Positions 1 through 64,000 of a stretch of 64,000 nt of DNA are shown here, piece after piece. The notes below the pieces were generated by a model. That model saw only the letters and a program-made list of their open reading frames with translations. It was not told the origin of the DNA and searched no databases. How positions within the stretch are numbered: the stretch's first letter is position 1; each line of letters opens with the position of its first letter. The translations under genes and the position numbers were made by a program. The stretch covers positions 4,290,702-4,354,701 of the forward strand of contig OZ241875.1 of the NCBI GenBank assembly GCA_965203325.1. Reading direction: 5' to 3'. This DNA comes from a bacterium. Lineage in GTDB: Bacteria > UBA8248.

Positions 1-1438
1 GTGCGAAATCGCGGTTGCGGTAGACGATGGGCCTGCCGTTCACGCCTTCGAGCGGGGGGCCGAGTTCCAGGTCTTTTTCGTTTCGGATGTGGCAACCCAG
101 GCAACCGACCTCTTCGAAGATGGATTTCCCTTGCTTGATCTGCGCGGCGTCATCGAGATTCGGGAACGCGGCCGGTTCCACCTTGCGCGGACCCTGCCGC
201 CAGACGTATGTGGCGATGTCCAGCGCTTCCTGGTCCGACAGGCTGAAATAGGGCATGCGGGTGCGCGGGTTGTAGTCTTTCGGCCTCTTGACCCAGGAGA
301 CGAGCCAGTCGGGCGCCACCTTCTCCTGGATTCTCGAGAGGTCCGGCCCCACCTTGCGCAGGCCTTCCGTGCCCGGAAGGGTGTGGCAGCCGTTACAGCC
401 CAACTCCCGGGTGAGGGAGATGCCGCGCGAGATTTGCGGCGCCTCGGGGATGTTGAATATCTCGGTGTGGCAGCTTCTGCACTTGGTTTGCGTTTCGCTG
501 CCGTGCAGAAGAGGGTCTTCCCAGAATTGCACGTGGCCGTGGGCCGTATTGAGGCTGGTGACGGCCGTTCCCTGACCGCCGTGGCAAAGCGTGCAACCGA
601 CCTTGTTGAATTCGTGCTTCGAGAGATAAAGACGCCTGTTGGGGTGCGTGCGGAAAGGTTGGGGCGCATCCTCGAAGCCCGCCCTGTTGATGCCCAGGTG
701 ACAGGTCTGGCACCGCTCCACCTTCATCACGGGTTCGTTGAAGTTGTTGCGCTCATATTCGCGCAGGACGAGCTGGCTGATCTCATAGGGACGGGCGGAG
801 ATGCCTTTCAGCCGCCGCTCCTGGGAGGAAATGTCGCCCGCCACTTTTCGCCGCGTCGCCTGGAGCGTTTTCAGCTCTTTTTCCTTGGCCTCAATCTTTG
901 CCTTTATCGCGTCTCTGTCGGCTTCGGCCTTCTCCGCGACGGGCGTTATCTCATCGAGGAGGGCCTTGGCCTCGTCGACTTCGGTTTGCTCGGCTTCTTT
1001 GTCATGTCCTTGCCGGATGGCTTCCTGAAGATAGAAGTAGGACTGATCGAAAAGCGCTTTTCTGAAGCCAAGCTCCTGCACTTTCTCGAAAGCGTCGAGT
1101 TCGCTCTTCGTGAGTTCTGCTTTCAGTTGCTTGAGTTCTTCGTCGCCCGCGAGTTTTTGTTCTTGCGCGGCGATTTTCTTGTCGAGTTCGGCGACCGCGG
1201 AGCCGGTGGTTTTCTTGAGTCTGTCGAGTTCTTTCTCTACCTGGGCTTTTTCATAGGCGTTGAACTGTTTCTGGTATTGTTTCCAGGGTCTGCGCGTGAA
1301 CGCCTCGTCCCAGACGGTCCAGAACGTCACCGCGACCATGAAGAGGCCCAGGATGAAAAACGGAATCGGACTGGTTTTTTCTTCCGGAGGTTTGAAGTCT
1401 CGGCCTTGCATCTTGAAAAAACGCTCCCCCACCGGCAT
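1..1438 (-). CDS. Membrane-anchored multiheme c-type cytochrome (3'-partial, continues beyond window start)
   Basis: Minus-strand frame opens after an in-frame TAG with ATG candidates at 1438 and 1411. N-terminal TM helix (PIPFFILGLFMVAVTFW), ~130-aa E/K/L-rich coiled-coil stalk, then at least 5 CxxCH heme motifs (CQTCH, CTLCH, CRSCH, CNGCH, CLGCH). The last two sit in class-I cytochrome c-like contexts (GPDLSRI...MPYFSLS...YVW; GPPLEGV). The frame runs off the window edge. Confidence 0.8.
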   Translation of the reverse strand, partial: MPVGERFFKMQGRDFKPPEEKTSPIPFFILGLFMVAVTFWTVWDEAFTRRPWKQYQKQFNAYEKAQVEKELDRLKKTTGSAVAELDKKIAAQEQKLAGDEELKQLKAELTKSELDAFEKVQELGFRKALFDQSYFYLQEAIRQGHDKEAEQTEVDEAKALLDEITPVAEKAEADRDAIKAKIEAKEKELKTLQATRRKVAGDISSQERRLKGISARPYEISQLVLREYERNNFNEPVMKVERCQTCHLGINRAGFEDAPQPFRTHPNRRLYLSKHEFNKVGCTLCHGGQGTAVTSLNTAHGHVQFWEDPLLHGSETQTKCRSCHTEIFNIPEAPQISRGISLTRELGCNGCHTLPGTEGLRKVGPDLSRIQEKVAPDWLVSWVKRPKDYNPRTRMPYFSLSDQEALDIATYVWRQGPRKVEPAAFPNLDDAAQIKQGKSIFEEVGCLGCHIRNEKDLELGPPLEGVNGRPIVYRNRDFA

Positions 1439-1479
1439 TTTGAGCGGAAATTCCGGGTTTCTTGGCTAAAATCCGGCTG

Positions 1480-1508
1480 ATTATAGGTACGGGCATGACG
1501 GGCGTCAA
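1480..1508 (-). promoter_or_regulatory. Sigma70-like promoter for the cytochrome gene (TTGACG-N17-TATAAT on minus strand)
   Basis: Minus-strand reading of 1508->1480 gives TTGACG (1508-1503), a 17-nt spacer, then TATAAT (1485-1480), about 40 nt upstream of ATG 1438. Direct sequence match to consensus. Confidence 0.5.
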
Positions 1509-1633
1509 CCGCAGAGCGGGTAGTTTTGACTTAAGATAATTCCGCCTGCATACGGGGAGAATATGCTGAAAACGCGAATCGCCTCCCGAAAGAGACGGCG
1601 GGTGTTCATGCCCCGCATTCGCCTCGCCTGAAG

Positions 1634-4600
1634 TTATTCGTTTTGGCTTCTGATGATGCCGGCGAGTTGGCCGATGATGGCGATGGAGATGGTCGGGTGC
1701 TCGTGAATCAGTTCGAGAAGGGGCTCTTTCTCGATACCCAGCAATGAGGTGTCCCGGCTGGCTCGCGCGCCTGCGCTTCTGCCCTCATCGCCGAAAAGCG
1801 CGATTTCCCCGAACGAGGTCGGGGGACCGAGCGTGGCCAGAATCCTCGGCGCCCCGTTCGCCTGGTTGAGGATGATTTCTATTTCCCCGTCCACGATGAC
1901 GTAGAGATAATCACAAGGGTCTCCCTGTTCGAAGAGAACCGTTCCCTCCGGTATCTGGATTTCCCTGGAAATGTTGCTCAGTATTTTCAACTCGTCCGCG
2001 CTCAACGTCTCGAACATGTTGACGCCTTTCAAGAACAGGGCTTTTTCGATGGTCGAGAGCATGAATTTCTCCTGTCCGTGTAGAATTTCGCCGACCGCGC
2101 CGTCTCGGGGGCGGTCCCGGCGCGTCTGGATGCGCACCAGTCGGCTTTCGTCATTCTCCATGGTTCTCAAGAACGCCTCAAGTTCGTCTTCGTCTTTCCC
2201 GATGATTCTCGTTGCGACGACCGCCGCCTCGCGGACGTAGGGGTCGCCCTCGGAGGCCCGCGCCTTGAATTGCGCGCGCCATTCGGCGGTCGCCTCATCC
2301 GGTTCGCTTTCGAGGTGTTTGCCCGCCGCGTCGACGGCGATGGCCTGGAGCCACGCGTTTTCGGAATCCATATAAGTCGTCAGCACCTCGTCAATCGATC
2401 CTTCGGGTATCTCCCAAAGTTTCCTGCCCTCGGAGACCTTGTCGGCGGTCGACCTGCCGAGCAGCAAAGGTTCGAGAGCCAGAATCAGGACTCTCGTATT
2501 GCCGGCCGAAGAGAAGTTCGAGAGCGTTTCGATGGCGATGGCTCTCGACGAGGAGCCGCCCCGTGCGAGGGATTCCGACACGGTATCCACCGTCTTCTCG
2601 TCTCCAATCACCCCCAATAGTTCCAGCAAAACCAGTTGTCTTTCCGCGACGACGTCTTCAAGCGCTTTTCTCAGCATCGTGAAGGCGGGTGCGTTTTCCC
2701 GGCGTTCGATGACGTGGAGGTGATTGATGACGCCGTAGACTTCCCGCAGGTGCTCCACGGCGAACCCCGAGAGGGAGTCCACGATTTCCTGCGCGCTCAT
2801 TTCGCGGGAGCCGTTTTCGGCGCTTCTGGACAAAAGCGGAGCAAGAAACGAAAGTACCCCGGAACCTTCGAGCGAGAGGGTTCCTTTTCGCTTCATGTTC
2901 TTGAGCGATTCGACGGCCTCTCGCCTCACCAGAAAATCGACGTCCGAGAGAGCGGTCAGGGCGCGTTCGAAACTCTCCCGCGAGCCTTTGTTGCCCAGTT
3001 GCCGGACGCCTCTGCGCCTGATGGCCGCGCTCTCATCCGAGGTGGTCACCCGGATGACTTCTTCCATGCTCTCCTCATCGACTCCCTGGTTCATGGCCAG
3101 AACTTCTATCGCCTCCAAGGCGGCTTCGCGGACTTTCTCCTCGTCCTGATAGAGATAGGGAATCAATCGTCTGATGAAGCGCGGGTTCTGAAGCTCTCCC
3201 ATGCACCTGAGGGCGCAGACCCTGGCCGCCGCGTCTTCTTCGTTCAGCATCCGGTGCAGGGTTTGCAGGCCGTTGGCGAGCCAGAACAGATCGTCCGAGC
3301 GGACGAGCAGCTCGACGGCACGGGCCCGGACTTCGGGGGAGCCGCTTTCCAGATTCTCGTGGACCAGTTCCGCCGTCTCCTCCGTCAGTCCGATGCTTTC
3401 CGCCGCATCCATGGCGGCGCACTGGAGGAGCGGCTCCTCGCAGGTGAGGTATTCCTCCAGCAGGGGCCGCATTTTCTCGCCCTCATCGGCTCCGGGAGCC
3501 CTGGCGAGAATTTTCAGCAACTCGGCCGCGGCCCCTCCTTTTCGCCGGGGGATTTCTTCGAGGATGATCCCGAAAATTTCGCTTCTGCCGCTTTCCGCCA
3601 TCATCTGCGCCGTGAAGACGCAAAGATCATCGTCCCCCTCGCGGATGTTCTTCCTGAGTATCGCCATGCTCTCATCGTCAACCGGGCCGAACCCTTCCTG
3701 CGCGTAGCGGAACAGGCCCAAGTTTCTCTCCTCGAGCATCCGGCGCAGGGCGGCGCCGTATTCATGACGCACGAAGAAGCCGACGGCCAGATAGGCGAAG
3801 GCGATGAACAAGGAGATGAGCGCCAATTGGCCTGCGCTCAAGGGGAAGAGGGCGAGACCGGTGGGCTTGATGATGAGCAGGGCGACGCCGCTGACGATGC
3901 TGGCCACGGCGACCACCTGGCCCGCGACGAACGCGCCGACTCTCGCGCGGATCGAGGGGGAGACGGCGTTATAGAGCAGGGCGTTGATGGCGTTTCGAAT
4001 CGATTCCTGGAGGTTCTTGTTGTTGAAGCGCAAGAAGACGGCGGAATAGAAGCCGGGCGAAATCGCCATGCCGGCGAGGCCGATGATGGTCGTGAGCGGG
4101 TAGAGGAGGTTCGCCGTTCCCAGGCCGAGCCGCTTGATGATGCGCGGGGTGATGAACGTCTGAACGAGCAGGGAGAAGGCGCTCCCGATGGCGGTGAAAT
4201 ACCCTAAAAACGAGGCGAGTTGCGCGCGGTCGGGAAAGACTTCGCGGAATACGAGGCTGTATTGGAAATCCTGAAAACTCCTGAGAATCACCACGATGAA
4301 GCTGAACAGGGCGAACGCGCAGACGTATCTGTTCGTCCGCATGAGCGCGAGATTGCCGCCTTTTGAGGCCGTCTTGGTTGTTTTGCGCTTTTTGGGGCCC
4401 GCATCGTCGATCAGGTGGTCTCTCAGCCGCCGTTCGGTGTATTGCACCACACCGACGCTTACGACGATGGCGCCGATCCATACATAGAGCAGATTCGAGA
4501 CGCTCCCCAGGATGGGGATGAGCAGCGGAATGGCGAGGCCGCCGACAATGCCGCCGTAGCGTCCCCCGGTCAGGATGATCGGAACCAGCCGTTTGGATTG

Positions 4601-5041
4601 CAGGACGTCGAGATACTGCCCGTAAAGGGCGCGGAAATTGTTCGGCAGCATGTTCGTGAACATGACGAACAGCGTGTGGAGAAGCGGGAATGCGATCGGC
4701 ATCGCGTAGGCGCGGAAATCCGCGAAGATGAGCAGTTTGATGCCGAAAACGAGCACGATGAAAAAAACCAGGACGGTCTTGAACATCGCCGGAATCGAGA
4801 GTTTTTCGGTCAGCGAGGAGTAGAAGGTGCTGATGAAGATGATCATCAGGGCGTTGAATATGTACATATAGGGGAGAAAACCCGGGCCGACTTCCGAGAG
4901 GAACAGGGCTTCGGATACGGTGAGCCCGATGGAGAACTGAATCCCGATCAGGAAATAGAAGAAAAAGAACACCGAGAAGACGAGCAACTCTTCTTCCTGG
5001 ATGTTGAAGACTTTTTTGAGGAGTTTCTTCATGCCGGTCAC
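1634..5041 (-). CDS. 1135-aa fusion: 12-TM transporter domain (ATP:ADP antiporter/TLC-Npt-like or MFS-like) + HEAT (PBS-lyase-type) repeat region + C-terminal CAP-type cyclic-nucleotide-binding domain
   Basis: GTG start at 5041 (ATG alternative at 5032). About 480 aa with ~12 hydrophobic helices. A central ~450 aa region has repeated E..VR..A...L / DE.AA.R..A.R.LG HEAT-like units. C-terminus has the cNMP-binding signature (LSADELKILSNI...FGEIALF...RSAGARA). The specific transporter family is recalled from memory and needs an HMM check. Confidence 0.7.
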   Translation of the reverse strand: MTGMKKLLKKVFNIQEEELLVFSVFFFFYFLIGIQFSIGLTVSEALFLSEVGPGFLPYMYIFNALMIIFISTFYSSLTEKLSIPAMFKTVLVFFIVLVFGIKLLIFADFRAYAMPIAFPLLHTLFVMFTNMLPNNFRALYGQYLDVLQSKRLVPIILTGGRYGGIVGGLAIPLLIPILGSVSNLLYVWIGAIVVSVGVVQYTERRLRDHLIDDAGPKKRKTTKTASKGGNLALMRTNRYVCAFALFSFIVVILRSFQDFQYSLVFREVFPDRAQLASFLGYFTAIGSAFSLLVQTFITPRIIKRLGLGTANLLYPLTTIIGLAGMAISPGFYSAVFLRFNNKNLQESIRNAINALLYNAVSPSIRARVGAFVAGQVVAVASIVSGVALLIIKPTGLALFPLSAGQLALISLFIAFAYLAVGFFVRHEYGAALRRMLEERNLGLFRYAQEGFGPVDDESMAILRKNIREGDDDLCVFTAQMMAESGRSEIFGIILEEIPRRKGGAAAELLKILARAPGADEGEKMRPLLEEYLTCEEPLLQCAAMDAAESIGLTEETAELVHENLESGSPEVRARAVELLVRSDDLFWLANGLQTLHRMLNEEDAAARVCALRCMGELQNPRFIRRLIPYLYQDEEKVREAALEAIEVLAMNQGVDEESMEEVIRVTTSDESAAIRRRGVRQLGNKGSRESFERALTALSDVDFLVRREAVESLKNMKRKGTLSLEGSGVLSFLAPLLSRSAENGSREMSAQEIVDSLSGFAVEHLREVYGVINHLHVIERRENAPAFTMLRKALEDVVAERQLVLLELLGVIGDEKTVDTVSESLARGGSSSRAIAIETLSNFSSAGNTRVLILALEPLLLGRSTADKVSEGRKLWEIPEGSIDEVLTTYMDSENAWLQAIAVDAAGKHLESEPDEATAEWRAQFKARASEGDPYVREAAVVATRIIGKDEDELEAFLRTMENDESRLVRIQTRRDRPRDGAVGEILHGQEKFMLSTIEKALFLKGVNMFETLSADELKILSNISREIQIPEGTVLFEQGDPCDYLYVIVDGEIEIILNQANGAPRILATLGPPTSFGEIALFGDEGRSAGARASRDTSLLGIEKEPLLELIHEHPTISIAIIGQLAGIIRSQNE

Positions 5042-5128
5042 TTATCAAGCGGTGGAGAGGATACTTCGTGAGATTATCGCCTCCCGGAAGCTCCGGAGTG
5101 GAAGCGAACTTGCGCTGTTGATTCTAGC

Positions 5129-6775
5129 CTAGGCTTTTTGAGATTTCCATGAGTAGAACGACAAGGCGTCCTCCGTCCACTGCGCGCAGTTCCGGCTGAA
5201 TCTATCCCATCGGCTGTTGGCGCATTGGGCGCGAACGGGGTCGGCGTTGCCCTCGGCAATGAGGCCGTTGAGCGGCGAGAGGTCGAATTCGGCCCGAACG
5301 GGCACTCTGCCGCGCTCCTCGGGGCCGAGGAGAGACAAAAAGCGCGCGAACGCGTCGAATGCGCCTCGAATCTTCTCGCACAGGTGCTCCGCGCCTCCCG
5401 CGTATGCGACCAGGGGTGGAACCAAAGGGGCGTAGCGGTTCAGTTCCATGCCACCCTCCGTGCGGTTCGTGATGCTGTCCACGCCGACGACCCCGACCGA
5501 ATCCTCCGAGAATTCCACCGGAAAGAGTCTGGCGTAAATCGTTTCCACGACCGGCCCTTCGCGGCTGAGCCTCAGATGAACGCGGACGCTGAACAGGCCG
5601 AAATCGATCCAGTCGCATATCAGCGGAAGGTAGCGCGCGTCGAACACCTGCTCGTAGTTCTCGATGGCGCTCGCCAGGAGGCGAATCGAATCCTCACGCG
5701 TGCGGGACGCTTCGCGCAGTTCGGATTCGAGTCTGGGCGCGCAGTTTTTGAGCATCTGCCCCAAAACGTCCGGGGAAGCGCCGCCTCCCGCCCTTCGGGT
5801 CTTGACGTAGGCTTTCGCGGTCGCCGGGCTTTCCTGGAAGCGGTGAACGAGCCAGTCCATCGCCTGGAGGTGATCGTGGTTTTCCGCGTCGAGAGACAAG
5901 GGGAGGGGAATCGCGTGGTCCGCCGCGACGCCGAGTCTGCTCAAATCCGGAAATCCGAACCCGTTGGGGTAGACGTCCAGCCGAAAGCATCCGCGTCCCC
6001 CGCCGCCTTCCTGCGGTTTGACGAAGAAAGTCCCCGTCCCCCGTTTTTGAGACAGGGCGGAGGCCCTCTCCAGAATGGCGGCGGCGGTCTCCGCAGGTCT
6101 TCCTCCGTTCAGTTCCACCACTTCATAGGCGGCCGTCAGGCGACGCTCGGGACCGCCCGCTTCGGGGTTTTCCGTGTCCGTCCCGTTTCCGTTCAGGAGT
6201 TCGTACGTGGTTTTCTTGTTGGAGAGCGGCCCGCCGGGGGCGGTGAGAGACCCCGGCGCGACGACGATTCCGCGGGCTTCCAGGACCTTGGCGAGGGTGG
6301 CGTCGTAGAGGCTTCTCTGGGCGGTCTGGCTGATGACGAGCAACTCTTTCGGCGCTCTGGCGGCGCGGGCCAGCAGTTCCTCCCGCCGGTTCAGGACCCT
6401 GACGGGGATGGACAACCCGAGTTGTTTCAGGTGCGCCCTCATCACCCGCGCCGTTTCCATGGTGAGGGGGAGCCGGCTCGGGGAGCCGTCCAGCAAAAGG
6501 ATTTCTCCCGGACGCCGAATGGGCGGCGCGTCTTCCAGAATGCGCAAGTCTGCGAAACGGGGTTCGCGCGACGCCCAGAGGTTGAGGCTTTCGATCAGCG
6601 TTTCGTTCAGATCGCCGTCAGGCGAGTCGAACTCCCGGCTCACGCGGTACAGGTCCCAGACGCCGCCGCTCGCATCGGGCGTGAGATTGTAGAGAGCGGG
6701 TTCCCGCGCGATGCGGGGATGGTTTGATGGTTTGCGCGAGGTCAAGGTTTCGTTCTCGATGCCTAAAACACCCAC
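5129..6775 (-). CDS. Hypothetical protein, possible ATP-grasp-like carboxylate-amine ligase
   Basis: 548-aa ORF whose start overlaps the stop of the upstream gene by 13 nt. Contains FFVKPQEGGGGRGCF (Lys + Gly-rich loop reminiscent of the ATP-grasp phosphate loop) and a downstream AEFDL...N stretch. No strong family match from memory. Confidence 0.45.
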   Translation of the reverse strand: MGVLGIENETLTSRKPSNHPRIAREPALYNLTPDASGGVWDLYRVSREFDSPDGDLNETLIESLNLWASREPRFADLRILEDAPPIRRPGEILLLDGSPSRLPLTMETARVMRAHLKQLGLSIPVRVLNRREELLARAARAPKELLVISQTAQRSLYDATLAKVLEARGIVVAPGSLTAPGGPLSNKKTTYELLNGNGTDTENPEAGGPERRLTAAYEVVELNGGRPAETAAAILERASALSQKRGTGTFFVKPQEGGGGRGCFRLDVYPNGFGFPDLSRLGVAADHAIPLPLSLDAENHDHLQAMDWLVHRFQESPATAKAYVKTRRAGGGASPDVLGQMLKNCAPRLESELREASRTREDSIRLLASAIENYEQVFDARYLPLICDWIDFGLFSVRVHLRLSREGPVVETIYARLFPVEFSEDSVGVVGVDSITNRTEGGMELNRYAPLVPPLVAYAGGAEHLCEKIRGAFDAFARFLSLLGPEERGRVPVRAEFDLSPLNGLIAEGNADPVRAQCANSRWDRFSRNCAQWTEDALSFYSWKSQKA

Positions 6776-7932
6776 TTGCGCTGGCGCATGAAGTGTTTGA
6801 TCACCCAGTCCGCAATGGCGCCGCCCACGGCATTGTCGGTCGCAAGGGAAGAGGGGTTCGGGGCGATGCAGCTCAGGGCGCGTATCCCCGTCATACGATA
6901 CGCCTCCTCGCGCGCGTGCGCTTCGTTGGCGAGCCTTCCGGAAATGAGCATGTTTTCCTCCTCCACCCCCAGGTGGCTTCGGATCCAGTGGACGATGAGC
7001 GTTGATTCCAGCGTATCACATGCGCAGACGATCAACCCTCTGCGCGAGAGCCAGTCTTTGACCCAGGGGTCGCTCGCCACGTGAAGGCTGGCGTCCGAGG
7101 AGGGAGAATCCGCCAGTTCCGCGATGACGATTTCCGCCTTGGCGCATGCGTGGCGTAGCAGGTTTTGGGCGCATCGCCTGACCTTGTGCCTGGAGACGCC
7201 GCACGTGGAGGCAAGGCCCGCATCGACGAAATCCCAGCCGAGTCTCGCGGAATCGAAAAACCCGAGCGGTCTTCCGTAGTTCACTTGCATGAGGTCCCGC
7301 ATCCGGCCGGTTCCCGTGAGTTTCACGTATGAAACGTGAATGCCCGAGGAGTGCAGGGCGGAGGCGAGCGAAGACGCGCAGGTCGTTTTGCCCACGTCCA
7401 TATCGGAGCCGGTGACCAGGATGATGGGAGCGCAGGGAACTCCCTCTTCATCCACGGGGCAGCGGGTATCGGGAATGACGGGGAGATGAGAAAGCAGAGC
7501 GGGTTCGCCTCGATGCGCGACGCCCCCTTTCACCTCTATTCTCACGCACGGCGTTTCGGGGTTCGTGCGGATCCCGCAGACGCCGCCGACATTCAACAGG
7601 TCGAGCACGGTTCCGGGTGCTGCGGGAGAGTCCGGCTCACGGCCCGAAACGCTGCGATTCGCATATCGCCCGCCGATCACAACGACCACGTTCATCTTTT
7701 CGCGCAATTTTGCTTCGCTCGTCATCCAGGCATCTTGCGTCCCCTGGAGGACTTCGAGTGTTTCCAGGCGATCGACGGGAGCGTTCTTCGGCGCTGCGAC
7801 GACTTCACCCAGCGCGATTCCGTTCGAGGGAACGGCCCTGGGGTCGGGCGTGAAATCCGCATCGAACGCATACGGGATTTCAGGCGACAGGAACAATCCT
7901 CGGGCGGTGGATGCGAAAAAGTCCGGTTTCAA
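6763..7932 (-). CDS. DUF1611-like protein (N-terminal Rossmann-like domain + P-loop NTPase-like domain)
   Basis: 389 aa with TTG start. Begins with NVVVVIGGRYA (Rossmann-like strand), then ILVTGSDMDVGKTTCASSLASAL (Walker-A-like GKTT). Architecture resembles DUF1611/COG3367; family assignment is from memory. Confidence 0.55.
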   Translation of the reverse strand: MKPDFFASTARGLFLSPEIPYAFDADFTPDPRAVPSNGIALGEVVAAPKNAPVDRLETLEVLQGTQDAWMTSEAKLREKMNVVVVIGGRYANRSVSGREPDSPAAPGTVLDLLNVGGVCGIRTNPETPCVRIEVKGGVAHRGEPALLSHLPVIPDTRCPVDEEGVPCAPIILVTGSDMDVGKTTCASSLASALHSSGIHVSYVKLTGTGRMRDLMQVNYGRPLGFFDSARLGWDFVDAGLASTCGVSRHKVRRCAQNLLRHACAKAEIVIAELADSPSSDASLHVASDPWVKDWLSRRGLIVCACDTLESTLIVHWIRSHLGVEEENMLISGRLANEAHAREEAYRMTGIRALSCIAPNPSSLATDNAVGGAIADWVIKHFMRQRKWVF

Positions 7933-7945
7933 TTTTCACCATGTC

Positions 7946-9436
7946 CTAAGCGGGAGAAAGAGCGAGACGGCGCGTGAATGTATCTATCATTTCCCGGGCG
8001 GCGGGGGATATCTGCTCTTCTCCCTCTTCATAATAGATGGATGAGACGCCCTCGAGCTTACAGAATGCTCCCCTCGGCTCTACTATGGTGCCTTTCGCCG
8101 GGGGAGAGCAAGTGACGAGCACCTCATCCTGGTCTTGAACGTCGCTCAGGCGATAACCCCGCCGGATGAATTCGGGCCTCCCGTTTTGGACGGTGTAGAT
8201 TCCGGGTTCCAGCGAATAACCGATTCGCGCTCTCGAAGGGCTCGTGTTTCGAATCAAAAGCTGAAAACCGGATAAATCCGATCGGCCGAGTTCGGCGAGC
8301 GAATCCCGGTGTGCGTCGAGAGCGGCGCCCGGCTTCAGGAATTCGGCCAGATGCCAGTAGGTGGTGGTGGGTGCGTCGCCGTGTATTTCCTCGAGCTCGG
8401 TCATCAGTTGCGTGGTTCCCAGCACGCGCGGGTTGAGTTCGAGGGCATAGGGTTCGTCCCGATGGACGATGAAATCGACGCCGTATATCCCCCGGTAGCC
8501 CGCACGGGCTATCCACTCTCCGATTTTCAGGGTGAATTCCTCGATTTTTCGCCGGCTCCTTTCGGAAACCAGCCGATACGCCGCATAGTCGCTTCCGGCA
8601 TAGTCGAAGCGGTGCATGGAGCAGCCGGGAATTCCCGTGAACATCACCGAAGGGTGGGACATCCGGGGTTTCCCGTCATAAATCAACCCCGCCGTTCCCA
8701 GGGCGGGGCCGCTCAGAAACGCGCTCACGATCACCGGCGCATCGGGGCCCAGTTTTTCGGTGAGTTCATCCCGTTTGTTCGCGAGCGCCTCGGATGAGTC
8801 GATGAGGTGCGTCTGGTTGCCCGAGGAGCCGATTCGCTCCGAAATGATCATGACCGGCCCGAATTGATCAAGTTGTTTGGGTCCGAGTTCGCCCAGGGCC
8901 ACCACGTCCCCCGGGGGAACGGCGAACCCCGCTTCGACCGCTTGGCGCCGGAACGCTATCTTGTCATCGAATCTCGTCTTGATTTCCACCGGGTTCGCCA
9001 GGATGTGGAGCCTGCCGTCGGCTTCTTCTGCGAGTTTGCCGAGGAATTCCGTGGAGCGGTAGGGGATGACGTATCGGGGAGCGTCCCCTTGTGAGAGAAA
9101 TTCCCGGATTTGAGAGCCCAGGGCGCCTTCATAGGCTTCTACGAGTGATGAATGGGTCCATACGATTCGTCTGTTCCGCCCGCGCTCCACGGCGAAATAG
9201 CGCAGGCGCCTGTCCCATTCGGGCCCGTCGAGACCGTAGTCACAGGCGATGAGGAAATCGAGGGGGACGATGTTTTCCACCGTGATCGAATCGACCGCGC
9301 GCAGCCCCTGAAAGCCGAACGTCGAGCCGTCCGGAACGGCGGAGGTCAGCGCTTCTTTGAAACTGTCTTTTGCATGACGAGACAAGGAAAAGCATCCTTC
9401 ATGGAGAATCAATGATGAATGTCCAGACGGCGCCAA
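7946..9436 (-). CDS. ATP-grasp family ligase with ~200-aa N-terminal extension
   Basis: 496 aa. The C-terminal motif GIYGVDFIVHRDEPYALELNPRVLG is the classic ATP-grasp Mg/ATP-binding E-x-N motif. Lies 13 nt upstream of the DUF1611-like gene on the same strand. Confidence 0.7.
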   Translation of the reverse strand: MAPSGHSSLILHEGCFSLSRHAKDSFKEALTSAVPDGSTFGFQGLRAVDSITVENIVPLDFLIACDYGLDGPEWDRRLRYFAVERGRNRRIVWTHSSLVEAYEGALGSQIREFLSQGDAPRYVIPYRSTEFLGKLAEEADGRLHILANPVEIKTRFDDKIAFRRQAVEAGFAVPPGDVVALGELGPKQLDQFGPVMIISERIGSSGNQTHLIDSSEALANKRDELTEKLGPDAPVIVSAFLSGPALGTAGLIYDGKPRMSHPSVMFTGIPGCSMHRFDYAGSDYAAYRLVSERSRRKIEEFTLKIGEWIARAGYRGIYGVDFIVHRDEPYALELNPRVLGTTQLMTELEEIHGDAPTTTYWHLAEFLKPGAALDAHRDSLAELGRSDLSGFQLLIRNTSPSRARIGYSLEPGIYTVQNGRPEFIRRGYRLSDVQDQDEVLVTCSPPAKGTIVEPRGAFCKLEGVSSIYYEEGEEQISPAAREMIDTFTRRLALSPA

Positions 9437-9663
9437 AATGAAAACAGGCGATTCTAATTCGATAGCCTCGCGGATATCAACATAATAATACGGCGTTTCG
9501 GAAAACGATCGGTGTCACTCCCGGGAGCTTCTGCAACGCGCAGCGCGCTATGCTAGGATACGGGGCGTTTCAGCCGAAAAATGACACACTCATGCGTGAG
9601 AGTGGATGTATGTCCGTAGAGAGAAACATGCCCGAATCGGCGTTGGATACCGATGAATACCCG

Positions 9664-10542
9664 ATGATGTCGGAATCGGAGCTCAGGTGGGAGAAATTCC
9701 GCCGGAGTTTGGTGCGCGCCAAACCGGCGATGCTCGGAGGCGTTTTTCTCATCCTGCTGGTGGTCGTTTCTCTTTCCGCCCCCCTCATCGCGCCGCAAGA
9801 CCCGAGCCTGGTGGACGTCAACCTGCGCCTGAAGCCTCCCGTGTGGGAGGAGGGCGGGAGCGTGAGCTACCCCCTGGGAACCGACGCGCTGGGCCGGGAC
9901 ATTCTGAGCCGGCTCATGTACGGGGGCCGCGTCTCCATTCTGGTGGGCTTGAGTTCGGTGGTGATTTCGGGGGTCATCGGCATCGTCCTGGGCCTTGTCT
10001 CGGGTTTTTTCGGCGGGAAAATCGACGATCTCATCAGCGGGTTTTCCGAAATCCAACTGGCGTTTCCCTTCATTCTGCTGGCCCTCACGATCATGGCGGT
10101 CGTCGGGCCGGGCCTGCTCAACATCATCGTGGTGCTGGGGATCAGCCGGTGGGTGGCGTACGGCCGCGTGGTGAGAGGACAGGTCATCTCGATAAGGGAG
10201 CGCGAATTCGTGGAGGCCACGCGCGCCCTGGGTTACCCTTTGTACCGCATATTGTTCATGCAGATTCTGCCCAACACCTTATCTCCGCTGATCGTCATCG
10301 CCACCTTCGCCGTGGCGGGGAACATCATTTCCGAATCCTCGCTGAGTTTCCTCGGGCTCGGCGTACCGCCCTCGGTCGTCACCTGGGGGGGCATGTTGTC
10401 CGAGGGACGCGAATATCTGAGAGGCGCGTGGTGGATGGCGACTTTTCCGGGTCTCGCCATCATGGCGACGGTTCTGAGCATCAACCTTATCGGCGACTGG
10501 CTGCGGGACTACATGGACCCCCGCCTCGGCGATGATATGTAG
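9664..10542 (+). CDS. ABC peptide/opine transporter permease, DppC/OppC type
   Basis: ISRWVAYGRVVRGQVISIREREFVEATRALGYPLYRILFMQILPNTLSPL matches the DppC/OppC EAA-loop region. In-frame alternative starts at 9610 and 9550; 9664 gives the typical ~290-aa length. Confidence 0.8.
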   Translation: MMSESELRWEKFRRSLVRAKPAMLGGVFLILLVVVSLSAPLIAPQDPSLVDVNLRLKPPVWEEGGSVSYPLGTDALGRDILSRLMYGGRVSILVGLSSVVISGVIGIVLGLVSGFFGGKIDDLISGFSEIQLAFPFILLALTIMAVVGPGLLNIIVVLGISRWVAYGRVVRGQVISIREREFVEATRALGYPLYRILFMQILPNTLSPLIVIATFAVAGNIISESSLSFLGLGVPPSVVTWGGMLSEGREYLRGAWWMATFPGLAIMATVLSINLIGDWLRDYMDPRLGDDM

Positions 10543-10563
10543 GTTTCTGAAGGGAATTCGTGC

Positions 10564-12111
10564 ATGAAAAGGGCCTTGTTGTGCGGATGTTGTCTGCTGC
10601 TCGTGGCGCTCGCCGCCTGCGGCCGCGAAGCGAAAGAGGGTCCCTTCACGGTTCTCCTCTCGGTGGAGGCCAATACGCTCGACCCCCATTTCGCGACGGC
10701 CACCATCGAGTGGAGCATATTGATGAACATGTTCGACCCGCTCATCGAACGGCGCGGCGATATGACGCTGGGCCCCGCCCTGGCCGAACGCTGGGAGGTG
10801 GACGAGACGAAAAAAATCTGGACGTTTCATCTTCGCAAAGGGGTGAAGTTTCATAACGGCGAACCTTTCGATGCGGAATCCGTGCGCTACACGTTCGAGC
10901 GCATGCGCGATAAAAAGCTCAAGCCCCGCATCACGGTTTACCGGAGGATTTTCCTGGACAGGGTGGAAAAAGTGGACTCCCACACCGTGAAGATTCATAC
11001 GAAGCGCCCGGTCGCCACCCTGCCGGTGTGGATGGTGAACGCGTTCATGCTGCCGCCCAAGTATTATTCGTCGACCCCGCCCAAGGAATTGTTGAAGAAA
11101 CCCGTGGGCTCGGGACCCTACAAGCTGGTGAAATGGGTCAAGGACGACCGCATCGAGATGGCGGCCAACGAGGGCTGGTGGCGGGGTGAGCCTGCGATAA
11201 AAAAAGCGGTCTGGCGGCCGGTGGCCGAGGCTTCGGCCCGCATAGGGGAGCTTGAGACGGGCGGGGCCGACGTCATCATGAATATCTCGCCCGATCAGTC
11301 GAAAACCATTCTGTCGAGAGAAGAGGGTCTCCAGCTTAAAGGTGCTCGGGGGGGACGCAGGATTTATCTGGGAATTCGCACGGATCACGGGGTGCTCGGC
11401 GATGCGCGCGTCCGCCGGGCGCTGAACCACGCGATTGATTTCGAGGCCGTCGTCAGGAACGTTTTTCTGGGCCATGGCTCGCGGATGCGCAGCATCGTCA
11501 ATCCCCCGAACGCCGCCCCGAACATCAAGGCGTACGCCTACGATCCCCCAAAGGCGAAAGCGCTCCTCGCCGAGGCCGGTCTCAAGGATACGAATGGGGA
11601 CGGTGTCCTGGAAGCGAATGGAAAGCCATTTGAGGTGAAACTTGAAGTACCCGCTTCCAGATATTTGAAAGGAAAGGAGATGGCGGAATTTATAGCAGCT
11701 TATTTCCGCGACGTGGGCGTCCACGTGGAAGTGATTCCCCTGGAGTGGTCCGTTTTCCTCGCCAGAAGGAGAAAAAAGACGCTGGCGCCCTTGTATTTTC
11801 ACGGGTTCAGTTCCGCCTTCAACGAAGAACTCGACCTGGGTGTATTGAGGCCGAACCTTTTCGCGAACCTCACCGCCTGGAGGAACCGGAAGTTTATTCA
11901 AAATTACAAGAAGTTGGGCCAGACGTTCGACCCCGCCGAGCGCAAGCGGATCAGCTACCGGATGCAGCGCATCGTTCACGAGGAAAGTCCGTGGGTGTTT
12001 CTCTGGAACCAGTATGATTTTTTCGGCCTGAGCGCGAGGACGCAGTGGACGCCGAGGCCGGATGAGAGAATCTACCTGCCCACGATTCGCTTGAAAGAGG
12101 CGAAAGAATAG
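10564..12111 (+). CDS. ABC transporter substrate-binding lipoprotein, family 5 (peptide/nickel/opine type)
   Basis: 515 aa with a lipoprotein signal (LLLVALAACG). Length and motifs are typical of DppA/OppA-family binding proteins. Confidence 0.85.
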   Translation: MKRALLCGCCLLLVALAACGREAKEGPFTVLLSVEANTLDPHFATATIEWSILMNMFDPLIERRGDMTLGPALAERWEVDETKKIWTFHLRKGVKFHNGEPFDAESVRYTFERMRDKKLKPRITVYRRIFLDRVEKVDSHTVKIHTKRPVATLPVWMVNAFMLPPKYYSSTPPKELLKKPVGSGPYKLVKWVKDDRIEMAANEGWWRGEPAIKKAVWRPVAEASARIGELETGGADVIMNISPDQSKTILSREEGLQLKGARGGRRIYLGIRTDHGVLGDARVRRALNHAIDFEAVVRNVFLGHGSRMRSIVNPPNAAPNIKAYAYDPPKAKALLAEAGLKDTNGDGVLEANGKPFEVKLEVPASRYLKGKEMAEFIAAYFRDVGVHVEVIPLEWSVFLARRRKKTLAPLYFHGFSSAFNEELDLGVLRPNLFANLTAWRNRKFIQNYKKLGQTFDPAERKRISYRMQRIVHEESPWVFLWNQYDFFGLSARTQWTPRPDERIYLPTIRLKEAKE

Positions 12112-12114
12112 ACG

Positions 12115-13032
12115 ATGAGCGCCTATCTTTTCAGACGATTTCTTCGGGCCGTCGTGGTCGTGGTCGGCGTGAGCTTCATCTCGTTCGCCGTCTTGTTCCT
12201 ATCGGGCGACCCGACCGACACCATGGTGGGCGAGGACTGGACGGTCGAGGAGGTACAGAAACTCAAAAAAGACTTGGGTCTGGACAAGCCCTGGTTCGTT
12301 CAATACACGCTCTACGTGGGCAGGGCGGTGCAGGGTGATTTCGGAGAAAGCCTGCGCTACCGCCAGCCCGCGTTCGAACTCATCATGGAGCGTCTGCCGG
12401 CGACGCTGGAACTCGCTCTCGTGGCGCTGGTTCTCTCGATTATCCTGGCGTTTCCGGTAGGAGTCATCAGCGCGACGAAACGCGGCTCTCCGTATGATCA
12501 CGGGGGGATGCTATTCGCGCTCCTGGGGCAGTCCATGCCCGTTTTCTGGCTCGGCTTGATGCTCATCCTCATCTTCGGGGTGGGTCTGCGGTGGCTGCCC
12601 GTCAGCGGAAGAAGCGGCTGGGAGCATCTGGTGCTGCCCGCCATCGCGCTTTCCACCTACTCGATTGCGAGAAACGCGCGGGTGGTCCGAAGCTCCATGC
12701 TCGAGGTTCTGCGGCATGAATACGTGAAGACCGCCCGGGCGAAGGGACTCTCCGAGTGGGTCGTCGTCAACCTGCACGTGCTCAGGAATTCCATGATTCC
12801 GGTGATCACCATCATCGGCCTCGAATTCGGGCATCTGCTGGGGGGTGCTGTGATCGTCGAGACGATTTTCTCCTGGCCGGGGGTGGGAAGGCTCCTGATC
12901 CAGGCCGTCTACGCCAAGGATTTCCCCCTGGTGCAGGCCTCGGTGACCATCACCGCTCTGATTTTCGTGTCATTGAACCTCATCGTTGACCTGATGTATT
13001 CCGTCCTCGACCCAAGGGTGAGACTCCATTGA
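12115..13032 (+). CDS. ABC peptide transporter permease, DppB/OppB type
   Basis: 305 aa with 6 TM helices. The N-terminus (MSAYLFRRFLRAVVVVVGVSFISF) and conserved loop are typical of DppB/OppB. Lies 3 nt after the binding-protein gene. Confidence 0.85.
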   Translation: MSAYLFRRFLRAVVVVVGVSFISFAVLFLSGDPTDTMVGEDWTVEEVQKLKKDLGLDKPWFVQYTLYVGRAVQGDFGESLRYRQPAFELIMERLPATLELALVALVLSIILAFPVGVISATKRGSPYDHGGMLFALLGQSMPVFWLGLMLILIFGVGLRWLPVSGRSGWEHLVLPAIALSTYSIARNARVVRSSMLEVLRHEYVKTARAKGLSEWVVVNLHVLRNSMIPVITIIGLEFGHLLGGAVIVETIFSWPGVGRLLIQAVYAKDFPLVQASVTITALIFVSLNLIVDLMYSVLDPRVRLH

Positions 13033-13967
13033 GCCGGACCGCGTATTTCTGGACACCCGAATCTCTCATGCACGACAACGGCCGGCATGTGGAGAACGTC
13101 GAGCGCGCCAAACGCCTGGCGCCCGAGAGAATACTCCCCCAAGTCCCGTCGCTCCGACACATGGAGATTACACCGCACGACGCTAAGGAGTGGGTTCTGA
13201 GGGTGCATGAGGAATCGCACCACCGCTTCGTGCGCGAAGCGTGTGACGGCGGCAGGTGTATTCTCGATGGCGGAGATACGCTGGCGGGTCCGGGAAGCTA
13301 TGAGGCCGCCCTCGCCGCTGTCGATGCGGCCCTGAGCGCGGCGGATGCCGTCGTGGGTGGGGAGGCCGATAACGCCTTTTGCGCCGCGAGGCCTCCGGGA
13401 CACCACGCCTTGCCCCATCAGTCGATGGGTTTTTGCCTGTTCGCTACCGCTTCCATCCTGGTTCGGTATCTGCAGGAAAAACACGGCCTCCGGAGAATCG
13501 CCGTGGTGGATTGGGACGTGCATCACGGAAACGGCACGCAGGATACCTTCTGGCGAGATCCGGATGTTTTTTTCGTCTCCTTGCATCAGCATCCCCACTA
13601 TCCGGGCACGGGGCTCTCGGGCGAGACGGGGGAGGGAGCGGGCGAGGGTGCGACGCTCAACATTCCCGTCGCGGCGAGAACGCCCGAGGAGGAATACTTG
13701 GCGAAATTTCAGGAAAGCGTTATCCTCGCCATCGAGGCGCACGCGCCCGAAGCGATCATCGTATCGGCGGGTTTCGACGCGCACCGCGACGACCCGCTCG
13801 GAGGGCTGATGATCACCGAAGCCGGGTTCGCCCGCCTGACCGGATGGGTGAAGACGCTTGCCGAAAGCCTCTGCGGGGGGCGGCTTATCTGTCTTCTCGA
13901 AGGCGGATACAACCTCGACGCATTGGAGCGCTCCGTCGTCGCGCACTTGCGAGAACTTTCGGGGTAA
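13029..13967 (+). CDS. Histone-deacetylase-superfamily amidohydrolase (acetylpolyamine aminohydrolase / HDAH / AcuC-like)
   Basis: TTG start overlapping the dppB stop (TTGA). Contains the AYFWTPESLMHDNG and DWDVHHGNGTQD motifs characteristic of bacterial HDAC-like amidohydrolases. Confidence 0.85.
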   Translation: MSRTAYFWTPESLMHDNGRHVENVERAKRLAPERILPQVPSLRHMEITPHDAKEWVLRVHEESHHRFVREACDGGRCILDGGDTLAGPGSYEAALAAVDAALSAADAVVGGEADNAFCAARPPGHHALPHQSMGFCLFATASILVRYLQEKHGLRRIAVVDWDVHHGNGTQDTFWRDPDVFFVSLHQHPHYPGTGLSGETGEGAGEGATLNIPVAARTPEEEYLAKFQESVILAIEAHAPEAIIVSAGFDAHRDDPLGGLMITEAGFARLTGWVKTLAESLCGGRLICLLEGGYNLDALERSVVAHLRELSG

Positions 13968-14004
13968 CGGATTTGCACACCGGGCTTACAGACAGCCCAA
14001 AAAT

Positions 14005-14038
14005 TTAGTTGACTAACTAACTAAAAAAGATTTATATT
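14005..14038 (+). promoter_or_regulatory. Inverted repeat TTAGTT-gact-AACTAA overlapping a putative -35/-10 (TTGACT ... TATATT) upstream of the TetR gene
   Basis: Inverted repeat at 14005-14020 with TTGACT at 14009-14014 and TATATT at about 14033-14038, inside an AT-rich intergenic island. Sits 75 nt upstream of the TetR start, a typical autoregulatory operator arrangement. Confidence 0.35.
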
Positions 14039-14113
14039 CCATATAGCTTGTGGAACTGGCTTCGGCGTATTGGTTCGATGAACTGGATTTTCAACTTACC
14101 GGGGGGAGAGGGT

Positions 14114-14746
14114 ATGGCAGTGGCAACGGCGACGCCCAAAGGCCTCAAGGCGTCCGCTACGAAACAGAAAATCATCGAAGCGGCCGCGCGGCTCGTCTAT
14201 CACAGAGGGTTTCACGCCACGTCGCTCGATATGGTGGCGCAGGCCGCCGGGGTGAACCGGGGGAGTCTGTACTATTTTTTCCGCTCCAAGAAGAACCTGG
14301 GACTCGCCGTCATCGATCACTACGAATCGCTTCTTCATCAAAACTATCTTTCCCCCTCATTTGACACAAGGGCGAAGGGAAGCGAGAAAATAAGGCGGCT
14401 GGCGGAATCCTACGCCCGCATGCCGATTCAGGATTCCCCGTGCTGCGGATGCCCTGTCGGGAACCTTTCGCTCGAACTCAGCGCCATAGATGAGGAGTTG
14501 CGCGTTCGGCTGAAAGGGGTGTGGGACGGGGTTTTCGAGAGGATCGCCCACGTATTGGCGCAGTCCAAAGAGGAAGGCGACCTTCCGGGGGAGCTTGAGC
14601 CGCTCGCCCATGCGCGTTCTTTTTTCTCCCAGATTCAGGGCGCGCATATCATCGCGCGGTGTTCGCAGGATGAGGCGTCTTTGCGCGGAGACTGCGAGCG
14701 CGCTTTCATGAGCCTGCCCTGGACGCGGAAAGGGGAGTCGGAATGA
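14114..14746 (+). CDS. TetR/AcrR-family transcriptional regulator
   Basis: N-terminal HTH (KQKIIEAAARLVYHRGFHATSLDMVAQAAGVNRGSLYYFF) is the canonical TetR signature. RBS GGGGGAGAGGG precedes ATG 14114. Stop overlaps the next gene start (ATGA). Confidence 0.8.
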   Translation: MAVATATPKGLKASATKQKIIEAAARLVYHRGFHATSLDMVAQAAGVNRGSLYYFFRSKKNLGLAVIDHYESLLHQNYLSPSFDTRAKGSEKIRRLAESYARMPIQDSPCCGCPVGNLSLELSAIDEELRVRLKGVWDGVFERIAHVLAQSKEEGDLPGELEPLAHARSFFSQIQGAHIIARCSQDEASLRGDCERAFMSLPWTRKGESE

Positions 14747-15891
14747 ACGGGGGAGGTCGTGAATTCAGGCGCGGTGGTCCCGTCTTTTCCAGCGGATGGG
14801 GATGGCTCGTCTGGTGTGTTTTCTTGCTGGGCGTCGTCCTCGCATGGCTGTTCGCAAGGGGCTATTTTGACAACCTCCACGATCCGGACGCCGTGCCCCG
14901 CGTCGTCACCCCGCGCGGGGACCTCGCCGCCGAGGAGAAATCCAACATCGAGCTTTTCCGCCTCTCCTCCCCGTCGGTCGTCTACATTACGCGGCTGGCG
15001 ATGAGGCGCGACAGGTTCAGCCTCAATTTGTTCGAGATTCCCCAAGGCACGGGTTCGGGCTTCGTCTGGAACGACCAGGGCCACGTCATCACGAATTTTC
15101 ACGTCATTCAGGGGGCGAGCGCCCTGCGCGTCACCCTGACGGATAATTCCGAGTGGGATGCGCGCGTGGTGGGCAGGGCGCCGGATCAGGATTTGGCGGT
15201 TCTCTTCATCAACGCGCCGAGGGATCGGTTGAAGCCTATCGCCATCGGGCAGTCCGCCAATTTACAAGTGGGCCAGCGGGTGTTCGCCATCGGCAACCCC
15301 TTCGGGCTGGACCAGACGCTCACGACGGGGATCATCAGCGCCCTGGGGAGGGAGATCAACGCCGTGTCGGGCCGCAAGATCAGCGGCGTCATCCAGACCG
15401 ACGCCGCGATCAATCCGGGCAATTCCGGAGGGCCTCTTTTGGACAGCGCAGGGCGCCTCATAGGCGTGAACACCGCCATTTTCAGCCCCTCGGGCTCCAA
15501 CGCAGGCATCGGCTTCGCGGTTCCCGTGGATACGGTGAACAGGGTCGTTCCCCAGTTGCTCCGCCATGGGCGCGTCATCCGGCCGGGTCTCGGCATCCAC
15601 GTGGCGGACAGGGGTACGGCGGAGCGCTTCGGAATACGGGGCGTTCTGATCATCCGTGTGCAGAAGGGCAGCGCGGCGGAAGGCGCTGGGTTGCGCGGCA
15701 CCGGGAGGAACCGGGAAGGCCGCCTCGTGCTCGGCGACGTGATTGTCGGCGTGGGAGAGCGCTCCATCACTTCGCTCAATGACTTGTTGGACGCCCTCGA
15801 TGCCCACAAAGTGGGCGACGTCGTGGAAGTGCGCCTGATGCGCGAGGGTAGCGAGATGAACGTAAGCGTAAAACTTCAGGCCCTGGGCTAG
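14743..15891 (+). CDS. HtrA/DegP-family periplasmic serine protease (S1C) with PDZ domain
   Basis: N-terminal TM/signal anchor, catalytic motifs GSGFVWNDQGHVITNFHV (His), D, and GNSGGPL (Ser), plus a C-terminal PDZ-like region. Confidence 0.85.
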   Translation: MNGGGREFRRGGPVFSSGWGWLVWCVFLLGVVLAWLFARGYFDNLHDPDAVPRVVTPRGDLAAEEKSNIELFRLSSPSVVYITRLAMRRDRFSLNLFEIPQGTGSGFVWNDQGHVITNFHVIQGASALRVTLTDNSEWDARVVGRAPDQDLAVLFINAPRDRLKPIAIGQSANLQVGQRVFAIGNPFGLDQTLTTGIISALGREINAVSGRKISGVIQTDAAINPGNSGGPLLDSAGRLIGVNTAIFSPSGSNAGIGFAVPVDTVNRVVPQLLRHGRVIRPGLGIHVADRGTAERFGIRGVLIIRVQKGSAAEGAGLRGTGRNREGRLVLGDVIVGVGERSITSLNDLLDALDAHKVGDVVEVRLMREGSEMNVSVKLQALG

Positions 15892-15900
15892 GAGTGTGGC

Positions 15901-18312
15901 ATGTCGATAAATTCCATTCCTGAAACATTGGAAATTCCGGTCGAGGGCATGTCGTGCGCGGCATGTTCCGCGCGGCTGGAAAAACGGCTTGGCGCGCTCG
16001 ACGGCGTATTGCGCGCGAACGTGAATCTGGCGCTCGCGCGCGCGCAGGTCGAGTTCGTTCCCGCCCAGGTCACGCCCGCCGACATCACCAAAAGAGTAGA
16101 GAAGACCGGGTTCCGCGTTCCGCATTCTCACGTCGAGTTCACGATAGAAGGGGTGGCGAGCGCGGCGGATGCCGTTGGCCTGGAGGAGCAATTAAGCGTG
16201 CTCGATGGCGTCGTCTCCGCTGGCGTGGACCTCTCGAAGGCCCAAGGCCGTGTCGAGTTCCAGCCGGCCATCACTCACGCCGATGAGATTTTGAATTATG
16301 TGGCCAGGGCGGGATATTCGACCCGCCCGGTGATGGATGAGGAACAGGATACGGAGAAACTGAAACGAGAGCGCGAATTCAGGAAAAGCGTACGTCTGCT
16401 CGTGCTCTCAGCGGTTTTGTCCGCACCGCTGCTCTTCCAGATGGCCGGGATGATACCGGGCGCCGGGGGCTGGGAGTTGCCCAGGTGGTGGCAGTTCGCG
16501 CTCGCCACGCCCGTGCAGTTCATCGTGGGCTGGCGGTTCTACCGGGGCGCGTATCATTCGCTCATGGGCGGCGGCGCGAACATGGACGTTCTCGTTGCTC
16601 TGGGTACGAGCGCGGCCTGGCTGCACAGCAGCGTGGTGACGCTAATGGGTTTGAGCGGGCATCATGTGTATTTCGAGGCGTCCGCGGTTCTGATCACGCT
16701 CATCGTGCTCGGAAAGGTGCTCGAAGAGCGTGCCATGGGACGAACTTCAGAGGCTATCAAGAAACTCATGGGCCTTCAGGCGAAGACGGCGCGGGTGCTC
16801 CGCGACGGAGAAGAGCGCGAGGTTCCCGTGGGCGAGGTTCGCGTGAACGACGTCGTGATGGTGCGCCCGGGTGAGAAATACCCCGTGGACGGTATCATCC
16901 TTGAGGGCATGACTTCCGCCGATGAATCCATGCTGACGGGCGAGAGCGTGCCCGTGGCGAAAGGTGTGGACGACGCGGTCACCGGGGCCACGCTCAACAT
17001 CGACGGGGCGGTGACGTTCCGGGCCACCAAGGTGGGAAAAGATACGGTGCTCGCGCAGATCATTCGCATGGTGGAGCAGGCGCAGGGCTCCAAGGCGCCG
17101 ATTCAGCGCACCGCGGACAGGGTTTCGGGCATATTCGTGCCCATCGTGCTGGGAATCGCCCTCGTCACATACATTCTTTGGGACTTTATGGGGCCGTTCA
17201 CGCCCGCGCTCATCAACGCCGTCGCCGTTTTGGTCATCGCCTGTCCGTGCGCCCTGGGATTAGCGACGCCGACAGCCATCATGGTGGGCACCGGGAAAGG
17301 AGCTGAGGCCGGGGTTTTGATCAAGGGCGGCGAATCTCTGGAGACGGCGCACAGGCTCGACGCCGTCATTTTGGATAAAACGGGCACGCTGACCAAGGGG
17401 TCGCCCGTGGTGACAGATATTTTGCCGCTGAGCGGACTCTCCCAAGAGGAGTTGCTCAGGCTCGCGGCGAGCGCGGAGCGGGGTTCTGAGCATCCGCTGG
17501 GCAAATCGATAGTCGATGAGGCGGGGGCGCGAGGCGTTGAATTGCTCGAGATGCGGGATTTTCGCGCTTTTCCGGGGCATGGCCTGGAAGCGGAGGTGGG
17601 AGGGCGGAAAATTTATCTGGGCAACGAGAAGTTCATGGCGGAGCGTGGTGTGGACGCGCCCGGGTCTGTCGATGAGATTCGCCGCTTCGAATCGGAGGGG
17701 AAAACAGTGGTCCTCGTCGCCGATGACGGGGGCCTGCTGGGCGTCATCGGCGTTGCCGATTCCTTGAGGGAAAACTCGGCGGAAGCGGTTGCGGCTCTTC
17801 AGGGCATGGGAATCGAGGTCTACATGTTGACGGGCGACAACGAGCGCACGGCGCAAACCATAGCGGCCGAAGCGGGCATTTCCCACGTGATGGCGGACGT
17901 GATGCCGGATGAAAAGGCGGCGATGGTGCAACAGCTTAAACGAGAAGGCAAAAAGGTGGGCATGGTGGGTGACGGCATCAACGACGCCCCGGCGTTGGCC
18001 GCCGCTGACGTGGGCTTCGCGATCGGCTCGGGCACGGATATCGCGATGGAGGCGTCGGACATCACGCTGATGCAGGGCGATCTGATGGGCGTCGTGGCGG
18101 GAATTCACCTCTCAAAGACCGTGTTGAGGAAAATTCGCCAGAACCTTTTCTGGGCGTTTTTCTACAACATTCTCGGCATTCCTCTCGCGGCGTTCGGATT
18201 CTTGAGCCCCATCGTCGCGGGGGCGGCCATGGCGTTCAGTTCCGTATCCGTCGTCTCGAACACCTTGTTGCTCAGAAACTGGAAGCCCGCTCGTTCGAGG
18301 AGTGCGGGCTAG
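15901..18312 (+). CDS. copA: Copper-translocating P1B-type ATPase
   Basis: 803 aa. N-terminal HMA domain with [14 protein letters not shown] second HMA-like domain lacks CxxC ([18 protein letters not shown]). TM CPC motif ([12 protein letters not shown]), [19 protein letters not shown]. Confidence 0.9.
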
Positions 18313-18368
18313 ATTCGGGGTGCAGGCTTAAGCCCTCAGTGACTCGATTTTTCTTGGAGAAACATGAA

Positions 18369-18575
18369 ATGGCCAAAATGGAGATAATCGTAGGTGGGAT
18401 GAGTTGCGGGATGTGCCAATCGGCAGTCCAGGAGGCGTTAAGTGGTGTGGAAGGTGTGGCCGAAGCCGCCGTCGATCTGGAAGGGGGCAGGGCGACTGTC
18501 GTTTTCGATGAGGGGAAGACAAACCTCGACGCAATGCGCGCCGCCGTTGAAGACGCCGGATTTGATGCAGAATAA
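18369..18575 (+). CDS. copZ: Copper chaperone, HMA domain
   Basis: MAKMEIIVGGMSCGMCQSAV... ferredoxin-like HMA fold with MxCxxC. RBS GGAGA lies 10 nt upstream of ATG 18369; the track ORF starts earlier at GTG 18339. Confidence 0.8.
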   Translation: MAKMEIIVGGMSCGMCQSAVQEALSGVEGVAEAAVDLEGGRATVVFDEGKTNLDAMRAAVEDAGFDAE

Positions 18576-18646
18576 GACGCTAATTAACAGTTAGTTATGT
18601 GCTGTATATCAAGTAGATTCTCGATTCATCTGCTTCACTCTCGGCC

Positions 18647-19282
18647 CTATCTAGGCTGTCCGTCCTGAAAACTTCTCTCCAGAAATTCCCCGAGCGTGCA
18701 CTGCCAAAAGCCGTTTAAGCGGCCGATGGGACCTAGTTTCTTCATGTCGATGTAGCCGCCCGTCATGATGTCCGGGTTGACGTGGAAATAAACGACTTCT
18801 CCAATCAGGAGGGGGTGCTTGTTCGGCCCGAGTTCGAAGACGTTGTGGGTCTTGCACTCGAAGTGAATGGGCGCGTCCTTGATGCGCGGCGCCTTTACCT
18901 TCCTGGCGGGTATCGGTTCGAGGCCGGTGGCGTCGAATTCGCTCTCCTCCGCCGGGATGCCGTTCGCCGTGTCCACCATCTGCTCCCAATGGCGGTGAGT
19001 GACGACGTTGAAGCAGAATTCCCCGGTTTCCTGCGCGTTGATGAGGGTGTGCTTCTTGGTGCCGTCGGGGTTTCTCGCCACAGTGAGCGATATCATCGGC
19101 GGCGCCACGCACACGCAGGTGAAGAAGCTGAAGGGCGCGATGTTGTGGACTCCCTCCTGGCTGATGGACGACGCCCAGCCGATAGGGCGCGGGACGATGG
19201 AGCCCGTGAGCAGGCGGTAAATCTCGCGTCTTTCTATCTCGTCGGGGTCGAATTCCAGGTATTCGCTCATCTGATTCCTCAA
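18647..19282 (-). CDS. Flavin reductase-like FMN-binding domain protein
   Basis: IVPRPIGWASSISQEGVHNIAPFSFFTCVCVAPPMISL matches the Flavin_Reduct split-barrel signature (PRP..w..t...dG..N.aPfS.f......PP). Confidence 0.65.
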   Translation of the reverse strand: MRNQMSEYLEFDPDEIERREIYRLLTGSIVPRPIGWASSISQEGVHNIAPFSFFTCVCVAPPMISLTVARNPDGTKKHTLINAQETGEFCFNVVTHRHWEQMVDTANGIPAEESEFDATGLEPIPARKVKAPRIKDAPIHFECKTHNVFELGPNKHPLLIGEVVYFHVNPDIMTGGYIDMKKLGPIGRLNGFWQCTLGEFLERSFQDGQPR

Positions 19283-19313
19283 AATGGCTTGAAGCGCGCA
19301 AGAATCACGTCAT

Positions 19314-20081
19314 TTACGACATGTAGCGTCCCGCGTTCACGGCGATGGTCTGGCCCGTGAGGTAGGCGGATTCGGGCGAGGCCAGCATGAGCACCCAGCC
19401 CACCATGTCGTCCACATCGGCGATGCGGCCCAGGAGCGTGCCTTTGCCGATCATCTCGCGCTGCTCTTCGGAACGCACCGCAATGACGCGCTCTGTCGCC
19501 GTCGTTCCGGGTGCGATGGCGTTCACGCGCACGTTGTATTGCCCAAGCTCGTAGGCGAGGACGCGGGTTAAGGCGTGGACGCCCGCCTTGGCCGCCGCGT
19601 AGGGCGGGGAAGACGGCTGGAGCGTGGTGATTCCCGACATGGAGCCCAGGTTGATCACGCAGCCGCCCTTTTGCTTCTCGAAAACGGGCGTGAGGTATTT
19701 AGAGGTCAGAAACACGCTTTTCAGGTTCCTGTCCACCACGGCGTCCCACTCGTCTTCCGACGTATCGCCCGTGGATAGCTGCTGGTGAAAGCCGCCGGCG
19801 GAGTTGACGAAAATATCGATAGCGCCCGCCTCGTTCACGATACGCTCTATCATCTGTTTCACGGCCACCGAGTCCGTGAGGTCGCAGTCGATGAAGGTGG
19901 CGTCACCCCCGTTCTCGCGGATGCCGGCGGCGGCCGCCTCGCCTGGTTCGACGTCGATATCGACGAGATAGGCCTTGGCGCCCGCCTCGGCGAACCGCTC
20001 CGCCGACCCCTTGCCGATGCCGCGCGACGCGCCCGTGACGACGGCGACCTGTCCGGAAAAATCAAAGTTCGTTTTGCCCAT
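19314..20081 (-). CDS. Short-chain dehydrogenase/reductase (SDR), FabG-like
   Basis: VAVVTGASRGIGKG (TGxxxGIG), NAG motif (VNSAGG), catalytic YxxxK (YAAAKAG). Confidence 0.85.
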   Translation of the reverse strand: MGKTNFDFSGQVAVVTGASRGIGKGSAERFAEAGAKAYLVDIDVEPGEAAAAGIRENGGDATFIDCDLTDSVAVKQMIERIVNEAGAIDIFVNSAGGFHQQLSTGDTSEDEWDAVVDRNLKSVFLTSKYLTPVFEKQKGGCVINLGSMSGITTLQPSSPPYAAAKAGVHALTRVLAYELGQYNVRVNAIAPGTTATERVIAVRSEEQREMIGKGTLLGRIADVDDMVGWVLMLASPESAYLTGQTIAVNAGRYMS

Positions 20082-20110
20082 GAAACACTCTCCTTAACGA
20101 TAATAAACCT

Positions 20111-20959
20111 TTACGCTCTCAGGAATTTCAGCACACGCTCGTTGAAAATACCGGGTTGCTCCCACTGTGCCATGTGTCCGGCGTCCAGAATAATCCCTAG
20201 TTCTGCATGGGGGGCGGCTTTTTGGCAAGCGCGCTGCCGTTCCTCCGGCGTGGGGAAGGCGATTACGTCGGCGTCTCCCCACAAGATGAGCAACGGCATG
20301 GAACACGCCGAAAGCAGGTCGGGCAGGTAGGGTTCCCGGTTCATGGCGTAGATGTTCATCCTCGAATTCTTGAGGTTCGTCCATGCTTGGGAGAGGTACG
20401 CCTCATCCGCACAGGCCGGATTTTTGAACATCAGCGCCTTTTGGTTGTGGACGAACACTTCGTATTTCTCTTGGGGGCTCATCTCCCTGGTGGCGCGGCG
20501 CTCGTCGCCGAGCCTGACGTCGCCCGTTATCCCTAGCCCTCCGGGCCCCAGCAAAACGAGTTTTTTGAACTTGGAGGCGTTTTCCCGGCAATACGTCACG
20601 CTCATGGTCGCACCGAACGAAAATGCCACGCAGGGGCACTCTTCGATTCCCAGCCCGTCGAGCAGGCGCCCGATGCCCTGCGTTACGGAGGCTGCCGTAT
20701 GCGGCTTGGGCGGCCGATAGCTTTCTCCGAAGGCGGGGAGATCCATCGCCAGGGTGCGGTAATGCTCGGCGAAGAAAGCCTGGTTCTTGAGCCAGTGGTT
20801 CGCCGCCCCGAAGCCGCCGTGCACGAGGAGCAGGGGTTCTTTATCGCCGTCCCCCGCCTCGGTATAGGCGAGCGGGCCGTCCGGGGTTCGCAGTGTTTTG
20901 GATTTGAGCCGGGCCACTGAGCATCCTTTGCCGTGTGACGATTTTGGGGAGGCTATCAC
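20111..20959 (-). CDS. Alpha/beta-fold hydrolase
   Basis: LLLVHGGFGAANHW (HGGxG oxyanion region), nucleophile-elbow-like VAFSFGAT, C-terminal His region; 282 aa. Confidence 0.75.
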   Translation of the reverse strand: MIASPKSSHGKGCSVARLKSKTLRTPDGPLAYTEAGDGDKEPLLLVHGGFGAANHWLKNQAFFAEHYRTLAMDLPAFGESYRPPKPHTAASVTQGIGRLLDGLGIEECPCVAFSFGATMSVTYCRENASKFKKLVLLGPGGLGITGDVRLGDERRATREMSPQEKYEVFVHNQKALMFKNPACADEAYLSQAWTNLKNSRMNIYAMNREPYLPDLLSACSMPLLILWGDADVIAFPTPEERQRACQKAAPHAELGIILDAGHMAQWEQPGIFNERVLKFLRA

Positions 20960-21125
20960 TTTTCGCCCGAAGCTGTGTAGCCGGCTCCGGGTTTTCTCTC
21001 ACTGGATGTTGTTTGTTCCGAATCCGTGATATGGAGATTTGCTCGGTTGCATTTGATACGTCGAATTTTTAAGGGAGATGCGGACTTCAGAAGATAGGAA
21101 GCACGACTCTCGGGCGCATGGCGTC

Positions 21126-21287
21126 TCAGCGGCCCCCATTGATGAGTTCGATGAAGGTGTCGATAATTCCGTTGTCATAGAGCGTCCACGCCGTTACCAC
21201 GACGACGAGCACGAGAACGCTCAGGAGCAGATATTCGAGAAGCCCGTGTTTGACGGCGGCGGGTTTTCTGGGATTTCTTTTCGCCAT
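21126..21287 (-). CDS. Possible small membrane protein (53 aa), hypothetical
   Basis: Minus-strand ORF MAKRNPRKPAAVKHGLLEYLLLSVLVLVVVVTAWTLYDNGIIDTFIELINGGR with one TM helix and GC3-rich codons. Shorter than the track threshold; no strong RBS. Confidence 0.25.
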   Translation of the reverse strand: MAKRNPRKPAAVKHGLLEYLLLSVLVLVVVVTAWTLYDNGIIDTFIELINGGR

Positions 21288-21474
21288 ACGTTGGTTTCTC
21301 GGCGCCTGGATGGAATGCGGGGCGAGTTTGTTGCTGAATTATAAACGCAATTCCCCGCTGGTGAAAGCCGAAATAAACGCGATGGAAGTTTGAATAGACA
21401 AGGGTGGGACATCCGTTTATGGTATACCGATCACGAGCCGTCTCATCATCGCATTGCGGAGTTTTACATCTCAC

Positions 21475-22053
21475 ATGGATTCTGCCAGACATAATTTCGG
21501 CGAAGTCGAAAAAATAAGAACCGAAGCGATAGGTGTCGCAGGAAAGAGGATTTTCCGCATTCTGATCGATTGCCCGACGAAGTCGGCCGCCACGCTTTGG
21601 CTGGAGAAGGAACAGGTCTATGGTCTTTCGATGGCGATGAAGAAGATGGTGGAGGCGAAAGGGCAGGAGGAACGTTCGAGCGAGGAGCCGGATTTTCCCG
21701 ATATCGCCGAGGTCGGCTCTGCTCCCGTGAGTTCCGGAGGGTTACTCGAATTCAAAGTGAGCCGATTGGGGCTGGCGTATGGTCCGGGCAAGAGCCGCGT
21801 TACGGTCTTTTTTTACGATGAACGAGATGAGGTCGCCTCCGAGGGGGAATCTTCCGAAGAAGAGGAATACGAAGAAGAAGCCGTCGGCCCCGCCGCTTTG
21901 CAGGTGAGTCTCGCGCATGCGCAGTTGGATGAATTCATCAACCAAAGCCTCAATGAATGTTCCTCCGGGCGGGGGACGGATGCACTCTCTCATCACGCCA
22001 TGGTGGCTACCGGCAAGGTCGACCCCAATACGAACGGGCATTTTCGTCATTAA
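21475..22053 (+). CDS. DUF3090-family protein
   Basis: HNFGEVEKIRTEAIGVAGKRIFRILIDCPT... followed by an acidic stretch (SEGESSEEEEYEEE). Resembles the conserved DUF3090 family that pairs with SCO1664-family genes; from memory. ATG 21475 is in frame with track ORF 21454. Confidence 0.6.
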   Translation: MDSARHNFGEVEKIRTEAIGVAGKRIFRILIDCPTKSAATLWLEKEQVYGLSMAMKKMVEAKGQEERSSEEPDFPDIAEVGSAPVSSGGLLEFKVSRLGLAYGPGKSRVTVFFYDERDEVASEGESSEEEEYEEEAVGPAALQVSLAHAQLDEFINQSLNECSSGRGTDALSHHAMVATGKVDPNTNGHFRH

Positions 22054-22085
22054 ATCGCCCTTTTTCTATTCGGCAGGAATATCTC

Positions 22086-22871
22086 GTGGCCCGGAAATTC
22101 TCTCCTCTTGAAGGCCCCGAAACGGTGGATGCGGCCGAATCGCAAGCCTATCGCTTCGAACCGGCGGAAATCGAAAATCTTTTGCTCAACTCGGAAATTC
22201 TGGGCGGTGAGTTGGTGCCGCAAGGCTCGAACTACACGTTCGCCGTGAGGATGAGTGCGGAGGATTTCCAGTTCTGGGGGATATACAAGCCTGCGAGCGG
22301 GGAGAGGCCATTATGGGATTTTCCTTACGGAACGCTCCATTTTCGTGAGAGGTGCTCTTTTCTGGTGAGTCATCATCTGGGATGGCACCTCGTTCCTCCG
22401 ACGGTGATCCGTGAAGGCCCGCACGGGGAGGGTTCCATGCAGTTGTGCGTGCCCTATGACGGAAAATCGAACTATTTCACGCTCCGCGCAGAGGAGCGTC
22501 CGGAACTGGTGCTGATCGCGGCCTTCGACATTATGGTGAACAATACGGATCGCAAGGGCGGCCATTGCTTCAAATCCGAAGACGGCCGCGTTTGGGGAAT
22601 CGATCACGGCCTCACGTTTCATGCGGAACCCAAGCTGCGAACCGTCATCTGGGACTATGCGGGCGTTTCCCTGCCCGAAGCGCAGTTGAACGACGTAAAA
22701 AGGCTGGAGGACAGCCTGCGCGATAGCGATAGCTCTTTAAGGCGTGAGATGGACGAACTTCTGGAGCCCGAGGAAGTGGAAATTTTTCTGGAAAGGGTGA
22801 TTCGCTTTCGAAAAAATCCGTGCCTGCCGACGCCCGAAGAGTACCGGCGTCTGCACTGGCATTTCGAATAG
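22086..22871 (+). CDS. SCO1664-family protein (PI3/PI4-kinase-like catalytic fold)
   Basis: GTG start with AGGAA RBS, 32 nt after the DUF3090 stop. Motifs DIMVNNTDRKGGHCF and GIDHGLTF resemble the catalytic/activation loops of PI3/4-kinase-like proteins. Confidence 0.6.
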   Translation: MARKFSPLEGPETVDAAESQAYRFEPAEIENLLLNSEILGGELVPQGSNYTFAVRMSAEDFQFWGIYKPASGERPLWDFPYGTLHFRERCSFLVSHHLGWHLVPPTVIREGPHGEGSMQLCVPYDGKSNYFTLRAEERPELVLIAAFDIMVNNTDRKGGHCFKSEDGRVWGIDHGLTFHAEPKLRTVIWDYAGVSLPEAQLNDVKRLEDSLRDSDSSLRREMDELLEPEEVEIFLERVIRFRKNPCLPTPEEYRRLHWHFE

Positions 22872-22916
22872 TTTTGAAAACGCCCGGGGAAATGGTGAGA
22901 CGCTGAGGTGTAGGCG

Positions 22917-24233
22917 ATGAGGACCCATACGAACCTGGCCGGGAATCGGTTGTTTTTCTTTCTTCTCTGCTTCATTCTCGGCTCGACGCTCGTCGGGTGC
23001 CCGGAGACTTCGCGCGTGCGCAGGAGGGCGCCGCGCGATGTGATGAACGAAAAACGCTGGTTTGTTCACGACAACCCCGATCATCCACAATCGAAGGTAT
23101 TTCTGGCGGAACTCGATGAGTTTGATTTTGAGCGGGCTACACGAAGGCACACGGCCCTCGCTTACAAAAAGTATCTCGAATATCATTTTACCGGCAAATA
23201 CTTTCGCCGGGCGCGCTATTGGCGGGAGCGGTTGCTGTATCAGGAAGCGCTCGAATCGAAAGAACCCGGCGCCCTCGAAGAGTTCCTGAAGCGCTTTCCT
23301 GAAGGCTGGTTCGAGACACCCTCCGGCGCAGATATCCAAAAGAGTGAGTATGAAGTACTGAGAGAAAAAGACGAGGTCGCATCCTACAGGGCGTTTATTG
23401 AAAAATACGAAAAGGCGCGGAGTGAGTGGACCGAAGCGGCGACCCAGCGCCTCGAAAGACTCCTGCTCGACGCGGCGAAAGCCTCAGGAAGTGTTCTCGG
23501 CCTCGAAAGGTTCGCTTTCGACAATCCCACCAGCCCGTATCTCGAAGAGGCGAAGGGCGCTTTGCGCGCGGTGAGGTTCGAGAGGGCGATGCGATCCGGG
23601 AAGGAGGTGGACTGGAAAGCCTTTGTTCGCAGATTCGAAGGCTCGAAAGAGGCCGCCCTCATGCGGCAGCACATGGAGACGCGGGCGCTCGAAGGGGCCG
23701 AGCGCTCGGGCCGCGTCGCTGCGCTCGAGCAATTTATCGTGCGCTATCCCGATTCGGTTCACAAAGAGCGAATCCTCTCCTCCATCAACAAGATGGCGCA
23801 GGAGAGGAATCAACAAGTCCATCGGTGGGTGCGCGTCGAGAGCGCCGAAGTCGAAGTGTTAAGGAAGCCCAGATGCAAATCGTGCAGGTCCTATCTGCGC
23901 GCCCAAGGCGTGTTGCTCAACACAGACCCCGATTTTTCCTTCGATGTGGGGCTGCAGGTCGAACTCATCCGAAACGGGAAAAAATGCTGCCGCACCAGGC
24001 ACTGGCTCAGAGGGTTGCGGCCCGGGGAGAGCCGCCCGTTTTCATTCCCGCTACGCGGAAAATCACCCAAAAGAGGCAGCCCCGCTCCCCGGTATGAATT
24101 CGAAGTGATATCCGGCTCTGCATATCGGAACCCGCAGGAGGAGCGGGTGATGGAAATCGAAGGTTTGGGTGGAAGAGGCAAGGGCCCCCAAAGCGATCGG
24201 TTCGCGCCCGTCCGGGTTCCCGATCTGAATTAG
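22917..24233 (+). CDS. Hypothetical lipoprotein
   Basis: Signal peptide with lipobox (ILGSTLVGC), 438 aa, charged helical regions and a C-terminal Cys-rich segment (CKSCRS...KKCCRTRHW). No family recognised. Confidence 0.55.
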   Translation: MRTHTNLAGNRLFFFLLCFILGSTLVGCPETSRVRRRAPRDVMNEKRWFVHDNPDHPQSKVFLAELDEFDFERATRRHTALAYKKYLEYHFTGKYFRRARYWRERLLYQEALESKEPGALEEFLKRFPEGWFETPSGADIQKSEYEVLREKDEVASYRAFIEKYEKARSEWTEAATQRLERLLLDAAKASGSVLGLERFAFDNPTSPYLEEAKGALRAVRFERAMRSGKEVDWKAFVRRFEGSKEAALMRQHMETRALEGAERSGRVAALEQFIVRYPDSVHKERILSSINKMAQERNQQVHRWVRVESAEVEVLRKPRCKSCRSYLRAQGVLLNTDPDFSFDVGLQVELIRNGKKCCRTRHWLRGLRPGESRPFSFPLRGKSPKRGSPAPRYEFEVISGSAYRNPQEERVMEIEGLGGRGKGPQSDRFAPVRVPDLN

Positions 24234-24309
24234 AATATCATATATATCAGTATGTTATAAATTTATCTTAAAGTAAAATAGAGATAATGGTCTCTGTTCC
24301 CAGAGGACG

Positions 24310-25212
24310 CTAGCGATTCTTGCGCCCGAGTCTGCGCCGGTTCACTTTCTTGATGTGTTTCGCGATGTAATTCACGAGGGCGGGGTTGCCGATAAGCAGT
24401 GATTGCCGCCATTTGCGCGCGGCGTCCAGGTCTTTGGGCGTGTTCTTCCCGGAGAAGAAGGTATCCAGCTCACGCCACTTGTTCGTGCGGTCGCGCCGGG
24501 CGAGCGTGATGCCCCCCGCTTCTTTCACGATGACGGCGCCCGCCGCCACGTCCCAGATGCTGGGAACGCCGAAGAGCGTATAGTGCAGGCCTCCGCGCGC
24601 TACGAGGGCCTGTTCGTAACACATGGAACCCGTGGCGCGCACTTCGCCCAGGTTCTTCTTGAGGGGTCCCGTGGGGCGGAATTGCGTCCAGTAGGAACCG
24701 GGAAGCGCGACGATGCGCTTTCCCGTGGGTTTCTCCTCTCCCGCCACCTCGATTCGGTGCTTGTTGCGATACGCGCCGCCCCCCTCGTAAGCGTGGTAGA
24801 TGGTGCCTTTGCCCTCCGGCGTGAATATGGCGCCCGCAATCGAACGGCCGCGCCTCAAGACTCCCACCGAACAGCCCCATACGTGCAGTCCGTTCAGGAA
24901 ATTTTTCGTGCCGTCCAGAGGGTCCAGGACCCACAGGTACTCGGGCACCTCGCGCGCGCCCTGTTCTTTGGCCTCTTCTTCGTCTTCGGGCTTCTCTTCG
25001 CCCAGGACGCCGTGCGCCGGAAATTTTTCGTTTATCGCTTTCGTGAGAAACTCCTGGCTCGCGCGGTCGGCTTCGCTCACCGGGTCGGTTTCGGCCTTGT
25101 TCTTGTAGTCCACCTCCACCTGCTTGCCGAAAAGCCCCATCAGGATCTCTCCCGCCTCGCGGGCGAATCTGGAAGCGGCTTCGGCCAATTCGTGAGGAGT
25201 AGGGTCGCTCAT
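24310..25212 (-). CDS. Inositol-monophosphatase-family phosphatase (SuhB/CysQ-like)
   Basis: EEKPEDEE...WVLDPLDGTKNF (DPxDGT metal-binding motif) and WDVAAG C-terminal motif. Overlaps the upstream gene by 4 nt. Confidence 0.8.
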   Translation of the reverse strand: MSDPTPHELAEAASRFAREAGEILMGLFGKQVEVDYKNKAETDPVSEADRASQEFLTKAINEKFPAHGVLGEEKPEDEEEAKEQGAREVPEYLWVLDPLDGTKNFLNGLHVWGCSVGVLRRGRSIAGAIFTPEGKGTIYHAYEGGGAYRNKHRIEVAGEEKPTGKRIVALPGSYWTQFRPTGPLKKNLGEVRATGSMCYEQALVARGGLHYTLFGVPSIWDVAAGAVIVKEAGGITLARRDRTNKWRELDTFFSGKNTPKDLDAARKWRQSLLIGNPALVNYIAKHIKKVNRRRLGRKNR

Positions 25213-26258
25213 TCTCCACGCTCCAGCGGAGGGAGGTCGAGCCTTTGGGCGATCTCATCGAGTTCCGCGAGCCGCTCGCTCGACAGCTCGAACCCGCTTT
25301 CCCGGCGTTCCATCTCGTTTTGATGCTCGATCTCTCCGGGCATGAAAATCGTCTCCACACCCGCCGCTTTCGGTGTGGTTTTGATGATGGAGATGAAGGC
25401 GCCGGCGGCGGCCTGGAATTGCGATACCGGAAGCAGCGCCTCGACGTTGATGGCGACGAAAACGCTTGTGACACGGCTTTTCCCGTGAAATTCGTTGATG
25501 CCCACGATCTCGTGGCTGTGGCCTCCGCCCGCGAGGGAACCCAGAATGGCGTCGATCGCGATGGAAAGCCCGCTGCCCTTGTAGCCCGCAATCGGGGAGA
25601 GGAGGGAGCTTTCGAGAACCTCGTGGGGGTCGGTGGTGGGTCTTCCCTCCTTGTCCAGCCCCCAGCCCTCGGGGATGAGTTCGCCCGCGCGCGCCGCCTC
25701 GATGATGTAGCCCCGGGCCACAACGGAGAGCGCCATGTCCAGCACCATGGGCGGGTCGCTCGGCAGGGCGATAGAGACGGGATTGTTGCCGATCCTGGGT
25801 TCCTTGCCTCCTGCAGGAGGCAGGACGCGCAGCGTGTTCGTCGTAACGAGGCCGACCATGCCGGCTTCGGGGGCCATGGCCGCGTACGTTGCGGCGGCGC
25901 CGAAATGGTTGCTCTCCTTGAGCAGGACGACGCCCACGTTATGGAGCCGCGCGCGGTCGATGGCCTCTTCCATCGCGAGCCTGGAGACCACCTGGCCCAT
26001 GCCGTTGTCGCCGTCTGCGAGCGCGAGTGCGCCTGCGTCTTTGACGACTTTGAAATTGGGAGCCGGATTCGCCAGATTGATTTCCAGGCGCCTGGCGTAG
26101 TGCGGCATGCGGATCACGCCGTGGCTGGTGACGCCGCGCAACTCGGCCGTCACGAGCGTATCCGCCGTCCATGCGGCGTCCTCATCCGGCATGCCCAGCT
26201 TGCTGAAGACTCGCTCTAAAAACACGTGGAGTTTATCGCCCGTCGTGTGTCCGCTCAT
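25209..26258 (-). CDS. Ldh2-family (malate/L-lactate/sulfolactate dehydrogenase type 2) oxidoreductase, paralog A
   Basis: 349 aa. TAELRGVTSHGVIRMPHY and SNHFGAAATYA match the Ldh_2 (Mdh/AllD/ComC) family. Confidence 0.8.
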   Translation of the reverse strand: MSGHTTGDKLHVFLERVFSKLGMPDEDAAWTADTLVTAELRGVTSHGVIRMPHYARRLEINLANPAPNFKVVKDAGALALADGDNGMGQVVSRLAMEEAIDRARLHNVGVVLLKESNHFGAAATYAAMAPEAGMVGLVTTNTLRVLPPAGGKEPRIGNNPVSIALPSDPPMVLDMALSVVARGYIIEAARAGELIPEGWGLDKEGRPTTDPHEVLESSLLSPIAGYKGSGLSIAIDAILGSLAGGGHSHEIVGINEFHGKSRVTSVFVAINVEALLPVSQFQAAAGAFISIIKTTPKAAGVETIFMPGEIEHQNEMERRESGFELSSERLAELDEIAQRLDLPPLERGE

Positions 26259-26873
26259 TCACTCCTCACGCGTGAACAGATAGGCCATCCCGTGCCGGAC
26301 GTGCGCACCCGAATCGACCTCGCTCAGAAAATCGACTCGCGAAACCGACCAGCGGTTCACTTCGCTCAACTCTCGCATGCTCCAACCGGGGGCGTCCCAC
26401 AGCGCTTCGCTCCCGGCATAGCCCGGCCCTTGCTGCACCACCGCCAGGTACCAGCGGATGCTCATCGCCTCCAATATCTGTCGTTCGGCGCCCGAATCGA
26501 ACGGCAGCCAGCAGGAGAACACGAAATCAGGCGCATGGGCGAGGAGCGCCTCCTGCGCGTCCAGGGCTTCGGTACCCTCGCCTCCGGCCGGGTCCGTGAG
26601 TCTCAGGTTCACGCCGCGCGCCTGAAGCGCTTTTCCGATCGTGCCGTCGCCGGCCCCCGCTTCCAGAGGCGCTTCGGGAGCTAACCCTAAGATTTCCTCT
26701 GCCAGTGCGTCCAGCCATTCGACCACGGGAAGCTGGTAGAGGTTTTTCCTCTCGCAGAATACGAGCCAGCCGTCCCCCCGTTCTTCTTCGGCGAGCTTAG
26801 CGATGGCCTCGGCGTAGGGGAGGGGTTTCACCGCCGAAAATCCCGGGCGAGAAACCGGGTCGCCTGCAAGCAA
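26259..26873 (-). CDS. Hypothetical protein, possible class-I SAM-dependent methyltransferase
   Basis: 204 aa with a Gly-rich LEAGAGDGTIGKAL motif (motif-I-like). Weak assignment. Confidence 0.4.
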   Translation of the reverse strand: MLAGDPVSRPGFSAVKPLPYAEAIAKLAEEERGDGWLVFCERKNLYQLPVVEWLDALAEEILGLAPEAPLEAGAGDGTIGKALQARGVNLRLTDPAGGEGTEALDAQEALLAHAPDFVFSCWLPFDSGAERQILEAMSIRWYLAVVQQGPGYAGSEALWDAPGWSMRELSEVNRWSVSRVDFLSEVDSGAHVRHGMAYLFTREE

Positions 26874-26942
26874 GAATTCACCCGCAACCCTGTAAGAAAC
26901 AAACCCCCGGAAATCATCTTCCGGGGGCTGGTGATGAATCTC

Positions 26943-28151
26943 CTAGACGCTGGGCCCATTCCTGTTGATGGCGAAGGCGTTGTCCTCATACAGGATTTCG
27001 GCTTTCGTCATCTTCCCGCTCGCGACTTCGAGCACCTCGTCGTAGACGCGACGTCCGGCCACCTCGATGGGCGCGCCCTCGAAGATGTCCGTCACATCCA
27101 CGTCGGTGGTGTCGGCCTGAAGCCTCGCTGAAAGCGGGTTGCCCGTGATGCGGATGGTGCTCATCAGGGGGTGGTTGATGGTATGGCCGCCGCCCGTGGA
27201 GAAGATGAGCACCTGAGAGCCGCCCGCCGCGATGCCGGTGATGGACTCGCCCCCGTGGCCGGGGGTGTCCATCACGTGGAGGCCGCTCCTGCGGTTCGCG
27301 CGCTTCGCCCAGGGGATCACGTCCACGATGGGGGCCGAGCCCGCCTTCTGGATGGCGCCCAGGGATTTCTCTTCGATCGTGGTCAGGCCGCCCTCCATGT
27401 TGTCGCCCGTGGGCTGGCTGCCCCTGAGATCCACGCCGCAGGCGAGGATGCGCTCTTCCATCTCCTCCACCATCCTCCAGATGCGCTTGCCCAGGGCCGG
27501 CCTCACGCATTTGGCGGCCAGTACGTCCTCGCCGCCCATCATCTCCGTGGTCTCGGCCAAAAGCACGCGTCCGCCCTGATTGACCACCTGGTCCGTCACC
27601 CAGCCGGTGGCCTTGTTGTGCGAGAGGCCCGAGGTAGTGTCCGACGTTCCGCAGTTGACCCCCAACAGGAGCTTGCTCACGGAAACTTCCTGGCGGCGTT
27701 CGTTCGTGAGTTCTCTCAGCATCTCCATGCCGATGCGCGTGGCCTTGGCGGTGGCGTCTATCGCGCCGCCGTCTTCGCGGATGTTGATCGCTTCCACGCG
27801 TTTCCCTGTTTTGGCGATTTCATGGGCGATCTCGTCCGCCGTGCAGCCTTCCTCGCGGTGGTGGTCGATGACAATGACGGCGCCTGCGTTGGCGTTCTGC
27901 CCGTGTCCGACGAGGGTTTCGAACGTGCGCTGAATGTCGGGGCCGATCTGACAGCGTCCCAGCGGGTGGGTGAGGGCGACGCTATGCCGAAGGGTTCTGG
28001 CTACACGCTCGCATGTGGAGTTCGCATAAAGCGTTCCGCTCAACAAGAGCAGGTAGTTTCTCGCGCCCACGTCGCCGTTCTCTCTGGGATATCCCCACCA
28101 GGTTTTTCTCAGACGTTTCGATCTTGCGCCGCTTCCGTTTCTTCTGGCCAT
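26943..28151 (-). CDS. UxaA/GarD-family dehydratase large subunit; SuyB-like ((2R)-sulfolactate sulfo-lyase large subunit candidate)
   Basis: 402 aa. YPRENGDVGARNYLLLLSGT at the N-terminus plus the C-terminal altronate/galactarate dehydratase-like domain. Size matches SuyB (~42 kDa). Confidence 0.7.
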   Translation of the reverse strand: MARRNGSGARSKRLRKTWWGYPRENGDVGARNYLLLLSGTLYANSTCERVARTLRHSVALTHPLGRCQIGPDIQRTFETLVGHGQNANAGAVIVIDHHREEGCTADEIAHEIAKTGKRVEAINIREDGGAIDATAKATRIGMEMLRELTNERRQEVSVSKLLLGVNCGTSDTTSGLSHNKATGWVTDQVVNQGGRVLLAETTEMMGGEDVLAAKCVRPALGKRIWRMVEEMEERILACGVDLRGSQPTGDNMEGGLTTIEEKSLGAIQKAGSAPIVDVIPWAKRANRRSGLHVMDTPGHGGESITGIAAGGSQVLIFSTGGGHTINHPLMSTIRITGNPLSARLQADTTDVDVTDIFEGAPIEVAGRRVYDEVLEVASGKMTKAEILYEDNAFAINRNGPSV

Positions 28152-28166
28152 GGTCGACCTCCTGTC

Positions 28167-28460
28167 TTAAGCGAGGTCGCCGCGGCCGCGGGCGCTCTCT
28201 ATGTTATGCACGTGAATGTAATCGCCCACCTCGATGTCCTTGCTCGCCACACCGATGGACAGGCCGTATTTCATGCAGTGCTCGCCCTTTTTCAGGGGCT
28301 TGATGCAGATTTTGTGGATGTAGGGGATCGCCTGATTCGCCTTGAGCGTCTTGCCCATCTTTCCGTTGAGCATGAGGCGAACGGAGCCCCCCTTCGCCAC
28401 CTTTTCGAGACAGGTGGCGACGTTGTCTCCCTTTTCGATGATCATGGCTGTTACCGGCAT
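28167..28460 (-). CDS. SAF-domain small subunit of split UxaA-family enzyme; SuyA-like
   Basis: 97 aa: MPVTAMIIEKGDNVATCLEKVAKGGSVRL... (SAF/AFP-like beta-clip). Strong RBS (AAGGAG). Lies 15 nt upstream of the large subunit. Confidence 0.65.
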   Translation of the reverse strand: MPVTAMIIEKGDNVATCLEKVAKGGSVRLMLNGKMGKTLKANQAIPYIHKICIKPLKKGEHCMKYGLSIGVASKDIEVGDYIHVHNIESARGRGDLA

Positions 28461-28595
28461 GTTTTCTCCTTCAAAAATTCAGGGCGCGAAAACGCCTCGC
28501 ACCCAGTCATGTGACGGATATATGAGGAACGTCCAATCAACAGCGCCATAAACCTAGCGCATGGGGGCCGACACTTCAACAAGGAGAGGCTTTTC

Positions 28596-29645
28596 TCAAC
28601 TCCCGTGCAACGGCGCCACGCCCACTTCTTCGGCTATCCGGTCCAAATCTTGTGCGAGGGCTTCTTTGATTGTGATGCCCTCGGTCAGGGCGGCCTGATA
28701 CCTGCGGTGCGCCCCTTCGCCGGGGATGCGGATTTCATCGAAGCCGGGCGCCAGGCCCGAGGCCTTGATGCGCGTCACGGCTTCATCCACCGCCGCCTCA
28801 TAGTCGCCGCCCAGGCATCTCTCCGGGTCAATCGCCATGGCGAACATCGGCAGGCCGAAGGGCTTGTCCGTCTCCAGCCAGTCGGGCTGGGCGGCGTCGA
28901 AGCCGTTGCCGGTAAGCGCTCCCGTCAGGAAGGTGAACATGAGCGCCAGGCCGTATCCCTTGTAATCGCCAAGTGGCAGCATGGTTCCCCTGGCGGCGAG
29001 CGTGGCGTCCGTGGTCGGGTTGCCCGAAGGGTCGAGCGCCCAGCCCTCGGGGATCGGCTCGCCCGTCCGGGCGGCCAGCAGCACGTAGCCTCTCGCCACC
29101 TTGGAGGTGGCGATGTCGAAGAGGATGGGATATTCCTGGTTCGAGGGAACCGCGAAAGCGACCGGGTTGTTCCCGATCATTCGCTCGTAACCGCCCCACG
29201 GGGCGAGGTTTCCCACCGCGCCGCTGATGACCACCCCGATCATCCCGTGTTCGAGCGCCATCGCGGCGAAATAGCCGATGTGGCCCGTGTGGGAGGACTT
29301 GCGGATAGCGGACGCCCCGATGCCGCCGACCTTCGCCTTCTCGATAGCGGCCTCCATGGCGCGACGCGCGACTACGGCGCTCATGCCGTAGTCCCCGTCC
29401 AGGAGCGTAAAAGCGGGCAGATCGGTGATGGTTCGCACACTGGGCTTCGGGTTCGCCGTCCCGTTTCTCAGGCGCTCCACGAAGACCCCGAAGCGAACGC
29501 ACCCGTGCGAACTCACGCCCCTCAGTTCGGCGTCCACAATCTGGGCCGCGCACGCATTGGCGTCCGCCTCGGGCAGGCCCAGTGCCTGGTAGACGCGCGC
29601 GAGATAGGCGTGAAGGTCTTTCGCGTGAACTTTGATGTCCGGCAT
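28596..29645 (-). CDS. Ldh2-family oxidoreductase, paralog B
   Basis: MPDIKVHAKDLHAYL..., DAELRGVSSHGCVRF, HTGHIGYFA. Start ATG 29645 with GGGAGA RBS; the track ORF extends to 29681. Confidence 0.8.
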   Translation of the reverse strand: MPDIKVHAKDLHAYLARVYQALGLPEADANACAAQIVDAELRGVSSHGCVRFGVFVERLRNGTANPKPSVRTITDLPAFTLLDGDYGMSAVVARRAMEAAIEKAKVGGIGASAIRKSSHTGHIGYFAAMALEHGMIGVVISGAVGNLAPWGGYERMIGNNPVAFAVPSNQEYPILFDIATSKVARGYVLLAARTGEPIPEGWALDPSGNPTTDATLAARGTMLPLGDYKGYGLALMFTFLTGALTGNGFDAAQPDWLETDKPFGLPMFAMAIDPERCLGGDYEAAVDEAVTRIKASGLAPGFDEIRIPGEGAHRRYQAALTEGITIKEALAQDLDRIAEEVGVAPLHGS

Positions 29646-29772
29646 GTTTTCTCCCGGCGCGGGCTTGAGGGCCGCGCGCAAACAAACCCACCGCCTTGTC
29701 TTGGCGGATGGGGAAAAGAGTGCTAAGAGCTATTGCGGTGAGTTTGCCTTTACACATGGAGGATTCGCAAGC

Positions 29773-30861
29773 ATGAAAGCGTGGCGTTTTTACGCCTTTG
29801 GCGATATGCGGTTGGATGAGGTGCCGGACCCCGAGGTGAAGCCGGGCTGGGCCGTGTGCAAGGTGCGGCGGGTGCAGCCGAGCATCACGGACGTGCAGAG
29901 GTCCTTGGGAATCGGAACCATCAATTCGGCGCTTTTGAGGGAAATGCTCGAAAAATATGCGCCCGTGCAGTTGCTGGGGCACGAGATGAGCGCGGAAGTC
30001 GTCGAGGTGGGCGATGGCGTCGAGCACTTAACTCCGGGCGACAGGGTATGCACCTCGGGCCACGTGCCGTGCCTCAATTGCAGTTTCTGCCGCGAGGGCC
30101 GGGAGATGTACTGCATCGACAAGCTGCACGTGGGCATCAACACGCCGGGCGCATTCGCCGAATACATCTCGCTTCCGGCGCACGGACTCGTCAGGCCGCC
30201 CCAGACGCTGGACGATTCATCCATCGCCTGTCTGCAGCCGCTTTCCTCCACGGTCGCCGCCATGCGCGATGCGAAGGTTCAGCCGGGCGAGACGGTGGCC
30301 ATCACCGGTCAGGGGGTCATGGGCCTCTATGCCTTACAGGCTGCGCGCACCTGCGGGGCGGGCGCCGTCTACGTGAGCGACGTGAAGGATGAAGCCCTTG
30401 CCTTGAGCCGCAAGTTCGGGGCGGATGAAGTGATCGACGCGCGGGTTGATGATCCCGTCGAGAGGGTGATGGAGATTACGGAGGGCAGGGGCGTCGACCT
30501 CGTCTTCGAGTGCGCGGGCGGGAACGCGGATCAGGGGCTTTCGGGCCACACCACCCTGCACCAGGCGACGCGCATGGTGCGCATCGGCGGGCGCGTCATC
30601 CAGGTCGCGGGTCTCATCGGAGATGTGAAATTCGACCCGGTCTTCATGCGCGCCCAGGGGGTTCAGTGGATTTACCCGGAAGGCCATGGCGCGGATACCG
30701 TGGCTCTGGGCGGAAAATGGGTGGCCAGTGGAAGGATCGACGTGAACTCTCTCATCACGCACGAGGAGCACGGCATCGAAAACCTGCCCCGCGTGATGGA
30801 GATCACCGACAAGAAGGCAGAGTACCGGGCCACGAACCCTTGCCAACTCGTTCTGGCTTAA
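29773..30861 (+). CDS. Zinc-dependent alcohol dehydrogenase (MDR superfamily)
   Basis: GHEMSAEVVEVG (catalytic Zn motif), structural Zn Cys4 (CTSGHVPCLNCSFCREGREMYC), GxGxxG (ITGQGVMG). RBS GGAGGA precedes ATG 29773. Confidence 0.85.
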   Translation: MKAWRFYAFGDMRLDEVPDPEVKPGWAVCKVRRVQPSITDVQRSLGIGTINSALLREMLEKYAPVQLLGHEMSAEVVEVGDGVEHLTPGDRVCTSGHVPCLNCSFCREGREMYCIDKLHVGINTPGAFAEYISLPAHGLVRPPQTLDDSSIACLQPLSSTVAAMRDAKVQPGETVAITGQGVMGLYALQAARTCGAGAVYVSDVKDEALALSRKFGADEVIDARVDDPVERVMEITEGRGVDLVFECAGGNADQGLSGHTTLHQATRMVRIGGRVIQVAGLIGDVKFDPVFMRAQGVQWIYPEGHGADTVALGGKWVASGRIDVNSLITHEEHGIENLPRVMEITDKKAEYRATNPCQLVLA

Positions 30862-30906
30862 GCAGCAGTATTTCTTCAGTTTTCATAATTTTCTAAGGAG
30901 AGAAAA

Positions 30907-31695
30907 ATGGACCTTGGGTTGAAGGGAAAGATCGCTATCGTGACGGGCGCGAGCCGGGGCATCGGACGTGAATGCGCGATCGCGCTGGCGAGAGAGGGCG
31001 CTCGCGTGTGCGTTACGGCGCGCGATGAGGCGCTTTTGGCTACGGCAGTGGAAGATGTGAACGCCGCAGGGGGCGAGGGAATGTCCGTCTCCTCCGATCT
31101 GAACTCTCTCGATGGCTGCAAGAAGGTGGTCGATGCGTGCGTCGCGAATTTCGGCGGCGTGGACATCCTCGTCAACAGCGCGGGCGCGGCGCGTGGCGGA
31201 GACATTCTTGAGCTCGACGCGGAGTTTATTACCGAGGCGCTCACGCTCAAGACATATGGGTATCTGCGCATGTCCCAGTTGGTGATCCCCCACATGAAGA
31301 AAAACGCCTGGGGCCGCATCGTGAACATCGCAGGCGGCGCGGGCACGAGCCCGGCGCGGGGGAACATCCCCACGAGTGCGGCGAACATCACGGTGCTCAA
31401 CAACACGAGGGCGCTCTCGGACGCCGTGGCGGGAGATGGGATTCAGGTGAATACCGTATGTCCGGGCATGACGAACACGCAGCGCGCGCGCGACCTCATG
31501 CAGGGACCCGCGGACAAGGCCGGCAAGGACGTGGAGGAGTTCTTGAAAGAAGTCGGCGCGAGGACGCCCGCCGGCAGAATCGCCGAGCCCGAGGAGGTGG
31601 CGAACGTCGCCGCGTTCCTGGCCTCCGCCGCGTGTTCTTACGTGAACGGCACTTCCCTCTACATGGACGGCGGCGGCCGCCGGGCGACGCCGTAG
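30907..31695 (+). CDS. SDR-family oxidoreductase
   Basis: KIAIVTGASRGIGRE, NSAG, YxxxK. RBS AAGGAGA. Confidence 0.85.
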   Translation: MDLGLKGKIAIVTGASRGIGRECAIALAREGARVCVTARDEALLATAVEDVNAAGGEGMSVSSDLNSLDGCKKVVDACVANFGGVDILVNSAGAARGGDILELDAEFITEALTLKTYGYLRMSQLVIPHMKKNAWGRIVNIAGGAGTSPARGNIPTSAANITVLNNTRALSDAVAGDGIQVNTVCPGMTNTQRARDLMQGPADKAGKDVEEFLKEVGARTPAGRIAEPEEVANVAAFLASAACSYVNGTSLYMDGGGRRATP

Positions 31696-31783
31696 GTAGG
31701 AACGGACTCGTTTTCTCCTCCGGGCGTGATTCTCAAGCGCCGCCCGGAGGATTTTTCTTGATATTTCGAGGGATTAGACAGAG

Positions 31784-32857
31784 ATGGCGAAACTTTTCGA
31801 TGAATTTTCTTTGCGGGGCGTGACGCTCAGGAACCGGATTTGCGTGTCCCCCATGTGCCAGTACAGCGCTGAGGACGGCAAGCTTACCGACTGGCATCTC
31901 GTGCACCTTGGCGCCCGCGCGGCAGGCGGCGCGGGCCTGGTGATGGTCGAGATGACGAACGTGGAGGCGCGGGGACGCATTACGCACGGTTGCTCCGGCA
32001 TTTGGTCGGATGAGCATGTTGAACCGCTGGCGCGGGTCGCGCGCTTCGTCGCCGGCCAGGGGGCCGTCGCCGGGATTCAGATAGGCCACGCAGGACGCAA
32101 GGGCAGCTGCGCGCCCACCTGGGAGGGCGGGGGCTATCTCTCCGATGAGGAGGGCGGATGGGAGATCGTGGCGCCGAGCGCGATCCCGTTTCACGAGAAG
32201 GCGCGCGTACCCAGGGCGTTGAACGTCGAGGAGATCGCCGTGATTCAGGAGGCGTTTCGCCAGGGCGCGAGACGAGCAGACGAAGCGGGTTTCGGGTGGC
32301 TCGAGATTCACGGCGCGCACGGGTATCTGTTCCACAGCTTCCATTCTCCGGTTTCGAATCACAGAGATGATAACTACGGCGGCAGCTTCGAGAACCGCAT
32401 CCGTTTCACGGTGGAGACGGTCCGGATTGTGAGGGAACAATGGCCGGAGGATAAACCGCTCGCCATACGCCTCTCGTGCACCGATTATTACGAGGGCGGC
32501 TGGACGCTCGATGAAACGGTTGAGTTGGCGAAAATCCTCAAAACCGAAGGAGTCGACCTCATCGATTGCAGTGGGGGCGGGGGAACGCCGCTGGCGAAGA
32601 TTCCTGTGGGTCCGGGCTATCAGGTGCCGCTATCGCAAGCCGTGCGTTCGGGAGCCGACATACCCACCGCCACCGTGGGCATGATCACCCAGGCGTGGCA
32701 GGCGGATCAGATTGTCCGAAACGGTGAGGCCGACCTCGTTTTCATGGCGCGCGAGATGCTGCGCGAGCCTTATTGGCCGCAAAAGGCGGCCGCCGCACTC
32801 GGCGTGATGGATGAGGCCTATGTCGCCGACCAATACCACCGCGCCCACGGCAGATGA
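31784..32857 (+). CDS. Old-Yellow-Enzyme-family NAD(P)H:flavin oxidoreductase (YqjM/NemA-like)
   Basis: ICVSPMCQYSA, HAGRKG, HGAHGYLFHSFHSPVSNHRDDNYGGSFENR are classic OYE motifs. Confidence 0.85.
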   Translation: MAKLFDEFSLRGVTLRNRICVSPMCQYSAEDGKLTDWHLVHLGARAAGGAGLVMVEMTNVEARGRITHGCSGIWSDEHVEPLARVARFVAGQGAVAGIQIGHAGRKGSCAPTWEGGGYLSDEEGGWEIVAPSAIPFHEKARVPRALNVEEIAVIQEAFRQGARRADEAGFGWLEIHGAHGYLFHSFHSPVSNHRDDNYGGSFENRIRFTVETVRIVREQWPEDKPLAIRLSCTDYYEGGWTLDETVELAKILKTEGVDLIDCSGGGGTPLAKIPVGPGYQVPLSQAVRSGADIPTATVGMITQAWQADQIVRNGEADLVFMAREMLREPYWPQKAAAALGVMDEAYVADQYHRAHGR

Positions 32858-33005
32858 CGCTCAAATCACCGCTCATCGTGATTTCTGCCGCGTCCTGTGG
32901 CCAGCTACCGCGCAAACATTGACAGGGCTCAAGGGGCCGTGTTGTAATTTCTGCACTCGCAAACAGTTGAATTTCTGAGTCCTTTTCCACACGGGAGAAA
33001 AGTCG

Positions 33006-34190
33006 ATGAACCACATTTTTTCGCGCGTCTTGAAACGCGCTACTTTCTGGGTTGCGTTCGTCGTAGCGATTGGTTTGTTGGGCGGCCCGCTCGTTGGTGA
33101 CGTGCCGGCGGCCAAGAAGAAACCGCTTCGCTTCGGGGTCGCCGACCCCCTGACGGGGCCTGCCGCGATTTTCGGCAAAGATCAGATGCAGGCGGTGCGC
33201 TGGGCGGTCGAGGACATCAACGCCAAGGGCGGCGTCAACGGCCATCCGCTCGAGGCCATCATTCTGGATCATCAGGCGAAGCCCGAGGTCGGCATCGCGG
33301 TGGTCAACCGCTTCGTCCACGTGGAGAAGGTCCCCGTGTACATCACCGCGTTCAGCAACGTGGTCAAGGCGGTCGCGCCCATCGCGAACCGCGAGAAGGT
33401 GCTGATGCTCAGCGTGGGCGCGAACGCGCCGGCCATCGCACGGCTGGGCGATTACGTCTATACGACTTTCCCGCTGGCCGACGTGGATATGAACGCCTTG
33501 GGCAAATACGCTTATCAGAAGATGGGCAAACGCCGCGCCGCCGTCTTGCACGTGAACCACGAGACGGGCCGGGACGGCGCCAAGGTTTTCAGCAACAGCT
33601 TCAAGAAGGCCGGCGGCAAAATCGTCGTCTATGAGTCCTATGAGCAGGAGCGGTCGGACTTCACCGGCCTGGTGCTCAAGGTGAAAGCGGCGAATCCCGA
33701 CATCATCCACATCCACAGCGTGATCCGCGATTTCACGGCCGTCGTCGCGCAGATGCGTCAGCTCGGTGTGAAGACCCAGATCACCAGCTACCAGACAGCC
33801 TTCAACCCAAAGATGATCCAGCAGTTGGGCAAGGGGGCCGAGGGCATCATCGTGACCGCGCTGGCTCCCAGCGTGGAGGACAACAAGAACCTGCCCGCCT
33901 ATATCGAGCGCTGGAAAAAGGCGTACAAGCGCATGCCCATCGGGCTGCCCTATACGCAGTATTTCTACGATGCGCCCTATATCGTTGCGGCGCTCTACAA
34001 ATGGGTGCTGGACAAGAAGCTGCCGATCACGGGCGAGAACATGCGCAAGGCGCTGGTGGCAATCAAGACGTTCGAGCAGCCCTTGACCAATACGGTGACG
34101 ATCAACGACGACCACACGGTCAAGAAACCGGTCTATTTCTGGCAGGTGAAGGGTGGTAAATTCACGTTAATCGGTTCCCAGAAGGACTGA
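33006..34190 (+). CDS. ABC branched-chain amino acid (LivK/LivJ-type) substrate-binding protein
   Basis: Signal peptide. LRFGVADPLTGPAAIFGKDQMQAVRWAVEDINAKGGVNGHPLE is typical of Peripla_BP_6 Leu/Ile/Val-binding proteins. Confidence 0.8.
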   Translation: MNHIFSRVLKRATFWVAFVVAIGLLGGPLVGDVPAAKKKPLRFGVADPLTGPAAIFGKDQMQAVRWAVEDINAKGGVNGHPLEAIILDHQAKPEVGIAVVNRFVHVEKVPVYITAFSNVVKAVAPIANREKVLMLSVGANAPAIARLGDYVYTTFPLADVDMNALGKYAYQKMGKRRAAVLHVNHETGRDGAKVFSNSFKKAGGKIVVYESYEQERSDFTGLVLKVKAANPDIIHIHSVIRDFTAVVAQMRQLGVKTQITSYQTAFNPKMIQQLGKGAEGIIVTALAPSVEDNKNLPAYIERWKKAYKRMPIGLPYTQYFYDAPYIVAALYKWVLDKKLPITGENMRKALVAIKTFEQPLTNTVTINDDHTVKKPVYFWQVKGGKFTLIGSQKD

Positions 34191-34209
34191 TCCCGAATGT
34201 TTCCTCTGC

Positions 34210-34245
34210 GTGGGCGCGCCGACGGGCGCGCCCACCGGGATTTTA
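34210..34245 (+). promoter_or_regulatory. Perfect 11-bp stem-loop (GTGGGCGCGCC-gacg-GGCGCGCCCAC) + TTTT between binding-protein and permease genes
   Basis: Seen directly: stem 34210-34220 / 34225-34235, TTTT at 34241-34244. Located 20 nt after the livK-like stop and 20 nt before livH. Candidate intra-operon attenuator. Confidence 0.4.
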
Positions 34246-34264
34246 CCGTGTGTGACGTCAAGCC

Positions 34265-35212
34265 ATGCTGACCTGGGGGATTTTGGGGCAGCTCCTGTGG
34301 ACGGGCTTCGCCGCCGCGACCTATTACTGCCTGTTCGCGGTCGCCTTCTCACTCGTCCTCAAAGTCAACAAGATATGGAACTTCGCCCAGGCGGGGGTGA
34401 TGGTGTTCGCCTACTACTCCCTGCTCGTGGCGTTCCGGCACTGGGGTTTACCGCTGGTTCCCGCCCTGGTTTTCGGGCTCCTGGTAACGCTTGGCGTATC
34501 GCTCGCCCTCGAGCGCTATGCCTTCATGGTTTTCCGCGACCGCAACTCCTCGATCCTGACCCTGTTCATCTTCACGATCGTGTTTTCTGAGTTCTCGGTC
34601 TACCTCATGGAACTGGTCTTCGGAACCGAACCGCAGACGCTTTACCCGAGCCTGTTGTGGCCCGTCGACTTATACGCCGGCATTGCGATCAGCCACTGGG
34701 ACTTGATGGCGATTGCGGTGACGGCGGTGCTGATGCTGCTCCTCTACCTGTTCATCCACCGCACGCGCTACGGCCGGTATCTGATTGCCGTCGCCGATAA
34801 CGAGAATCTGGCCGAAATATACGGTATCAGCCGAAAGCGCGCCTACGGCGTTTCGATCTCCATCGCTGCGGTGCTCATCACCGCCGGCATGTATCTCTTC
34901 GGGACCAAGGCGGCGCTGTTTCCCTCCACGCCGCTCCAGCATCTGTTGATCTTCGCCGTCATCGCGACGATTCTGGCCGGGATCGGCAACATCTTTCGCG
35001 CCGGAATCGCGGCGGTCGCGCTGAGCCTCATACAGGCTTTCAGCATTCTCGTCATCGCCTCCAAATGGCAGGCGTTGCTGGCCTATATTCTGATATTCGT
35101 CGTCATCATCTTCTTCCCGCGCGGTTTCGCCTTGCCGCGCAAGCTGAGCGGGCTGGTGAGACCATCGGGACGTTCCGCCGCCGTGGCGGTGGCCGACCCT
35201 GCGGGAGACTGA
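34265..35212 (+). CDS. Branched-chain amino acid ABC permease (LivH-like)
   Basis: 315 aa, ~8 TM; sequence and size match the LivH/BraD family. Confidence 0.8.
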   Translation: MLTWGILGQLLWTGFAAATYYCLFAVAFSLVLKVNKIWNFAQAGVMVFAYYSLLVAFRHWGLPLVPALVFGLLVTLGVSLALERYAFMVFRDRNSSILTLFIFTIVFSEFSVYLMELVFGTEPQTLYPSLLWPVDLYAGIAISHWDLMAIAVTAVLMLLLYLFIHRTRYGRYLIAVADNENLAEIYGISRKRAYGVSISIAAVLITAGMYLFGTKAALFPSTPLQHLLIFAVIATILAGIGNIFRAGIAAVALSLIQAFSILVIASKWQALLAYILIFVVIIFFPRGFALPRKLSGLVRPSGRSAAVAVADPAGD

Positions 35213-35219
35213 ACCGAAA

Positions 35220-36134
35220 ATGGAATATATCCTCACCGTCATGGTGCTCATCGGGATCAACGTGATCCTCGCTACGAGCTTCAACCTCATTCTGGGGTAC
35301 GGCGGGCTGATGAGCGTCGCCCATCCCATCTTCTATGCCATCGGGGCTTATTGCTCAGGACTTCTGGCGATTCACCTGCAGATTCCGGTTCCGCTCTCTA
35401 TCCTGATAGGAGCAGCAATCGCGATGGTGCTTTCGTTCGGCGTGTCTTTGCCCTCGCTTCGCGTGTCGGGCGATTACCTCGTCATCGCCAGCATCGGGTT
35501 TCAGTTGGGTATACTGCACGTTATCAACAACCTCGAATTCACCGGCGCGGCCGGCGGGCTGACCAACATTCCGGTGCTGAACGAAGGCCCCTCGAGAAGT
35601 CTCGTCTTCGTCCTGCTCATCGCGGTCGTCGCAGCCTGCGCGGTTATGCTTGTGGGCTGGATCGTCGAAGGCGATTACGGGCGGGCCATCACCGCCATGC
35701 GCAACGACGAGGAGGCCTTCAGCGCCCTGGGCCGTAACGCGATGAACATCAAGATCGTCTTGTTCGCCATCGGCTCGGGCATGGCCGGCCTGGCGGGCGC
35801 GCTCTATGCCCATTATTTCGCCTACGTCACGCCCGAGCAGTTTGGCATATTCACTTCCGCGGCCCTGTTGACGATGGTGGTCGTGGGCGGCGCCGCCACG
35901 ACGTGGGGACCCCTGGTGGGCGCGGTGCTCCTGACGACCCTTCCGCAAGCCATCACGTTTCTTGGTCTGCCCGTCTCCATCATGGCGCCGCTTCAGGGCG
36001 TCATCTACACGACGCTCGTTATTTCCTTCCTCTTCACGCGGCCCCAGGGCCTGACGGGAGGCACCAGGGGCGGTGGAGGGCTCGAGGCCTGGAGCGCGAG
36101 CGCGGCCTTCAGGGCGAGGAGGGATGCGGAGTGA
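35220..36134 (+). CDS. Branched-chain amino acid ABC permease (LivM-like)
   Basis: 304 aa, multi-TM. Sits between LivH and the ATPase genes. Confidence 0.8.
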   Translation: MEYILTVMVLIGINVILATSFNLILGYGGLMSVAHPIFYAIGAYCSGLLAIHLQIPVPLSILIGAAIAMVLSFGVSLPSLRVSGDYLVIASIGFQLGILHVINNLEFTGAAGGLTNIPVLNEGPSRSLVFVLLIAVVAACAVMLVGWIVEGDYGRAITAMRNDEEAFSALGRNAMNIKIVLFAIGSGMAGLAGALYAHYFAYVTPEQFGIFTSAALLTMVVVGGAATTWGPLVGAVLLTTLPQAITFLGLPVSIMAPLQGVIYTTLVISFLFTRPQGLTGGTRGGGGLEAWSASAAFRARRDAE

Positions 36135-36901
36135 GCGCAATCGTCAGGGTCGAGGATCTGCACAAGAGTTTCGGCGGAATCGTGGTGGCGGACGACGTCA
36201 ACCTGAGCTTCGAAGCGGGCGAGATCGTCGGCCTCATCGGTCCCAACGGCGCGGGCAAGACGTCTTTGTTCAACCTGATCTCGGGCGTCATTCCCCCCGA
36301 TGCGGGATCGATATTCGTGGAAAGCCATCGCGTGGATCAACTGCCCATGCACCACCGTGCGCGGATCGGCCTGGCCCGAACCTGGCAGAACACGCGCATG
36401 TTTCACTCCATGTCGGTGATAGACAACCTGCTGATAGCAACGCGGCGCTACCCCGGAGAATCGCTGGCGCGCATTCTGTTTCGTCGCCGCTCGGTCGACG
36501 CCTTCCGCCAGGAGGCGACGGAAAAAGCCATGGTGCTTCTCGAGCGGGTAGGGCTCGCGGACAAGATGCACGAGATGGCGATCGAGCTCTCCTACGGCCA
36601 GCAGAAGCGGATCGGCCTGGCCCGGGCGCTGATGAGCGACGCGGCGTGCCTGTTGCTGGACGAACCCATGGCGGGGGTCGAAGGGCAGGCGTATGAAACG
36701 ATCATCCGTGTGATCCGAGAAGAGGCCCAGGCCGGTCGCGCGGTCTGCGTGGTGGAGCACAACATCTCGTTTATCCGCGACATCAGCGATCGCACGGTTT
36801 TCATGTTCAACGGATGTGTTCTGGCCAGCGGATCCGTCGACGAACTGACGCGCGATTCGCAACTCACGGACCTGTACTTCGGCGGCGAACACCCGCAGTA
36901 A
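36131..36901 (+). CDS. Branched-chain amino acid ABC ATPase (LivG-like)
   Basis: GTG start overlapping the livM stop (GTGA). Walker A GPNGAGKTS, signature LSYGQQKR, Walker B LLLDEP. Confidence 0.85.
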   Translation: MSAIVRVEDLHKSFGGIVVADDVNLSFEAGEIVGLIGPNGAGKTSLFNLISGVIPPDAGSIFVESHRVDQLPMHHRARIGLARTWQNTRMFHSMSVIDNLLIATRRYPGESLARILFRRRSVDAFRQEATEKAMVLLERVGLADKMHEMAIELSYGQQKRIGLARALMSDAACLLLDEPMAGVEGQAYETIIRVIREEAQAGRAVCVVEHNISFIRDISDRTVFMFNGCVLASGSVDELTRDSQLTDLYFGGEHPQ

Positions 36902-36914
36902 TCGAGAGAGAGCG

Positions 36915-37598
36915 ATGTTCGAAATCCAAAACCTCACGGCCCGCTACGGGCCGCTTGTCGCCGTGAACGATGTGTCGCTGTCTTTCGATACCGGTGTGCG
37001 GATGGGAATTTTCGGTCACAACGGTTCGGGCAAGTCGACGCTCCTCAAATGCCTGGTCGGCGGTGTCAGGGATGTTTCCGGCGCCGTGGCTTTTGGTGGT
37101 TCGACTATCGTTCCCGATCAGGTTCACCGCAACGTCATGCTGGGAATCGGCTTCGTGCCGCAGGTCCAGAACGTTTTCCCGAATCTCACGGTCGAGCAGA
37201 ATCTCCACATTGCGGGTTCGAAATCAGACTCCTCGTTTCTCGATGAAGCCTATGCCCTTTTTCCGCTGCTGCGGGAACGCCAGGACCAGCTTGCAGGCGA
37301 CATGAGCGGTGGAGAGCAGCAGATGCTCGCCGTCGCGCTGGCCTTGATGACGAGGCCGCAAGTCCTCCTGCTCGACGAACCGACGGCAGGCCTCGCGCCC
37401 GCAATCGTGAAGAACGTGCTGGGCTCGCTCTCGCGCATCAACACGGAACTCGGTACCGGGCTGATCCTCGTCGAGCAGAACGTGCTTGCCGCCCTGGATG
37501 TCGTCGAGCGCGCCATCGTGCTCAAGGGCGGGCGCGTGGTATTCGACGGCGCGAGCGAAGAACTGCGCGCAAAGGAAGATTTGTGGGCCTGGTTCTGA
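36915..37598 (+). CDS. Branched-chain amino acid ABC ATPase (LivF-like)
   Basis: Walker A GHNGSGKST, signature MSGGEQQM, Walker B LLLDEP. Confidence 0.85.
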   Translation: MFEIQNLTARYGPLVAVNDVSLSFDTGVRMGIFGHNGSGKSTLLKCLVGGVRDVSGAVAFGGSTIVPDQVHRNVMLGIGFVPQVQNVFPNLTVEQNLHIAGSKSDSSFLDEAYALFPLLRERQDQLAGDMSGGEQQMLAVALALMTRPQVLLLDEPTAGLAPAIVKNVLGSLSRINTELGTGLILVEQNVLAALDVVERAIVLKGGRVVFDGASEELRAKEDLWAWF

Positions 37599-37605
37599 CT
37601 CCGTA

Positions 37606-37629
37606 AATCGTCGGTGCGATTGCTTTTTT
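37606..37629 (+). terminator. Weak intrinsic terminator after liv operon (AATCG-tcggtg-CGATT + GCTTTTTTATTTT)
   Basis: 5-bp stem followed by a T-tract, 8 nt after the livF stop. It overlaps the convergent gene's stop. Confidence 0.35.
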
Positions 37630-38998
37630 ATTTTACCCCGATGGCGTCAATCTGGACCAGCGCTTCCGCGACCGGGCCGGGGCCGTGCACTATCACGCAC
37701 TCGAACGCGGGCAGATCCTCGTCGATGAAAGTTTCGCGAACCGCCTCGTAGACCGCCAGGTCCGCCGGATCGGAGAGATACACCCGGGTCATGGCGATGT
37801 CTTCCAGTTCCATGCCCGCACCTGAAGCGCTTGCGCGCAACTGCTCCCACGCCATCCAGCATTGCGCGGCGAGACCTGGCCGCCGCTCTATATCTTCCAT
37901 AGGCAACACGGCGCGCCGACCCGCCTCGGGAAGGGTGTCCGTGCTCCGGACGATCTCTCCCGCCTCGTCGACGCCCACCATGCCCGAGAAGTAAACAACC
38001 GGCCCCGCCTGCGTGACGGCGGGAGCCGCGAAGGGCGCCTCCCCCGGCCAGGGGAACGATTGGCGGGCGAGTCCGCTTTTCCGATCCATGGCGGTGATTT
38101 CAATCTCGATGCGCGTGCCGCGGTGGCCCACCTCGTCAAATCCCACGACGCAAAGCGATGGCTGGACCTCCGGGAAGAAGTGGGTGTGCACCCGGTGGAA
38201 CGTGGAGAAATCGCGCAGGTCGCCCAGGAAAATCGACACGTTCACGACATCTTCCATATCCATGCCGTTGCCTGTCAGCGTACGGCGCAATTCGTTGTAA
38301 ACGTACCAGGTCTGGGATGCGATCGGACCGTGGCGGCTATCGGGATGGCTGCGCCCCGTCGAGAGGAAACGACCTTCCTCCGGCACGTCGTCATAAGAGT
38401 TGACCAGCGGCTTTCCGGGTTCTGCCGTCTTGATCGGGATGTGCCCGGCGAAGAAGGCGAACGGGCCCGAGCGTATTGCCTGACAGTAATGTGAGGCCGC
38501 GGGCAGGTCGGCGTCGTAGACGTCGGTCATCACCTGACGCTCGCCGAACACGCCGCCGGCTTCCGTGCAGGCGGCGATGGCGTCGACCCCGATCCAGTGT
38601 CTGCCGCGTCCGATCACGTCCGCAACTCCCAGTCCGCTGCTGGGAGCGGGCGTCGGCTGCCAATGCACCCGGACGTGTTCGTAGCTGGGGAAATAACGCT
38701 TGTCGCGCTGCCAGATGTGCTGGCGCAGCACCTGATCGGAGGGCGTTCCCGCCGCATGGAGAACTTTTTCGAGGCTGTCGTGTACCGCCCAGGAGTCGGC
38801 GACAACCCTGCCCTCGGTGAGGTCTGCGAGCGGATAGCCCTGCATTTGCTCGCGTCCCGCCTCGGGCAGGTCCGCGAACCCCGCCGGAACGTCGGGCCTT
38901 AAGCCTGAGACGAACAAAAGTTCGCCGGCCTTGACCGCCACCGGGTAGGGCGGGAAAGCGGGGCTGACATCCTCACAAACGATAGGAGTCTTCTTCAT
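37628..38998 (-). CDS. Triple tandem RidA/YjgF/TdcF-like domain protein (456 aa)
   Basis: Three ~150-aa repeats, each with the RidA-like core (AVKAGELLFVSG; AIRSGPFAFFAGHIP; VTQAGPVVYFSGMVG) and the C-terminal ...IEI.A motif. Confidence 0.7.
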   Translation of the reverse strand: MKKTPIVCEDVSPAFPPYPVAVKAGELLFVSGLRPDVPAGFADLPEAGREQMQGYPLADLTEGRVVADSWAVHDSLEKVLHAAGTPSDQVLRQHIWQRDKRYFPSYEHVRVHWQPTPAPSSGLGVADVIGRGRHWIGVDAIAACTEAGGVFGERQVMTDVYDADLPAASHYCQAIRSGPFAFFAGHIPIKTAEPGKPLVNSYDDVPEEGRFLSTGRSHPDSRHGPIASQTWYVYNELRRTLTGNGMDMEDVVNVSIFLGDLRDFSTFHRVHTHFFPEVQPSLCVVGFDEVGHRGTRIEIEITAMDRKSGLARQSFPWPGEAPFAAPAVTQAGPVVYFSGMVGVDEAGEIVRSTDTLPEAGRRAVLPMEDIERRPGLAAQCWMAWEQLRASASGAGMELEDIAMTRVYLSDPADLAVYEAVRETFIDEDLPAFECVIVHGPGPVAEALVQIDAIGVK

Positions 38999-39083
38999 CG
39001 CTCAATACACCTCCGTGGGTCGGCAAATCGTGCCGCCATGGTTCGAGGCAAGGTTTTCTCCATTGCCCGATGATTTGAATCGC

Positions 39084-39845
39084 CTACATCGCCAAAGTGC
39101 CGCCGTCACACGATATGAAGGCGCCGTTCATGAAATCATTCTCGTCCGAGGCCATGAAGAGCGAGACCTCCGCCATCTCCTCGGGAGTCGCAAAGCGGTT
39201 CACGGGTATCCGGGGCAGTTTCGCCCTGGCGCGCTCCGGGTCGTTGATGTGAATCTCTTTCACGCGTTCGCTCTCGGTGGTGCCCGGCATGAGGCAATTG
39301 ACGCGCAGCCCCAGAGGGCCGAGTTCCACGGCGAGGGCGCGCGTCAGGTTGTGCATGGAGGTCTTCGTGGCGCAGTAGAGGGCGTTGCCGGGCACCCCGC
39401 GCTCGCCGTCGATGGAGCCGATCATCAGTATCTTGCCCTTGCCCTGGGGCGCCATAAGCCTGGCCGCCTCGCGCGTGGCGATGAAAACGGATTTCGCATT
39501 CACCTCATACAACTCGTCGATCTGCTCGTCTGTGAACTCCAAAAAACTCTTGTGTGCCCGCATGGCGGCGCAGTTCACCATGATGTCGAGACCGCCGAGG
39601 AACTGCGCGCCGTCACTCATCACGTCGTTCGCTTTGCGCGCATCCCTCAGGTCGTAGCATCGTCCATCGATTTTAACGCCTCCCGCGCTGCAATCGGCGA
39701 TGATTCCGTCGAGGCGCGCCTGGTTGAAACCGCCCGCCGCCCAGATGGATGCGCCCTCCGCGCTGAATCTGCGTGTGATGGCCGCGCCGATGCCCGATGA
39801 GGCGCCCGTGACGATGACTCTTTTTCCTTCCAGCTTGCCCGGCAT
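39084..39845 (-). CDS. SDR-family oxidoreductase
   Basis: KRVIVTGASSGIGAA, NCAA, YCATKTS (YxxxK). Confidence 0.85.
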   Translation of the reverse strand: MPGKLEGKRVIVTGASSGIGAAITRRFSAEGASIWAAGGFNQARLDGIIADCSAGGVKIDGRCYDLRDARKANDVMSDGAQFLGGLDIMVNCAAMRAHKSFLEFTDEQIDELYEVNAKSVFIATREAARLMAPQGKGKILMIGSIDGERGVPGNALYCATKTSMHNLTRALAVELGPLGLRVNCLMPGTTESERVKEIHINDPERARAKLPRIPVNRFATPEEMAEVSLFMASDENDFMNGAFISCDGGTLAM

Positions 39846-39869
39846 ATCTCGCTCCTTGACGTGAAAAAA

Positions 39870-40754
39870 CTATTCCTCATCCGGCAGAAGCGCGGATTCT
39901 CCCATCGAAAGCGGGTCGCGCATCGGCCAGCGCCCGGCGTCCACCTCGGTGATGAACTCGAGAACGACCCGGTTGAACATGGCGGGTTCTTCGAGGTTGA
40001 TGAGGTGGCCGGCGTTGGGGAAGGTGACGAGGGCAGCCGTCTGAATGTTGCGCTTCATGAACAGCCCTGGTTCCAGGCAGGGGAAATCTTCATCCCCCGT
40101 GAGGACGAGCGTGGGCACGGAGCAGTTCTTCATCTGCTCTCCGAGTTCGTAGACCGAGGGTCTTACGCTTTGCACCCCGCGCATCGTGTTGGCGCAGCCC
40201 AGGGGGGAATGGCTCATGAAGTGATCGATGAATTTCTGATAGCCGATGGCGTCTTTTCGTTTGAGCTGCATTCTTGTGGGACCGGCGGTGTAGACCGGGC
40301 CGAACTTCTCCATGCCCTCGTTCAGGAACCGGTCGGCCACGGCTTCAGCGTCTTTTTGGAATCGTTCACGCTGATCCATGTCGGAGCCGTAACCGCAGCC
40401 TGCCACAACGATGGAGCGGGTAAGTTCCGGGTGGCGGAGGCCTAAATGGAGGGTCGCATAGCCGCCCATCGAAAGTCCCACGACATGGGCGGGTGCGAGG
40501 TCCAGATCCCTGATGAGGCCGGCCAGATCGTTTGCGGCGATGTCCTGGCTGTATTGTGATGCGTCTTCGGGCACCTCGGAGGGCGGGAATCCTCTCGCGT
40601 TGTAGGTGATGACCCTGTATCTGCGGTTGAAATAGCGGACCTGATCCTCCCAACTGCGGCAGTCGCCCGCGAATTCATGAACGAAGACGATGGGCGCGCC
40701 CTCGCCGCTGGTTTCGTAATACAGACTGACGCCGTTTGTTCTCACTTCGGGCAT
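39870..40754 (-). CDS. Alpha/beta-fold hydrolase
   Basis: IVFVHEFAGD, nucleophile elbow VVGLSMGGY (GxSxG), 294 aa. Confidence 0.8.
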   Translation of the reverse strand: MPEVRTNGVSLYYETSGEGAPIVFVHEFAGDCRSWEDQVRYFNRRYRVITYNARGFPPSEVPEDASQYSQDIAANDLAGLIRDLDLAPAHVVGLSMGGYATLHLGLRHPELTRSIVVAGCGYGSDMDQRERFQKDAEAVADRFLNEGMEKFGPVYTAGPTRMQLKRKDAIGYQKFIDHFMSHSPLGCANTMRGVQSVRPSVYELGEQMKNCSVPTLVLTGDEDFPCLEPGLFMKRNIQTAALVTFPNAGHLINLEEPAMFNRVVLEFITEVDAGRWPMRDPLSMGESALLPDEE

Positions 40755-41060
40755 GGTGTTCTCCTCGCAGGATGACGTGTGGTTATGAAATTCGTTTCTT
40801 ACGGGAGAATCGGCGAAATGACAACGTGGAAGAGCGAATTCTCACTTATTTTCAGGCGTCGCGTCCCTATGGTCGGCGTTGCTGAAGATTTGGTAAAGGT
40901 TCGTCGTCAGTGAGGTTGATTTCTTTTTGGAGGGCTTGATTTCTGCGGCGGTCTGGCTCATGATAACCACGATTCACCACAGTGTTCGAGGTTGACAAGA
41001 AATTGACTTGGCACATCGCCCAATCACATCAAAATTGAAACTTCGGGATTCCCTGAAAGA

Positions 41061-42497
41061 TTGTTCAAGAATGGGAGAAAGAACTTGTCTACGGCGCCGG
41101 AGAAGCCAAGGCTCGCGATTCACAGAAAATCTGAAAGGAAGTTGCAGTGGGAGACAATCTTCGTCATCGGGATGATTCATCTTCTCGCCCTCATGGCATT
41201 TGACCTGGATTATTTCAGCGTTTCCGGCCTCGTGGTGGGAATCGTGATGTATTTCGTCGCCGGAATGGTGGGCGTGACGATGTCCTACCACAGACTCCTG
41301 ACGCACAGGAGTTTCCAGACGTATAAGCCGGTGGAGTATTTCCTGACTTTCTGCGCTTGCCAGGCGCTTCAGAGCGGCCCAATCGAGTGGGTAGCGATGC
41401 ACCGCATTCACCACAAGGAATCGGACGAGGAGCCGGATCCGCATTCCCCGCTCGTGAATTTCCTGTGGGCGCACGCCGGGTGGCTTTTCGTCAGCCTGCC
41501 GGACGCGCACACCTACAATGAGTATTCTCGCTTCGCGAAGGATTTGCACCGCGACAAGTGGCAGCGCTTTTTCGACATGTTCTTTTTCCCCATCTATGTC
41601 TTGACCGCGGTGGCCATTTACTTCGCCGGGGAGGTGTACGGCGGCCTGGGCATGTCCTGGCTCGTCTGGGGCGTGTTCGTGCGCACGGTCGTTTTGTGGC
41701 ACTGCACCTGGGCAGTGAATTCGGTAACGCACACCTTCGGCTACCGCAATTACAATACGGATGAGGAGAGCACCAACAACTGGCTCGTCGCAATTTTCTC
41801 CTTCGGCGAGGGTTGGCACAACAACCATCATGCGGACCAGCGCTCGGCCGCTCACGGCCAGCGGTGGTTCGAGGTGGACATCACCTACCGGCTTATCAAG
41901 ATCATGGAACTCTTCGGGCTTGTCTGGGGGGTGAGAGAGCCGAGCCAGCGGGTCGTGGCGAAAAGACTCGACATCATGGTGGATGAAGAGGGCTTGCGCG
42001 CCTCCGAGGCGAGAAGGTTGGATACAGAGGACGCCCGCTCCGAAGTGCTCCACACGATGACCGACCCCACGATGCCGCTGGAAGTCCCCCGTATGCCCTC
42101 ACTGACCGAAGCGAGCGAGGCGGCGATGAAATCGGCCCGAAAGGCCATGGAATCGGTCAACACGGCGCTCGCGCACGCTTCTCACGCGCTTCGACACAAA
42201 GAGAAAGAGGATAATGCCGACCAAGCCGTTCGCCAGGTGCTGGAAAAGGGCAAGGATACGGCGATGGCGGCCATCGAGCAGGCAAAATACGCCGCGGCGG
42301 AAGCCGCGGAGTTCTCCGCACAGGCGAGCGCATTTCTGGCGGATGCGAAAGACAAGGCGACGGAATCCGCCCATCAGGCGGCTGAAAGAGCGAAGTCGCT
42401 CGCACAGGAAGCAAGCGATGCGGCTTCGAAAGCCGCCGATGAAATTGCAGTCGCGTTCAAGGGAATCGACAGGCCGGTCATCACCTCCGCGATATAA
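41061..42497 (+). CDS. Acyl-CoA/acyl-lipid delta-9 desaturase with ~170-aa C-terminal Ala/Glu/Lys-rich helical extension
   Basis: Histidine boxes HRLLTHRSF, HRIHHKESD, and NNHHADQRSAAHG. The C-terminal tail is low-complexity and amphipathic (AAIEQAKYAAAEAAEFSAQASAFLADAKDKATESAHQAAERAKSLAQEASDAASKAADE). TTG start as in the track; true start uncertain. Confidence 0.8.
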   Translation: MFKNGRKNLSTAPEKPRLAIHRKSERKLQWETIFVIGMIHLLALMAFDLDYFSVSGLVVGIVMYFVAGMVGVTMSYHRLLTHRSFQTYKPVEYFLTFCACQALQSGPIEWVAMHRIHHKESDEEPDPHSPLVNFLWAHAGWLFVSLPDAHTYNEYSRFAKDLHRDKWQRFFDMFFFPIYVLTAVAIYFAGEVYGGLGMSWLVWGVFVRTVVLWHCTWAVNSVTHTFGYRNYNTDEESTNNWLVAIFSFGEGWHNNHHADQRSAAHGQRWFEVDITYRLIKIMELFGLVWGVREPSQRVVAKRLDIMVDEEGLRASEARRLDTEDARSEVLHTMTDPTMPLEVPRMPSLTEASEAAMKSARKAMESVNTALAHASHALRHKEKEDNADQAVRQVLEKGKDTAMAAIEQAKYAAAEAAEFSAQASAFLADAKDKATESAHQAAERAKSLAQEASDAASKAADEIAVAFKGIDRPVITSAI

Positions 42498-42513
42498 TAA
42501 CGAATTCTAACAA

Positions 42514-42541
42514 AGCCGGGGCGAATTGCTCCGGCTGTTTT
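42514..42541 (+). terminator. Rho-independent terminator after desaturase (AGCCGG-loop-CCGGCT + GTTTT)
   Basis: 6-bp GC stem at 42514-42519 / 42531-42536 and T-run at 42537-42541, 17 nt after the stop codon. Confidence 0.6.
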
Positions 42542-42666
42542 GCGCTTTGGTGAGGAGAAGAACGCTCCCGCCGGAGTTCGGACGCTGTTCTCGCGGGATT
42601 TTCGAGGGGTCGGGCGAGAGAGGAATCGGGTGCCCTTGGAATTTGCGGCCCGATGCCCGGAGCGCC

Positions 42667-42695
42667 TTGACGCTCCCGCTTCCGGCTCCTAGATT
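42667..42695 (+). promoter_or_regulatory. Sigma70-like promoter TTGACG-N17-TAGATT upstream of ilvC
   Basis: -35 at 42667-42672, 17-nt spacer, -10 at 42690-42695. This leaves a ~115-nt leader before the ilvC ATG. Confidence 0.5.
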
Positions 42696-42814
42696 ATGGT
42701 CTCTTTTTCGGCGGGGTTTCCTTCGAGTAGCCGAATTTTTTCGACAGGTGGTTTTTCGACCGATGTGAATCGTTTTTGGGTGGCGCGGCGAGGGCTGCGA
42801 ATCTTGGAGGGCCA

Positions 42815-43858
42815 ATGGCCATGAGTGAAGTGAATGAAGAACAATTATTAAAAGACCTGAAAATTTACTATGACGCCGATGCGGACCTGAATCTGCTGCA
42901 GAACAGAAAAATCGCCGTCATCGGCTACGGAAGCCAGGGGCGCGCTCATGCGCTGAATGCGCAGGACAGCGGCGCGGACGTCGTCGTGGGTCTCAGGAAA
43001 TCCTCCCCGCGCTGGAAACAGGCGGAAGACGACGGCCTCGAGGTGATGGAGACGGCCGAGGCGGCCCAGGCGGGCGACATGGTGGTCATCCTGACGCAGG
43101 ATCATCTTCAGCCCGCCATCTGGAATGCGGATATCGAACCCAACATGAAAGACGGCGACGCCTTGGTGGTTGCGCATGGCTTCAACCTGAATTACGGACA
43201 AATCATTCCTCCGGACAACATCGACGTCGTGATGATAGCGCCCAAAAGCCCGGGCCATACCATGCGGTTCCAATACGAGGACGGACGCGGCGTGCCGGGT
43301 CTGGTGGCCGTTTTCCAGGACGCTACGGGCAAGGCGAAGGAGTACGCCCTGGCGTACGGCAAGGCGGTGGGCTGCGCCCGCGCCGGCATCATCGAGACGA
43401 CCATCGAGGAGGAGACCGAGACGGACCTCTTCGGCGAGCAGGCGGTGCTGTGCGGCGGCATCACCGAGTTGATTCGCGTCGCGTTCGAGACGCTCGTGGA
43501 GGCCGGCTATCAGCCCGCACTGGCGTATTTCGAGTGTTTGCACGAGGTGAAGCTGATCACCGACCTGATCTACCAGGGCGGCATCACCATGATGCGCTAT
43601 TCGGTTTCCGATACGGCCGAATACGGAGACATCACGCGGGGTAAGGTCGTGATCGACGATGCGACGCGCGAGCGGATGCGCGGAATCCTGCGTGACATCC
43701 AGACCGGCAAATTCGCCAGCGAGTGGATCAACGAGAACATGGTGAACCGGCCGACGTTCAACACCGTGGTGCGCAAGGAGAAAGAGCACGACATCGAGGT
43801 GGTCGGCCGGCGTCTGCGCGCGATGATGCCCTGGATTGAGGAGCGCGAGGTGAAATAA
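42815..43858 (+). CDS. ilvC: Ketol-acid reductoisomerase (class I KARI)
   Basis: [22 protein letters not shown] (NADPH-binding GxGxxG), with length and motifs typical of bacterial class I IlvC. RBS GGAGGG. Confidence 0.9.
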
Positions 43859-43881
43859 GGGGGAATTGGGAGACATCCCGA

Positions 43882-43917
43882 CCGGCGGAGTTCGTGCGGC
43901 TCCGCCGGTTTTTCTTT
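43882..43917 (+). terminator. Rho-independent terminator after ilvC (CCGGCGGAG-loop-CTCCGCCGG + TTTTTCTTT)
   Basis: Perfect 9-bp GC-rich stem at 43882-43890 / 43900-43908, T-tract at 43909-43917, 24 nt after the stop. Confidence 0.7.
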
Positions 43918-44020
43918 GAAAAATGTTGAATTATTTAGGGGTTATGTACTCCCCGCTTGAAAGAAAAGAGAGAGCGTCGTATTCTTGAAAGACGCTGTTT
44001 TCGGCCGCCGAGAGGTAGTG

Positions 44021-44497
44021 ATGAGCGTTCAGAAAATAAAATTTCTCATCGCGGGCATGGTCATCGTGAGCGCTTTCGCCTATCTGGCCATTTCAGGGTT
44101 CCAGAGCGAGAACCTGGTGTATTTTCTGACCGTGGATGAGGTGTCCCAAAAGGCGCCGACTCTGGGCGGCCGGGGCATCAGGGTGCAGGGCAAGATCGTG
44201 CCCCGGACGCTTCAGAAAAATCCCGACGCCATGTTGCTCGCCTTCCATATTCAGGGCGAGAAGGGGACTTTGCCCGTCAGCTACAAGGGGGTTCCCCCCG
44301 ATTTGCTCGAAAACGGGTTTCCGGTCATCGCCGAGGGAAAGCTCAACGGCAAGGGGGTCTTGGTAGCGAAGAACCTGATGGTGGCATGTCCCTCGAAATT
44401 CGAGGAAATGAAAGAAGCGGGTGAGAGCATACCGACGGATCACGAAGCCTTGATGAAAGAAGCCGTGAAGCGCAGGCAAATCTCGGAAGCTAAGTAA
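44021..44497 (+). CDS. ccmE: Cytochrome c maturation heme chaperone CcmE, cysteine-type variant
   Basis: N-terminal membrane anchor, OB-fold core (LVYFLTVDEV...GIRVQGKIVP...FHIQG...LPVSYKGVPPDLLENGFPVIAEGKL). Heme-attachment region reads LMVACPSKFEE where canonical CcmE has LAKHDENY, so Cys replaces His. Confidence 0.85.
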   Translation: MSVQKIKFLIAGMVIVSAFAYLAISGFQSENLVYFLTVDEVSQKAPTLGGRGIRVQGKIVPRTLQKNPDAMLLAFHIQGEKGTLPVSYKGVPPDLLENGFPVIAEGKLNGKGVLVAKNLMVACPSKFEEMKEAGESIPTDHEALMKEAVKRRQISEAK

Positions 44498-44569
44498 CCG
44501 CTCGCCCGCAGTAATGGCCCTTGTCTCTCGTATTGTCTTAAAAATCCGCTCCATCCCGGGAGTTTTCAG

Positions 44570-46534
44570 TTGATCGCCATTCAGTTCGGACACTACAGCT
44601 TGCTGGCATCTCTCGTCCTGGCGGTGTTCGGAATAGGGGCCTGCATCCTCGGCGCGATAAAGCGCAGGGCCGACCTCATCGCGGCAGGTAGAAACGCCGC
44701 CGTCGGTGTTTTCTGGCTGGTGAGCGGCGCGAGCGCGTGTCTCGTCTATTTGCTCATGGTGCGCGACTACCGCGTGGAGTACGTGGCCGGGCACGTGAAC
44801 AACACGCTGAACGGGTTTTACCGCTTCAGCGCGTTCTGGGGGGGGCAGGAGGGGAGCCTGCTGATGTGGCTCCTGCTCTTGTGCGTGTATGCGTTCGTCG
44901 TCATCCTGCAAAACCGCGACAGAAATCTGGAGCTGATGCCCTACGTGACGGCCACGCTGATGGCCACGGCGCTGTTCTTTCTCGTAATTCTCAATTTCGT
45001 CACCCCGCCCTTCGATACGCTCCCCGCCCCGCCTGCGGACGGACGCGGCCTGAACCCGCTCCTTCAGGACTGGGGGATGGTGATCCACCCGCCCAACCTG
45101 TACCTGGGCTATGTGGGTTTCGCCGTTCCATTCGCCTTTTGCATCGGTGCTCTGGCGAGCGGAAAGCTCGACACCGACTGGATCACCTCGACGCGGCGCT
45201 GGACGCTGTTCGCATGGTTCTTCAACGGGGTCGGCATTCTGCTCGGCGGCGCATGGGCCTACAAGGAGCTGGGTTGGGGCGGATACTGGGCGTGGGATCC
45301 GGTGGAGAACGCGAGCCTCATGCCCTGGCTCGTGGGAACCGCTTTTCTTCACTCGGTGATGATCCAGGAAAAACGCGGGATGCTCAAGGTCTGGAACGTC
45401 TCGCTCATCATCATCACATACGCCCTCACGATATTCGGCACTTTCCTCACGAGAAGCGGCATCATCTCGAGCGTACACGCCTTTGCGAACTCATCGTTCG
45501 GCTGGGCGTTTCTGGTCTACTTGCTGGTGGCGCTCGTCATATCCTTTAGCCTGATGATCTGGCGTCTGCCCCAGCTTCAAAGCGAGCACGAGATGGAGAG
45601 CTTCTTCTCGCGCGAGGCGAGCTTTCTGCTCAACAACGTCGTGCTCGTCGGCATCACGTTCGCCGTCTTCTGGGGGACGATTTTCCCGGTCGTCTCGGAA
45701 GCCGTGAAAGGGGTGAAGGTCACCGTGGGGCCGCCGTTCTTCAATCAGGTGAACGTGCCGATAGGGCTTTTGCTCATTTTGCTTTGCGGCGCGGGGCCTC
45801 TTTTCGCTTGGCGGAGGACATCGCGAAAACAGATGAACAGGAGTTTCGTCTATCCCTCCGTGGTGGCGTTGGGCGCCCTGCTCGTCCTGGTGCTCTTCGG
45901 CGTTCACCACGTCTACGCGGCGCTCGCGTTCGGGCTCAGCGCGTTCGTGGTGGGGACGATCGTTTTGGAGTATTGGCGGGGAATTTCTTCGCGCGTGCGT
46001 CACCAGGGAGAGCGCATCGTCCAGGCGGCGTGGGAGCTCACCATGCGCAACAAGAGGCGCTTCGGTGGCTATATCGTCCACCTGGGGATGGCGATCTTGT
46101 TCGTGGGCGTGGCAGCGTCCTCGGCCTATCAGGAGGTAGGCGAGGTGCGCCTTCGCCTGGGCGAGAGTTTTGCGCTAAACGGCGTGCGGATGCGCTATGA
46201 AGGGATTCGCGAGAGCGCGACGCCGCAATACCGCTCCGCCTTCGCGCGCCTGGGGGTCTACCGGGCGGGATACCGCATCGGGGAGGTGGAACCGGAAAAA
46301 AGGCTCTATTTCACGCCGCCGCAACCGACGACGGAGCCCGGCATCCGCCGGGGCGCGCGTTCGGATATCTACGCCGTCTTCGCCGAGGCGGACCCGGACG
46401 GCACGGCCACGTTCAAGTTCATGGTCAACCCGCTGGTGAACTGGGTATGGGCGGGCGGTATCGTCTTTACGCTCGGCTCGGTCGTTTGCTTCTTGCCGGA
46501 GCGTTGGGGCAGGCGAAGAAAAAAGCAGGCTTAA
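44570..46534 (+). CDS. ccmF: Cytochrome c-type biogenesis heme lyase component CcmF
   Basis: 654 aa, ~13 TM, WGGxxGxxxMWxL WWD-domain motif (FWGGQEGSLLMWLLL). TTG start 44570 with GGGAG RBS. Confidence 0.9.
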   Translation: MIAIQFGHYSLLASLVLAVFGIGACILGAIKRRADLIAAGRNAAVGVFWLVSGASACLVYLLMVRDYRVEYVAGHVNNTLNGFYRFSAFWGGQEGSLLMWLLLLCVYAFVVILQNRDRNLELMPYVTATLMATALFFLVILNFVTPPFDTLPAPPADGRGLNPLLQDWGMVIHPPNLYLGYVGFAVPFAFCIGALASGKLDTDWITSTRRWTLFAWFFNGVGILLGGAWAYKELGWGGYWAWDPVENASLMPWLVGTAFLHSVMIQEKRGMLKVWNVSLIIITYALTIFGTFLTRSGIISSVHAFANSSFGWAFLVYLLVALVISFSLMIWRLPQLQSEHEMESFFSREASFLLNNVVLVGITFAVFWGTIFPVVSEAVKGVKVTVGPPFFNQVNVPIGLLLILLCGAGPLFAWRRTSRKQMNRSFVYPSVVALGALLVLVLFGVHHVYAALAFGLSAFVVGTIVLEYWRGISSRVRHQGERIVQAAWELTMRNKRRFGGYIVHLGMAILFVGVAASSAYQEVGEVRLRLGESFALNGVRMRYEGIRESATPQYRSAFARLGVYRAGYRIGEVEPEKRLYFTPPQPTTEPGIRRGARSDIYAVFAEADPDGTATFKFMVNPLVNWVWAGGIVFTLGSVVCFLPERWGRRRKKQA

Positions 46535-46537
46535 AGC

Positions 46538-47146
46538 ATGGAGATTCTCGGCGTCATCATCGCTTGCGGGGCGGTCGGCGCGGCTTTTTTCTACACCCTT
46601 TGGCCCATCATGCGCCCTCAGACGGCCCAGGGCGTCTTGCCGGATGAGGATAGCGCGCAGCCGCTTTCGAACCGCGAGTTGACACGGCTGTTGATGGAAC
46701 GCGAGCAGGCCTACAAGAACATCATGGATATCGAGTTCGACAAGGAAATGGGCAAGCTCTCTGATGAAGACTACGCCCAGATGATGGCGCCCGCCCGAGC
46801 ACAGGCGGTGGAGGTGCTGAGGCGCCTCGACGCCCGGGGGGTGAAGGAGGGGATGACGCCCCTGCAGATGAACGAGCGCGAGGCGGCGCAGGCGGCGGCC
46901 CGGCTCGAAACAAAACGCCCACCTTCCGAGAAAATCGCAGTCGAGAAACCCCCCTCGCTGGATGAGCGTCTGGAAGCGGAAATCCTGCGCTACAGGAAAA
47001 GTGCGAGCGAATCGCAAGATGAATCTGCCGATTCTTCATCGGATGAGCAAGAGAAAAGTATGAAACCCCGGTTTTGCGCTTCTTGCGGAAACGCCGTGGA
47101 TGAAGCGGATAACTTCTGCGCCGCCTGTGGGCGCCGGCTAACTTGA
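46538..47146 (+). CDS. Hypothetical membrane-anchored protein with C-terminal zinc-ribbon (CxxC...CxxC)
   Basis: N-terminal TM (ILGVIIACGAVGAAFFYTLW), charged helical middle, C-terminal FCASCGNAVDEADNFCAACGRRL. Sits inside the ccm cluster between ccmF and ccmA. Confidence 0.5.
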   Translation: MEILGVIIACGAVGAAFFYTLWPIMRPQTAQGVLPDEDSAQPLSNRELTRLLMEREQAYKNIMDIEFDKEMGKLSDEDYAQMMAPARAQAVEVLRRLDARGVKEGMTPLQMNEREAAQAAARLETKRPPSEKIAVEKPPSLDERLEAEILRYRKSASESQDESADSSSDEQEKSMKPRFCASCGNAVDEADNFCAACGRRLT

Positions 47147-48045
47147 AACGCATCGGGCCCGCTCGACCCCTTGTATTTCTATGCCTGTTTCTTGTCTGCT
47201 CCTCACCCGTCCTTTCATACGCAGGGCCGGCGAAGCTCCAGGCTGCGCCGCCCAAGGCGAAGGTTCAAACCTCCGGTCCCACGACGACGGACCTCTCCCG
47301 GCTCAGGCTCAAGCGCAACATCCTCACCATCCGGCTCGAAAAGGGTTTTTTCGAGTTCGTGGAGATGATGGATTTCGAGAACGAGGGCAGCGCCACCATC
47401 GTCTCGAAAGGCGGCGCTCCCACGCTGCGCTTCGTTCTGCCGAAGAGCAGCAACATCAGAAACCCCCGCGCGCGCTGGGGCGCAGCGCCCGCAGGACTCG
47501 ACCCCAAGTTCCTCACTACGGTGGAGGATGAGATCCGGACGACCGAGCCTTTCCCGCCGGGGCGGAAGTTCGTCGTCCTGCTCTATCGCCTGGAGGATGA
47601 GTTCGGCGGGATCAGGGTGGAGAAGCCCATCATTTACGACACGCCGAGTTTGGCCGTCCTGCCCGAGAAAGACCGCGTGCAGGCGCAGGCTCTTGGCCTT
47701 TCCGCACAGCCCGCCGTCAAGTTTCAGAACAGGGAATACAACCGTTTCGTGGGGACAGCCAGAGCGGGTACGCTGGTGCGCATCGACGTGCAGGCGCCCG
47801 ATTCGATGGGTGGCCTCGGGGTATTCTACGTCGTGGGAGGCGTCGTGGTCGTCTTGAGTCTGGGGCTTGGGCTTTACATCCGCAAAAGAAGGAACACGGC
47901 CTACTCCGCTCAGGTGGAGCGCGAGGAGATATTGCGCGCCATCGCTATACTCGATGACAGGCTCGCGACGGGGGAGATATCCGCCGATGAGCACGCCCGC
48001 GAACGCACCCCGCGCTTCGAGCGCCTGAAAGAACTCTCGGACTAA
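47143..48045 (+). CDS. Hypothetical exported protein with C-terminal TM and SHOCT-like tail
   Basis: Signal peptide (VFLCLFLVCSSPVLSYA), ~200-aa periplasmic domain, TM (GGLGVFYVVGGVVVVLSLGLGLYI), cytoplasmic tail LATGEISADEHARER. Embedded in the ccm cluster. Confidence 0.5.
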   Translation: MKRIGPARPLVFLCLFLVCSSPVLSYAGPAKLQAAPPKAKVQTSGPTTTDLSRLRLKRNILTIRLEKGFFEFVEMMDFENEGSATIVSKGGAPTLRFVLPKSSNIRNPRARWGAAPAGLDPKFLTTVEDEIRTTEPFPPGRKFVVLLYRLEDEFGGIRVEKPIIYDTPSLAVLPEKDRVQAQALGLSAQPAVKFQNREYNRFVGTARAGTLVRIDVQAPDSMGGLGVFYVVGGVVVVLSLGLGLYIRKRRNTAYSAQVEREEILRAIAILDDRLATGEISADEHARERTPRFERLKELSD

Positions 48046-48058
48046 GAGGGCGGATGCC

Positions 48059-48763
48059 ATGCTGGAGGCTTTTGGGGTATCCAGACGCTACGGATGGAGA
48101 TGGGCGCTCAGGAATTTGTCCATTGCCGTCTCCCCCGGCGAGGCGCTCGCTCTTCTCGGCAAGAACGGATCGGGCAAGACCACGCTTCTCAAATCTTTTG
48201 CAGGTCTGCTCAGGCCGACCGAAGGGGTGGTTCAACTAAGCGGCGAGCCGCTCTCCCGCGAGGCGAAGGGCAGAATCGGCCTGCTCTCGCACGAGCCCAT
48301 GCTTTATGCGGGTTTGACGATACGTGACAACCTCGGTTATTTCGCCAGGCTCTTTGGCATGGAAAGCGGAGATATACCGGTACGGGTGAGTCTTCTGGCG
48401 GAGATGCTCGACATACGGGAGCGTCTCGACGAACCCGTGCGCGTCTTGAGCCAGGGTCTCAGGCAGCGCGCAGCACTTGCGCGCGCGCTTATACACGACC
48501 CCGAGGTCGTATTGCTCGATGAGCCTTTCTCCGGCCTCGACCCGGATGCCGCCGAACGCCTGGAAAACGTCGTGCGCGCCCTTTGCGAGGGCCGAGAACG
48601 AATCGTGGTGTTCACGACGCACGACCTGTCAAAAGCCTTCGATATGGCGGGCAAAATCGCCGTTCTGGCCGGGGGCGGGCTTGTCTATGAGGGGAGTGCT
48701 GAAAATTCAAGCGAAGAAGAAGTGCTGGCCGCGTTCGATGAATCCCCTGGAGGCGCGGCATGA
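48059..48763 (+). CDS. ccmA: Heme exporter ABC ATPase CcmA
   Basis: Walker A GKNGSGKTT, signature SQGLRQRAA, Walker B VLLDEP; small (~234 aa) as typical for CcmA. RBS AGAGGG. Confidence 0.8.
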   Translation: MLEAFGVSRRYGWRWALRNLSIAVSPGEALALLGKNGSGKTTLLKSFAGLLRPTEGVVQLSGEPLSREAKGRIGLLSHEPMLYAGLTIRDNLGYFARLFGMESGDIPVRVSLLAEMLDIRERLDEPVRVLSQGLRQRAALARALIHDPEVVLLDEPFSGLDPDAAERLENVVRALCEGRERIVVFTTHDLSKAFDMAGKIAVLAGGGLVYEGSAENSSEEEVLAAFDESPGGAA

Positions 48764-49449
48764 GGCGCTTTTTCTCCGTGCTCTCAGCGGTGGTCGAAAA
48801 AGATTTGCGCCTCGAATGGCGGACGAAGGAAAGCCTCCTCGTCATGGTGGTTTTCGCACTGCTTGTGCTCACGCTGTTCAGCTTCGCCTTCGGCCCCGGA
48901 GGCGGAAGCGGGGAGAACGCCCGCGCCGTGCAGGCGGGCATCTTGTGGATATCGTTTTTATTCGCCTGTGTCATCGGGCTGTCCCGCACCATGGGCGTGG
49001 AGCGTGAGAGCGCGGGTTTTTCTGCCATGCACGCGAGTCCGGCGGACCCTTCCGCTTTGTATCTGGGCAAAGTGGTGTCCGCGGCCGTTTTGATGGGAAT
49101 CATGGAGTTGGTGGGCTTCGCCGTTTTGACGGTTCTCTATCAGGTGGATGTGTGGAAATCGGCCGGTGCGCTGGCGCTCATCGCCATCTCCGCCACGCTT
49201 GGAATCGCGGCCGCCGGTGCCCTGTTCGCCGCCATGAGCGCGCGTACGCGAACGCGAGAGGTCTTGCTGCCCGTATTGATGTTTCCCGTTCTTGTGCCTG
49301 TTCTGATCGCCGCCGTCAAGGCGACCGAAGCCCATCTCGGCGGCGGCGGATGGGCGGATTCGAAGGATTGGATTCGCTTGATGTTGGTGTATGATGTGAT
49401 ATTCTTGGTAGCCGCCTCTTTGCTCTTTGAATATATATTAGAGGAATAA
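48760..49449 (+). CDS. ccmB: Heme exporter permease CcmB
   Basis: 229 aa, 6 TM, N-terminus FSVLSAVVEKDLRLEWRTKESL is typical of CcmB. Overlaps the ccmA stop. Confidence 0.8.
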   Translation: MRRFFSVLSAVVEKDLRLEWRTKESLLVMVVFALLVLTLFSFAFGPGGGSGENARAVQAGILWISFLFACVIGLSRTMGVERESAGFSAMHASPADPSALYLGKVVSAAVLMGIMELVGFAVLTVLYQVDVWKSAGALALIAISATLGIAAAGALFAAMSARTRTREVLLPVLMFPVLVPVLIAAVKATEAHLGGGGWADSKDWIRLMLVYDVIFLVAASLLFEYILEE

Positions 49450-49527
49450 TATCAATGGGTTATATTCATATATCTATGAAATACTTTATGCTCTGCCGCC
49501 GCTCCGAATCGCCGGGGAGGTTGCCTG

Positions 49528-50223
49528 ATGGGCCATGACGAGCGGAGAGCGTTCGGGTGGTTGCCGGTTGTAGCCTTGTGCGTCCTTGCCTTCGCTATTT
49601 TTGCGGATTTCTTCATCGCGGGAACCGACAGGCTCCAGGGGCCGCCGCAGCGGATTTTCTACATACACGTGCCATCGGCCTGGGTGGCGTTTTTCGCCTT
49701 TTTCCTGGTGTTCATCTTCTCGATCAAATATCTGGCGAAAAGGAATCCGGACGACGACATCCGAGCGCACGCCTGCGCGGAGGCGGGAGTCGTTTTCTGC
49801 ACGCTGGTGCTCATCACCGGGCCCATCTGGGCGCGTCCGGTCTGGGGCGTATGGTGGACGTGGGACGCGCGGCTCACCACCACGCTCATCCTGTGGATGA
49901 TTTACGTGGGCTATCTCATGCTGCGCGCCTACATGACGGAACCCGGGCAAAGGGCGCGATTCGCCGCCGTGATGGGGATCATCGGCTTCCTGAACGTACC
50001 CATCGTGCATATGTCGGTGGAATGGTGGCGTACGCTCCATCCCAAACCCGTAGTGATGCGCTCGGGCGGGTTAAGGGAGCTGCCCGATTCCATGCACGTG
50101 GCCTTATGGAGTTCCCTGCTGGCCTTTATGCTCCTGTTCGCCTGTTTCGCCAGAAAGCGCGCGCAAATCGAGCGTCTGAGCGCGCGGGTGGAAGAGGCGC
50201 GCGCCGCGCGGGAGGGAGGGTGA
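49528..50223 (+). CDS. ccmC: Heme exporter / heme-handling protein CcmC
   Basis: WWD domain WGVWWTWDARLTT, conserved His residues, 231 aa. Confidence 0.85.
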   Translation: MGHDERRAFGWLPVVALCVLAFAIFADFFIAGTDRLQGPPQRIFYIHVPSAWVAFFAFFLVFIFSIKYLAKRNPDDDIRAHACAEAGVVFCTLVLITGPIWARPVWGVWWTWDARLTTTLILWMIYVGYLMLRAYMTEPGQRARFAAVMGIIGFLNVPIVHMSVEWWRTLHPKPVVMRSGGLRELPDSMHVALWSSLLAFMLLFACFARKRAQIERLSARVEEARAAREGG

Positions 50224-50354
50224 TGGGCTACGTGGCGGCGGCGTACATCGTCGTTCTGGGTGGATTTGCGCTTTATTGGTGGACTCTCAAGGCGCGGATG
50301 GATATTTTGGTGGAGGAGGAGAAAAAACTGAACCCCAGGAGAGATCCTCCATGA
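50223..50354 (+). CDS. ccmD: CcmD-like small membrane protein (43 aa)
   Basis: MGYVAAAYIVVLGGFALYWWTLKARMDILVEEEKKL: single TM + charged tail. Start overlaps the ccmC stop (TGATG) and its stop overlaps the next gene's ATG. Not in the supplied ORF list because it is too short. Confidence 0.5.
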   Translation: MGYVAAAYIVVLGGFALYWWTLKARMDILVEEEKKLNPRRDPP

Positions 50355-50839
50355 TGCGTTTTGGGCTCGCCTTGTGCCTGCTGGTCGCCTTGTGTCTCTA
50401 TTCAGTAGCTCAGGCCGCGTCGCCGGGAGCCAAGACCACATTCTCAGAAGTGGCGGGCGCCCTCATGAGTCCGGTGTGTCCCGGGAAACTGCTGCACGAT
50501 TGCCCCAGCAGCGAGGGCGCTCAACTCCGCGAACTCGTGCGCCGCAAGATATTCGCCGGGGAGTCGAAAGAGCAGATTGTCCGGTATTTCGTCGAGGTAT
50601 ACGGCAGAGACGTTTTGCCCAAGCCTCCGGCGGAGGGCTTTTATCTCACCGCCTGGCTTCTTCCTTTCGGGGGGGTGTTGGCGGGTTTCGGCGTGGTCTT
50701 CGTTCTGGTGAGGTCGTGGACGAGGCGCCCCGAAGATGCCGGACATGGTGAAGGGCAACGTGAAGTCTCGCAAAAGGCCGCCTCGGACGACCCGCTGGAA
50801 AATCGCTTACAGCGCGAGCTTGGTGATTTCGAGGGTTGA
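50351..50839 (+). CDS. ccmH: CcmH/NrfF-family protein with atypical C-x6-C motif
   Basis: Signal peptide, then VCPGKLLHDC (canonical is LRCxxC). Followed by the conserved CcmH helix region (QLRELVRRKIFAGESKEQIVRYFVEVYGRDVL) and a C-terminal TM. Confidence 0.6.
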   Translation: MMRFGLALCLLVALCLYSVAQAASPGAKTTFSEVAGALMSPVCPGKLLHDCPSSEGAQLRELVRRKIFAGESKEQIVRYFVEVYGRDVLPKPPAEGFYLTAWLLPFGGVLAGFGVVFVLVRSWTRRPEDAGHGEGQREVSQKAASDDPLENRLQRELGDFEG

Positions 50840-50870
50840 GCCGCCATACTCCGCAAGTCGAGAGTTTTCA

Positions 50871-51554
50871 ATGAACTATGATCCCAAGAGTGAACTTGCC
50901 AGAAATCTCGATGGCTTCTCCCCGCACCGCCGGAGCATCAAGTGGCGGTTGATTGGGATGGTCATCAGCCTGATCCTGGTTGTCTGGATGATCGTGTATT
51001 TCGGCAATCAGGCAGAGCAGCCGGCGCAGGAGGCGGAGAGAAAGCAGGCGCAGCTGGCGCCGAAGGAGAGTGAAGGGGATGACGCCGGCTTGTACCGCGA
51101 CATGATTTTTCTCAAACAGGTCAAGCGCACCGATGCCCCGGGTGTATTGCTCAAGACCCTGGACGGGCAGAATCACTCTCTCGCGCAGCATGCGGGAAAG
51201 CTCGTCCTGGTGAATTTCTGGGCGACGTGGTGCCAGCCGTGCATCCGGGAAATGCCCTCGATGGAGCGGCTTTATGCGAAATACAAGCCGAGTGGTCTCG
51301 AGATCGTGGCGATATCGCTGGATCAGGGGAATGAAGATGATGTGCGCGAGTTCGTCGCGAAGCTGAAACTGACTTTCCCCATCGTCCTCGACCCTGAGCA
51401 CAAGGCGAAGGCGCTCTACAAGGTGCGGGGGCTGCCGACGACGTATCTCCTGGACAGGCAAGGCCAGGTAGCCGGCTACGGCGTGGGACCCCGCGAATGG
51501 GACAGCGAGGCCGCCTTCGCTCTTGTAGGTCATTTGCTTGATGAGAAAAGCTGA
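50871..51554 (+). CDS. ccmG: Thiol:disulfide oxidoreductase CcmG/DsbE/TlpA-like (thioredoxin fold)
   Basis: N-terminal TM anchor, WATWCQPC active site, TlpA/ResA-like fold. ATG 50871 is in frame with the longer track ORF 50736. Confidence 0.75.
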   Translation: MNYDPKSELARNLDGFSPHRRSIKWRLIGMVISLILVVWMIVYFGNQAEQPAQEAERKQAQLAPKESEGDDAGLYRDMIFLKQVKRTDAPGVLLKTLDGQNHSLAQHAGKLVLVNFWATWCQPCIREMPSMERLYAKYKPSGLEIVAISLDQGNEDDVREFVAKLKLTFPIVLDPEHKAKALYKVRGLPTTYLLDRQGQVAGYGVGPREWDSEAAFALVGHLLDEKS

Positions 51555-52146
51555 AGGTATGGAAGCGTCAAAAAGCTCGAGTCCCGACCAGCGAAAGGCC
51601 AAGCGGCTGGCCCTTTCGTTCATCCTGGCCCCGGTGCTGCTGACGCTGCTCTGGGCGGTGGGCGAGCGCCTGACGACAGAACGTGCCGAAGAAGCGCCCG
51701 TGACCAGTCTGGAGATCGGTGCTCAGGTTCCCCCTTTTGAATACCCGCTTCTGGGCGGTGGGAGCGCCTCTCTTGTAAGCCGGAAGAACAAGGTAGTGCT
51801 CATCAACGTGTGGGCCACGTGGTGCGTTCCGTGCCTGGATGAGATGCCGGATTTGCAGCGCCTCTACGCCCGGATGAAAAAAGACGGCGCGCCATTCGAG
51901 ATACTGGCGGTGAGCATCGACGCCCTGGGAGCGGACGCCGTCCGGAGATTCGTCGATCGCTTCGGCCTCACGTTCCCGATTCTGCTCGACCCGCGCGGGA
52001 GCATCAAGAAGCTCTACCGCACGACCGGCGTGCCGGAGACGTTCATCGTGGATCGCCAGGGCCGTCTCCTGCAGAAGATCATCGGCGCCCGCAAATGGGA
52101 TGCGCCTGCGATTGTCCAATACCTAAAACAAGCCGCCGGCTCCTAG
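51541..52146 (+). CDS. Second TlpA/DsbE-family thioredoxin-like protein
   Basis: TM anchor, WATWCVPC, same fold as the preceding gene; a paralog. Start overlaps the ccmG stop. Confidence 0.75.
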   Translation: MRKAEGMEASKSSSPDQRKAKRLALSFILAPVLLTLLWAVGERLTTERAEEAPVTSLEIGAQVPPFEYPLLGGGSASLVSRKNKVVLINVWATWCVPCLDEMPDLQRLYARMKKDGAPFEILAVSIDALGADAVRRFVDRFGLTFPILLDPRGSIKKLYRTTGVPETFIVDRQGRLLQKIIGARKWDAPAIVQYLKQAAGS

Positions 52147-52227
52147 GTGGATATCCTGAAGCGTCCAATCTTCGACATCCGGATTTCGCATTCAAGCATG
52201 GCAATATGACGATCAACAACGAACTAC

Positions 52228-52298
52228 GGGCGGACACACGGGTCCGCCCCTACGGGGTACGCGAATGGTTTCGTAGGGGAGAACCTGTGTGTTCTCCC
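52228..52298. repeat. Three contiguous palindromic stem-loops in convergent intergenic region
   Basis: GGGCGGAC-acacg-GTCCGCCC (52228-52249), CCCCTACG-loop-CGTAGGGG (52247-52279), GGGAGAAC-ctgtgt-GTTCTCCC (52277-52298). No T-tracts follow, so they are not classical terminators. Confidence 0.4.
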
Positions 52299-52320
52299 GC
52301 ATTCGCTTCCATGAAGCGCT

Positions 52321-53424
52321 TCAAAGCTCGAAACCGAGTTCGAGTTCCTCGTTCAGCCTTTGCATCTGCTCCAGAACGGCAGGGGTGATGGGCACGCCGA
52401 TGCGCCTGTTCTCCTCTTCGGCGATCGCCTCCGGTTCGCCGTGAATGTAGATGCGGTCGTGTCCCGGCGCCTTCTTCGCGCCCCGGATGGTCTCGAAGAG
52501 TTTTCCCATGTCGCCGAACATGGCGGATAAGTCCCTGAATCCCGACATCTTGATCGCGCCCATGAAGTGGCCCGTGGCGGATTTCGCCGTACCCGCAGCA
52601 CCCGCCATGCGGCTCTCCAGGCCCGCGCCCGAGAGCACGCCGCACAGAAGCTCGATCATGAGCTGGAGGCCATAGCCCTTGTGGCCGCCGTTCTCGTCAC
52701 CTTCGCCGCCCAGGGGCGCGAGCGGCACCTCGTAGTTCAGGATGCTCTTCTCGTTGAGCGTCGGCGTTCCCATCGAGGAGAGCACCCAGCCTTTGGGGAC
52801 TTCACGGCCTTCGCGCAGGGCCGTCTCGATTTTGCCCACGGCCGTCACGGCGGTGGCCATGTCGAGGTGAAAGTCCGTGCCGCCCGGTCCGCCGGGTATC
52901 GCCACGCTCATCGGGTTGGTGCCGAAAAGCGCCTCCCCCCCGAATGTGGGGGCGGTGCGGCGTCCGCCGTTCGTCATGCTGATGCCGATGAAGCCCGCCT
53001 CCATCGCCTTTTGGGCCCAATAGCCCGCGTAGCCGAAGTGGCTGCTGTTGCGCACGGTCACGAAGCCGGAACCGTGCCTTTCCGCCATGGCGAGAGCCTC
53101 GTCCATCGCGCGGTTTGAGGCGACGATGCCGATGGCGTCGTCCGCGTCGAGAAGGCCGGTGGTGTCGCTTCCTTTGTGGAACTTCATGTCGGGCCTATTG
53201 TTGAGCACGCCGTTTTCGAGGCGGACCATGAAAAACGTCAGCCGTGCGGCCCCGTGGCTGCGGATGCCTCTCAAATCGGCACTGACCAATACTTTCGCCA
53301 CGAGGCGGGCGTCGTCCTCGGGCACGTCCTTGCTGCGGAATATGGTGTAGACGAACTCTTCGATGACTTCTGCGGGAAAGCGCACCGTGCCTTCGGGCAG
53401 GGGACCGGACTCGACCATGAGCAT
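52321..53424 (-). CDS. Ldh2-family oxidoreductase, paralog C
   Basis: SADLRGIRSHGAARL and SSHFGYAGYWA match the Ldh_2 family; 367 aa. Confidence 0.8.
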   Translation of the reverse strand: MLMVESGPLPEGTVRFPAEVIEEFVYTIFRSKDVPEDDARLVAKVLVSADLRGIRSHGAARLTFFMVRLENGVLNNRPDMKFHKGSDTTGLLDADDAIGIVASNRAMDEALAMAERHGSGFVTVRNSSHFGYAGYWAQKAMEAGFIGISMTNGGRRTAPTFGGEALFGTNPMSVAIPGGPGGTDFHLDMATAVTAVGKIETALREGREVPKGWVLSSMGTPTLNEKSILNYEVPLAPLGGEGDENGGHKGYGLQLMIELLCGVLSGAGLESRMAGAAGTAKSATGHFMGAIKMSGFRDLSAMFGDMGKLFETIRGAKKAPGHDRIYIHGEPEAIAEEENRRIGVPITPAVLEQMQRLNEELELGFEL

Positions 53425-53589
53425 CTCCTAAGAAAATGTTGATTTGGCACTGCGAGAAAGTTGCGCCATCTTAGCCCGTCTTTGCGCTTTTCGGGAAGTC
53501 GCGCCGGGGTGCGGTTCGCCTTGCGGGTTGCGCTTTTGTTTTGTCAAAATGCGCTTCTTTTCGGGAATGCTGTCTGGAACAGGGGAGAG

Positions 53590-54645
53590 ATGAACGTGGC
53601 TCGCATAGCGGTGGTGCGCGGAGACGGAATAGCGAACGAGGTCATGCCCGAGGCGGAGGAGACGCTGCGGGCGGCGGCCGGGGCGGCCTCGTTTCCGGTG
53701 GAGTTCGAGTACTTCGACTGGGGGAGCGATCGGTATCTGGAACAGGGCAGGGGGATGCCCGAAGACGGCTGCGATACCCTTCGCGCAAGTTTCGACGCCG
53801 TGTTTCAAGGGGCCATCGGCGACCCGAGGGTTCCCGGTTCGATCGTGCAGGAGGAGGTGATTCTGGGGGTGCGCTTCGGGCTGGACTTATACGCCAACAT
53901 CCGGCCTTGCAGGCTCTACCATGAGGATTTGACGCCGCTCAAGAATAAAGGGGCGGGCGACATCGACCACGTCGTGGTGCGCGAGAACACCGAGGGCCTG
54001 TTCGTGAACGTGGGCGGGTTTTTCAAGCAGGGGACGAAAGACGAGGTTGCCCTGCAGGAAGAGGTTCATACCTACAAGGGGGTGGAGCGCGTCATCCGGG
54101 CGTCGTTCGAGTTCGCGAGGCGCCACAAGCGCAAAAAAGTCACCATGGCGGACAAGGCGAGCGGGCTTCGCTACGCAGGCGGAATATGGCGGCGCGTGTT
54201 CGACGAGGTGCGGGCGGATTTCGGGGATATCGAGTCCGAAGCCAAGCACATCGACGCGGTGGCGATGGAGGTGATTCAGCACCCGGCGGAATTCGACGTC
54301 ATCGTCACCAACAACATGTTCGGCGACATTATGAGCGATATCACCTCGGGTCTCGTGGGCGGGCTGGGCCTGGCGCCTTCCGCGAACGTGAATCTCGAGG
54401 GGGTCTCGATGTTCGAGCCGGTGCACGGCACAGCGCCCGACATCTACGGGCGCGGTATTGCCAACCCGATGGCGGCCATTTTGACGGGCGCTTTGTTGCT
54501 GGATCATCTGGGCTGCGGGGCGGGTGGAGCCTCTATCCGGCGCGCCGTGGAAGAGGCCATCGCGCACGGGGAGCGCACGGCGGACATCGGAGGGAGTTTG
54601 AGCACGAAAGAATGCGGTGATGCCGTGAGGAATAGATTGAGATAG
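53590..54645 (+). CDS. Isocitrate/isopropylmalate-dehydrogenase-family enzyme, tartrate/D-malate dehydrogenase-like
   Basis: IAVVRGDGIANEV..., RENTEGLF, NMFGDIMSD are signature motifs of the Iso_dh family. RBS AGGGGAGAGA before ATG 53590. Confidence 0.8.
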   Translation: MNVARIAVVRGDGIANEVMPEAEETLRAAAGAASFPVEFEYFDWGSDRYLEQGRGMPEDGCDTLRASFDAVFQGAIGDPRVPGSIVQEEVILGVRFGLDLYANIRPCRLYHEDLTPLKNKGAGDIDHVVVRENTEGLFVNVGGFFKQGTKDEVALQEEVHTYKGVERVIRASFEFARRHKRKKVTMADKASGLRYAGGIWRRVFDEVRADFGDIESEAKHIDAVAMEVIQHPAEFDVIVTNNMFGDIMSDITSGLVGGLGLAPSANVNLEGVSMFEPVHGTAPDIYGRGIANPMAAILTGALLLDHLGCGAGGASIRRAVEEAIAHGERTADIGGSLSTKECGDAVRNRLR

Positions 54646-54689
54646 AAATACTTACATGGAATTATTCAAGTAGAATATAGGAGATGAAA

Positions 54690-55049
54690 ATGCCGGAGAA
54701 ATCAGTAGTGGACGTTCAGAAAGCGGCCTTCAAACCCGTGGATTGGGGGCAGACGAAAATTCTGGTCAGCCCGACCGTGAACGGCTCCGAACACGTGCGC
54801 GTGGGGCTCACCGAGTACGACCCGGCGACTCCGCATGAGCCGCACGCGCACCCCGGGCAGGAGGAAGTCATCTGGGTGCTGAGCGGGCGAGGCTATACGG
54901 AGACGCACGGCGAGAAAATCGACCTCTACCCGGGGGCGGTGGCGTTTATCCCCGCGGGGATGGAGCACAAGACGGCAGCCGTGGGTGAGAAGATGCAGGC
55001 CATCATCATCAAGGGACCGGTTCGCGACGCTGACGGGGTGTTGAGTTAG
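54690..55049 (+). CDS. Cupin-domain protein
   Basis: HAHPGQEEVIWVLSGRG...AFIPAGMEH gives the two-His cupin motifs. AGGAG RBS lies 7 nt before ATG 54690. Confidence 0.65.
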   Translation: MPEKSVVDVQKAAFKPVDWGQTKILVSPTVNGSEHVRVGLTEYDPATPHEPHAHPGQEEVIWVLSGRGYTETHGEKIDLYPGAVAFIPAGMEHKTAAVGEKMQAIIIKGPVRDADGVLS

Positions 55050-55131
55050 GAGAATCCCGGAAAACCGGGTTTCGTGTGGGTCGGTCGATTTGGAGCAGGT
55101 GAGAGTGGTGTGTCCTTGAAGTAATGGCGTT

Positions 55132-56178
55132 TTATGGCGCGGATATCAAAACCCGCTCGCCTTGAACTTCCAGTTTCGTTCCGAAGGGCTCGTTAAGAGC
55201 TTCCATGACGCCCGTGATTCGGCGGCCCTCGCCCCGATTTGAGGAATGGAGCCTGGGCTTGGAGAATACACCGGCCGTCACGGGGATCAGGTAGGGTTCT
55301 CTCACTCCATTTTTGGTCAGCGCGCACCCGAAAAGGAAGGTGTCGTGCGTTTCGTCGGTGAAGAAGGGGATATCGAAGTCGAAAATCAGGTTCCCCATGC
55401 TGTAGACGATGGGCGCGCCCTTGTGGAATTCGATAGCCTGGAGAACGTGCGGGTGGCCGCCCAAGACGAGATCGGCGCCCGCGTCGACGCTCGCGTGGGC
55501 GATTTCGCGCTCAAAGTCCATTACCTCGTGCGTCATGCTGGTGCCCCAGTGGTGGTTTACAACTACACAATCTGCTTTTTTCTTCAAATTCCTGATGTCG
55601 CGCTTCATGCGCGCGAGATGGGCGGGTTCCGCCCAGGTGTCGATCCGGGGCGGGGTGCCCGGATATTCGGAGAGGTCACGCCAGGGGCGATAGGCCGTGT
55701 GGGCGCGTATGGGGTTCACGCCGGGATCACCCGCTGTGGCCTCGAAACCCCTCGGAATGACGGAGCAATACGCAAGAAAACCTATCGTCAGATTTCCGCG
55801 TTCGATGAGAACCGGCTTTCTGGCCTGCGCGAGATTCATGCCGCCGCCCACGAGCGCAACGCCCAGAGAATCCATGAGCGACATGGTTTCCGCAAAGGCG
55901 TCTTCCCCGTAATCGAGCACGTGGTTGTTCGCAAAGGCCATGACGTCGAAGCCCGCCTCGGTGAGGGCGCCTGCCATTTCCGGCGCGCCGCGCAGAAGGA
56001 TTTTCTCGGGCGCGGGTTTTCCGTCGTGAGAAAGGGGTAGTTCCAGGTTGGCGAAAGAGACGTCCGCTTCCCTGAGCAGGGGAATCAGCCTTCCGAAAGC
56101 GCCTTTCGCCTCCGGGCGGTTGATGGCGATGTCTCCTCCCGCCAGTAGTCTGGGGCTATCTTTAGCGCGGGGAGGCAT
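55132..56178 (-). CDS. CapA-family metallophosphoesterase (poly-gamma-glutamate CapA-like)
   Basis: FANLELPLS, ANNHVLDYG, GGHPHV motifs match the PGA_cap/CapA family. Confidence 0.75.
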   Translation of the reverse strand: MPPRAKDSPRLLAGGDIAINRPEAKGAFGRLIPLLREADVSFANLELPLSHDGKPAPEKILLRGAPEMAGALTEAGFDVMAFANNHVLDYGEDAFAETMSLMDSLGVALVGGGMNLAQARKPVLIERGNLTIGFLAYCSVIPRGFEATAGDPGVNPIRAHTAYRPWRDLSEYPGTPPRIDTWAEPAHLARMKRDIRNLKKKADCVVVNHHWGTSMTHEVMDFEREIAHASVDAGADLVLGGHPHVLQAIEFHKGAPIVYSMGNLIFDFDIPFFTDETHDTFLFGCALTKNGVREPYLIPVTAGVFSKPRLHSSNRGEGRRITGVMEALNEPFGTKLEVQGERVLISAP

Positions 56179-56182
56179 GGGG

Positions 56183-57280
56183 CTATTCGGTGAGACAAAG
56201 ACCGTGGTCGGGCGTGAAGGAGAGATACACCTTCTGGCCGGTGTCCAGTTCCTCGAAGTGGTCGATTTGCACGCCCACCTCGTGCGGGCCGACCTGGACC
56301 TGGCAGTCGAGGAAGTTGCCCAGATACACGGTGTCGATCACTTCGCCTTCGATGAGGTTCATCGTCTCGGCCGGTTTCTCGAGGTGCAGCAGGATGTCCT
56401 CCGGACGGATGCTCAGGATGATTTTCGCCCCTACGGGCGCTCCCTCCGCGCCGGTGGCCCTGAGGCGGATGGGGGCGCTGCCGTCGCCCAGGGGGATTTC
56501 CAGGTCCGTCAGTTCCCCGTCGTGGCCGAGCAGCTTGCCTTCCATAAGGTTGGCCACGCCGATGAAATTCGCCACGAACGCGTTCGTGGGTTCGGCGTAG
56601 ATGCTTTCGGGATCGCCGATTTGCTGAATCACGCCCTTGTCCATCACCACGACCCTGTCGCTCATGACGAGCGCTTCGGTCTGATCGTGCGTGACGTAGA
56701 TCGAGGTGATGCCCACGTCGTGCTGCAGGCGGGTGAGTTCGATGCGCATCTGCTCGCGCAGCTTGGCGTCGAGGTTGCTCAGGGGTTCGTCGAAGAGCAC
56801 GACCTTGGGGTTGTAGACGATGGCGCGGGCGAGGGCGACGCGCTGGCGCTGCCCGCCGGAGAGCTTGGTGGCGTATCGCTCGGCGAGATGGCCCAGACCC
56901 ACGAGGTCGAGCGCCTTCGTCGTTTTCTCCTTGATAGCGGCCCTGGTTTCGCGCCGGATCCTCAGGCCATAGGCCACGTTGTCGAAGACCGTCATGTGCG
57001 GCCAGACGGCGTAGCTCTGGAACACCATGCCCAGGTTTCTCTCTTCGGGCGTCAGAAAGACCTCGTTCGCCACGGAGGTGACGTAGTCGCCCTCGATTTG
57101 GATGTCGCCGCTGTCGGGATGTTCGAGGCCGGCGATGCACCTGAGCGTCGTGGTTTTGCCGCAGCCCGAAGGCCCCAGCAGGGTGACGAACTCACCCTGT
57201 TCGACGGAGAGGTCGACTCCCGCCACGGCCACTTCGGGCCCGAATGATTTAACCAGTTTTGAGATTTCGACGAATGACAC
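56183..57280 (-). CDS. ABC importer ATPase (PotA/FbpC/MalK type with C-terminal TOBE-like domain), copy 1
   Basis: GPSGCGKTT, LSGGQRQRVALARA, VLFDEPLSNLD, HDQTEA; 365 aa. Confidence 0.9.
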   Translation of the reverse strand: MSFVEISKLVKSFGPEVAVAGVDLSVEQGEFVTLLGPSGCGKTTTLRCIAGLEHPDSGDIQIEGDYVTSVANEVFLTPEERNLGMVFQSYAVWPHMTVFDNVAYGLRIRRETRAAIKEKTTKALDLVGLGHLAERYATKLSGGQRQRVALARAIVYNPKVVLFDEPLSNLDAKLREQMRIELTRLQHDVGITSIYVTHDQTEALVMSDRVVVMDKGVIQQIGDPESIYAEPTNAFVANFIGVANLMEGKLLGHDGELTDLEIPLGDGSAPIRLRATGAEGAPVGAKIILSIRPEDILLHLEKPAETMNLIEGEVIDTVYLGNFLDCQVQVGPHEVGVQIDHFEELDTGQKVYLSFTPDHGLCLTE

Positions 57281-57292
57281 TCTGTTTATCCT

Positions 57293-58390
57293 CTAGGGTC
57301 TGACGGCCAGCGTATGGTCGGGGTCGAGGCGCACGTACACCTTTTCGCCCACGCGCAGGCGCTCTCTCGAATGCGCCAACACCTTCCACTCGAATTCTCC
57401 CCACTTCACGCGGCAGTCGAGGCAGTTGCCCAGAAAGACGGACTGAATCACCTCGCCCTCGATCCTGGGGCCGTCCATGGGCTCGCGCGATGCGTCCACG
57501 TTCTCGGGGCGAACGGAGAGATAGGCCTCGTCGCCCTCCGAGAGGCCGTCGGCGAGCAGGCAGGGGAGTTGCACGTTGTCATCGCCCTGGGAGATTTCGA
57601 TGGTACCGGCGCCCCCGCCGCCGTTTCCGACGATGCGGCCTTCGGTCAGGTTCGCCACGCCGATGAAATTGCTCACGAACTTGTTGACGGGCCGCGCGTA
57701 GATGTTATGGGGGCCGCCGGTTTGTTCGATGTGTCCCTTGCTCATCACAATAATCTCATCGCTCATCACGAGGGCTTCCGCCTGGTCGTGCGTCACGTAG
57801 ATCGAGGTGATGCCGATTTCGTGCTGGATACGCTTGAGTTCGACGCGCATCTGCTCCCTGAGTTTCAGGTCCAGGTTGCTGAGCGGCTCGTCGAAGAGCA
57901 GAAGGCGCGGCCGGAAGACCATCGCGCGCGCGAGGGCCGCCCTTTGCTGCTGGCCGCCCGAGAGCTGCGTGGCGTTTTTGTCCGCCATGTCGGTGAGGCC
58001 GACGATCTTGAGCGCCTCGGCGACGCGATCGTCGATCTCGGATTGCGCCATGTTGCGTATCTCGAGCGGGTAGGCCACGTTCTGGGTCACGTCCATGTGC
58101 GGCCAGATGGCGTAGCTTTGGAACACCATGCCGATGTTGCGCTTCTCCGGCGCGGTGTTGACGCGTTTTTCTATCGAGGTGACCGGTTCCGAACCGATGC
58201 GAATCTCGCCCGCATCCGGTTTGTGGAGGCCGGCGATGCACATGAGCGTCGTGGTCTTCCCGCAGCCCGAGGGACCGAGCAGGGTGAGGAATTTCCCCTC
58301 CGGAATGCCGAAGGAAATGCCGTCCACGGCGCGGTCGTCGCCGAAGTATTTGACGAGATGGTCGACCTGGAGATAGTTGTTTTCGCTCAT
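57293..58390 (-). CDS. ABC importer ATPase (PotA/FbpC type), copy 2 (close paralog of copy 1)
   Basis: Same motifs. Long identical blocks with copy 1 (LTLLGPSGCGKTTTL.CIAGL, GMVFQSYA.WPHM, REQMR.EL.R.QH..GITSIYVTHDQ.EALVMSD). Confidence 0.9.
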   Translation of the reverse strand: MSENNYLQVDHLVKYFGDDRAVDGISFGIPEGKFLTLLGPSGCGKTTTLMCIAGLHKPDAGEIRIGSEPVTSIEKRVNTAPEKRNIGMVFQSYAIWPHMDVTQNVAYPLEIRNMAQSEIDDRVAEALKIVGLTDMADKNATQLSGGQQQRAALARAMVFRPRLLLFDEPLSNLDLKLREQMRVELKRIQHEIGITSIYVTHDQAEALVMSDEIIVMSKGHIEQTGGPHNIYARPVNKFVSNFIGVANLTEGRIVGNGGGGAGTIEISQGDDNVQLPCLLADGLSEGDEAYLSVRPENVDASREPMDGPRIEGEVIQSVFLGNCLDCRVKWGEFEWKVLAHSRERLRVGEKVYVRLDPDHTLAVRP

Positions 58391-58394
58391 CGTC

Positions 58395-60143
58395 TTATGC
58401 TGTCAGCGCCTCTTTGCCGGCGACTTTCCTGAAGAGCACGACGCAGATCAGCAGCGCGACCGTCTGCGCGATGGAAAGGGCCGACGTCATGGGTTCGTTC
58501 TCGAAGTTCGAGAGATAATACACACCGACGGAGAGCGTCTCCGTTCCGGCGGAATACAGTATGATGGAGATGGAGAGTTCCCTTAAGAAAATGACGAACA
58601 GCAGAATCCACCCGGCGAAGATGCCCGGTTTGAGCAGCGGGATGGTGATTCTCCTGAGCGTTGTGAGCCACGTAGCCCCAGCCATGCGAGAACTCTGGTC
58701 GAGTTCCTCGGATACGGCCATCATGATGGAGGAGATGTTCCGCTGCCCGTAGGGGAAAAAGCGCGTGATGTAGCCGAGCAGCAGAATCCACAGCGTGGCG
58801 TAGATGGGTGTCCTGATGTAGGTGACGAGAACGCCCATCGCCAGCACGATGCCGGGGAAGCCGATGGGAATCACGCTCAGGAAATCGAGCACCCGCGCGC
58901 CGTAGCCCTTGGTGCGGTGGATCATGTAGCTCACGATGATGGCCACCACCATGGCGATGGAGGCGCCGCCGAACGCGAGGATGAAGCTGTTGATGATGCC
59001 GTTGGTGGCCGCCTGGATGCTCTCGGGCCACCAGAAGAAGAGCACCTTCTGGTAGTTCCAGAACGTGAGTTCCGACCAGATGATCCTCCCCGACCATATC
59101 TTGTGCAGGCTCACGAAGAAAAGGCAGATGGTGGGGAAAACCACGGCGACGCACACGTATAATACGTTGTATCCGAATGCGAGCCACCGCCATCCGCCCA
59201 GGTCGATGAGATTCGGCCGGAAGCCCTTGCCGGTCACCGTCGTATAGGAACGCGGCGCGATGATTCTGTGCTGAACCCAGATGAAAAACGCCGTCACCAC
59301 GCCCACCACCATGCTCATCGCGGCGCCGAGGTAGTGGTTCGCGTCGTCTCCCACCGCTTTCGTGAATATCTGCGTCGTCAGCGTCTCCCAGCCGAAGGGT
59401 GCGGAGAGTTTGAAGGGGACGCCGAACTCCCCTGCCGTCGTCACGAACACGATGATGGCGCCCGAGAGAATCGCGGGCGTCACTAGGGGCAGTGTGATGG
59501 TAAATGTGGTTCGCAAGAGGCCCGCTCCCGTCGTGCGCGCGCTGTCTTCCAGCGATGGGTCCATGCGCCTGAGCGAGCCCACCACGAACAGGTAGACGAG
59601 GGGGGCGAAGAAAATGCCCGTCACCCAGATGACGCCCCACAGGTTGTTGACGTTGAACAGCGGGAAAGAAATGCCAAATACGGATTTCGCCATGTTGTTC
59701 AGCAGGCCGACTTTCGGGGAGGCCAGATTGTGCCAGGCGATGGCGCCCACGAAAGGACTCAGGAAGAAGGGGATGAGGTTGAAGGGTTCGAGTTGCTCCC
59801 GGAACGGGCAGTTGGTTCTTGCGTTGATCCACGCGAGCGAAACGCCGAGCAACGTAGCCAGAATGGTGCAGCCCGTGCTGATGATGGCGGTATTGATGAG
59901 GGCTTTTCTGATGACGCGGCCCTGGAATACCTCCCTGTAGTTCTGAAGCCCCCACTCGGTGTCGAACCCCAGGTCGTCGAGCACCAGAAAGCTGTTGATG
60001 ACGAGCGCGACCAGCGGCACGATGACCGCCACCGCCACGATGAGGCCGACGATGGTCGTGATGATGTTTTCCTGCGTGAACCAGGTGCGCCAGCCGCGCG
60101 GTGGAGCGACGTCGATTTGGGGTGCTGCGGTATCCGTAGCCAT
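58395..60143 (-). CDS. Fused double-domain ABC permease (FbpB/ThiP-like, two MetI-type domains)
   Basis: 582 aa, ~12 TM, two EAA-like loop regions. The size is typical of iron(III)/thiamine-type fused permeases. Confidence 0.85.
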   Translation of the reverse strand: MATDTAAPQIDVAPPRGWRTWFTQENIITTIVGLIVAVAVIVPLVALVINSFLVLDDLGFDTEWGLQNYREVFQGRVIRKALINTAIISTGCTILATLLGVSLAWINARTNCPFREQLEPFNLIPFFLSPFVGAIAWHNLASPKVGLLNNMAKSVFGISFPLFNVNNLWGVIWVTGIFFAPLVYLFVVGSLRRMDPSLEDSARTTGAGLLRTTFTITLPLVTPAILSGAIIVFVTTAGEFGVPFKLSAPFGWETLTTQIFTKAVGDDANHYLGAAMSMVVGVVTAFFIWVQHRIIAPRSYTTVTGKGFRPNLIDLGGWRWLAFGYNVLYVCVAVVFPTICLFFVSLHKIWSGRIIWSELTFWNYQKVLFFWWPESIQAATNGIINSFILAFGGASIAMVVAIIVSYMIHRTKGYGARVLDFLSVIPIGFPGIVLAMGVLVTYIRTPIYATLWILLLGYITRFFPYGQRNISSIMMAVSEELDQSSRMAGATWLTTLRRITIPLLKPGIFAGWILLFVIFLRELSISIILYSAGTETLSVGVYYLSNFENEPMTSALSIAQTVALLICVVLFRKVAGKEALTA

Positions 60144-60404
60144 AATGTTATTGATGCAACCTTTCCTGCGAACGCAAGTCTTTTCGGGAATACGAACAAA
60201 AGAATATAAAGAAGGTCGTTTTCAAAAGCAACACGCCCCGCGATCCGTCACGTAGATTCGCAGGGGAGTTCGTCTTCTGAAAAATGCTCACTGCGCGTTA
60301 CATCGCGAAGGCTCTGCCACGCCGGCGACGGCATAGCGATTCCGGCCAAGCTCTCGCGGCGTAACGCGCCGCTGATGTTCTTGGTTCGTTGCTTCATGCA
60401 AGAA

Positions 60405-60433
60405 GGGTGGGAGTCCAAAAAGGACTCCCACCC
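60405..60433 (-). promoter_or_regulatory. Perfect 12-bp stem-loop GGGTGGGAGTCC-aaaaa-GGACTCCCACCC between binding-protein and permease genes
   Basis: Seen directly. On the minus strand it lies 27 nt after the binding-protein stop and is followed by TTCTTGC. Candidate partial terminator/attenuator. Confidence 0.45.
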
Positions 60434-60459
60434 TATCGAGCAACAATTAATAAAGCGTC

Positions 60460-61581
60460 CTACTTGAAGCGCTTGATGAATTCGGCGCGTGTCGCCTTGA
60501 ACTTCTTCTGCGCTGCCACCCAGTCCTTGAGACCCAGCAGCTTGTGCTTGCTCAGGTCGAGAAGATAGGGAGCCACAGCCTTGGGCGGCTTGTAGCCGGC
60601 GCGGAAGCTGTAGACGGCCTCGCCTTCCACGTATACGTCGGTGCCCTCTTTGGTGAGGAGGAATTCAACCAGCAGTTTGGCCGCGTTGGGATTCGGCGCG
60701 CCTTTAAGAGCGACCGCCTGGTTGCCCAGCATGACCTGGCCTTCTTTGTAGTAGCCGGTCCTGAGGACTTTGGCGAGGTCGGGTTTCTTGAGGACGTTCT
60801 GATACACACGGCCCGTAATGTTCCAGGGGTCGAGGCCGCGCTCGCAGTTGATGAGCACCTGCATCTTGGGCTCTGTGCGGAACATGACGACGGGCTTCGT
60901 GGCTTTCAGGGCGTCCCAGTACTTGTTCATGTCCATGCCGTTTTCGATGAGCGAGATGACGGTGTTGGTGTAGGTGAAGCTCTTGGTGATGTCGCCGGCG
61001 ATGGTCTGACCCATCACCTTTTTGGAGATCGTGTCGGCGTAGGACGTGACGTTGAGGTCCTTCATGCCCTTGCAGGCGGTGTTCCACACCGGCTGGAAGG
61101 TGTAGGCCAGAGGGGTCACGACGTAGGGGTAGTTCGCGTACTGGCCGGCTTTCTTGATCACATCCGCGAAGTTTTTGTTCCACTCGGCGCTGTCGAGCTT
61201 CTGGAATGCGCCGCGCTTATGGGCCGCTGCGAAGAAGCCGGGCGCGCTCACTACGTGGACGTCGACGGTGAATTTGTTGGCCTTGATCTCCTGGGTCACC
61301 TGGGCGACGGTGGAGCCGGTGCCCTTGCGCAGGTTGCGGAACTTGAAGCCGTCGCCCAAGCCGTAATACTTGGCGAAGGCCGGGCCCATGCGCTTGGCCG
61401 TGCGGTCGCTGAACAGCGGGTTGATGATGGTGACGGCGCCCTCTTTTTTGGCCGCGCGTACGAGTTCTTTCTGGTTTTTCATCATCGCTTCGGATACGAG
61501 CACGCCCGATGCGAAGACGGCCAGAGCCGCGACGGCGGCAACGAAGTAACGGATACGGGATTTCATCGAAAATCTCCTCAT
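60460..61581 (-). CDS. ABC transporter periplasmic substrate-binding protein (family 1; iron(III)/thiamine/polyamine type)
   Basis: Signal peptide (VAAVAALAVFASG), 373 aa. First gene of a binding protein-permease-ATPase-ATPase operon. Confidence 0.8.
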   Translation of the reverse strand: MRRFSMKSRIRYFVAAVAALAVFASGVLVSEAMMKNQKELVRAAKKEGAVTIINPLFSDRTAKRMGPAFAKYYGLGDGFKFRNLRKGTGSTVAQVTQEIKANKFTVDVHVVSAPGFFAAAHKRGAFQKLDSAEWNKNFADVIKKAGQYANYPYVVTPLAYTFQPVWNTACKGMKDLNVTSYADTISKKVMGQTIAGDITKSFTYTNTVISLIENGMDMNKYWDALKATKPVVMFRTEPKMQVLINCERGLDPWNITGRVYQNVLKKPDLAKVLRTGYYKEGQVMLGNQAVALKGAPNPNAAKLLVEFLLTKEGTDVYVEGEAVYSFRAGYKPPKAVAPYLLDLSKHKLLGLKDWVAAQKKFKATRAEFIKRFK

Positions 61582-61939
61582 GCTGGGATAGAGTGGAGGC
61601 CAAGCCCCCGGTTAATTTAAAAAGATTCGCTTAATTCGCATTCACCAGCAAACTCTCAGAAAGTAAAGAAAACGACGCAATAACCGCTTGCTTTGTTTAC
61701 TGTCTGCGAATTTTTGTGTTAGGGAAGATAGCAGATTCACAATGTCTGTCAAATGCCGTTTTTTGTTCCGGCAGGCGAAAACCCGTGTCGATTATTCGCA
61801 CATCCCGGTCAAGAGGCGAGGGAAGGGAAGCGCCTTACCCGCAACTGGCGCGGGCAAGAGTACTCCGGCGCTTCATCGAGCCGCGTCCCCGTATGGTTTT
61901 CCATCGCAGGTTGGGATTTCGAGAGAGGATTTTTTGAAC

Positions 61940-62764
61940 GTGAAATCGACCGCATCACATCTTATTCAGAGCCACAGGCTGGTAGCCCCTCAGGGTTCGT
62001 TCATGGAACATGTGGAGGTGATCCTCATCGGGGATGGACCTTACGTTCTCTTCGATGCGGGCTACCGCGAGTGTATTCCCGAGTTGCTCTCCTGGGTGGA
62101 AGCGCGCGCCGGGGATGCGCTGGAGAAACTCGTCCTGACGCACCACCACTTCGACCATTCCGGCGGCGCCGAGGCGGTTTGCGAGCGATTCAATGTTCCG
62201 GCCTACGCCCATCCCCTGGAGATGCGATTGCTCGAAGAGGAACAGCCGGGTCTATCGGTTTCTCCGATCAGGGAAGGGGAATTCGTCGAGTTGGGAGGCA
62301 TGCGCCTGGAAGCCGTTCTCACGCCGGGCCATTCTCCCGGACACCTTTCTTTCTGGTGGGAGGAGGAAAGGATTCTTTTGGGAGGCGACAATGTTTTGCT
62401 ACCCTCCACGACGGCGGTGACCGCGCCCAAGGGGAATCTGGGGGATTACCTCGAATCTCTGGAGAAGGTAAAGAAACTCGCGCCTCGCCTCATCTACCCC
62501 GGCCACGGCCCGGTGATCGAAGACCCGATTGGCCGCATCGACGAACTCATCGAACACCGCAAGATGCGCGATGAGCAGTATCTCGAAGCCTTGGAAGAGG
62601 GCCACGACACGCCGGCCAAGATAGCGGAACTGATATATAAGGACTTGCCGGAGCCCCAGAGAGACCTGGGCGCCCGCGTAATAGAACTGCATCTCGAAAG
62701 ATTCGTAAAATCCGGAGAAGTCGCTTGCGCCGACGGGCGCTATTCATTGACGGGTTCGATTTAG
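61940..62764 (+). CDS. MBL-fold metallo-hydrolase
   Basis: THHHFDHSGG (HxHxDH), downstream His/Asp ligands (TPGHSPGH, HGP). GTG 61940 is preceded by GAGAGAGGA; alternative ATG at 62003. Confidence 0.75.
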   Translation: MKSTASHLIQSHRLVAPQGSFMEHVEVILIGDGPYVLFDAGYRECIPELLSWVEARAGDALEKLVLTHHHFDHSGGAEAVCERFNVPAYAHPLEMRLLEEEQPGLSVSPIREGEFVELGGMRLEAVLTPGHSPGHLSFWWEEERILLGGDNVLLPSTTAVTAPKGNLGDYLESLEKVKKLAPRLIYPGHGPVIEDPIGRIDELIEHRKMRDEQYLEALEEGHDTPAKIAELIYKDLPEPQRDLGARVIELHLERFVKSGEVACADGRYSLTGSI

Positions 62765-62776
62765 GGGAGAGGGCTT

Positions 62777-63586
62777 TTGCTCACCAACTGTCACACGCTG
62801 GTTCTGCGGGCGCTGCTGGAGCGCCACCCCGAGATGCCTCATCCCGGGGATGACGCCTACGTCTACAACGTGGCGCCCGACTCCCTGCCCCTCTCGGGGG
62901 AATTCAAGCCCCGGGACACCCACCGCTTCGCCCCGCCTGAGGGCGTGATGGAGCGATTCCCGAAACTCTTGTGGGTGAAATGCCATCTGGTGGTCGACAA
63001 CCTGTGTCACTACGGGAGCGTCGCCAAGAAAAAGAGCGGATTGTCTCCCTCTCAAAAACAGGGTTACACCTACCGCAAGGGGGTTGAACTCATCCCATTG
63101 ATGCGCGAATTCACGCAAGAATTGGGCGTTGCGCCCGATGAGGCGAGTCTCCACTATCTTGCGCACGTTTTGGTCGAAATCGCAGTCGACTACGCCATCC
63201 ATCTCGACGACGGGACCGTGGGAGAGCAGCTTCGCGATGCGCAGGACGCGATGACGGAAGCGCAAAAACGCGACTACGCCGAGGGTCTCGGCGCCTTGTA
63301 TGGCTGTAAGCCTGAGAAAGTCGCGCGCGCGCGCGGCGCTCCCCGTAAGTTCTATGGAGATTGGCACGACGTGGAGCATCTCTTCGTGAATGGACGGACG
63401 AAAATCGTCCTGAGGAAGCTCGGGTTGCCCTTCAGCGAGGAGAACACGGAGCGGACGTGCCGCCTCATCGAAGAGGGGGCGCGGTTGACGAGCGATTACA
63501 TGGATTTCATCGATGAGTCCGTGGATGCGCTCTCGGATTGGGCGGCCTGGGAAGGAGAGGTCGCCATAGAGGGCGCGGGTTTTTGA
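62777..63586 (+). CDS. Hypothetical protein
   Basis: 269-aa ORF with TTG start preceded by GGGGAGAGGG. GC3-rich, no recognised family. Confidence 0.45.
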   Translation: MLTNCHTLVLRALLERHPEMPHPGDDAYVYNVAPDSLPLSGEFKPRDTHRFAPPEGVMERFPKLLWVKCHLVVDNLCHYGSVAKKKSGLSPSQKQGYTYRKGVELIPLMREFTQELGVAPDEASLHYLAHVLVEIAVDYAIHLDDGTVGEQLRDAQDAMTEAQKRDYAEGLGALYGCKPEKVARARGAPRKFYGDWHDVEHLFVNGRTKIVLRKLGLPFSEENTERTCRLIEEGARLTSDYMDFIDESVDALSDWAAWEGEVAIEGAGF

Positions 63587-63749
63587 CTTCGCGCACATCG
63601 CCGGTTAAACATTATGGAAATTATCCGTCCGTCTGCATGAGGACTTTGCCGGGCATTAGCCGGGCATTAGAAAAGGGGCATCCGGGCGAGGTAGACTGCC
63701 CCTGCGTTCGAGTGAGTATTTTTTCCGAGGGAAGCGGGGTGACGGGTGG

Positions 63750-63917
63750 TCAATCCTGGGCTGGCGGGCGTGGCGACAGCCAGCCTTCCATCACGCCTTC
63801 GATGTGTGATATCCGCGCATCGAGTCCGCTTATTTTTCGCCACAGGGAAAACCAGCCCAGTCCGAACAGGATGATCATCGGGAAGTTGGATTGATCCAGT
63901 AATGTGACCCAGTTCAT
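63750..63917 (-). CDS. Possible small membrane protein (55 aa), hypothetical
   Basis: MNWVTLLDQSNFPMIILFGLGWFSLWRKISGLDARISHIEGVMEGWLSPRPPAQD: one TM, AAGGA RBS 9 nt upstream. Below the track length cutoff. Confidence 0.25.
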   Translation of the reverse strand: MNWVTLLDQSNFPMIILFGLGWFSLWRKISGLDARISHIEGVMEGWLSPRPPAQD

Positions 63918-64000
63918 TGTATTCTATCCTTATAAAAGAAATGTAACTGGGTCCCCAGATACAATTAAGTCCTAGCACATATGTTCAAGGACATCAATTC

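Follow-up and report, generated by a model that had tools for sequence, protein, structure and literature searches.

A conserved Nitrospinota gene cluster encoding a divergent SuyAB-like two-subunit lyase, a putative sulfolactate-desulfonation module

Results

Gene content and organization of the cluster

The window, a 64,000-nucleotide stretch from a marine Nitrospinota MAG, contains a six-gene minus-strand cluster (24310-29645) encoding, in this order, an Ldh2-family dehydrogenase (Ldh2-a), a SAF subunit and a large subunit of a lyase, the protein ORF190, a second Ldh2-family enzyme (Ldh2-b) and an IMPase-family phosphatase (Table 1). Every gene that an initial annotation had assigned to this interval was present, all on the minus strand, and the junctions that it described were present as well: the 15-nt spacer between the small and large subunit genes contains AGGAGG, and the ATGA at 25209-25212 is shared by the Ldh2-b stop and the IMPase start. 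The third Ldh2 paralogue that it placed elsewhere in the window is also real. Further, the Ldh2-b start directly abuts the ORF190 stop (TGAATG). Two terminator-like hairpins, passed over by the initial annotation, were found within the cluster, which may therefore comprise three transcription units; as ORF190, Ldh2-b and the IMPase gene continue downstream in the same direction, the hairpin behind the large subunit gene may act as an attenuator or partial terminator.

Table 1. Coordinates of the cluster and of associated features in the window
Feature	Position	Strand	Basis
IMPase/CysQ/HisN-superfamily phosphatase, 300 aa	24310..25212	-	Pfam Inositol_P, E 7e-48
Ldh2-b, second Ldh2-family dehydrogenase, 349 aa	25209..26258	-	Pfam Ldh_2, E 4e-110
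ORF190, conserved lyase-associated protein, class I SAM-methyltransferase-like fold	26259..26831	-	Homologues, AF2, Foldseek
Terminator-like hairpin, immediately 3' of the large-subunit stop codon	26902..26929	-	12-bp stem, 7 GC pairs, then TGTTTCTT
Large catalytic subunit, UxaA/GarD superfamily, 402 aa	26943..28151	-	PF04295, E 2e-23; PF20629, E 1e-71
Small (SAF/beta-clip) lyase subunit, 97 aa	28167..28460	-	Weak SAF match; GarD N-terminus TIGR03248
Terminator-like hairpin, gap between Ldh2-a and small subunit	28482..28504	-	10-bp stem, 6 GC pairs, T-rich tail; consensus match only
Ldh2-a, NAD(P)-dependent 2-hydroxy/2-oxo-acid dehydrogenase, 349 aa	28596..29645	-	Pfam Ldh_2, E 3e-107
MDR Zn-dehydrogenase	29773-30861	+	Pfam; divergent from lyase cluster
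SDR	30907-31695	+	Pfam; divergent from lyase cluster
Old-Yellow-Enzyme (OYE) flavoprotein	31784-32857	+	Pfam; divergent from lyase cluster
Third Ldh2 paralogue	52321-53424		

The open frame of ORF190 extends over 26259-26873, and the GTG at 26831 is most likely the real start, since homologues and an independent gene call both give 190 aa; nearly all of the 52 homologues have this length. ORF190 matched no Pfam or NCBIfam model, and its AF2 model (pLDDT 78.7) retrieved methyltransferases from the PDB by Foldseek (E 3e-4, TM ~0.5). The methyltransferase-like gene of the initial annotation is thus present, but it is no incidental neighbour, its association with the lyase being conserved across phyla: a homologue immediately follows the large subunit gene at locus L002 (34% identity, E 8e-31) and in 23 of the 34 non-Nitrospinota loci. 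The phosphatase scores far under the cut-offs of all NCBIfam equivalog models, its PDB relatives being generic IMPase/SuhB proteins, and it was found at each of the 28 well-flanked Nitrospinota loci but at none of the lyase loci from other phyla.

For both dehydrogenases, which are 39% identical to each other, the closest PDB relative is L-sulfolactate dehydrogenase from M. jannaschii, 2X06 (E 3.5e-64 for Ldh2-a and 2.4e-71 for Ldh2-b). The best NCBIfam model is likewise L-sulfolactate dehydrogenase (NF040650), with 252 bits for Ldh2-a and 272 bits for Ldh2-b. These affinities favour a role in sulfolactate metabolism; both scores lie far below the curated cut-off of 500 bits, which counts against it.

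The lyase subunits and their active-site signature

The size and architecture of the pair, described as SuyAB-like in the initial annotation, match authentic SuyAB of the hpsNO-suyAB locus of C. pinatubonensis and the suyR-AB-Z locus of P. versutus. Division into two subunits is not unique to SuyAB, since a heteromeric L-fuconate dehydratase exists in the same superfamily (PMC6336799). The SAF match of the small subunit is weak (E 0.0025, under the Pfam cut-off); the protein aligns with the GarD N-terminus (TIGR03248, E 1.5e-7), and shows 39% identity to C. pinatubonensis SuyA across 54 residues and 48% to the small subunit of L002. Its C-terminal end, ES.RGRGDLA, is common to Haloarcula, Haloferax, Sporomusa and L002 and differs from the KTKRW terminus of SuyA, a point against sulfolactate as substrate. 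Identity of the large subunit to authentic SuyB is 34-36% (35% for P. versutus), and 27-29% for UxaA/GarD of E. coli; the value reaches 42% for a split, Cys-containing homologue in Sporomusa and is thus higher than for SuyB, which also weighs against sulfolactate. Source annotations name members of this lyase clade "altronate dehydratase large subunit" or "UxaA family hydrolase".

Four Cys residues are conserved across UxaA/GarD dehydratases "except sulfolactate sulfo-lyase" (PMC6336799). At these positions the large subunit reads Y-R-R-C (motif HPLGRCQ; hereafter R-type) and SuyB reads L/I-R-gap-C, so that three of the four Cys are gone and an Arg occupies the second site in both. Hence, the kinship with SuyB proposed earlier holds for the shared Cys loss and Arg signature, but not as close orthology. 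Every member of the window clade, like 33/33 other R-type sequences, has this Arg66 (HP.GR.Q), and the site holds Cys in 81/81 sequences with all four Cys (CCCC); an Asp at position 300, found in 78% of CCCC sequences, is lost as well. Furthermore, the window clade retains 110 invariant columns down to 43% identity, suggesting a conserved chemistry. Cys ligands have been lost several times independently in the superfamily, as seen in the AATC, STDC and EYDC patterns.

Phylogeny and profile comparisons

Bootstrapping recovered the window clade as monophyletic in 59/60 replicates, and in 60/60 together with the Haloarcula clade. The sister group of the window clade consisted of R-type sequences alone in 29/50 replicates and of mostly R-type ones in 37/50, and it included the SuyB references in 11/50; the clade spanning the window group and the SuyB references was purely R-type in 20/60, the deep branching being weak. 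Bootstrap support for SuyB as sister of the large-subunit clade is low, and there was no firm clustering with altronate or galactarate dehydratases, the placement that the initial annotation had named as contrary to its proposal. Profile-HMM scores of the large subunit were nearly equal (373-407 bits) for the SuyB-clade, other R-type and CCCC groups, and thus cannot tell SuyB-like clades from split dehydratase clades that contain Cys.

Genomic context in Nitrospinota and other phyla

Gene content, homologies and the Cys-to-Arg signature were established, and synteny was followed across 80 loci. The order Ldh2-a, small subunit, large subunit, ORF190, (Ldh2-b), IMPase is conserved in 28/28 well-flanked Nitrospinota loci, Ldh2-a being the paralogue found in all of them; Ldh2-b is missing at L041 and L043, though the rest of the cluster is kept there. 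This order persists down to ~83% large-subunit identity, whereas the flanking ABC transporter is lost. The divergent MDR, SDR and OYE genes are syntenic with the cluster in 22-28 of the 28 loci; their resemblance to C. pinatubonensis HpsP/HpsO (31-32% identity) does not go beyond the family level. A search for sulfonate-specific genes, including exporters, HpsN, sulfoglycolysis and sulfite-handling genes, found none in the window or in the 28 Nitrospinota loci, which argues against sulfolactate.

Relatives 54-65% identical to the large subunit occur in Planctomycetota, Acidobacteriota, Gemmatimonadota and Bacillota isolates, placed in sulfoquinovose-degradation clusters with sulfoquinovosidase, transaldolase or SqiK/SqiA, aldehyde dehydrogenase and sulfite/sulfate exporters of the PSE/TauE type. 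For instance, one locus (L014) reads TauE, GntR, TAL_FSA, Aldedh, small, large, ORF192, LarA-like, MFS. That of Salsuginibacillus halophilus (L094) encodes a YihQ homologue retaining R301/W304/Y508, the sulfonate-binding residues of sulfoquinovosidase, together with a SqvD-like isomerase, a PFK-family kinase, a class II aldolase and Aldedh, followed by small, large and 2-Hacid_dh, with an Ldh2 gene ~7 kb further downstream; this gene set agrees with the published enzymes of sulfo-EMP2 (PMC9594981). On a Haloarcula litorea plasmid, the order is PSE exporter, small, large, Ldh2. Downstream sequence of 4 kb or more was available for 34 loci outside Nitrospinota: an Ldh2 together with a D-2-hydroxyacid dehydrogenase occurs in 16 of them, an Ldh2 only in three, a LarA-like gene only in five, and one has both; PSE/TauE exporters occur in 9/34 and sulfoglycolysis genes in 12/34. 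A LarA-like gene also lies beside the Cys-containing Sporomusa enzyme, so that a racemase gene nearby does not single out sulfolactate, a further point against that substrate.

Discussion

From these observations we infer the substrate, the stereochemistry and the role of every accessory gene. Our best reading of the sequence data, to which we assign a probability of about 0.55, is a sulfolactate sulfo-lyase accompanied by enzymes that supply it with the right stereoisomer, based on the Cys-to-Arg signature, the sulfoquinovose clusters of the relatives and the racemisation partners. The published route runs from (S)-sulfolactate through sulfopyruvate to (R)-sulfolactate, and from there to pyruvate and sulfite, SuyAB being specific for the R form (PMC12421959, PMC9594981, PMC13436972). 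The cluster would thus be a sulfolactate-desulfonation module around a divergent SuyAB-like enzyme, pyruvate and sulfite being the most likely products of sulfolactate cleavage. If the chemistry follows that of SuyAB and UxaA/GarD, the large subunit, with its SAF partner, would take the C2 proton off (2R)-3-sulfolactate and expel sulfite from C3, leaving enol-pyruvate that would convert to pyruvate. At least one Ldh2 enzyme would act as ComC does, converting 3-sulfopyruvate and (R)-sulfolactate into each other, so that (S)-sulfolactate, sulfopyruvate or cysteate could reach the lyase. The second Ldh2 paralogue and the divergently encoded SDR or MDR dehydrogenases are candidate oxidisers of (S)-sulfolactate, the divergent genes thus being a candidate source of the missing dehydrogenase. 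ORF190 may be a conserved accessory or third component of the lyase clade, and the IMPase a Nitrospinota-specific addition. The enzyme most likely belongs to an overlooked branch of the sulfolactate lyase family, widespread outside Proteobacteria and usually mislabelled as sugar-acid dehydratase.

A hydroxy-acid dehydratase with OH instead of sulfite as leaving group seems rather unlikely, though it accounts for several of the observations. Its substrate would be a small 2,3-dihydroxy acid or sugar acid (D-glycerate, tartrate, altronate-like acids), the Ldh2 enzymes would process a 2-oxo or 2-hydroxy acid before or after it, and the sulfoquinovose context of distant relatives would not carry over to Nitrospinota, where the surroundings are generic dehydrogenases (MDR, SDR, OYE). 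The annotated names, the Cys-containing split homologues overall as similar as SuyB, the heteromeric superfamily members and the repeated loss of Cys ligands all agree with this. However, three of the four Cys kept by every characterised dehydratase are missing here, and the Cys-to-Arg change has so far been linked to SuyB only (PMC6336799); the nearest context-bearing relatives lie with TauE/PSE exporters, sulfoquinovosidase and sulfolactaldehyde-type aldehyde dehydrogenases, and the clade-wide invariant columns suggest a conserved chemistry.

Doubtful, too, is the speculative model of the initial annotation, in which Ldh2-a and Ldh2-b, with opposite stereospecificity, racemise sulfolactate via sulfopyruvate for an (R)-specific lyase. 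In other phyla the lyase almost always has a racemising device nearby, be it a LarA-like protein or the pairing of an L-type Ldh2 with a 2-hydroxyacid dehydrogenase of D-type; a D-2-hydroxyacid dehydrogenase, SlcC-type or LarA homologue was found neither in the Nitrospinota cluster nor in the window, but the cluster has two Ldh2 genes. Of 80 positions conserved in lyase-linked Ldh2s, Ldh2-a keeps 41 and Ldh2-b 50 (e.g., HFG is HTG in Ldh2-a), a point in favour of this model. Conversely, both paralogues have the same catalytic motifs (SHG, GNNP, ARGY, KG) and group as lineage-specific duplicates, two Nitrospinota loci dispense with Ldh2-b, and clusters of other phyla carry a single Ldh2, whose partner is a D-isomer-specific 2-hydroxyacid dehydrogenase of another family or gives way to a LarA-like racemase; D-specific activity could instead come from the conserved SDR or MDR genes. 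To our knowledge, all characterised Ldh2 members use L-configured substrates or the equivalent face.

Very improbable is a set of neighbours with no shared pathway, in which the lyase pair would stand by itself and unrelated functions would fall to the Ldh2, ORF190 and IMPase genes. The hairpins on either side of the lyase pair, which set it apart from Ldh2-a and from the genes downstream, would fit such an arrangement, as would the IMPase, which has no obvious place in sulfolactate chemistry. Nevertheless, gene order outlasts the flanking ABC transporter in Nitrospinota, the lyase is again adjoined by ORF190 and an Ldh2 in unrelated phyla, and the stop and start codons of ORF190, Ldh2-b and IMPase abut or overlap.

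Organization of the lyase cluster

The lyase cluster consists of six minus-strand genes in a window with a G+C content of ~60%, whose nearest public relatives are Nitrospinota MAGs, several of them presumably sponge-derived to judge from their names; a compared locus on OZ241996.1 (L045) encodes a large subunit 100% identical to that of the window. The 15-nt spacer ahead of the large-subunit gene and the overlapping Ldh2-b/IMPase junction described in the initial annotation were both confirmed, the former containing AGGAGG and the latter being an ATGA overlap, and no base separates the ORF190 stop codon from the Ldh2-b start. Two strong terminator-like hairpins are located 3' of Ldh2-a and 3' of the large-subunit gene, and thus up to three transcription units are possible; these are the two strongest intergenic hairpins, the only ones reported here, from a terminator scan that returned 11 sites against 6.3 ± 2.9 expected, which is not significant overall.

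Positions and strands of the cluster genes and of further features in the window
Feature	Position	Strand
Ldh2-a	28596-29645	-
Small subunit, 97 aa	28167-28460	-
Large subunit, UxaA/GarD-type, 402 aa	26943-28151	-
ORF190, likely start GTG at 26831, 190 aa	26259-26831	-
Ldh2-b	25209-26258	-
IMPase-family phosphatase	24310-25212	-
MDR Zn-dehydrogenase, SDR, Old-Yellow-Enzyme (OYE) homologue	divergent from Ldh2-a	
Liv-type (branched-chain-type) ABC transporter, following these three genes	33006-37598	
Two ORFs, 304 and 438 aa	21957-24233	+
Tandem RidA-domain protein, 456 aa	37628-38998	
Third Ldh2 paralogue, 367 aa	52321-53424	-
Isocitrate/isopropylmalate/tartrate dehydrogenase-family gene	53461-54645	

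The branched-chain-type ABC transporter is retained in close relatives only and was therefore not counted in the module. According to Pfam, the rest of the window encodes cytochrome c maturation genes, ABC transporters, hydrolases, KARI and a P-type ATPase, and Pfam scans revealed no sulfite or sulfonate genes elsewhere in the window. The divergent MDR and SDR were considered as counterparts of HpsP and HpsO, from the DHPS racemase of C. pinatubonensis; their identity of only 31-32% is at family level and thus provides no evidence for DHPS use, and HpsN homologues were absent from all Nitrospinota loci. The 304- and 438-aa ORFs, which belong to no Pfam family and converge on the IMPase gene, keep their place beside the cluster in divergent Nitrospinota, at 40-65% identity, and have a lower G+C content (0.56). 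The tandem arrangement of two RidA/L-PSP (enamine/imine deaminase) domains in the 456-aa protein is an unusual architecture, and its gene is flanked by SDR and alpha/beta-hydrolase genes.

Active-site signature and relationships of the lyase subunits

The architecture of SuyAB, an enzyme purified from Paracoccus pantotrophus that cleaves (2R)-3-sulfolactate into pyruvate and sulfite, is present in the window, with the two subunits encoded in tandem and the large one carrying GD_AH_second and GD_AH_C (PF04295/PF20629); reference SuyA and SuyB proteins have 93-96 and 391-393 aa, respectively. These references came from a plasmid collection, and include the C. pinatubonensis locus hpsN-hpsO-MFS-hpsP-suyA-suyB and the P. 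versutus locus GntR-suyA-suyB-putative sulfate exporter (suyR-AB-Z), which mirrors the published P. pantotrophus suyRABZ locus, while the E. coli UxaA and GarD references were taken from MG1655. A split architecture alone is no indicator of SuyAB, since a heteromeric L-fuconate dehydratase is known from Paraburkholderia mimosarum (PMC6336799). Four cysteines are conserved in all UxaA/GarD dehydratases except sulfolactate sulfo-lyase (Watanabe et al., PMC6336799). In an alignment of 156 sequences (150 exhaustive-search representatives minus fragments <350 aa, plus references and close relatives), these four sites read C-C-C-C in 81 dehydratase-type sequences, L/I-R-gap-C in SuyB and Y-R-R-C in the window protein, which keeps only the fourth (C167, in GVNCGTSD) of the residues equivalent to Cys134/173/208/276 of C785_RS13685. 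The motif HP.GR.Q is common to SuyB and the window large subunit, and Arg66 is invariant across the window clade (the large subunit and its nearest relatives). Between R-type sequences, with arginine at the second cysteine site, and CCCC sequences, the only specificity-determining positions were Arg66 and position 300; an Asp at the latter, found in 78% of CCCC sequences, is missing from the window protein and most R-type sequences.

Identity of the window large subunit amounts to 27-29% with UxaA/GarD, 42% with the Cys-containing split enzyme of Sporomusa and 45% with a Haloarcula plasmid protein; its best solved-structure match is GarD (6U7L, E 3e-28), and it scores 130.6 bits against the cut-off of 730.85 of the curated galactarate dehydratase model TIGR03248. 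HMMs built for the SuyB clade, other R-type, Cys-containing split and full-length groups gave 373-407 bits, without discrimination. In neighbor-joining (NJ) trees the window clade was monophyletic in 59/60 bootstraps and joined to the Haloarcula clade in 60/60; its sister group was entirely R-type in 29/50 and mostly R-type in 37/50. The best NJ tree placed the window clade beside the SuyB clade, with a common clade made up of R-type sequences alone in only 20/60 bootstraps. The match to SuyAB in size and architecture claimed in the initial annotation holds, and the cysteine loss with a gained arginine is shared as well; identity to SuyB is only 34-36%, and the sister group contained the SuyB references in only 11/50 bootstraps. 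Judged by its sequence, the large subunit is a separate subfamily with the SuyB active-site signature, but overall similarity gives no anchor to SuyB. The small subunit is about 39% identical to SuyA across half of its length, and ends in ES.RGRGDLA, as in Haloarcula, Haloferax, Sporomusa and the compared locus L002, whereas SuyA ends in KTKRW.

No family could be assigned to ORF190, and the window protein had no Pfam match; its homologue in another compared locus (L014) matched Methyltransf_23 weakly (E 0.0066). In Foldseek, an AF2 model of ORF190 (pLDDT 78.7) matched class I methyltransferases exclusively (TM about 0.5, E 3e-4), and the sequence contains EAGAGDG and LTD, candidates for the glycine-rich motif I of this fold and for the acidic residue that follows strand 2. 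Because a homologue is conserved immediately behind the large-subunit gene in several phyla, ORF190 is marked as part of the lyase system. The IMPase, specific to the Nitrospinota version of the cluster, matches Pfam Inositol_P (E 7e-48) and scores below the HisN (128 vs 275) and CysQ (107 vs 229) subfamily cut-offs; PDB and NCBIfam searches yielded no specific function, and the sequence is generic.

Conservation in Nitrospinota and in other phyla

A scan of one genome per species yielded 80 loci, whose neighbours were mapped by tblastn with proteins from informative loci. Nitrospinota account for 35 of the loci; in 28 of these the flanks reach at least 4 kb on either side, and all 28 display the order OYE-SDR-(MDR) divergent from Ldh2-a, small subunit, large subunit, ORF190, (Ldh2-b) and IMPase; Ldh2-b is absent from L041 and L043. 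These 28 loci contain no exporter, sulfoglycolysis gene, D-2-hydroxyacid dehydrogenase or LarA homologue, and the genomic associates of SuyAB (SuyZ/PSE and TauE exporters, sulfolactate suppliers) are likewise lacking in the window and in the 28 loci. Two Nitrospinaceae MAGs (L005:8001-9230 and L015:8001-9233) encode sister-group large subunits, 74-77% identical, with the pattern S-R-H-C and an N-terminal extension; these are solitary, with no small subunit, ORF190 or Ldh2 nearby, the neighbours being an Opp-type transporter and an SDR in L005 and unrelated genes in L015.

The comparative context in other phyla, where large subunits are 54-65% identical to that of the window, constitutes the strongest evidence for the sulfolactate reading. 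In Planctomycetota the typical order is GntR, TAL_FSA, aldehyde dehydrogenase, NagB/Pgl-like, PIG-L-family, small subunit, large subunit, ORF192, (PSE exporter), Ldh2, 2-Hacid_dh, MFS and GFO/IDH/MocA. The isolate Salsuginibacillus halophilus carries a YihQ homologue 56% identical to the E. coli sulfoquinovosidase, with R301/W304/Y508 kept, followed by a FucI-like isomerase, a PFK-family kinase, GntR, a class II aldolase, an aldehyde dehydrogenase, a TctC-type binding protein, the small and large subunits and a D-isomer-specific 2-hydroxyacid dehydrogenase, with an Ldh2 ~7 kb further downstream; this locus matches the sulfo-EMP2 set SqvD/SqiK/SqiA plus sulfolactaldehyde dehydrogenase (PMC9594981). 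Of the non-Nitrospinota loci, 34 extend for 4 kb or more downstream of the lyase; within 6 kb, an ORF190 homologue occurs in 23 of them, sulfoglycolysis genes in 12 and a PSE or TauE exporter in 9. Ldh2 together with a D-2-hydroxyacid dehydrogenase was found in 16/34 and Ldh2 only in 3/34, a LarA-like protein only in 5/34 and a LarA-like protein with Ldh2 in 1/34; ten non-Nitrospinota loci have neither Ldh2 nor a LarA-like protein.

Ldh2 dehydrogenases and the possible supply of (R)-sulfolactate

Ldh2-a and Ldh2-b are 39% identical and have their catalytic motifs in common. For both, the best PDB match is the Methanocaldococcus jannaschii L-sulfolactate dehydrogenase 2X06 and the best NCBIfam model is NF040650; the catalytic motifs of this archaeal L-sulfolactate/malate dehydrogenase (ComC/MdhII) are conserved, whereas the scores (271.6 bits for Ldh2-b, 252.4 for Ldh2-a) are well below the equivalog cut-off of 500 bits, and substrate specificity is not readable from sequence. 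The third Ldh2 paralogue noted in the initial annotation is indeed present, divergent from the isocitrate/isopropylmalate/tartrate dehydrogenase-family gene, and probably has a separate hydroxy-acid function, since no lyase lies nearby. In a tree, the three paralogues cluster apart from the lyase-linked Ldh2s of other phyla; neither this tree nor a count of conserved positions identified Ldh2-a or Ldh2-b as their orthologue.

Sulfoglycolysis yields (S)-sulfolactate while SuyAB takes the (R) enantiomer, and SlcC/ComC racemise through sulfopyruvate (PMC12421959, PMC9594981, PMC13436972); this two-dehydrogenase racemase was described in Chromohalobacter salexigens (Denger and Cook, 2010, as cited in PMC12421959). 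The Nitrospinota cluster resembles it in that a ComC-type Ldh2 adjoins the lyase, and a route through sulfopyruvate would deliver the R enantiomer. Conversely, the Nitrospinota loci lack an SlcC-type beta-hydroxyacid dehydrogenase and have two Ldh2 paralogues, a departure from Chromohalobacter that had already been noticed; no 2-Hacid_dh or beta-hydroxyacid dehydrogenase homologue (query E. coli YihU) was found in the window. In other phyla, the relatives combine Ldh2 with 2-Hacid_dh (PF02826/PF00389), or have a LarA-like protein instead. An L-type Ldh2 plus a D-type dehydrogenase, or a LarA-type racemase, beside a lyase in sulfolactaldehyde-producing clusters is what published logic predicts. 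For Nitrospinota, an all-Ldh2 racemase is possible and is not our default reading, because the Ldh2s group apart, other phyla have a single Ldh2 and Ldh2-b was lost in two Nitrospinota loci; the conserved SDR or MDR may instead supply the enzyme oxidizing (S)-sulfolactate, or the organism may take up (R)-sulfolactate, sulfopyruvate or cysteate directly.

Assignment of function

We consider the most likely function to be that of a SuyAB-like sulfolactate sulfo-lyase module with one or more ComC-type feeder dehydrogenases, a prediction to which we assign a probability of about 0.55. The likeness to SuyAB includes the sizes of the two subunits (about 95 and about 395 aa) and their domains (SAF in the small, PF04295/PF20629 in the large subunit), the absence of three of the four cysteines typical of dehydratases, together with arginine at the second site (HP.GR.Q), and the occurrence of the lyase's relatives with PSE/TauE exporters, sulfolactate-forming enzymes and ComC-type Ldh2. 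Differences from SuyAB are a basic residue at the third cysteine site, where SuyB has a gap, a conserved third gene whose product has a predicted methyltransferase-like fold, and a distribution in Nitrospinota, Planctomycetota, Acidobacteriota, Gemmatimonadota, Latescibacterota and Bacillota rather than in Alpha- and Betaproteobacteria. The main alternative, a hydroxy-acid dehydratase, agrees with the superfamily, domain set and beta-elimination from a 2-hydroxy acid shared with E. coli UxaA/GarD and with the D-idonate, D-arabinonate and heteromeric L-fuconate dehydratases; in its favor, the Nitrospinota neighbourhood contains no sulfonate-specific gene and the deep phylogeny of the large subunit is weakly supported. 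The window protein nevertheless lacks three of the four conserved cysteines, the proposed iron ligands of those enzymes, and its relatives are found in sulfonate clusters, not in uronate or aldarate clusters, so that we regard a dehydratase as rather unlikely.

Extended sulfoglycolysis clusters including SuyAB have been described for sulfo-TAL of Thermotogae and Chloroflexi, and the general idea is thus known (PMC9594981). The relatives reported here occur in similar settings, either with TAL_FSA and aldehyde dehydrogenase or in YihQ-SqvD-SqiK-SqiA (sulfo-EMP2-like) clusters, which implies complete sulfoquinovose mineralisation, whereas the Nitrospinota cluster corresponds to the terminal module only, without sulfoglycolysis genes. 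What appears to be new is the clade itself, which is distinct and which its source annotations call "altronate dehydratase large subunit" or "UxaA family hydrolase"; a partner of the lyase with a predicted methyltransferase-like fold; a putative racemising role for an Ldh2 and 2-Hacid_dh pair or for a LarA-like protein; and the presence of the clade in Nitrospinota with duplicated Ldh2 and an IMPase. In the literature searched, no paper connected Nitrospinota with the metabolism of sulfolactate, or LarA with its racemisation, nothing on UxaA-family subfamilies was directly relevant except PMC6336799, and no description was found for three functions that now have candidates, namely a sulfolactate racemase of the LarA type, a racemase pair composed of Ldh2 and a D-2-hydroxyacid dehydrogenase, and a methyltransferase-fold lyase partner.

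According to a 2026 review (PMC13436972), sulfonate C-S cleavage is phylogenetically restricted, is seldom inherited together with sulfoglycolysis and occurs predominantly in Alpha- and Betaproteobacteria. If the clade is a sulfolactate lyase, surveys of canonical suyAB overlook a large number of degraders, full mineralisation of sulfoquinovose in one cell would extend to many Planctomycetota, Acidobacteriota, Gemmatimonadota and Bacillota, and Nitrospinota would gain a heterotrophic, sulfite-yielding trait; its cultured carriers include Salsuginibacillus halophilus, S. kocurii, Salirhabdus euzebyi and Brevibacillus massiliensis. In a broader and quite improbable version, the small subunit, large subunit and ORF190 would form a three-component sulfolactate-desulfonating system, the main and hitherto uncounted route by which C3-sulfonates are mineralised outside Proteobacteria (Planctomycetota, Acidobacteriota, Gemmatimonadota, Nitrospinota and some Bacillota). 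In marine Nitrospinota, which may be sponge-associated, its substrate would come from a racemase made of Ldh2 enzymes alone, one recently duplicated paralogue having switched to D-configured (S)-sulfolactate. This would represent the first D-specific Ldh2 enzyme, and would provide a nitrite-oxidation phylum with organosulfonate carbon and with sulfite as an electron donor.

Variants of the lyase locus

LarA-like proteins (Lar_N + LarA_C, nickel-pincer racemase family) are encoded beside the lyase in L014:9768-11039 and L002:4630-5907, as well as in L056, L081, L086, L087, L089, L091 and L095, most of these loci being without a lyase-linked Ldh2 and D-2-hydroxyacid dehydrogenase pair, and are candidates for racemising sulfolactate as a single enzyme. 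Since the Cys-containing enzyme of Sporomusa (L009) likewise has a LarA-like gene at its side, a racemase neighbour is not specific to sulfolactate.

In eight loci of Planctomycetota and relatives (L057, L060, L062, L063, L068, L077, L079 and L080), a PIG-L-family (deacetylase-type) gene lies upstream of the small subunit, accompanied by a protein with a weak glucosamine-6-P isomerase/6-phosphogluconolactonase match (E 0.003). The two genes are located between TAL_FSA/aldehyde dehydrogenase and the lyase (type example L014:5996-7638), a possible sign of a pathway that handles an N-acetylated or amino sulfosugar, or of a lactonase step. Three Latescibacterota loci (L013:6800-9173, L049 and L050) carry a PLP-dependent PALP-family gene immediately upstream of the small and large subunits and an ORF190 homologue ~1.5 kb downstream, and could represent a version of the module linked to cysteate or to amino acids.

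The Haloarcula litorea plasmid NZ_CP119780.1 (L007, 6625-10162) encodes a PSE-family putative sulfate exporter, a small subunit, a large subunit with the pattern Y-R-G-C and an Ldh2. This lyase set lies among sugar-acid genes, with GH3, enolase-superfamily, D-2-hydroxyacid dehydrogenase (CtBP-like), DHDPS-family aldolase, aldehyde dehydrogenase and Gfo6 genes on its flanks, and is a candidate haloarchaeal sulfosugar/sulfolactate pathway. In Haloferax volcanii pHV3 (L008, 8025-10408) the order is reversed, large then small, followed by a further partial UxaA-family gene and surrounded by enolase-superfamily and Gfo/Idh/MocA genes; its pattern A-A-T-C corresponds to an independent cysteine loss without arginine. 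Finally, a Peptococcaceae MAG (L095:2120-5118) contains two small and large subunit pairs in tandem, with large subunits 36% and 54% identical to that of the window and its LarA-like gene downstream.

Follow-up and report, generated by a model that had tools for sequence, protein, structure and literature searches.

Gene order at the triple-Rid locus

The 64,000-nucleotide stretch of bacterial DNA analysed here (the window) contains a complete open reading frame for a 456-aa protein with three tandem Rid-family modules, which is referred to below as the triple-Rid protein. A GGAGG sequence lies 11 nt 5' of its ATG start codon, and its stop codon occupies positions 37628-37630. The gene follows those for a hydrolase and an SDR oxidoreductase in a minus-strand operon and faces a transporter operon on the plus strand:

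33006..37598, plus strand: operon for a Liv-type (HAAT family) ABC transporter, convergent with the triple-Rid gene
33006-34190, plus strand: LivK (Pfam Peripla_BP_6, E 1e-64)
34265-35212, plus strand: LivH
35220-36134, plus strand: LivM
about 36140-36901, plus strand: LivG
36915-37598, plus strand: LivF, with its stop at 37598 and a 29-nt gap to the triple-Rid gene
37628..38998, minus strand: triple-Rid gene, complete, 456 aa
39084..39845, minus strand: SDR oxidoreductase (Pfam adh_short_C2, E 4.6e-49), directly upstream of the triple-Rid gene in the same operon
39870..40754, minus strand: alpha/beta hydrolase (Pfam Abhydrolase_1), first gene of the three-gene operon

This arrangement agrees with the first-pass annotation of the locus, in which the gene had been described as convergent with a liv operon and co-directional with an SDR and a hydrolase gene. 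The hydrolase is of the esterase, enol-lactonase or MCP-hydrolase type, and its matches to PcaD-like and MenH-like models of NCBIfam both lie under the cut-off. In the PDB, the hydrolase and the binding protein have relatives of a generic kind, and for the SDR no match was obtained at the strict cut-off of E <= 1e-35. A promoter and terminator scan of the locus was uninformative, and Rfam and tRNA scans returned no matches. More than 100 full-length homologues of the triple-Rid protein were found (50-96% identity), and 82 triple-Rid loci were confirmed in species-representative genomes. Many of the closest Nitrospinota MAGs come from sponge metagenomes; the proteobacterial carriers are of marine and soil origin. 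Carriers available in culture include Rhizobium sp. NFR07, Chachezhania antarctica SM1703, Maritimibacter alkaliphilus and Aureimonas altamirensis.

Three homologous Rid modules in a single chain

Pfam family PF01042 (Ribonuc_L-PSP) matches the whole protein in three stretches with a total of 112.9 bits (cut-off 27.3). When the thirds were scanned separately, aa 150-312 (E = 6e-18, 65.4 bits) and aa 305-456 (E = 1.2e-9, 38.6 bits) passed this cut-off, and aa 1-155 (E = 3.3e-4, 21.1 bits) stayed under it. The three thirds were furthermore compared with each other by profile-profile alignment in HHalign, using profiles built from 58 homologues. The probability is 98% (E 2e-13) for modules 1 and 2 as well as for modules 1 and 3, and 99.3% (E 7e-21) for modules 2 and 3; as judged from these profiles, the homology among all three modules is far beyond chance. 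An HMM survey places the modules at aa 15-142, 168-303 and 322-454. These results confirm the earlier description of one 456-aa chain made of three homologous Rid-fold modules, and the outcome that would have spoken against it, a single Rid-like module, was not seen.

The AlphaFold2 model shows one compact fold (pLDDT 93.4) with the same order of strands and helices in each third, i.e. three repeats, and its pTM of 0.93 means that the modules are placed relative to one another with confidence. Each Rid unit has the chorismate-mutase-like beta-alpha-beta-alpha-beta-beta fold, as seen both in the model and in Foldseek searches, where single modules align with the Rid monomers 3LYB, UK114, human HRSP12, AmnE and YabJ at TM values of 0.8-0.89. 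The three modules are predicted to pack like the usual Rid homotrimer, which would give a single-chain pseudo-trimer.

The best whole-chain PDB matches in Foldseek are the chorismatases 5ag3, 5a3k and 4bps. Over chains of 331-335 residues, 414-421 columns were aligned and nearly the whole target was covered (target-normalised TM 0.60-0.66, E about 5e-13 to 1e-12). In chorismatases, one chain contains the YjgF fold three times and forms a pseudo-trimer. It is nevertheless extremely improbable that the triple-Rid protein has a chorismatase-like activity, with cleavage or rearrangement of chorismate or another enolpyruvyl compound related to it, in spite of these full-length structural matches. 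The identity is 11-15%, the PDB sequence search gave no chorismatase match at E <= 0.01, no chorismatase model is among the Pfam and NCBIfam matches of the protein, and its modules are far nearer to 3LYB and Rid proteins. Moreover, the genomic context is one of transport and catabolism rather than of secondary-metabolite or quinone biosynthesis.

The arginine required by RidA is missing from all modules

Seven residues define the pocket of the family (Tyr17, Gly31, Asn56, Asn88, Arg105, Pro114 and Glu120; PMC1884159), and Arg105 is essential for imine hydrolysis by RidA (Niehaus et al., PMC4433059). The residues of each module were mapped in E. coli numbering onto a RidA reference sequence that was checked to be identical to 1qu9_A. 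The modules and the motifs considered below are:

38543..38998, minus strand: module 1, aa 1-152, the most derived Rid module (21.1 bits in Pfam on its own)
38624..38650, minus strand: module 1 beta-5 strand PAPSSGLGV, aa 117-125, replacing the RidA strand PARSCVEV that bears Arg105
38075..38542, minus strand: module 2, aa 153-308, the best conserved (65.4 bits)
38306..38389, minus strand: module 2 insertion motif DVPEEGRFLSTGRSHPDSRHGPIASQTW, aa 204-231, with invariant R216, S217, H218, D220 and R222
38093..38137, minus strand: module 2 C-terminal motif DEVGHRGTRIEIEIT, aa 288-302, with invariant E289, H292, E298 and E300
37631..38074, minus strand: module 3, aa 309-456, Rid fold, the least constrained (38.6 bits)

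At the mapped Arg105 position, Arg is absent from every module in all 122 family members. The position is Ser in module 1, within the invariant strand P119-S120-S121-G122-L123-G124, and hydrophobic in the other two modules: Leu, Met, Ile or Val in module 2, and a variable residue, most often Phe or Leu, in module 3. The beta-5 strands in the 58-sequence alignment likewise contain no Arg in any module, and in module 1 P119, S120, S121, G122 and G124 are invariant and neither Arg nor Lys occurs. At the Glu120 position, 120 of the 122 members read Gly, Glu and Gln in modules 1, 2 and 3 (here Gly137, Glu298 and Gln449), so that the Glu120 equivalent is found in module 2 only. Module 2 keeps three of the seven pocket residues, the equivalents of Tyr17 (Y171), Gly31 (G185) and Glu120 (E298). 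Module 1 keeps two, Tyr and Gly (the mapping retains Y18, S31 and G32), and module 3 keeps the Gly alone.

One reading of three fused Rid modules would be a RidA trimer whose subunits are covalently joined and whose enamine/imine deaminase sites are all three active. The threefold match to PF01042, the best NCBIfam model (TIGR00004, 'Rid family detoxifying hydrolase') and database names of homologues such as '2-iminobutanoate/2-iminopropanoate deaminase' all point in this direction. However, the essential arginine is absent from the three modules of every member, few pocket residues are left, and the canonical triple RidA proteins, which have Arg in every module and lack the insertion described below, are a different group. 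In addition, the RidA-type models of NCBIfam all score under their cut-offs (TIGR00004 93.7 against 106.25, NF008490 44.4 against 222), as does the RutC model (66 against 169.1). We therefore regard three deaminase sites as very unlikely. The RidA-like function implied by the first-pass annotation does not hold up, and since the residue critical for activity is missing, the deaminase names given to arginine-less triple-Rid proteins are probably over-annotations. Since the triple-Rid family lacks the arginine that RidA requires, it probably represents an uncharacterised enzyme with a single active pocket, and not a threefold RidA deaminase.

Conservation is unequal among the modules

In the 58-sequence alignment, 22 columns are invariant in module 1, 29 in module 2 and 6 in module 3. 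Relatives of about 35% overall identity show the same gradient, with 44-58% identity in module 2, 30-38% in module 1 and 15-25% in module 3. In these distant relatives, EPSSGG, the form in which the module 1 beta-5 strand persists, and the YGEE and RHDR motifs of module 2 are exact, and both faces of module 3 vary. The divergence between modules, as read from these alignments, is strongly asymmetric, and the role of module 3 is probably structural. Glu107 of module 1 is invariant. Module 2 has further conserved residues in H271, E289 and H292, which could mark a second pocket towards module 3 or a metal site.

The first-pass annotation had proposed three non-identical interface sites. That the sites differ is clear from the residue mapping; their number is not upheld, as the conservation points to one functional pocket, or two at most, rather than three.

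Many Rid proteins are without known activity, and the loss of the catalytic Arg could also mean that the scaffold has become a non-catalytic ligand-binding, sensor or chaperone protein. Yet modules 1 and 2 are rich in invariant polar residues (His, Glu, Asp, Arg and Ser), and the gene shares tight operons with genes for enzymes and a transporter, not for regulators. A non-catalytic role appears improbable to us.

The triple-Rid gene travels with a transporter

The LivKHMGF genes that adjoin the triple-Rid gene are orthologous in Nitrospinota and in Alpha- and Betaproteobacteria. Between Nitrospinota and Proteobacteria, the identity is 66-80% for LivK and 45-61% for the triple-Rid protein. At about 27 loci, TctC, TctB and TctA are instead encoded directly downstream of the triple-Rid gene on the same strand. 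The gene thus travels with a transporter, either Liv-type ABC or TctCBA. The binding protein that is conserved together with the triple-Rid protein has its nearest relatives among the LivJ/LivK-type amino-acid binders.

The remaining neighbours are clade-specific. In Nitrospinota these are the hydrolase, which neighbours the triple-Rid gene at 17 loci, all from this phylum, and the SDR, which is confined to Nitrospinota-type loci. In Proteobacteria they are a VOC protein (its gene adjoins that of the triple-Rid protein at 16 loci), a MenB-like crotonase, a CoA-transferase and MR/MLE and Amidohydro_2 proteins. Tblastn searches for these five proteobacterial neighbours and for TctABC gave no match in the 64-kb window. 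As the non-transporter neighbours differ between clades and the family is without a characterised member, the substrate and the reaction proposed below are guesses.

Two further candidates were rejected. A 625-aa fusion of Rid and VOC (P0091) had been considered as a Rosetta-stone link. It forms a single-member cluster and its Rid C-terminus is altered just before the junction, and it is therefore probably a frameshift; the link with VOC is based instead on the 16 loci at which the two genes adjoin. The apparently conserved ORF clusters c20, c28 and c30 are shadow ORFs, antisense to real genes in GC-rich DNA.

The transporter also bears on the possibility of an imine/enamine deaminase with a single site, in which R216 or R222 would replace Arg105 in carboxylate binding and which would take part in the breakdown of an amino acid taken up through the Liv system. 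Both arginines are invariant and occur in distant relatives as well, the RidA pocket persists in Glu298 and Tyr171, and the binding protein resembles amino-acid binders. On the other hand, the conserved neighbours include no amino-acid oxidase, dehydratase or other PLP- or FAD-dependent imine-generating enzyme, the Arg-less Rid proteins tested so far, e.g. Rid7, are inactive (PMC4433059), and the proteobacterial partners indicate CoA-ester and lactone chemistry. We consider such a deaminase unlikely, albeit worth keeping in mind.

An insertion links the family to 3LYB

According to the HMM survey, each module has 22 extra residues, as compared to 0-4 in canonical RidA and in triple RidA proteins. 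In module 2 these comprise the motif DVPEEGRFLSTGRSHPDSRHGPIASQTW, and modules 1 and 3 have equivalent insertions bearing [DT][LV]PE[AE]GR. The insertion motif is shared with 3LYB and with the single-domain proteins P0226, P0242 and P0263, and 3LYB is also the best PDB match of module 2 by sequence (E 8e-18). The most likely origin of the family is a triplication of a 3LYB-like domain rather than a fusion of RidA genes; it would have been an internal triplication within an arginine-less lineage that already carried the insertion of about 22 residues.

A model with one principal pocket

The reading that we favour, with a little more confidence than doubt, is that of a single-chain pseudo-trimer which arose by triplication of a 3LYB-like domain and acts as a monomeric enzyme, with one main pocket between modules 1 and 2 and the ligand of the adjacent transporter as its substrate. 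The conserved cytoplasmic protein would form one compact body equivalent to a Rid homotrimer, although it could oligomerise. Module 2 would retain the ancestral pocket with Tyr171, Gly185 and Glu298 and add Arg216, His218, Asp220 and Arg222 from the insertion. Module 1 would contribute the invariant Glu107 and the P-S-S-G-L-G strand at the place of RidA Arg105, and module 3 would mainly occupy the third position of the barrel. The analysis shows the architecture of three modules, their mutual homology, the missing arginine, the asymmetric conservation and the link to a transporter. From these we infer the location of the pocket, the catalytic residues and the chemistry: the principal pocket would lie at the interface of modules 1 and 2, Glu298 would act in acid-base catalysis and an arginine of the insertion would bind a carboxylate of the substrate. 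The co-conservation on which this pocket rests fits the model, and it is confounded by relatedness among the sequences. The substrate may be a small molecule, either amino-acid-like or a carboxylate, that is taken up through the Liv-type ABC transporter, or elsewhere through TctCBA, and our best guess for the reaction is a hydrolysis or an isomerisation within a catabolic pathway.

A bolder version holds that the family is a new enzyme class, an asymmetric Rid pseudo-trimer that has abandoned two ancestral pockets and catalyses a reaction other than deamination on the ligand of its co-inherited transporter. Its pocket would consist of the Ser-Ser-Gly strand of module 1, Glu298 and the insertion residues Arg216, His218, Asp220 and Arg222. 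We put this forward tentatively, as a serious possibility on which we would not yet rely. If true, the function of arginine-less Rid proteins would become accessible for the first time, and an unknown catabolic route common to Nitrospinota and marine and soil Proteobacteria would be defined.

Rid proteins are ubiquitous, and according to the literature the function of their arginine-less subfamilies is unknown. The present family offers unusually tractable clues. Its fixed asymmetric pattern of residues singles out one candidate pocket, and the transporter that accompanies the gene across phyla has a ligand that is open to experimental identification.

Comparison with known concatenated and arginine-less Rid systems

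Chorismatases are a case of subunit concatenation with loss of symmetry. Like the triple-Rid protein, FkbO and Hyg5 (4bps, 5a3k and 5ag3) have three YjgF-like domains in one chain, and the global topology is shared. They are reportedly monomers whose pseudo-threefold symmetry resembles the RidA trimer and which have a single active site. They differ by their length of about 330 aa, the lack of insertions, the low identity given above and another genomic context.

Among solved structures, 3LYB (KP1_3112, a 'putative endoribonuclease' of 165 aa from Klebsiella pneumoniae) is the best match of one module in both sequence and structure (34% identity, TM 0.85-0.89). It shares the insertion and is also without Arg at the RidA position, but it is a single-domain protein, in contrast to the three modules of the triple-Rid protein. 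Literature searches on the function of 3LYB/KP1_3112 found nothing published.

The idea of a covalent Rid trimer is already in print. Proteins with three tandem Rid-family domains, e.g. EF_0115 of Enterococcus faecalis, were named '3x-RidA' in 2015 and presumed by the authors to be covalently linked trimer units (Niehaus et al., PMC4433059), and our literature search on multi-Rid-domain proteins found nothing beyond this work. As the architecture is already published, it will be of little surprise to a specialist. Both groups have three tandem Rid domains in one chain of roughly 380-460 aa. The canonical 3x-RidA set, represented here by the survey proteins P0258, P0221, P0246, P0232 and P0251, keeps Asn56, Asn88, Arg105, Pro114 and Glu120 in essentially every module and has no insertion (0-4 residues). 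The triple-Rid protein, in contrast, has Ser, Leu or Phe at the Arg position, a 22-residue insertion per module and strongly unequal modules. By these sequence features, canonical 3x-RidA is a group separate from the arginine-less triple-Rid family.

Rid4-Rid7 also lack the arginine for imine hydrolysis, and their function has been described as 'completely unknown'; arginine-less Rid7 was tested and had no imine-hydrolysing activity (PMC4433059). They share the loss of arginine with the triple-Rid modules and differ in being single-domain homotrimers, with Arg replaced by Trp in Rid4 and Rid7.

Finally, the 'Toblerone' fold of cyanuric acid hydrolase and barbiturase (AtzD) is a new enzyme made from three concatenated YjgF-like units (PMC3758960), with its active site in the central barrel and three Ser-Lys dyads. 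The Toblerone family is absent from the Pfam matches of the triple-Rid protein, which comprise PF01042 and one weak chance match, and from the top 50 Foldseek matches of its model. Like cyanuric acid hydrolase, the triple-Rid family is a further example in which subunits were concatenated and symmetry was then lost.

A single chain of three Rid modules

The three-module Rid gene (3xRid) begins with ATG, is preceded by GGAGG 11 nt 5' of the start codon and encodes 456 residues, with exactly the coordinates of the first-pass annotation. The neighbourhood described there was confirmed as well, the SDR and hydrolase genes being co-directional with 3xRid and upstream of it:

33006-37598, plus strand: Liv-type ABC transporter operon, convergent with 3xRid across a 29-nt gap
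33006-34190, plus strand: LivK periplasmic binding protein
37628-38998, minus strand: 3xRid gene
39084-39845, minus strand: SDR, operon partner
39870-40754, minus strand: alpha/beta hydrolase of the esterase / enol-lactonase type, operon partner

The closest solved relatives of LivK, at modest similarity, are amino-acid binders of the LivJ/LivK type (HAAT family). On the same strand, 5' of the transporter genes (29632-32857), lie genes judged from their sequences to encode a Zn-dependent alcohol-dehydrogenase-like protein, an SDR and an OYE-like flavin oxidoreductase; they are conserved in Nitrospinota loci (ORF clusters c7, c5 and c15) and may form one catabolic island with the 3xRid operon. 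A fatty-acid desaturase gene (41061-42497, plus strand; PF00487 at residues 59-260) with an Ala/Glu/Lys-rich C-terminal extension of about 170 residues is kept in 15 Nitrospinota loci (c13). The 457-aa ORF at 32742-34115 (minus strand) was rejected as an antisense shadow opposite LivK, and clusters c20, c28 and c30 of the related loci as ORF-calling artefacts of the same kind in GC-rich DNA. Conservation of the genuine gene on the opposite strand makes such shadow ORFs cluster like conserved families.

The whole protein was matched by Pfam PF01042 (Ribonuc_L-PSP) with 112.9 bits in three stretches. When the thirds were scanned separately, the second module (m2, residues ~153-308) scored strongly (65.4 bits), the third (m3, ~309-456) clearly (38.6 bits) and the first (m1, 1-152) with just 21.1 bits, under the gathering score of 27.3. 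The status of m1 was settled by HHalign with module profiles sliced from the aligned sequences of 58 full-length homologues: m1 matched m2 and m3 with 98% probability each (E ~2e-13), and m2 matched m3 with 99.3% (E 7e-21). Thus, the repeat of three Rid-like modules proposed in the first-pass annotation is real and well beyond chance, and our confidence in this architecture is high.

AlphaFold2, run with the same alignment, predicted a single compact body (mean pLDDT 93.4, pTM 0.93) along which the strand/helix order occurs three times; its sole low-confidence part is the linker from m1 to m2 (residues 160-170). In Foldseek searches of the PDB with the whole chain, the chorismatases 5ag3, 5a3k and 4bps ranked top (E 5e-13 to 1e-12), with alignments of 414-421 columns to target chains of 331-335 residues and TM scores of 0.60-0.66 normalised to the target. 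A 2014 study by Juneja et al. in J Mol Biol is said to describe chorismatases as monomers with pseudo-threefold symmetry like that of the RidA trimer. Single modules matched 3LYB, a single-domain Rid-like protein of Klebsiella pneumoniae, with TM 0.85-0.89 and the RidA/UK114/HRSP12/AmnE/YabJ monomers with TM ~0.8-0.87. The high pTM together with these structural matches supports a predicted single-chain pseudo-trimer.

Loss of the RidA arginine

Residues were mapped onto E. coli RidA (identical to PDB 1qu9_A), whose numbering is used here. The family-defining residues lining the inter-subunit pocket are Tyr17, Gly31, Asn56, Asn88, Arg105, Pro114 and Glu120 (TdcF structure paper, PMC1884159). 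The arginine is essential to imine hydrolysis, and the Rid4-7 subfamilies, from which it is absent, "presumably serve other functions" (Niehaus et al., PMC4433059). In 3xRid the Arg105 position is occupied by Ser in m1, by Leu or Val in m2, depending on alignment register, and by Phe in m3. Throughout the beta-5 strand no module has an Arg in the 58 sequences, save one stray Arg/Lys at a single m3 position, and the Arg-less conclusion is therefore independent of alignment register. The Tyr17 equivalent is retained in m1 and m2, that of Glu120 in m2 only (E298; Gly137 in m1, Gln449 in m3). All NCBIfam RidA-type models scored under their own cut-offs against 3xRid. Judged by its sequence, the protein is not a RidA: of the earlier description of its modules as RidA-like, the shared Rid architecture stands, whereas the domain type differs, Arg105 being absent and each module carrying a 22-residue insertion. 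The source annotation of P0046, P0060, P0068, P0069, P0072, P0074 and P0086, retrieved homologues, as 2-iminobutanoate/2-iminopropanoate deaminase is probably an over-annotation, since no module of any family member examined has the arginine which that activity requires.

Unequal modules and a candidate pocket

The modules are unequally conserved, with 22, 29 and 6 invariant alignment columns in m1, m2 and m3, respectively. In a distant full-length clade (~35% overall identity), m2 is 44-58%, m1 30-38% and m3 15-25% identical. Exactly kept there are, in m1, Glu107 and Pro119-Ser120-Ser121-Gly122-x-Gly124; in m2, Tyr171, Gly185, Glu298 and Glu300, with Arg216, His218, Asp220 and Arg222 in its insertion, and also His271, Glu289 and His292. 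Neither face of m3 nor the Glu120 side of m1 is retained. In RidA the Arg105 and Glu120 sides of a pocket come from different subunits (PMC1884159). Since the Arg105 side of m1 and the Glu120 side of m2 are the ones kept, the most economical reading, held with moderate confidence, would be a single m1/m2 pocket; it derives from co-conservation, which is confounded by sequence relatedness. The m2 insertion would cap this pocket, and m3 would act as structural filler. His271, Glu289 and His292 may mark a second pocket or a metal site.

Spread and origin of triple Rid proteins

A word-indexed search returned more than 100 full-length homologues (456-467 aa, 50-96% identity), named "Rid family hydrolase", "enamine deaminase RidA" or "2-iminobutanoate/2-iminopropanoate deaminase". 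How widespread triple fusions are, a point raised in the first-pass annotation, was addressed by a pattern scan of one genome per species (185,579 species), which confirmed 82 loci: Nitrospinota MAGs (77-96% identity), many from sponge metagenomes, Alpha- and Betaproteobacteria (41-61%; Paracoccaceae, Rhizobiales, SAR116, Burkholderiales), and, as isolated cases, Actinobacteria and Vicinamibacteraceae. The window itself evidently belongs to the Nitrospinota lineage. Exhaustive HMMER searching of 1.84 billion representative proteins yielded 858 matches at E <= 1e-3 and just 60 at E <= 1e-30.

An iterated Rid-module HMM, applied to 269 retrieved proteins, found exactly three modules in 203 proteins with lengths of 370 aa or more, which fall into three groups. 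The window protein's own family (n = 122) has the 22-residue insertion in each module and Arg in none; its Arg105 position is Ser in m1, Leu/Met/Ile in m2 and a variable hydrophobic residue in m3, and its Glu120 position reads Gly/Glu/Gln in 120 of 122. Other insertion-type triple proteins (n = 67) lack the Arg in 60 cases. The third group (n = 14) has no insertion, and its members P0258, P0221, P0246, P0232 and P0251 carry Asn56, Asn88, Arg105, Pro114 and Glu120 in essentially all of their modules.

The insertion and a [DT][LV]PE[AE]GR motif occur in all three 3xRid modules and likewise in 3LYB and the single-domain proteins P0226, P0242 and P0263, which suggests that a 3LYB-like ancestor was triplicated internally. 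P0215 (803 aa), from the HMMER scan, has six Rid modules in one chain after an N-terminal signal-like segment and may represent two pseudo-trimers joined covalently; the rare fusions mentioned by Niehaus et al. have just two or four Rid domains (PMC4433059).

A conserved link to transporters

Comparison of ORF clusters from 80 related loci and the window identified the transporter as the only partner common to different clades. The Liv-type ABC system is orthologous in the window and in the Alpha-/Betaproteobacterial loci L019, L020, L022-L024, L028, L033, L034, L054 and L068, where identity to the window is 66-80% for LivK, 52-66% for LivH, 60-66% for LivM, 47-57% for LivG and 43-64% for LivF, against 45-61% for 3xRid. 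LivKHMGF plus 3xRid thus behaves as a module shared by different phyla and probably exchanged between them. Between Nitrospinota and the Alphaproteobacterial L019, L023 and L034, LivK is 74-80% and 3xRid 56-61% identical; the higher conservation of LivK suggests that the module was transferred horizontally and that the ligand is strongly constrained.

The 3xRid gene is followed on the same strand by TctC-TctB-TctA in about 27 other loci of Proteobacteria. Further proteobacterial partners are a VOC protein just over the NCBI methylmalonyl-CoA epimerase cut-off (present in 16 loci, in most of which it directly follows 3xRid), a MenB/BadI-like crotonase, a family III CoA-transferase, a muconate-cycloisomerase-like MR/MLE enzyme, an Amidohydro_2 protein and, in Paracoccaceae, a second 3xRid paralogue and a single-domain Rid. 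None of these was found within the 64-kb window. Transporter linkage and enzyme partners support a role in catabolism of an imported small molecule; confidence in any specific chemistry is low.

At the Paracoccaceae locus L039, two different 3xRid paralogues and a single-domain Rid (7989-9386, 12555-13853 and 13954-14385) surround one TctCBA, as in L035, L040, L042, L057, L073 and L075; VOC, MenB-like crotonase, CoA-transferase III and MR/MLE genes lie alongside. In the 432-aa paralogue, only the middle module has the RidA arginine (Ser/Arg/Thr at this position in the three modules). P0091 (625 aa), an apparent fusion of 3xRid with a VOC/methylmalonyl-CoA-epimerase-like domain, probably results from a frameshift or an assembly error and not from natural fusion, because it forms a single-member cluster and its Rid C-terminus is altered just before the junction.

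Comparison with known Rid fusions

A literature search found no paper on the window's 3xRid family or on 3LYB. Concatenation of YjgF-fold units is already established. New are the membership of the family, by its residues, in an Arg-less, insertion-bearing Rid lineage, the fixed inequality of its modules, which would fit one working pocket, and its link with a transporter module conserved in different phyla. With the published 3x-RidA class of three-domain fusions, 3xRid has its architecture in common, whereas the domain type is different.

Follow-up and report, generated by a model that had tools for sequence, protein, structure and literature searches.

A Cys-type CcmE with phenylalanine at the axial tyrosine position is conserved throughout a Nitrospinota lineage

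The ccmE gene found in the 64,000-nucleotide stretch of DNA analysed here (the window) encodes a Cys-type haem chaperone in which Cys123 occupies the place of the haem-binding histidine and Phe127 that of the axial tyrosine, and this phenylalanine is retained in every orthologue of the lineage. We consider it probable (about 0.78) that the protein is a functional CcmE of the Nitrospinota System I, in which Cys123 would form a thioether with haem, Phe127 would only pack on the haem and ligation by tyrosine would be dispensable. The observations behind this reading are the identity of the gene, the fold of its product, the register of the motif, purifying selection, a complete gene cluster and the recurrence of Phe in other phyla. 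From these we infer that Cys123 binds haem covalently, what Phe does and how the iron is ligated. The Phe variant is already on record, though unstudied, and what is new here is its fixation across a whole lineage.

Results

Identity, fold and motif register of CcmE

The gene and the three codons on which the argument turns are the following.

44021..44497, + strand: ccmE, Cys-type haem chaperone of 158 aa (PF03100, PDB alignments, AF2/Foldseek, 38 orthologues)
44387-44389, + strand: TGT codon of Cys123, in the column where E. coli CcmE has its haem-binding His130
44399-44401, + strand: TTC codon of Phe127, in the column where E. coli CcmE has its axial ligand Tyr134
44441..44443, + strand: CAC codon of His141, conserved in the tail and the sole candidate for a substitute iron ligand, a putative role

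The reading frame starts with ATG downstream of a Shine-Dalgarno-like site (GAGAGG), and its coordinates and the peptide VACPSKFEE are exactly those given in a preliminary description of the locus, which had recognised the OB-fold core as that of CcmE. This identification is borne out by the PF03100 profile, which matches residues 33-129 over 98 of its 99 positions with 82.4 bits (E=3e-23; curated cut-off 24.6 bits), and by the best PDB matches that Foldseek returned for an AF2 model of the protein, all of them CcmE (8ce8_E, 1lm0, 1sr3 and 1j6q, and also the Cys-type D. vulgaris 2kct). Every NCBIfam CcmE equivalog model (NF009727 and others) scores below its cut-off, the best with 68.4 bits against 126, so the window protein is a divergent CcmE, more so than the mostly His-type proteobacterial proteins behind these curated models.

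The AF2 model, built on 18 orthologues with a mean pLDDT of 77.5, displays the membrane anchor, OB-fold and flexible tail typical of the family: a TM helix (residues 3-28), a beta-barrel (34-121) and a tail modelled at low confidence (pLDDT about 60). The motif C123-P-S-K-F127 lies between barrel and tail, directly after the last beta-strand (L119-M-V-A-C123-P-S-K-F127-E-E-M). In a gapless phmmer alignment to the Shewanella protein (1j6q), the His and the Tyr of KHDENY pair with C123 and F127, respectively. The Cys/His column agrees in the phmmer alignments to the PDB sequences of E. coli (8ce8_E, 1sr3) and D. vulgaris (2kct, '...TKCP'), and when 146 representative relatives were aligned to the protein with MAFFT, 130 of them had Tyr in the F127 column.

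The exchange of the haem-binding His for Cys, proposed earlier from the sequence, is therefore upheld by both the phmmer alignments to PDB sequences and the MAFFT column. The same description had suggested that the axial Tyr might be missing or shifted, and the first of these is the case: the residue is Phe in every orthologue, no in-register Tyr occurs among the 38 orthologues, the translation contains no Tyr beyond residue 89, and the 31-residue tail that follows F127 (EEMKEAGESIPTDHEALMKEAVKRRQISEAK) has none to which the ligand could have moved. Both positions of the canonical HxxxY motif are thus changed, Cys123 replacing His and Phe127 replacing Tyr. Of the features of System I*, the protein has the Cys in place of the haem-binding His within CPSK and carries Phe127 instead of the Tyr at +4; judged by its sequence, it is a member of this Cys-type branch that departs from it at the Tyr. 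An antisense ORF of 461 aa (44093..45478) running over ccmE and ccmF was treated as a by-product of the 60% GC sequence and set aside, because the genes on the + strand have strong family matches.

The ccm gene cluster

The elements upstream of ccmE and the genes that follow it are listed below.

43880-43910, + strand: terminator-like hairpin after ilvC, with a 13-bp GC-rich stem and a T run (consensus scan only)
43957-43985, + strand: promoter-like site, sigma-70-like TTGAAA-17-TATTCT, 36 nt before the ccmE start (consensus scan only)
44570..46534, + strand: ccmF, haem lyase subunit of 654 aa (PF01578, PF16327, TIGR00353)
46538..47146, + strand: cluster ORF of 202 aa (weak zinc-ribbon Pfam matches only; conserved in Nitrospinota loci)
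47143..48045, + strand: cluster ORF of 300 aa (conserved, 34-98% identity in the loci)
48059..48763, + strand: ccmA, ABC ATPase (PF00005)
48760..49449, + strand: ccmB, ABC permease (PF03379)
49528..50223, + strand: ccmC, haem-presenting WWD protein (PF01578, TIGR01191)
50220..50354, + strand: ccmD-like gene of 44 aa with a single TM segment (position and size as for the gene called in locus L001; conserved in the loci)
50351..50839, + strand: ccmH-like gene of 162 aa, with MSPVC43PGKLLHDC51 replacing LRCxxC (PF03918, 76 bits)
50736..52146, + strand: two tandem TlpA/ResA/CcmG-like thioredoxins, WCQPC and WCVPC (Redoxin/AhpC-TSA Pfam and ResA/TlpA/DsbE NCBIfam matches, below curated cut-offs)

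The window ccmE is the sole ccmE of its cluster and probably heads the ccm transcription unit, as the hairpin after ilvC and the promoter-like site that follows it suggest. Its linkage is that of the CcmE family, with ccmF as the next gene downstream and ccmABCD no more than 6 kb away. CcmF receives haem from holo-CcmE, and the translated ccmF keeps the WWD motif together with four conserved His contexts (HPPNLY, FLHSV, SVHAF and VHLG). CcmC likewise carries the WWD motif and both periplasmic His ligands (YIHVP, WGVWWTWDARL, WWRTLHP). The 44-aa ccmD-like ORF gave no HMM match. The thioredoxin pair comes directly after ccmH, and the ORF of the first overlaps the ccmH end; the coordinates given for the pair are the maximal ORF span, and the true start of the first gene is probably near 50787, judging from the gene lengths in L001. 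The whole order (ccmE, ccmF, two ORFs, ccmABCD, ccmH, two thioredoxins) is syntenic in loci L001 and L002 and in about 30 others, with all the genes conserved.

Both ORFs between ccmF and ccmA are present in those Nitrospinota loci that reach that far. The 202-aa product combines an N-terminal TM helix, a cytoplasmic FDKEMGKLSDEDY segment (GKLSDEDY) and a C-terminal zinc ribbon, and the 300-aa product, for which no Pfam or NCBIfam match was obtained, consists of a signal/TM segment, a periplasmic domain, a TM helix and a short cytoplasmic tail. At this place in its ccm cluster, locus L044 has a zinc-ribbon homologue and a 390-aa protein. The two ORFs may be unrecognised accessory factors of the Cys-type System I, possibly CcmI-like.

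The kinship with the archaeal and Desulfovibrio-type Cys variant that had been put forward earlier holds for the CPSK core, which is the same (PMC3601427, PMC9084895), and fails for the gene content, as this cluster is not minimal and includes ccmD, a CcmH-like gene and two thioredoxins. Absence of CcmH, which formed part of the original 2006 definition of System I*, and absence of CcmG, as in D. desulfuricans, do not apply to it, since a CcmH-like protein and two thioredoxin-like proteins are encoded. Stevens et al. (2011; PMC3601427) put the share of System I* bacteria that possess CcmH at about one third and do not regard the lack of it as a hallmark of the group.

ResB/CcsA genes of System II were not found within the window. 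Two further genes of the window are described here.

1..1438, - strand: multihaem c-type cytochrome that has at least 5 CxxCH motifs and, at its N-terminus, a coiled-coil-like stretch; the gene runs off the window edge
41061..42497, + strand: fatty-acid desaturase-like ORF, 478 aa as listed (its L001 orthologue is called at 449 aa)

The multihaem cytochrome c is probably matured by the ccm system. The desaturase-like ORF carries a C-terminal extension of about 150 residues, rich in Ala, Glu and Lys, with a low-complexity or coiled-coil look.

Phe127 is fixed across the lineage

An orthologue scan with one genome per species yielded 40 loci and 38 distinct orthologues. The 40 loci all come from MAGs whose labels read Nitrospinota, Nitrospinaceae, Nitrospinae, Candidatus Tectomicrobia or just 'bacterium', and the closest matches are 95% (OZ241996.1) and 94% identical (a Nitrospinota MAG, VXPH01000189.1); an exact match to the window protein was not on record. 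A Nitrospinota bacterium is therefore the most probable source of the window. The string NLMVACPSKF is kept in all 38 distinct orthologues, at overall identities of 49-95%, and C123, F127, E129, G134 and P138 are invariant among them. In an index of 5.8 billion proteins, the 66 full-motif homologues, reaching down to 49% identity, all carry CPS[KR]F, with a single CPSRF.

The nucleotide versions of the 38 orthologues show how this constancy is maintained. Phe127 is encoded by TTC in 33 and by TTT in 5, never by TAC or TAT; Cys123, equally invariant as a residue, is encoded by TGC in 25 and TGT in 13. Synonymous changes have accumulated at each degenerate codon of NLMVACPSKF with zero amino-acid change. 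A single base change converts a Phe codon into a Tyr codon, and the turnover of synonymous sites with no change of residue, when Tyr is one step away, points to purifying selection for Phe. A sequencing error or a strain-specific mutation was rejected as the origin of the motif, given its constancy in the 66 homologues and in 38 orthologues with synonymous turnover.

The nearest relative outside the clade, P0068, is 43% identical, has CPSKY and has a cluster member labelled Nitrospinota. The Tyr to Phe change is accordingly placed at the base of the clade, this sister having retained the Tyr. We considered whether P0068 could be a second paralogue residing in the same genomes; its position directly upstream of a ccmF 59% identical to that of the window fits an orthologue from a sister lineage, which is the more probable reading, although its contigs are short. 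One Nitrospinota MAG (CAMYJL01) has two distinct CPSKF ccmE genes on separate contigs (L031 and L033), 65% and 62% identical to the window protein, which represent either paralogues or a mixed bin.

CxxxF is a recurrent state of Cys-type CcmE

A HMMER search of 1.84 billion representatives of 50%-identity clusters gave 2087 matches, and 146 of the best 150 of these were aligned with the query. All 147 sequences in this nearest set are Cys-type: 130 are CxxxY, 15 CxxxF (query included) and 2 CxxxM. When a neighbour-joining tree was computed with the motif itself left out, the F-type proteins split into three or more groups, each with Y-type proteins as its closest relatives, namely the Nitrospinota clade, a larger clade with Chloroflexota-named members and a cluster with a Limnochordia member. 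By this tree, Phe was acquired on three or more separate occasions, in Nitrospinota, Chloroflexota and Limnochordia, and the alignment indicates that Phe, and occasionally Met, is a recurrent minority state at the 'Tyr' position of Cys-type CcmE.

Such variants have been recorded before. Stevens et al. (2011) described System I* proteins as mostly CPSKY, with F in 4 of 36 System I* bacterial genomes (PMC3601427), and Shevket et al. (2018) counted Phe in about 3% of CcmE sequences. The literature that we searched contained no link to Nitrospinota and no characterised or biochemically studied CxxxF CcmE; searches combining Y134F with CcmE, and Nitrospina with CcmE, returned nothing.

An unusual cysteine pattern in the CcmH-like protein

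The LRCxxC redox motif of CcmH does not occur in the 162-aa CcmH-like protein, which has S40-P-V-C43 followed by C51, that is, SxxC-x7-C. In gapless alignments to CcmH of E. coli (2kw0) and P. aeruginosa (2hl7), L-R-C-P-K-C corresponds to L-M-S-P-V-C43, so the first motif Cys has become Ser (S40), and C51, eight residues past C43, falls on the Ser of a conserved 'A-D-S'. All three residues are invariant in 30 Nitrospinota loci, and SxxC-x7-C is found in 100 of 103 motif-bearing CcmH homologues, at identities as low as about 42%; the remotest matches revert to CPVC. C43 and C51 may form a relocated redox disulfide.

We examined whether this motif is coupled to the CxxxF state of CcmE and rejected the idea, because L044, a cluster from another CxxxF lineage, has a CcmH with canonical LQCPVC; the Phe of CcmE and the SxxC-x7-C of CcmH are consequently not linked in mechanism. 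No description of an SxxC-x7-C CcmH was found in the literature searched, and it may be the more original observation of this region.

Discussion

Proposed mechanism

If the window protein works as a CcmE, its N-terminal helix would anchor it in the membrane and its OB-fold would dock on haem-loaded CcmC, where Cys123, just past the last beta-strand, would add to a haem vinyl group and form a thioether. ATP hydrolysis by CcmAB would then free holo-CcmE, which would pass the haem on to CcmF/CcmH, where it would be joined to CxxCH apocytochromes. Because Phe cannot ligate iron, the haem would have to be held without any ligation by residue 127; in the released form the covalent bond and hydrophobic packing of Phe127 on the porphyrin would suffice, and the iron would be either five-coordinate or bound by water or by a ligand from elsewhere. 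The intact syntenic cluster, the conserved motifs of CcmC and CcmF and the multihaem cytochrome c encoded in the window argue that the maturation system is a working one.

Characterised Cys-type proteins provide precedents for the first part of this scheme. The CcmE of D. desulfuricans expressed in E. coli binds haem covalently and is functional (PMC3601427), and in M. acetivorans the Cys of CcmE was shown genetically to be required (PMC9084895). Non-covalent haem binding through its Cys has been reported for the D. vulgaris protein (PMC3884852), so covalent attachment is not guaranteed for the window CcmE either. With respect to the second part, Tyr134 ligates the iron of released holo-CcmE in E. 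coli, and models based on cryo-EM end with a switch from P-His2 of CcmC to Tyr134 (PMC9616876). With Phe127 at that position such a release switch is impossible here, which counts against the explanation we favour. According to the literature, the Tyr is dispensable in E. coli CcmE. The strictly conserved tail (G134, P138, H141) suggests, from its pattern of conservation, something more than a plain loss of the ligand.

Comparison with known systems

The closest characterised counterparts are the System I* proteins of D. desulfuricans and D. vulgaris (CPSKY, 2KCT), which share with the window CcmE the attachment Cys, the C-P-S-K core, the OB-fold and a bacterial origin, as well as a ccmD in the cluster. 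Identity between D. vulgaris 2kct and the window protein is about 29% in the structure alignment. The window CcmE differs from the Desulfovibrio proteins in its Phe for Tyr at +4 and in a longer, conserved tail with His141, and its cluster adds a CcmH-like gene and two CcmG/TlpA-like thioredoxins that are missing in D. desulfuricans. With the archaeal CcmE (Methanosarcina acetivorans, C120xxxY) it has the Cys-type site for haem attachment in common; the archaeal systems retain the Tyr and have no CcmD, CcmH or CcmI, whereas the window has CcmD and CcmH, and Phe.

The canonical CcmE of E. coli and Shewanella (H130-D-E-N-Y134; 1SR3, 1J6Q, 8CE8) supplies the best PDB matches in both sequence and structure and shares the TM anchor, the OB-fold, the flexible tail and the motif register. 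It is set apart by the two exchanges, His to Cys and Tyr to Phe, and for the window protein a thioether would be expected in place of the His-N-vinyl bond. Finally, the CxxxF proteins of Chloroflexota and Limnochordia (P0106, P0154, P0216) and those of the four genomes of Stevens et al. share CPS[KR]F. The Chloroflexota and Limnochordia lineages are independent, at most 54% identical to each other and less so to the window protein, and their tails are short and have no conserved His, unlike those of the window clade. L044 is the one CxxxF cluster that was inspected; its CcmE (P0074) groups with the Chloroflexota-named proteins, and its CcmH is of the canonical CxxC type.

Alternative explanations

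The axial ligand could have moved from position 127 into the tail, to His141, leaving Phe127 only a packing role. Tyr is the other classic haem ligand beside His, and position 141, which is His in 37 of the 38 orthologues, is occupied by Tyr in L003/P0065, the most divergent of them, whose haem would then be Tyr-ligated. The residues near it vary freely apart from the invariant G134 and P138, giving the pattern G134-x3-P138-x2-4-H141, and the nearest CxxxY sister, P0068, does not have His141. However, other CxxxF lineages end in tails of 2-12 residues with no His at all (P0106 '...CPSKFESA', P0108 '...CPSRFES'), from which it follows that Phe needs no substitute ligand. Nor is the tail His specific to F-type proteins, since HMMER aligns a tail His of the Shewanella HxxxY CcmE with His141, and among relatives with long tails it is no commoner in the F-type (3/8) than in the Y-type (16/61). 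On these counts, and because several F-type proteins end 2-3 residues past the Phe, a general rule by which a tail His compensates for Phe is not supported, and the idea is retained for this lineage alone. The covariation of Phe and His141 within the clade amounts to a single evolutionary event, and the tail lies in the part of the model with a pLDDT of about 60. We therefore regard a ligand at His141 as unlikely in the light of these sequence patterns.

A more far-reaching proposal takes the features of the region together as a third flavour of System I in Nitrospinota and Tectomicrobia, in which CcmE would attach haem through Cys and ligate its iron by His141 (Tyr in the most divergent member), CcmH would use a C-x7-C disulfide, and the two extra membrane proteins would help to handle haem or apocytochrome. 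We judge this decidedly unlikely; were it true, the rules 'HxxxY/CxxxY plus CxxC' for recognising and modelling System I would be incomplete.

The protein might instead be a degenerate or repurposed CcmE, serving as a haem store, a buffer or a non-covalent binder, with another system maturing cytochrome c. Two reports lend this some substance, that of the D. vulgaris Cys-type CcmE as a non-covalent haem binder (PMC3884852) and that of the H130C variant of E. coli CcmE, which binds haem yet cannot pass it on (PMC9084895). Against them stand the place of ccmE at the head of an intact, conserved cluster whose ccmF, ccmC and ccmH appear to keep functional motifs, the strong purifying selection on CPSKF, the lack of System II ResB/CcsA genes in the window, and a lineage that includes Nitrospinaceae MAGs, with a multihaem cytochrome c encoded in the window; repurposing is accordingly very improbable. 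That a ligand Tyr is present and merely displaced by an indel has practically no chance of being correct, being refuted by the sequence itself, in which no Tyr follows residue 89 and C-P-S-K-F/Y aligns gaplessly with 1j6q and with 130 CPSKY relatives.

Implications

The finding adds detail to known biology, the variant itself having been noted earlier in reviews. It would be of some small practical gain to allow C-x3-[YFM] as the CcmE motif in annotation rules and pattern searches. CxxxF proteins are natural variants with which the role of the residue at the Tyr134 position can be probed. A whole lineage with encoded cytochrome c, Nitrospinaceae MAGs included, keeps Phe at this position, and at least two other phyla gained it independently; as far as sequences can tell, this natural variation speaks against a mechanistic need for the Tyr ligand, at any rate in Cys-type systems.
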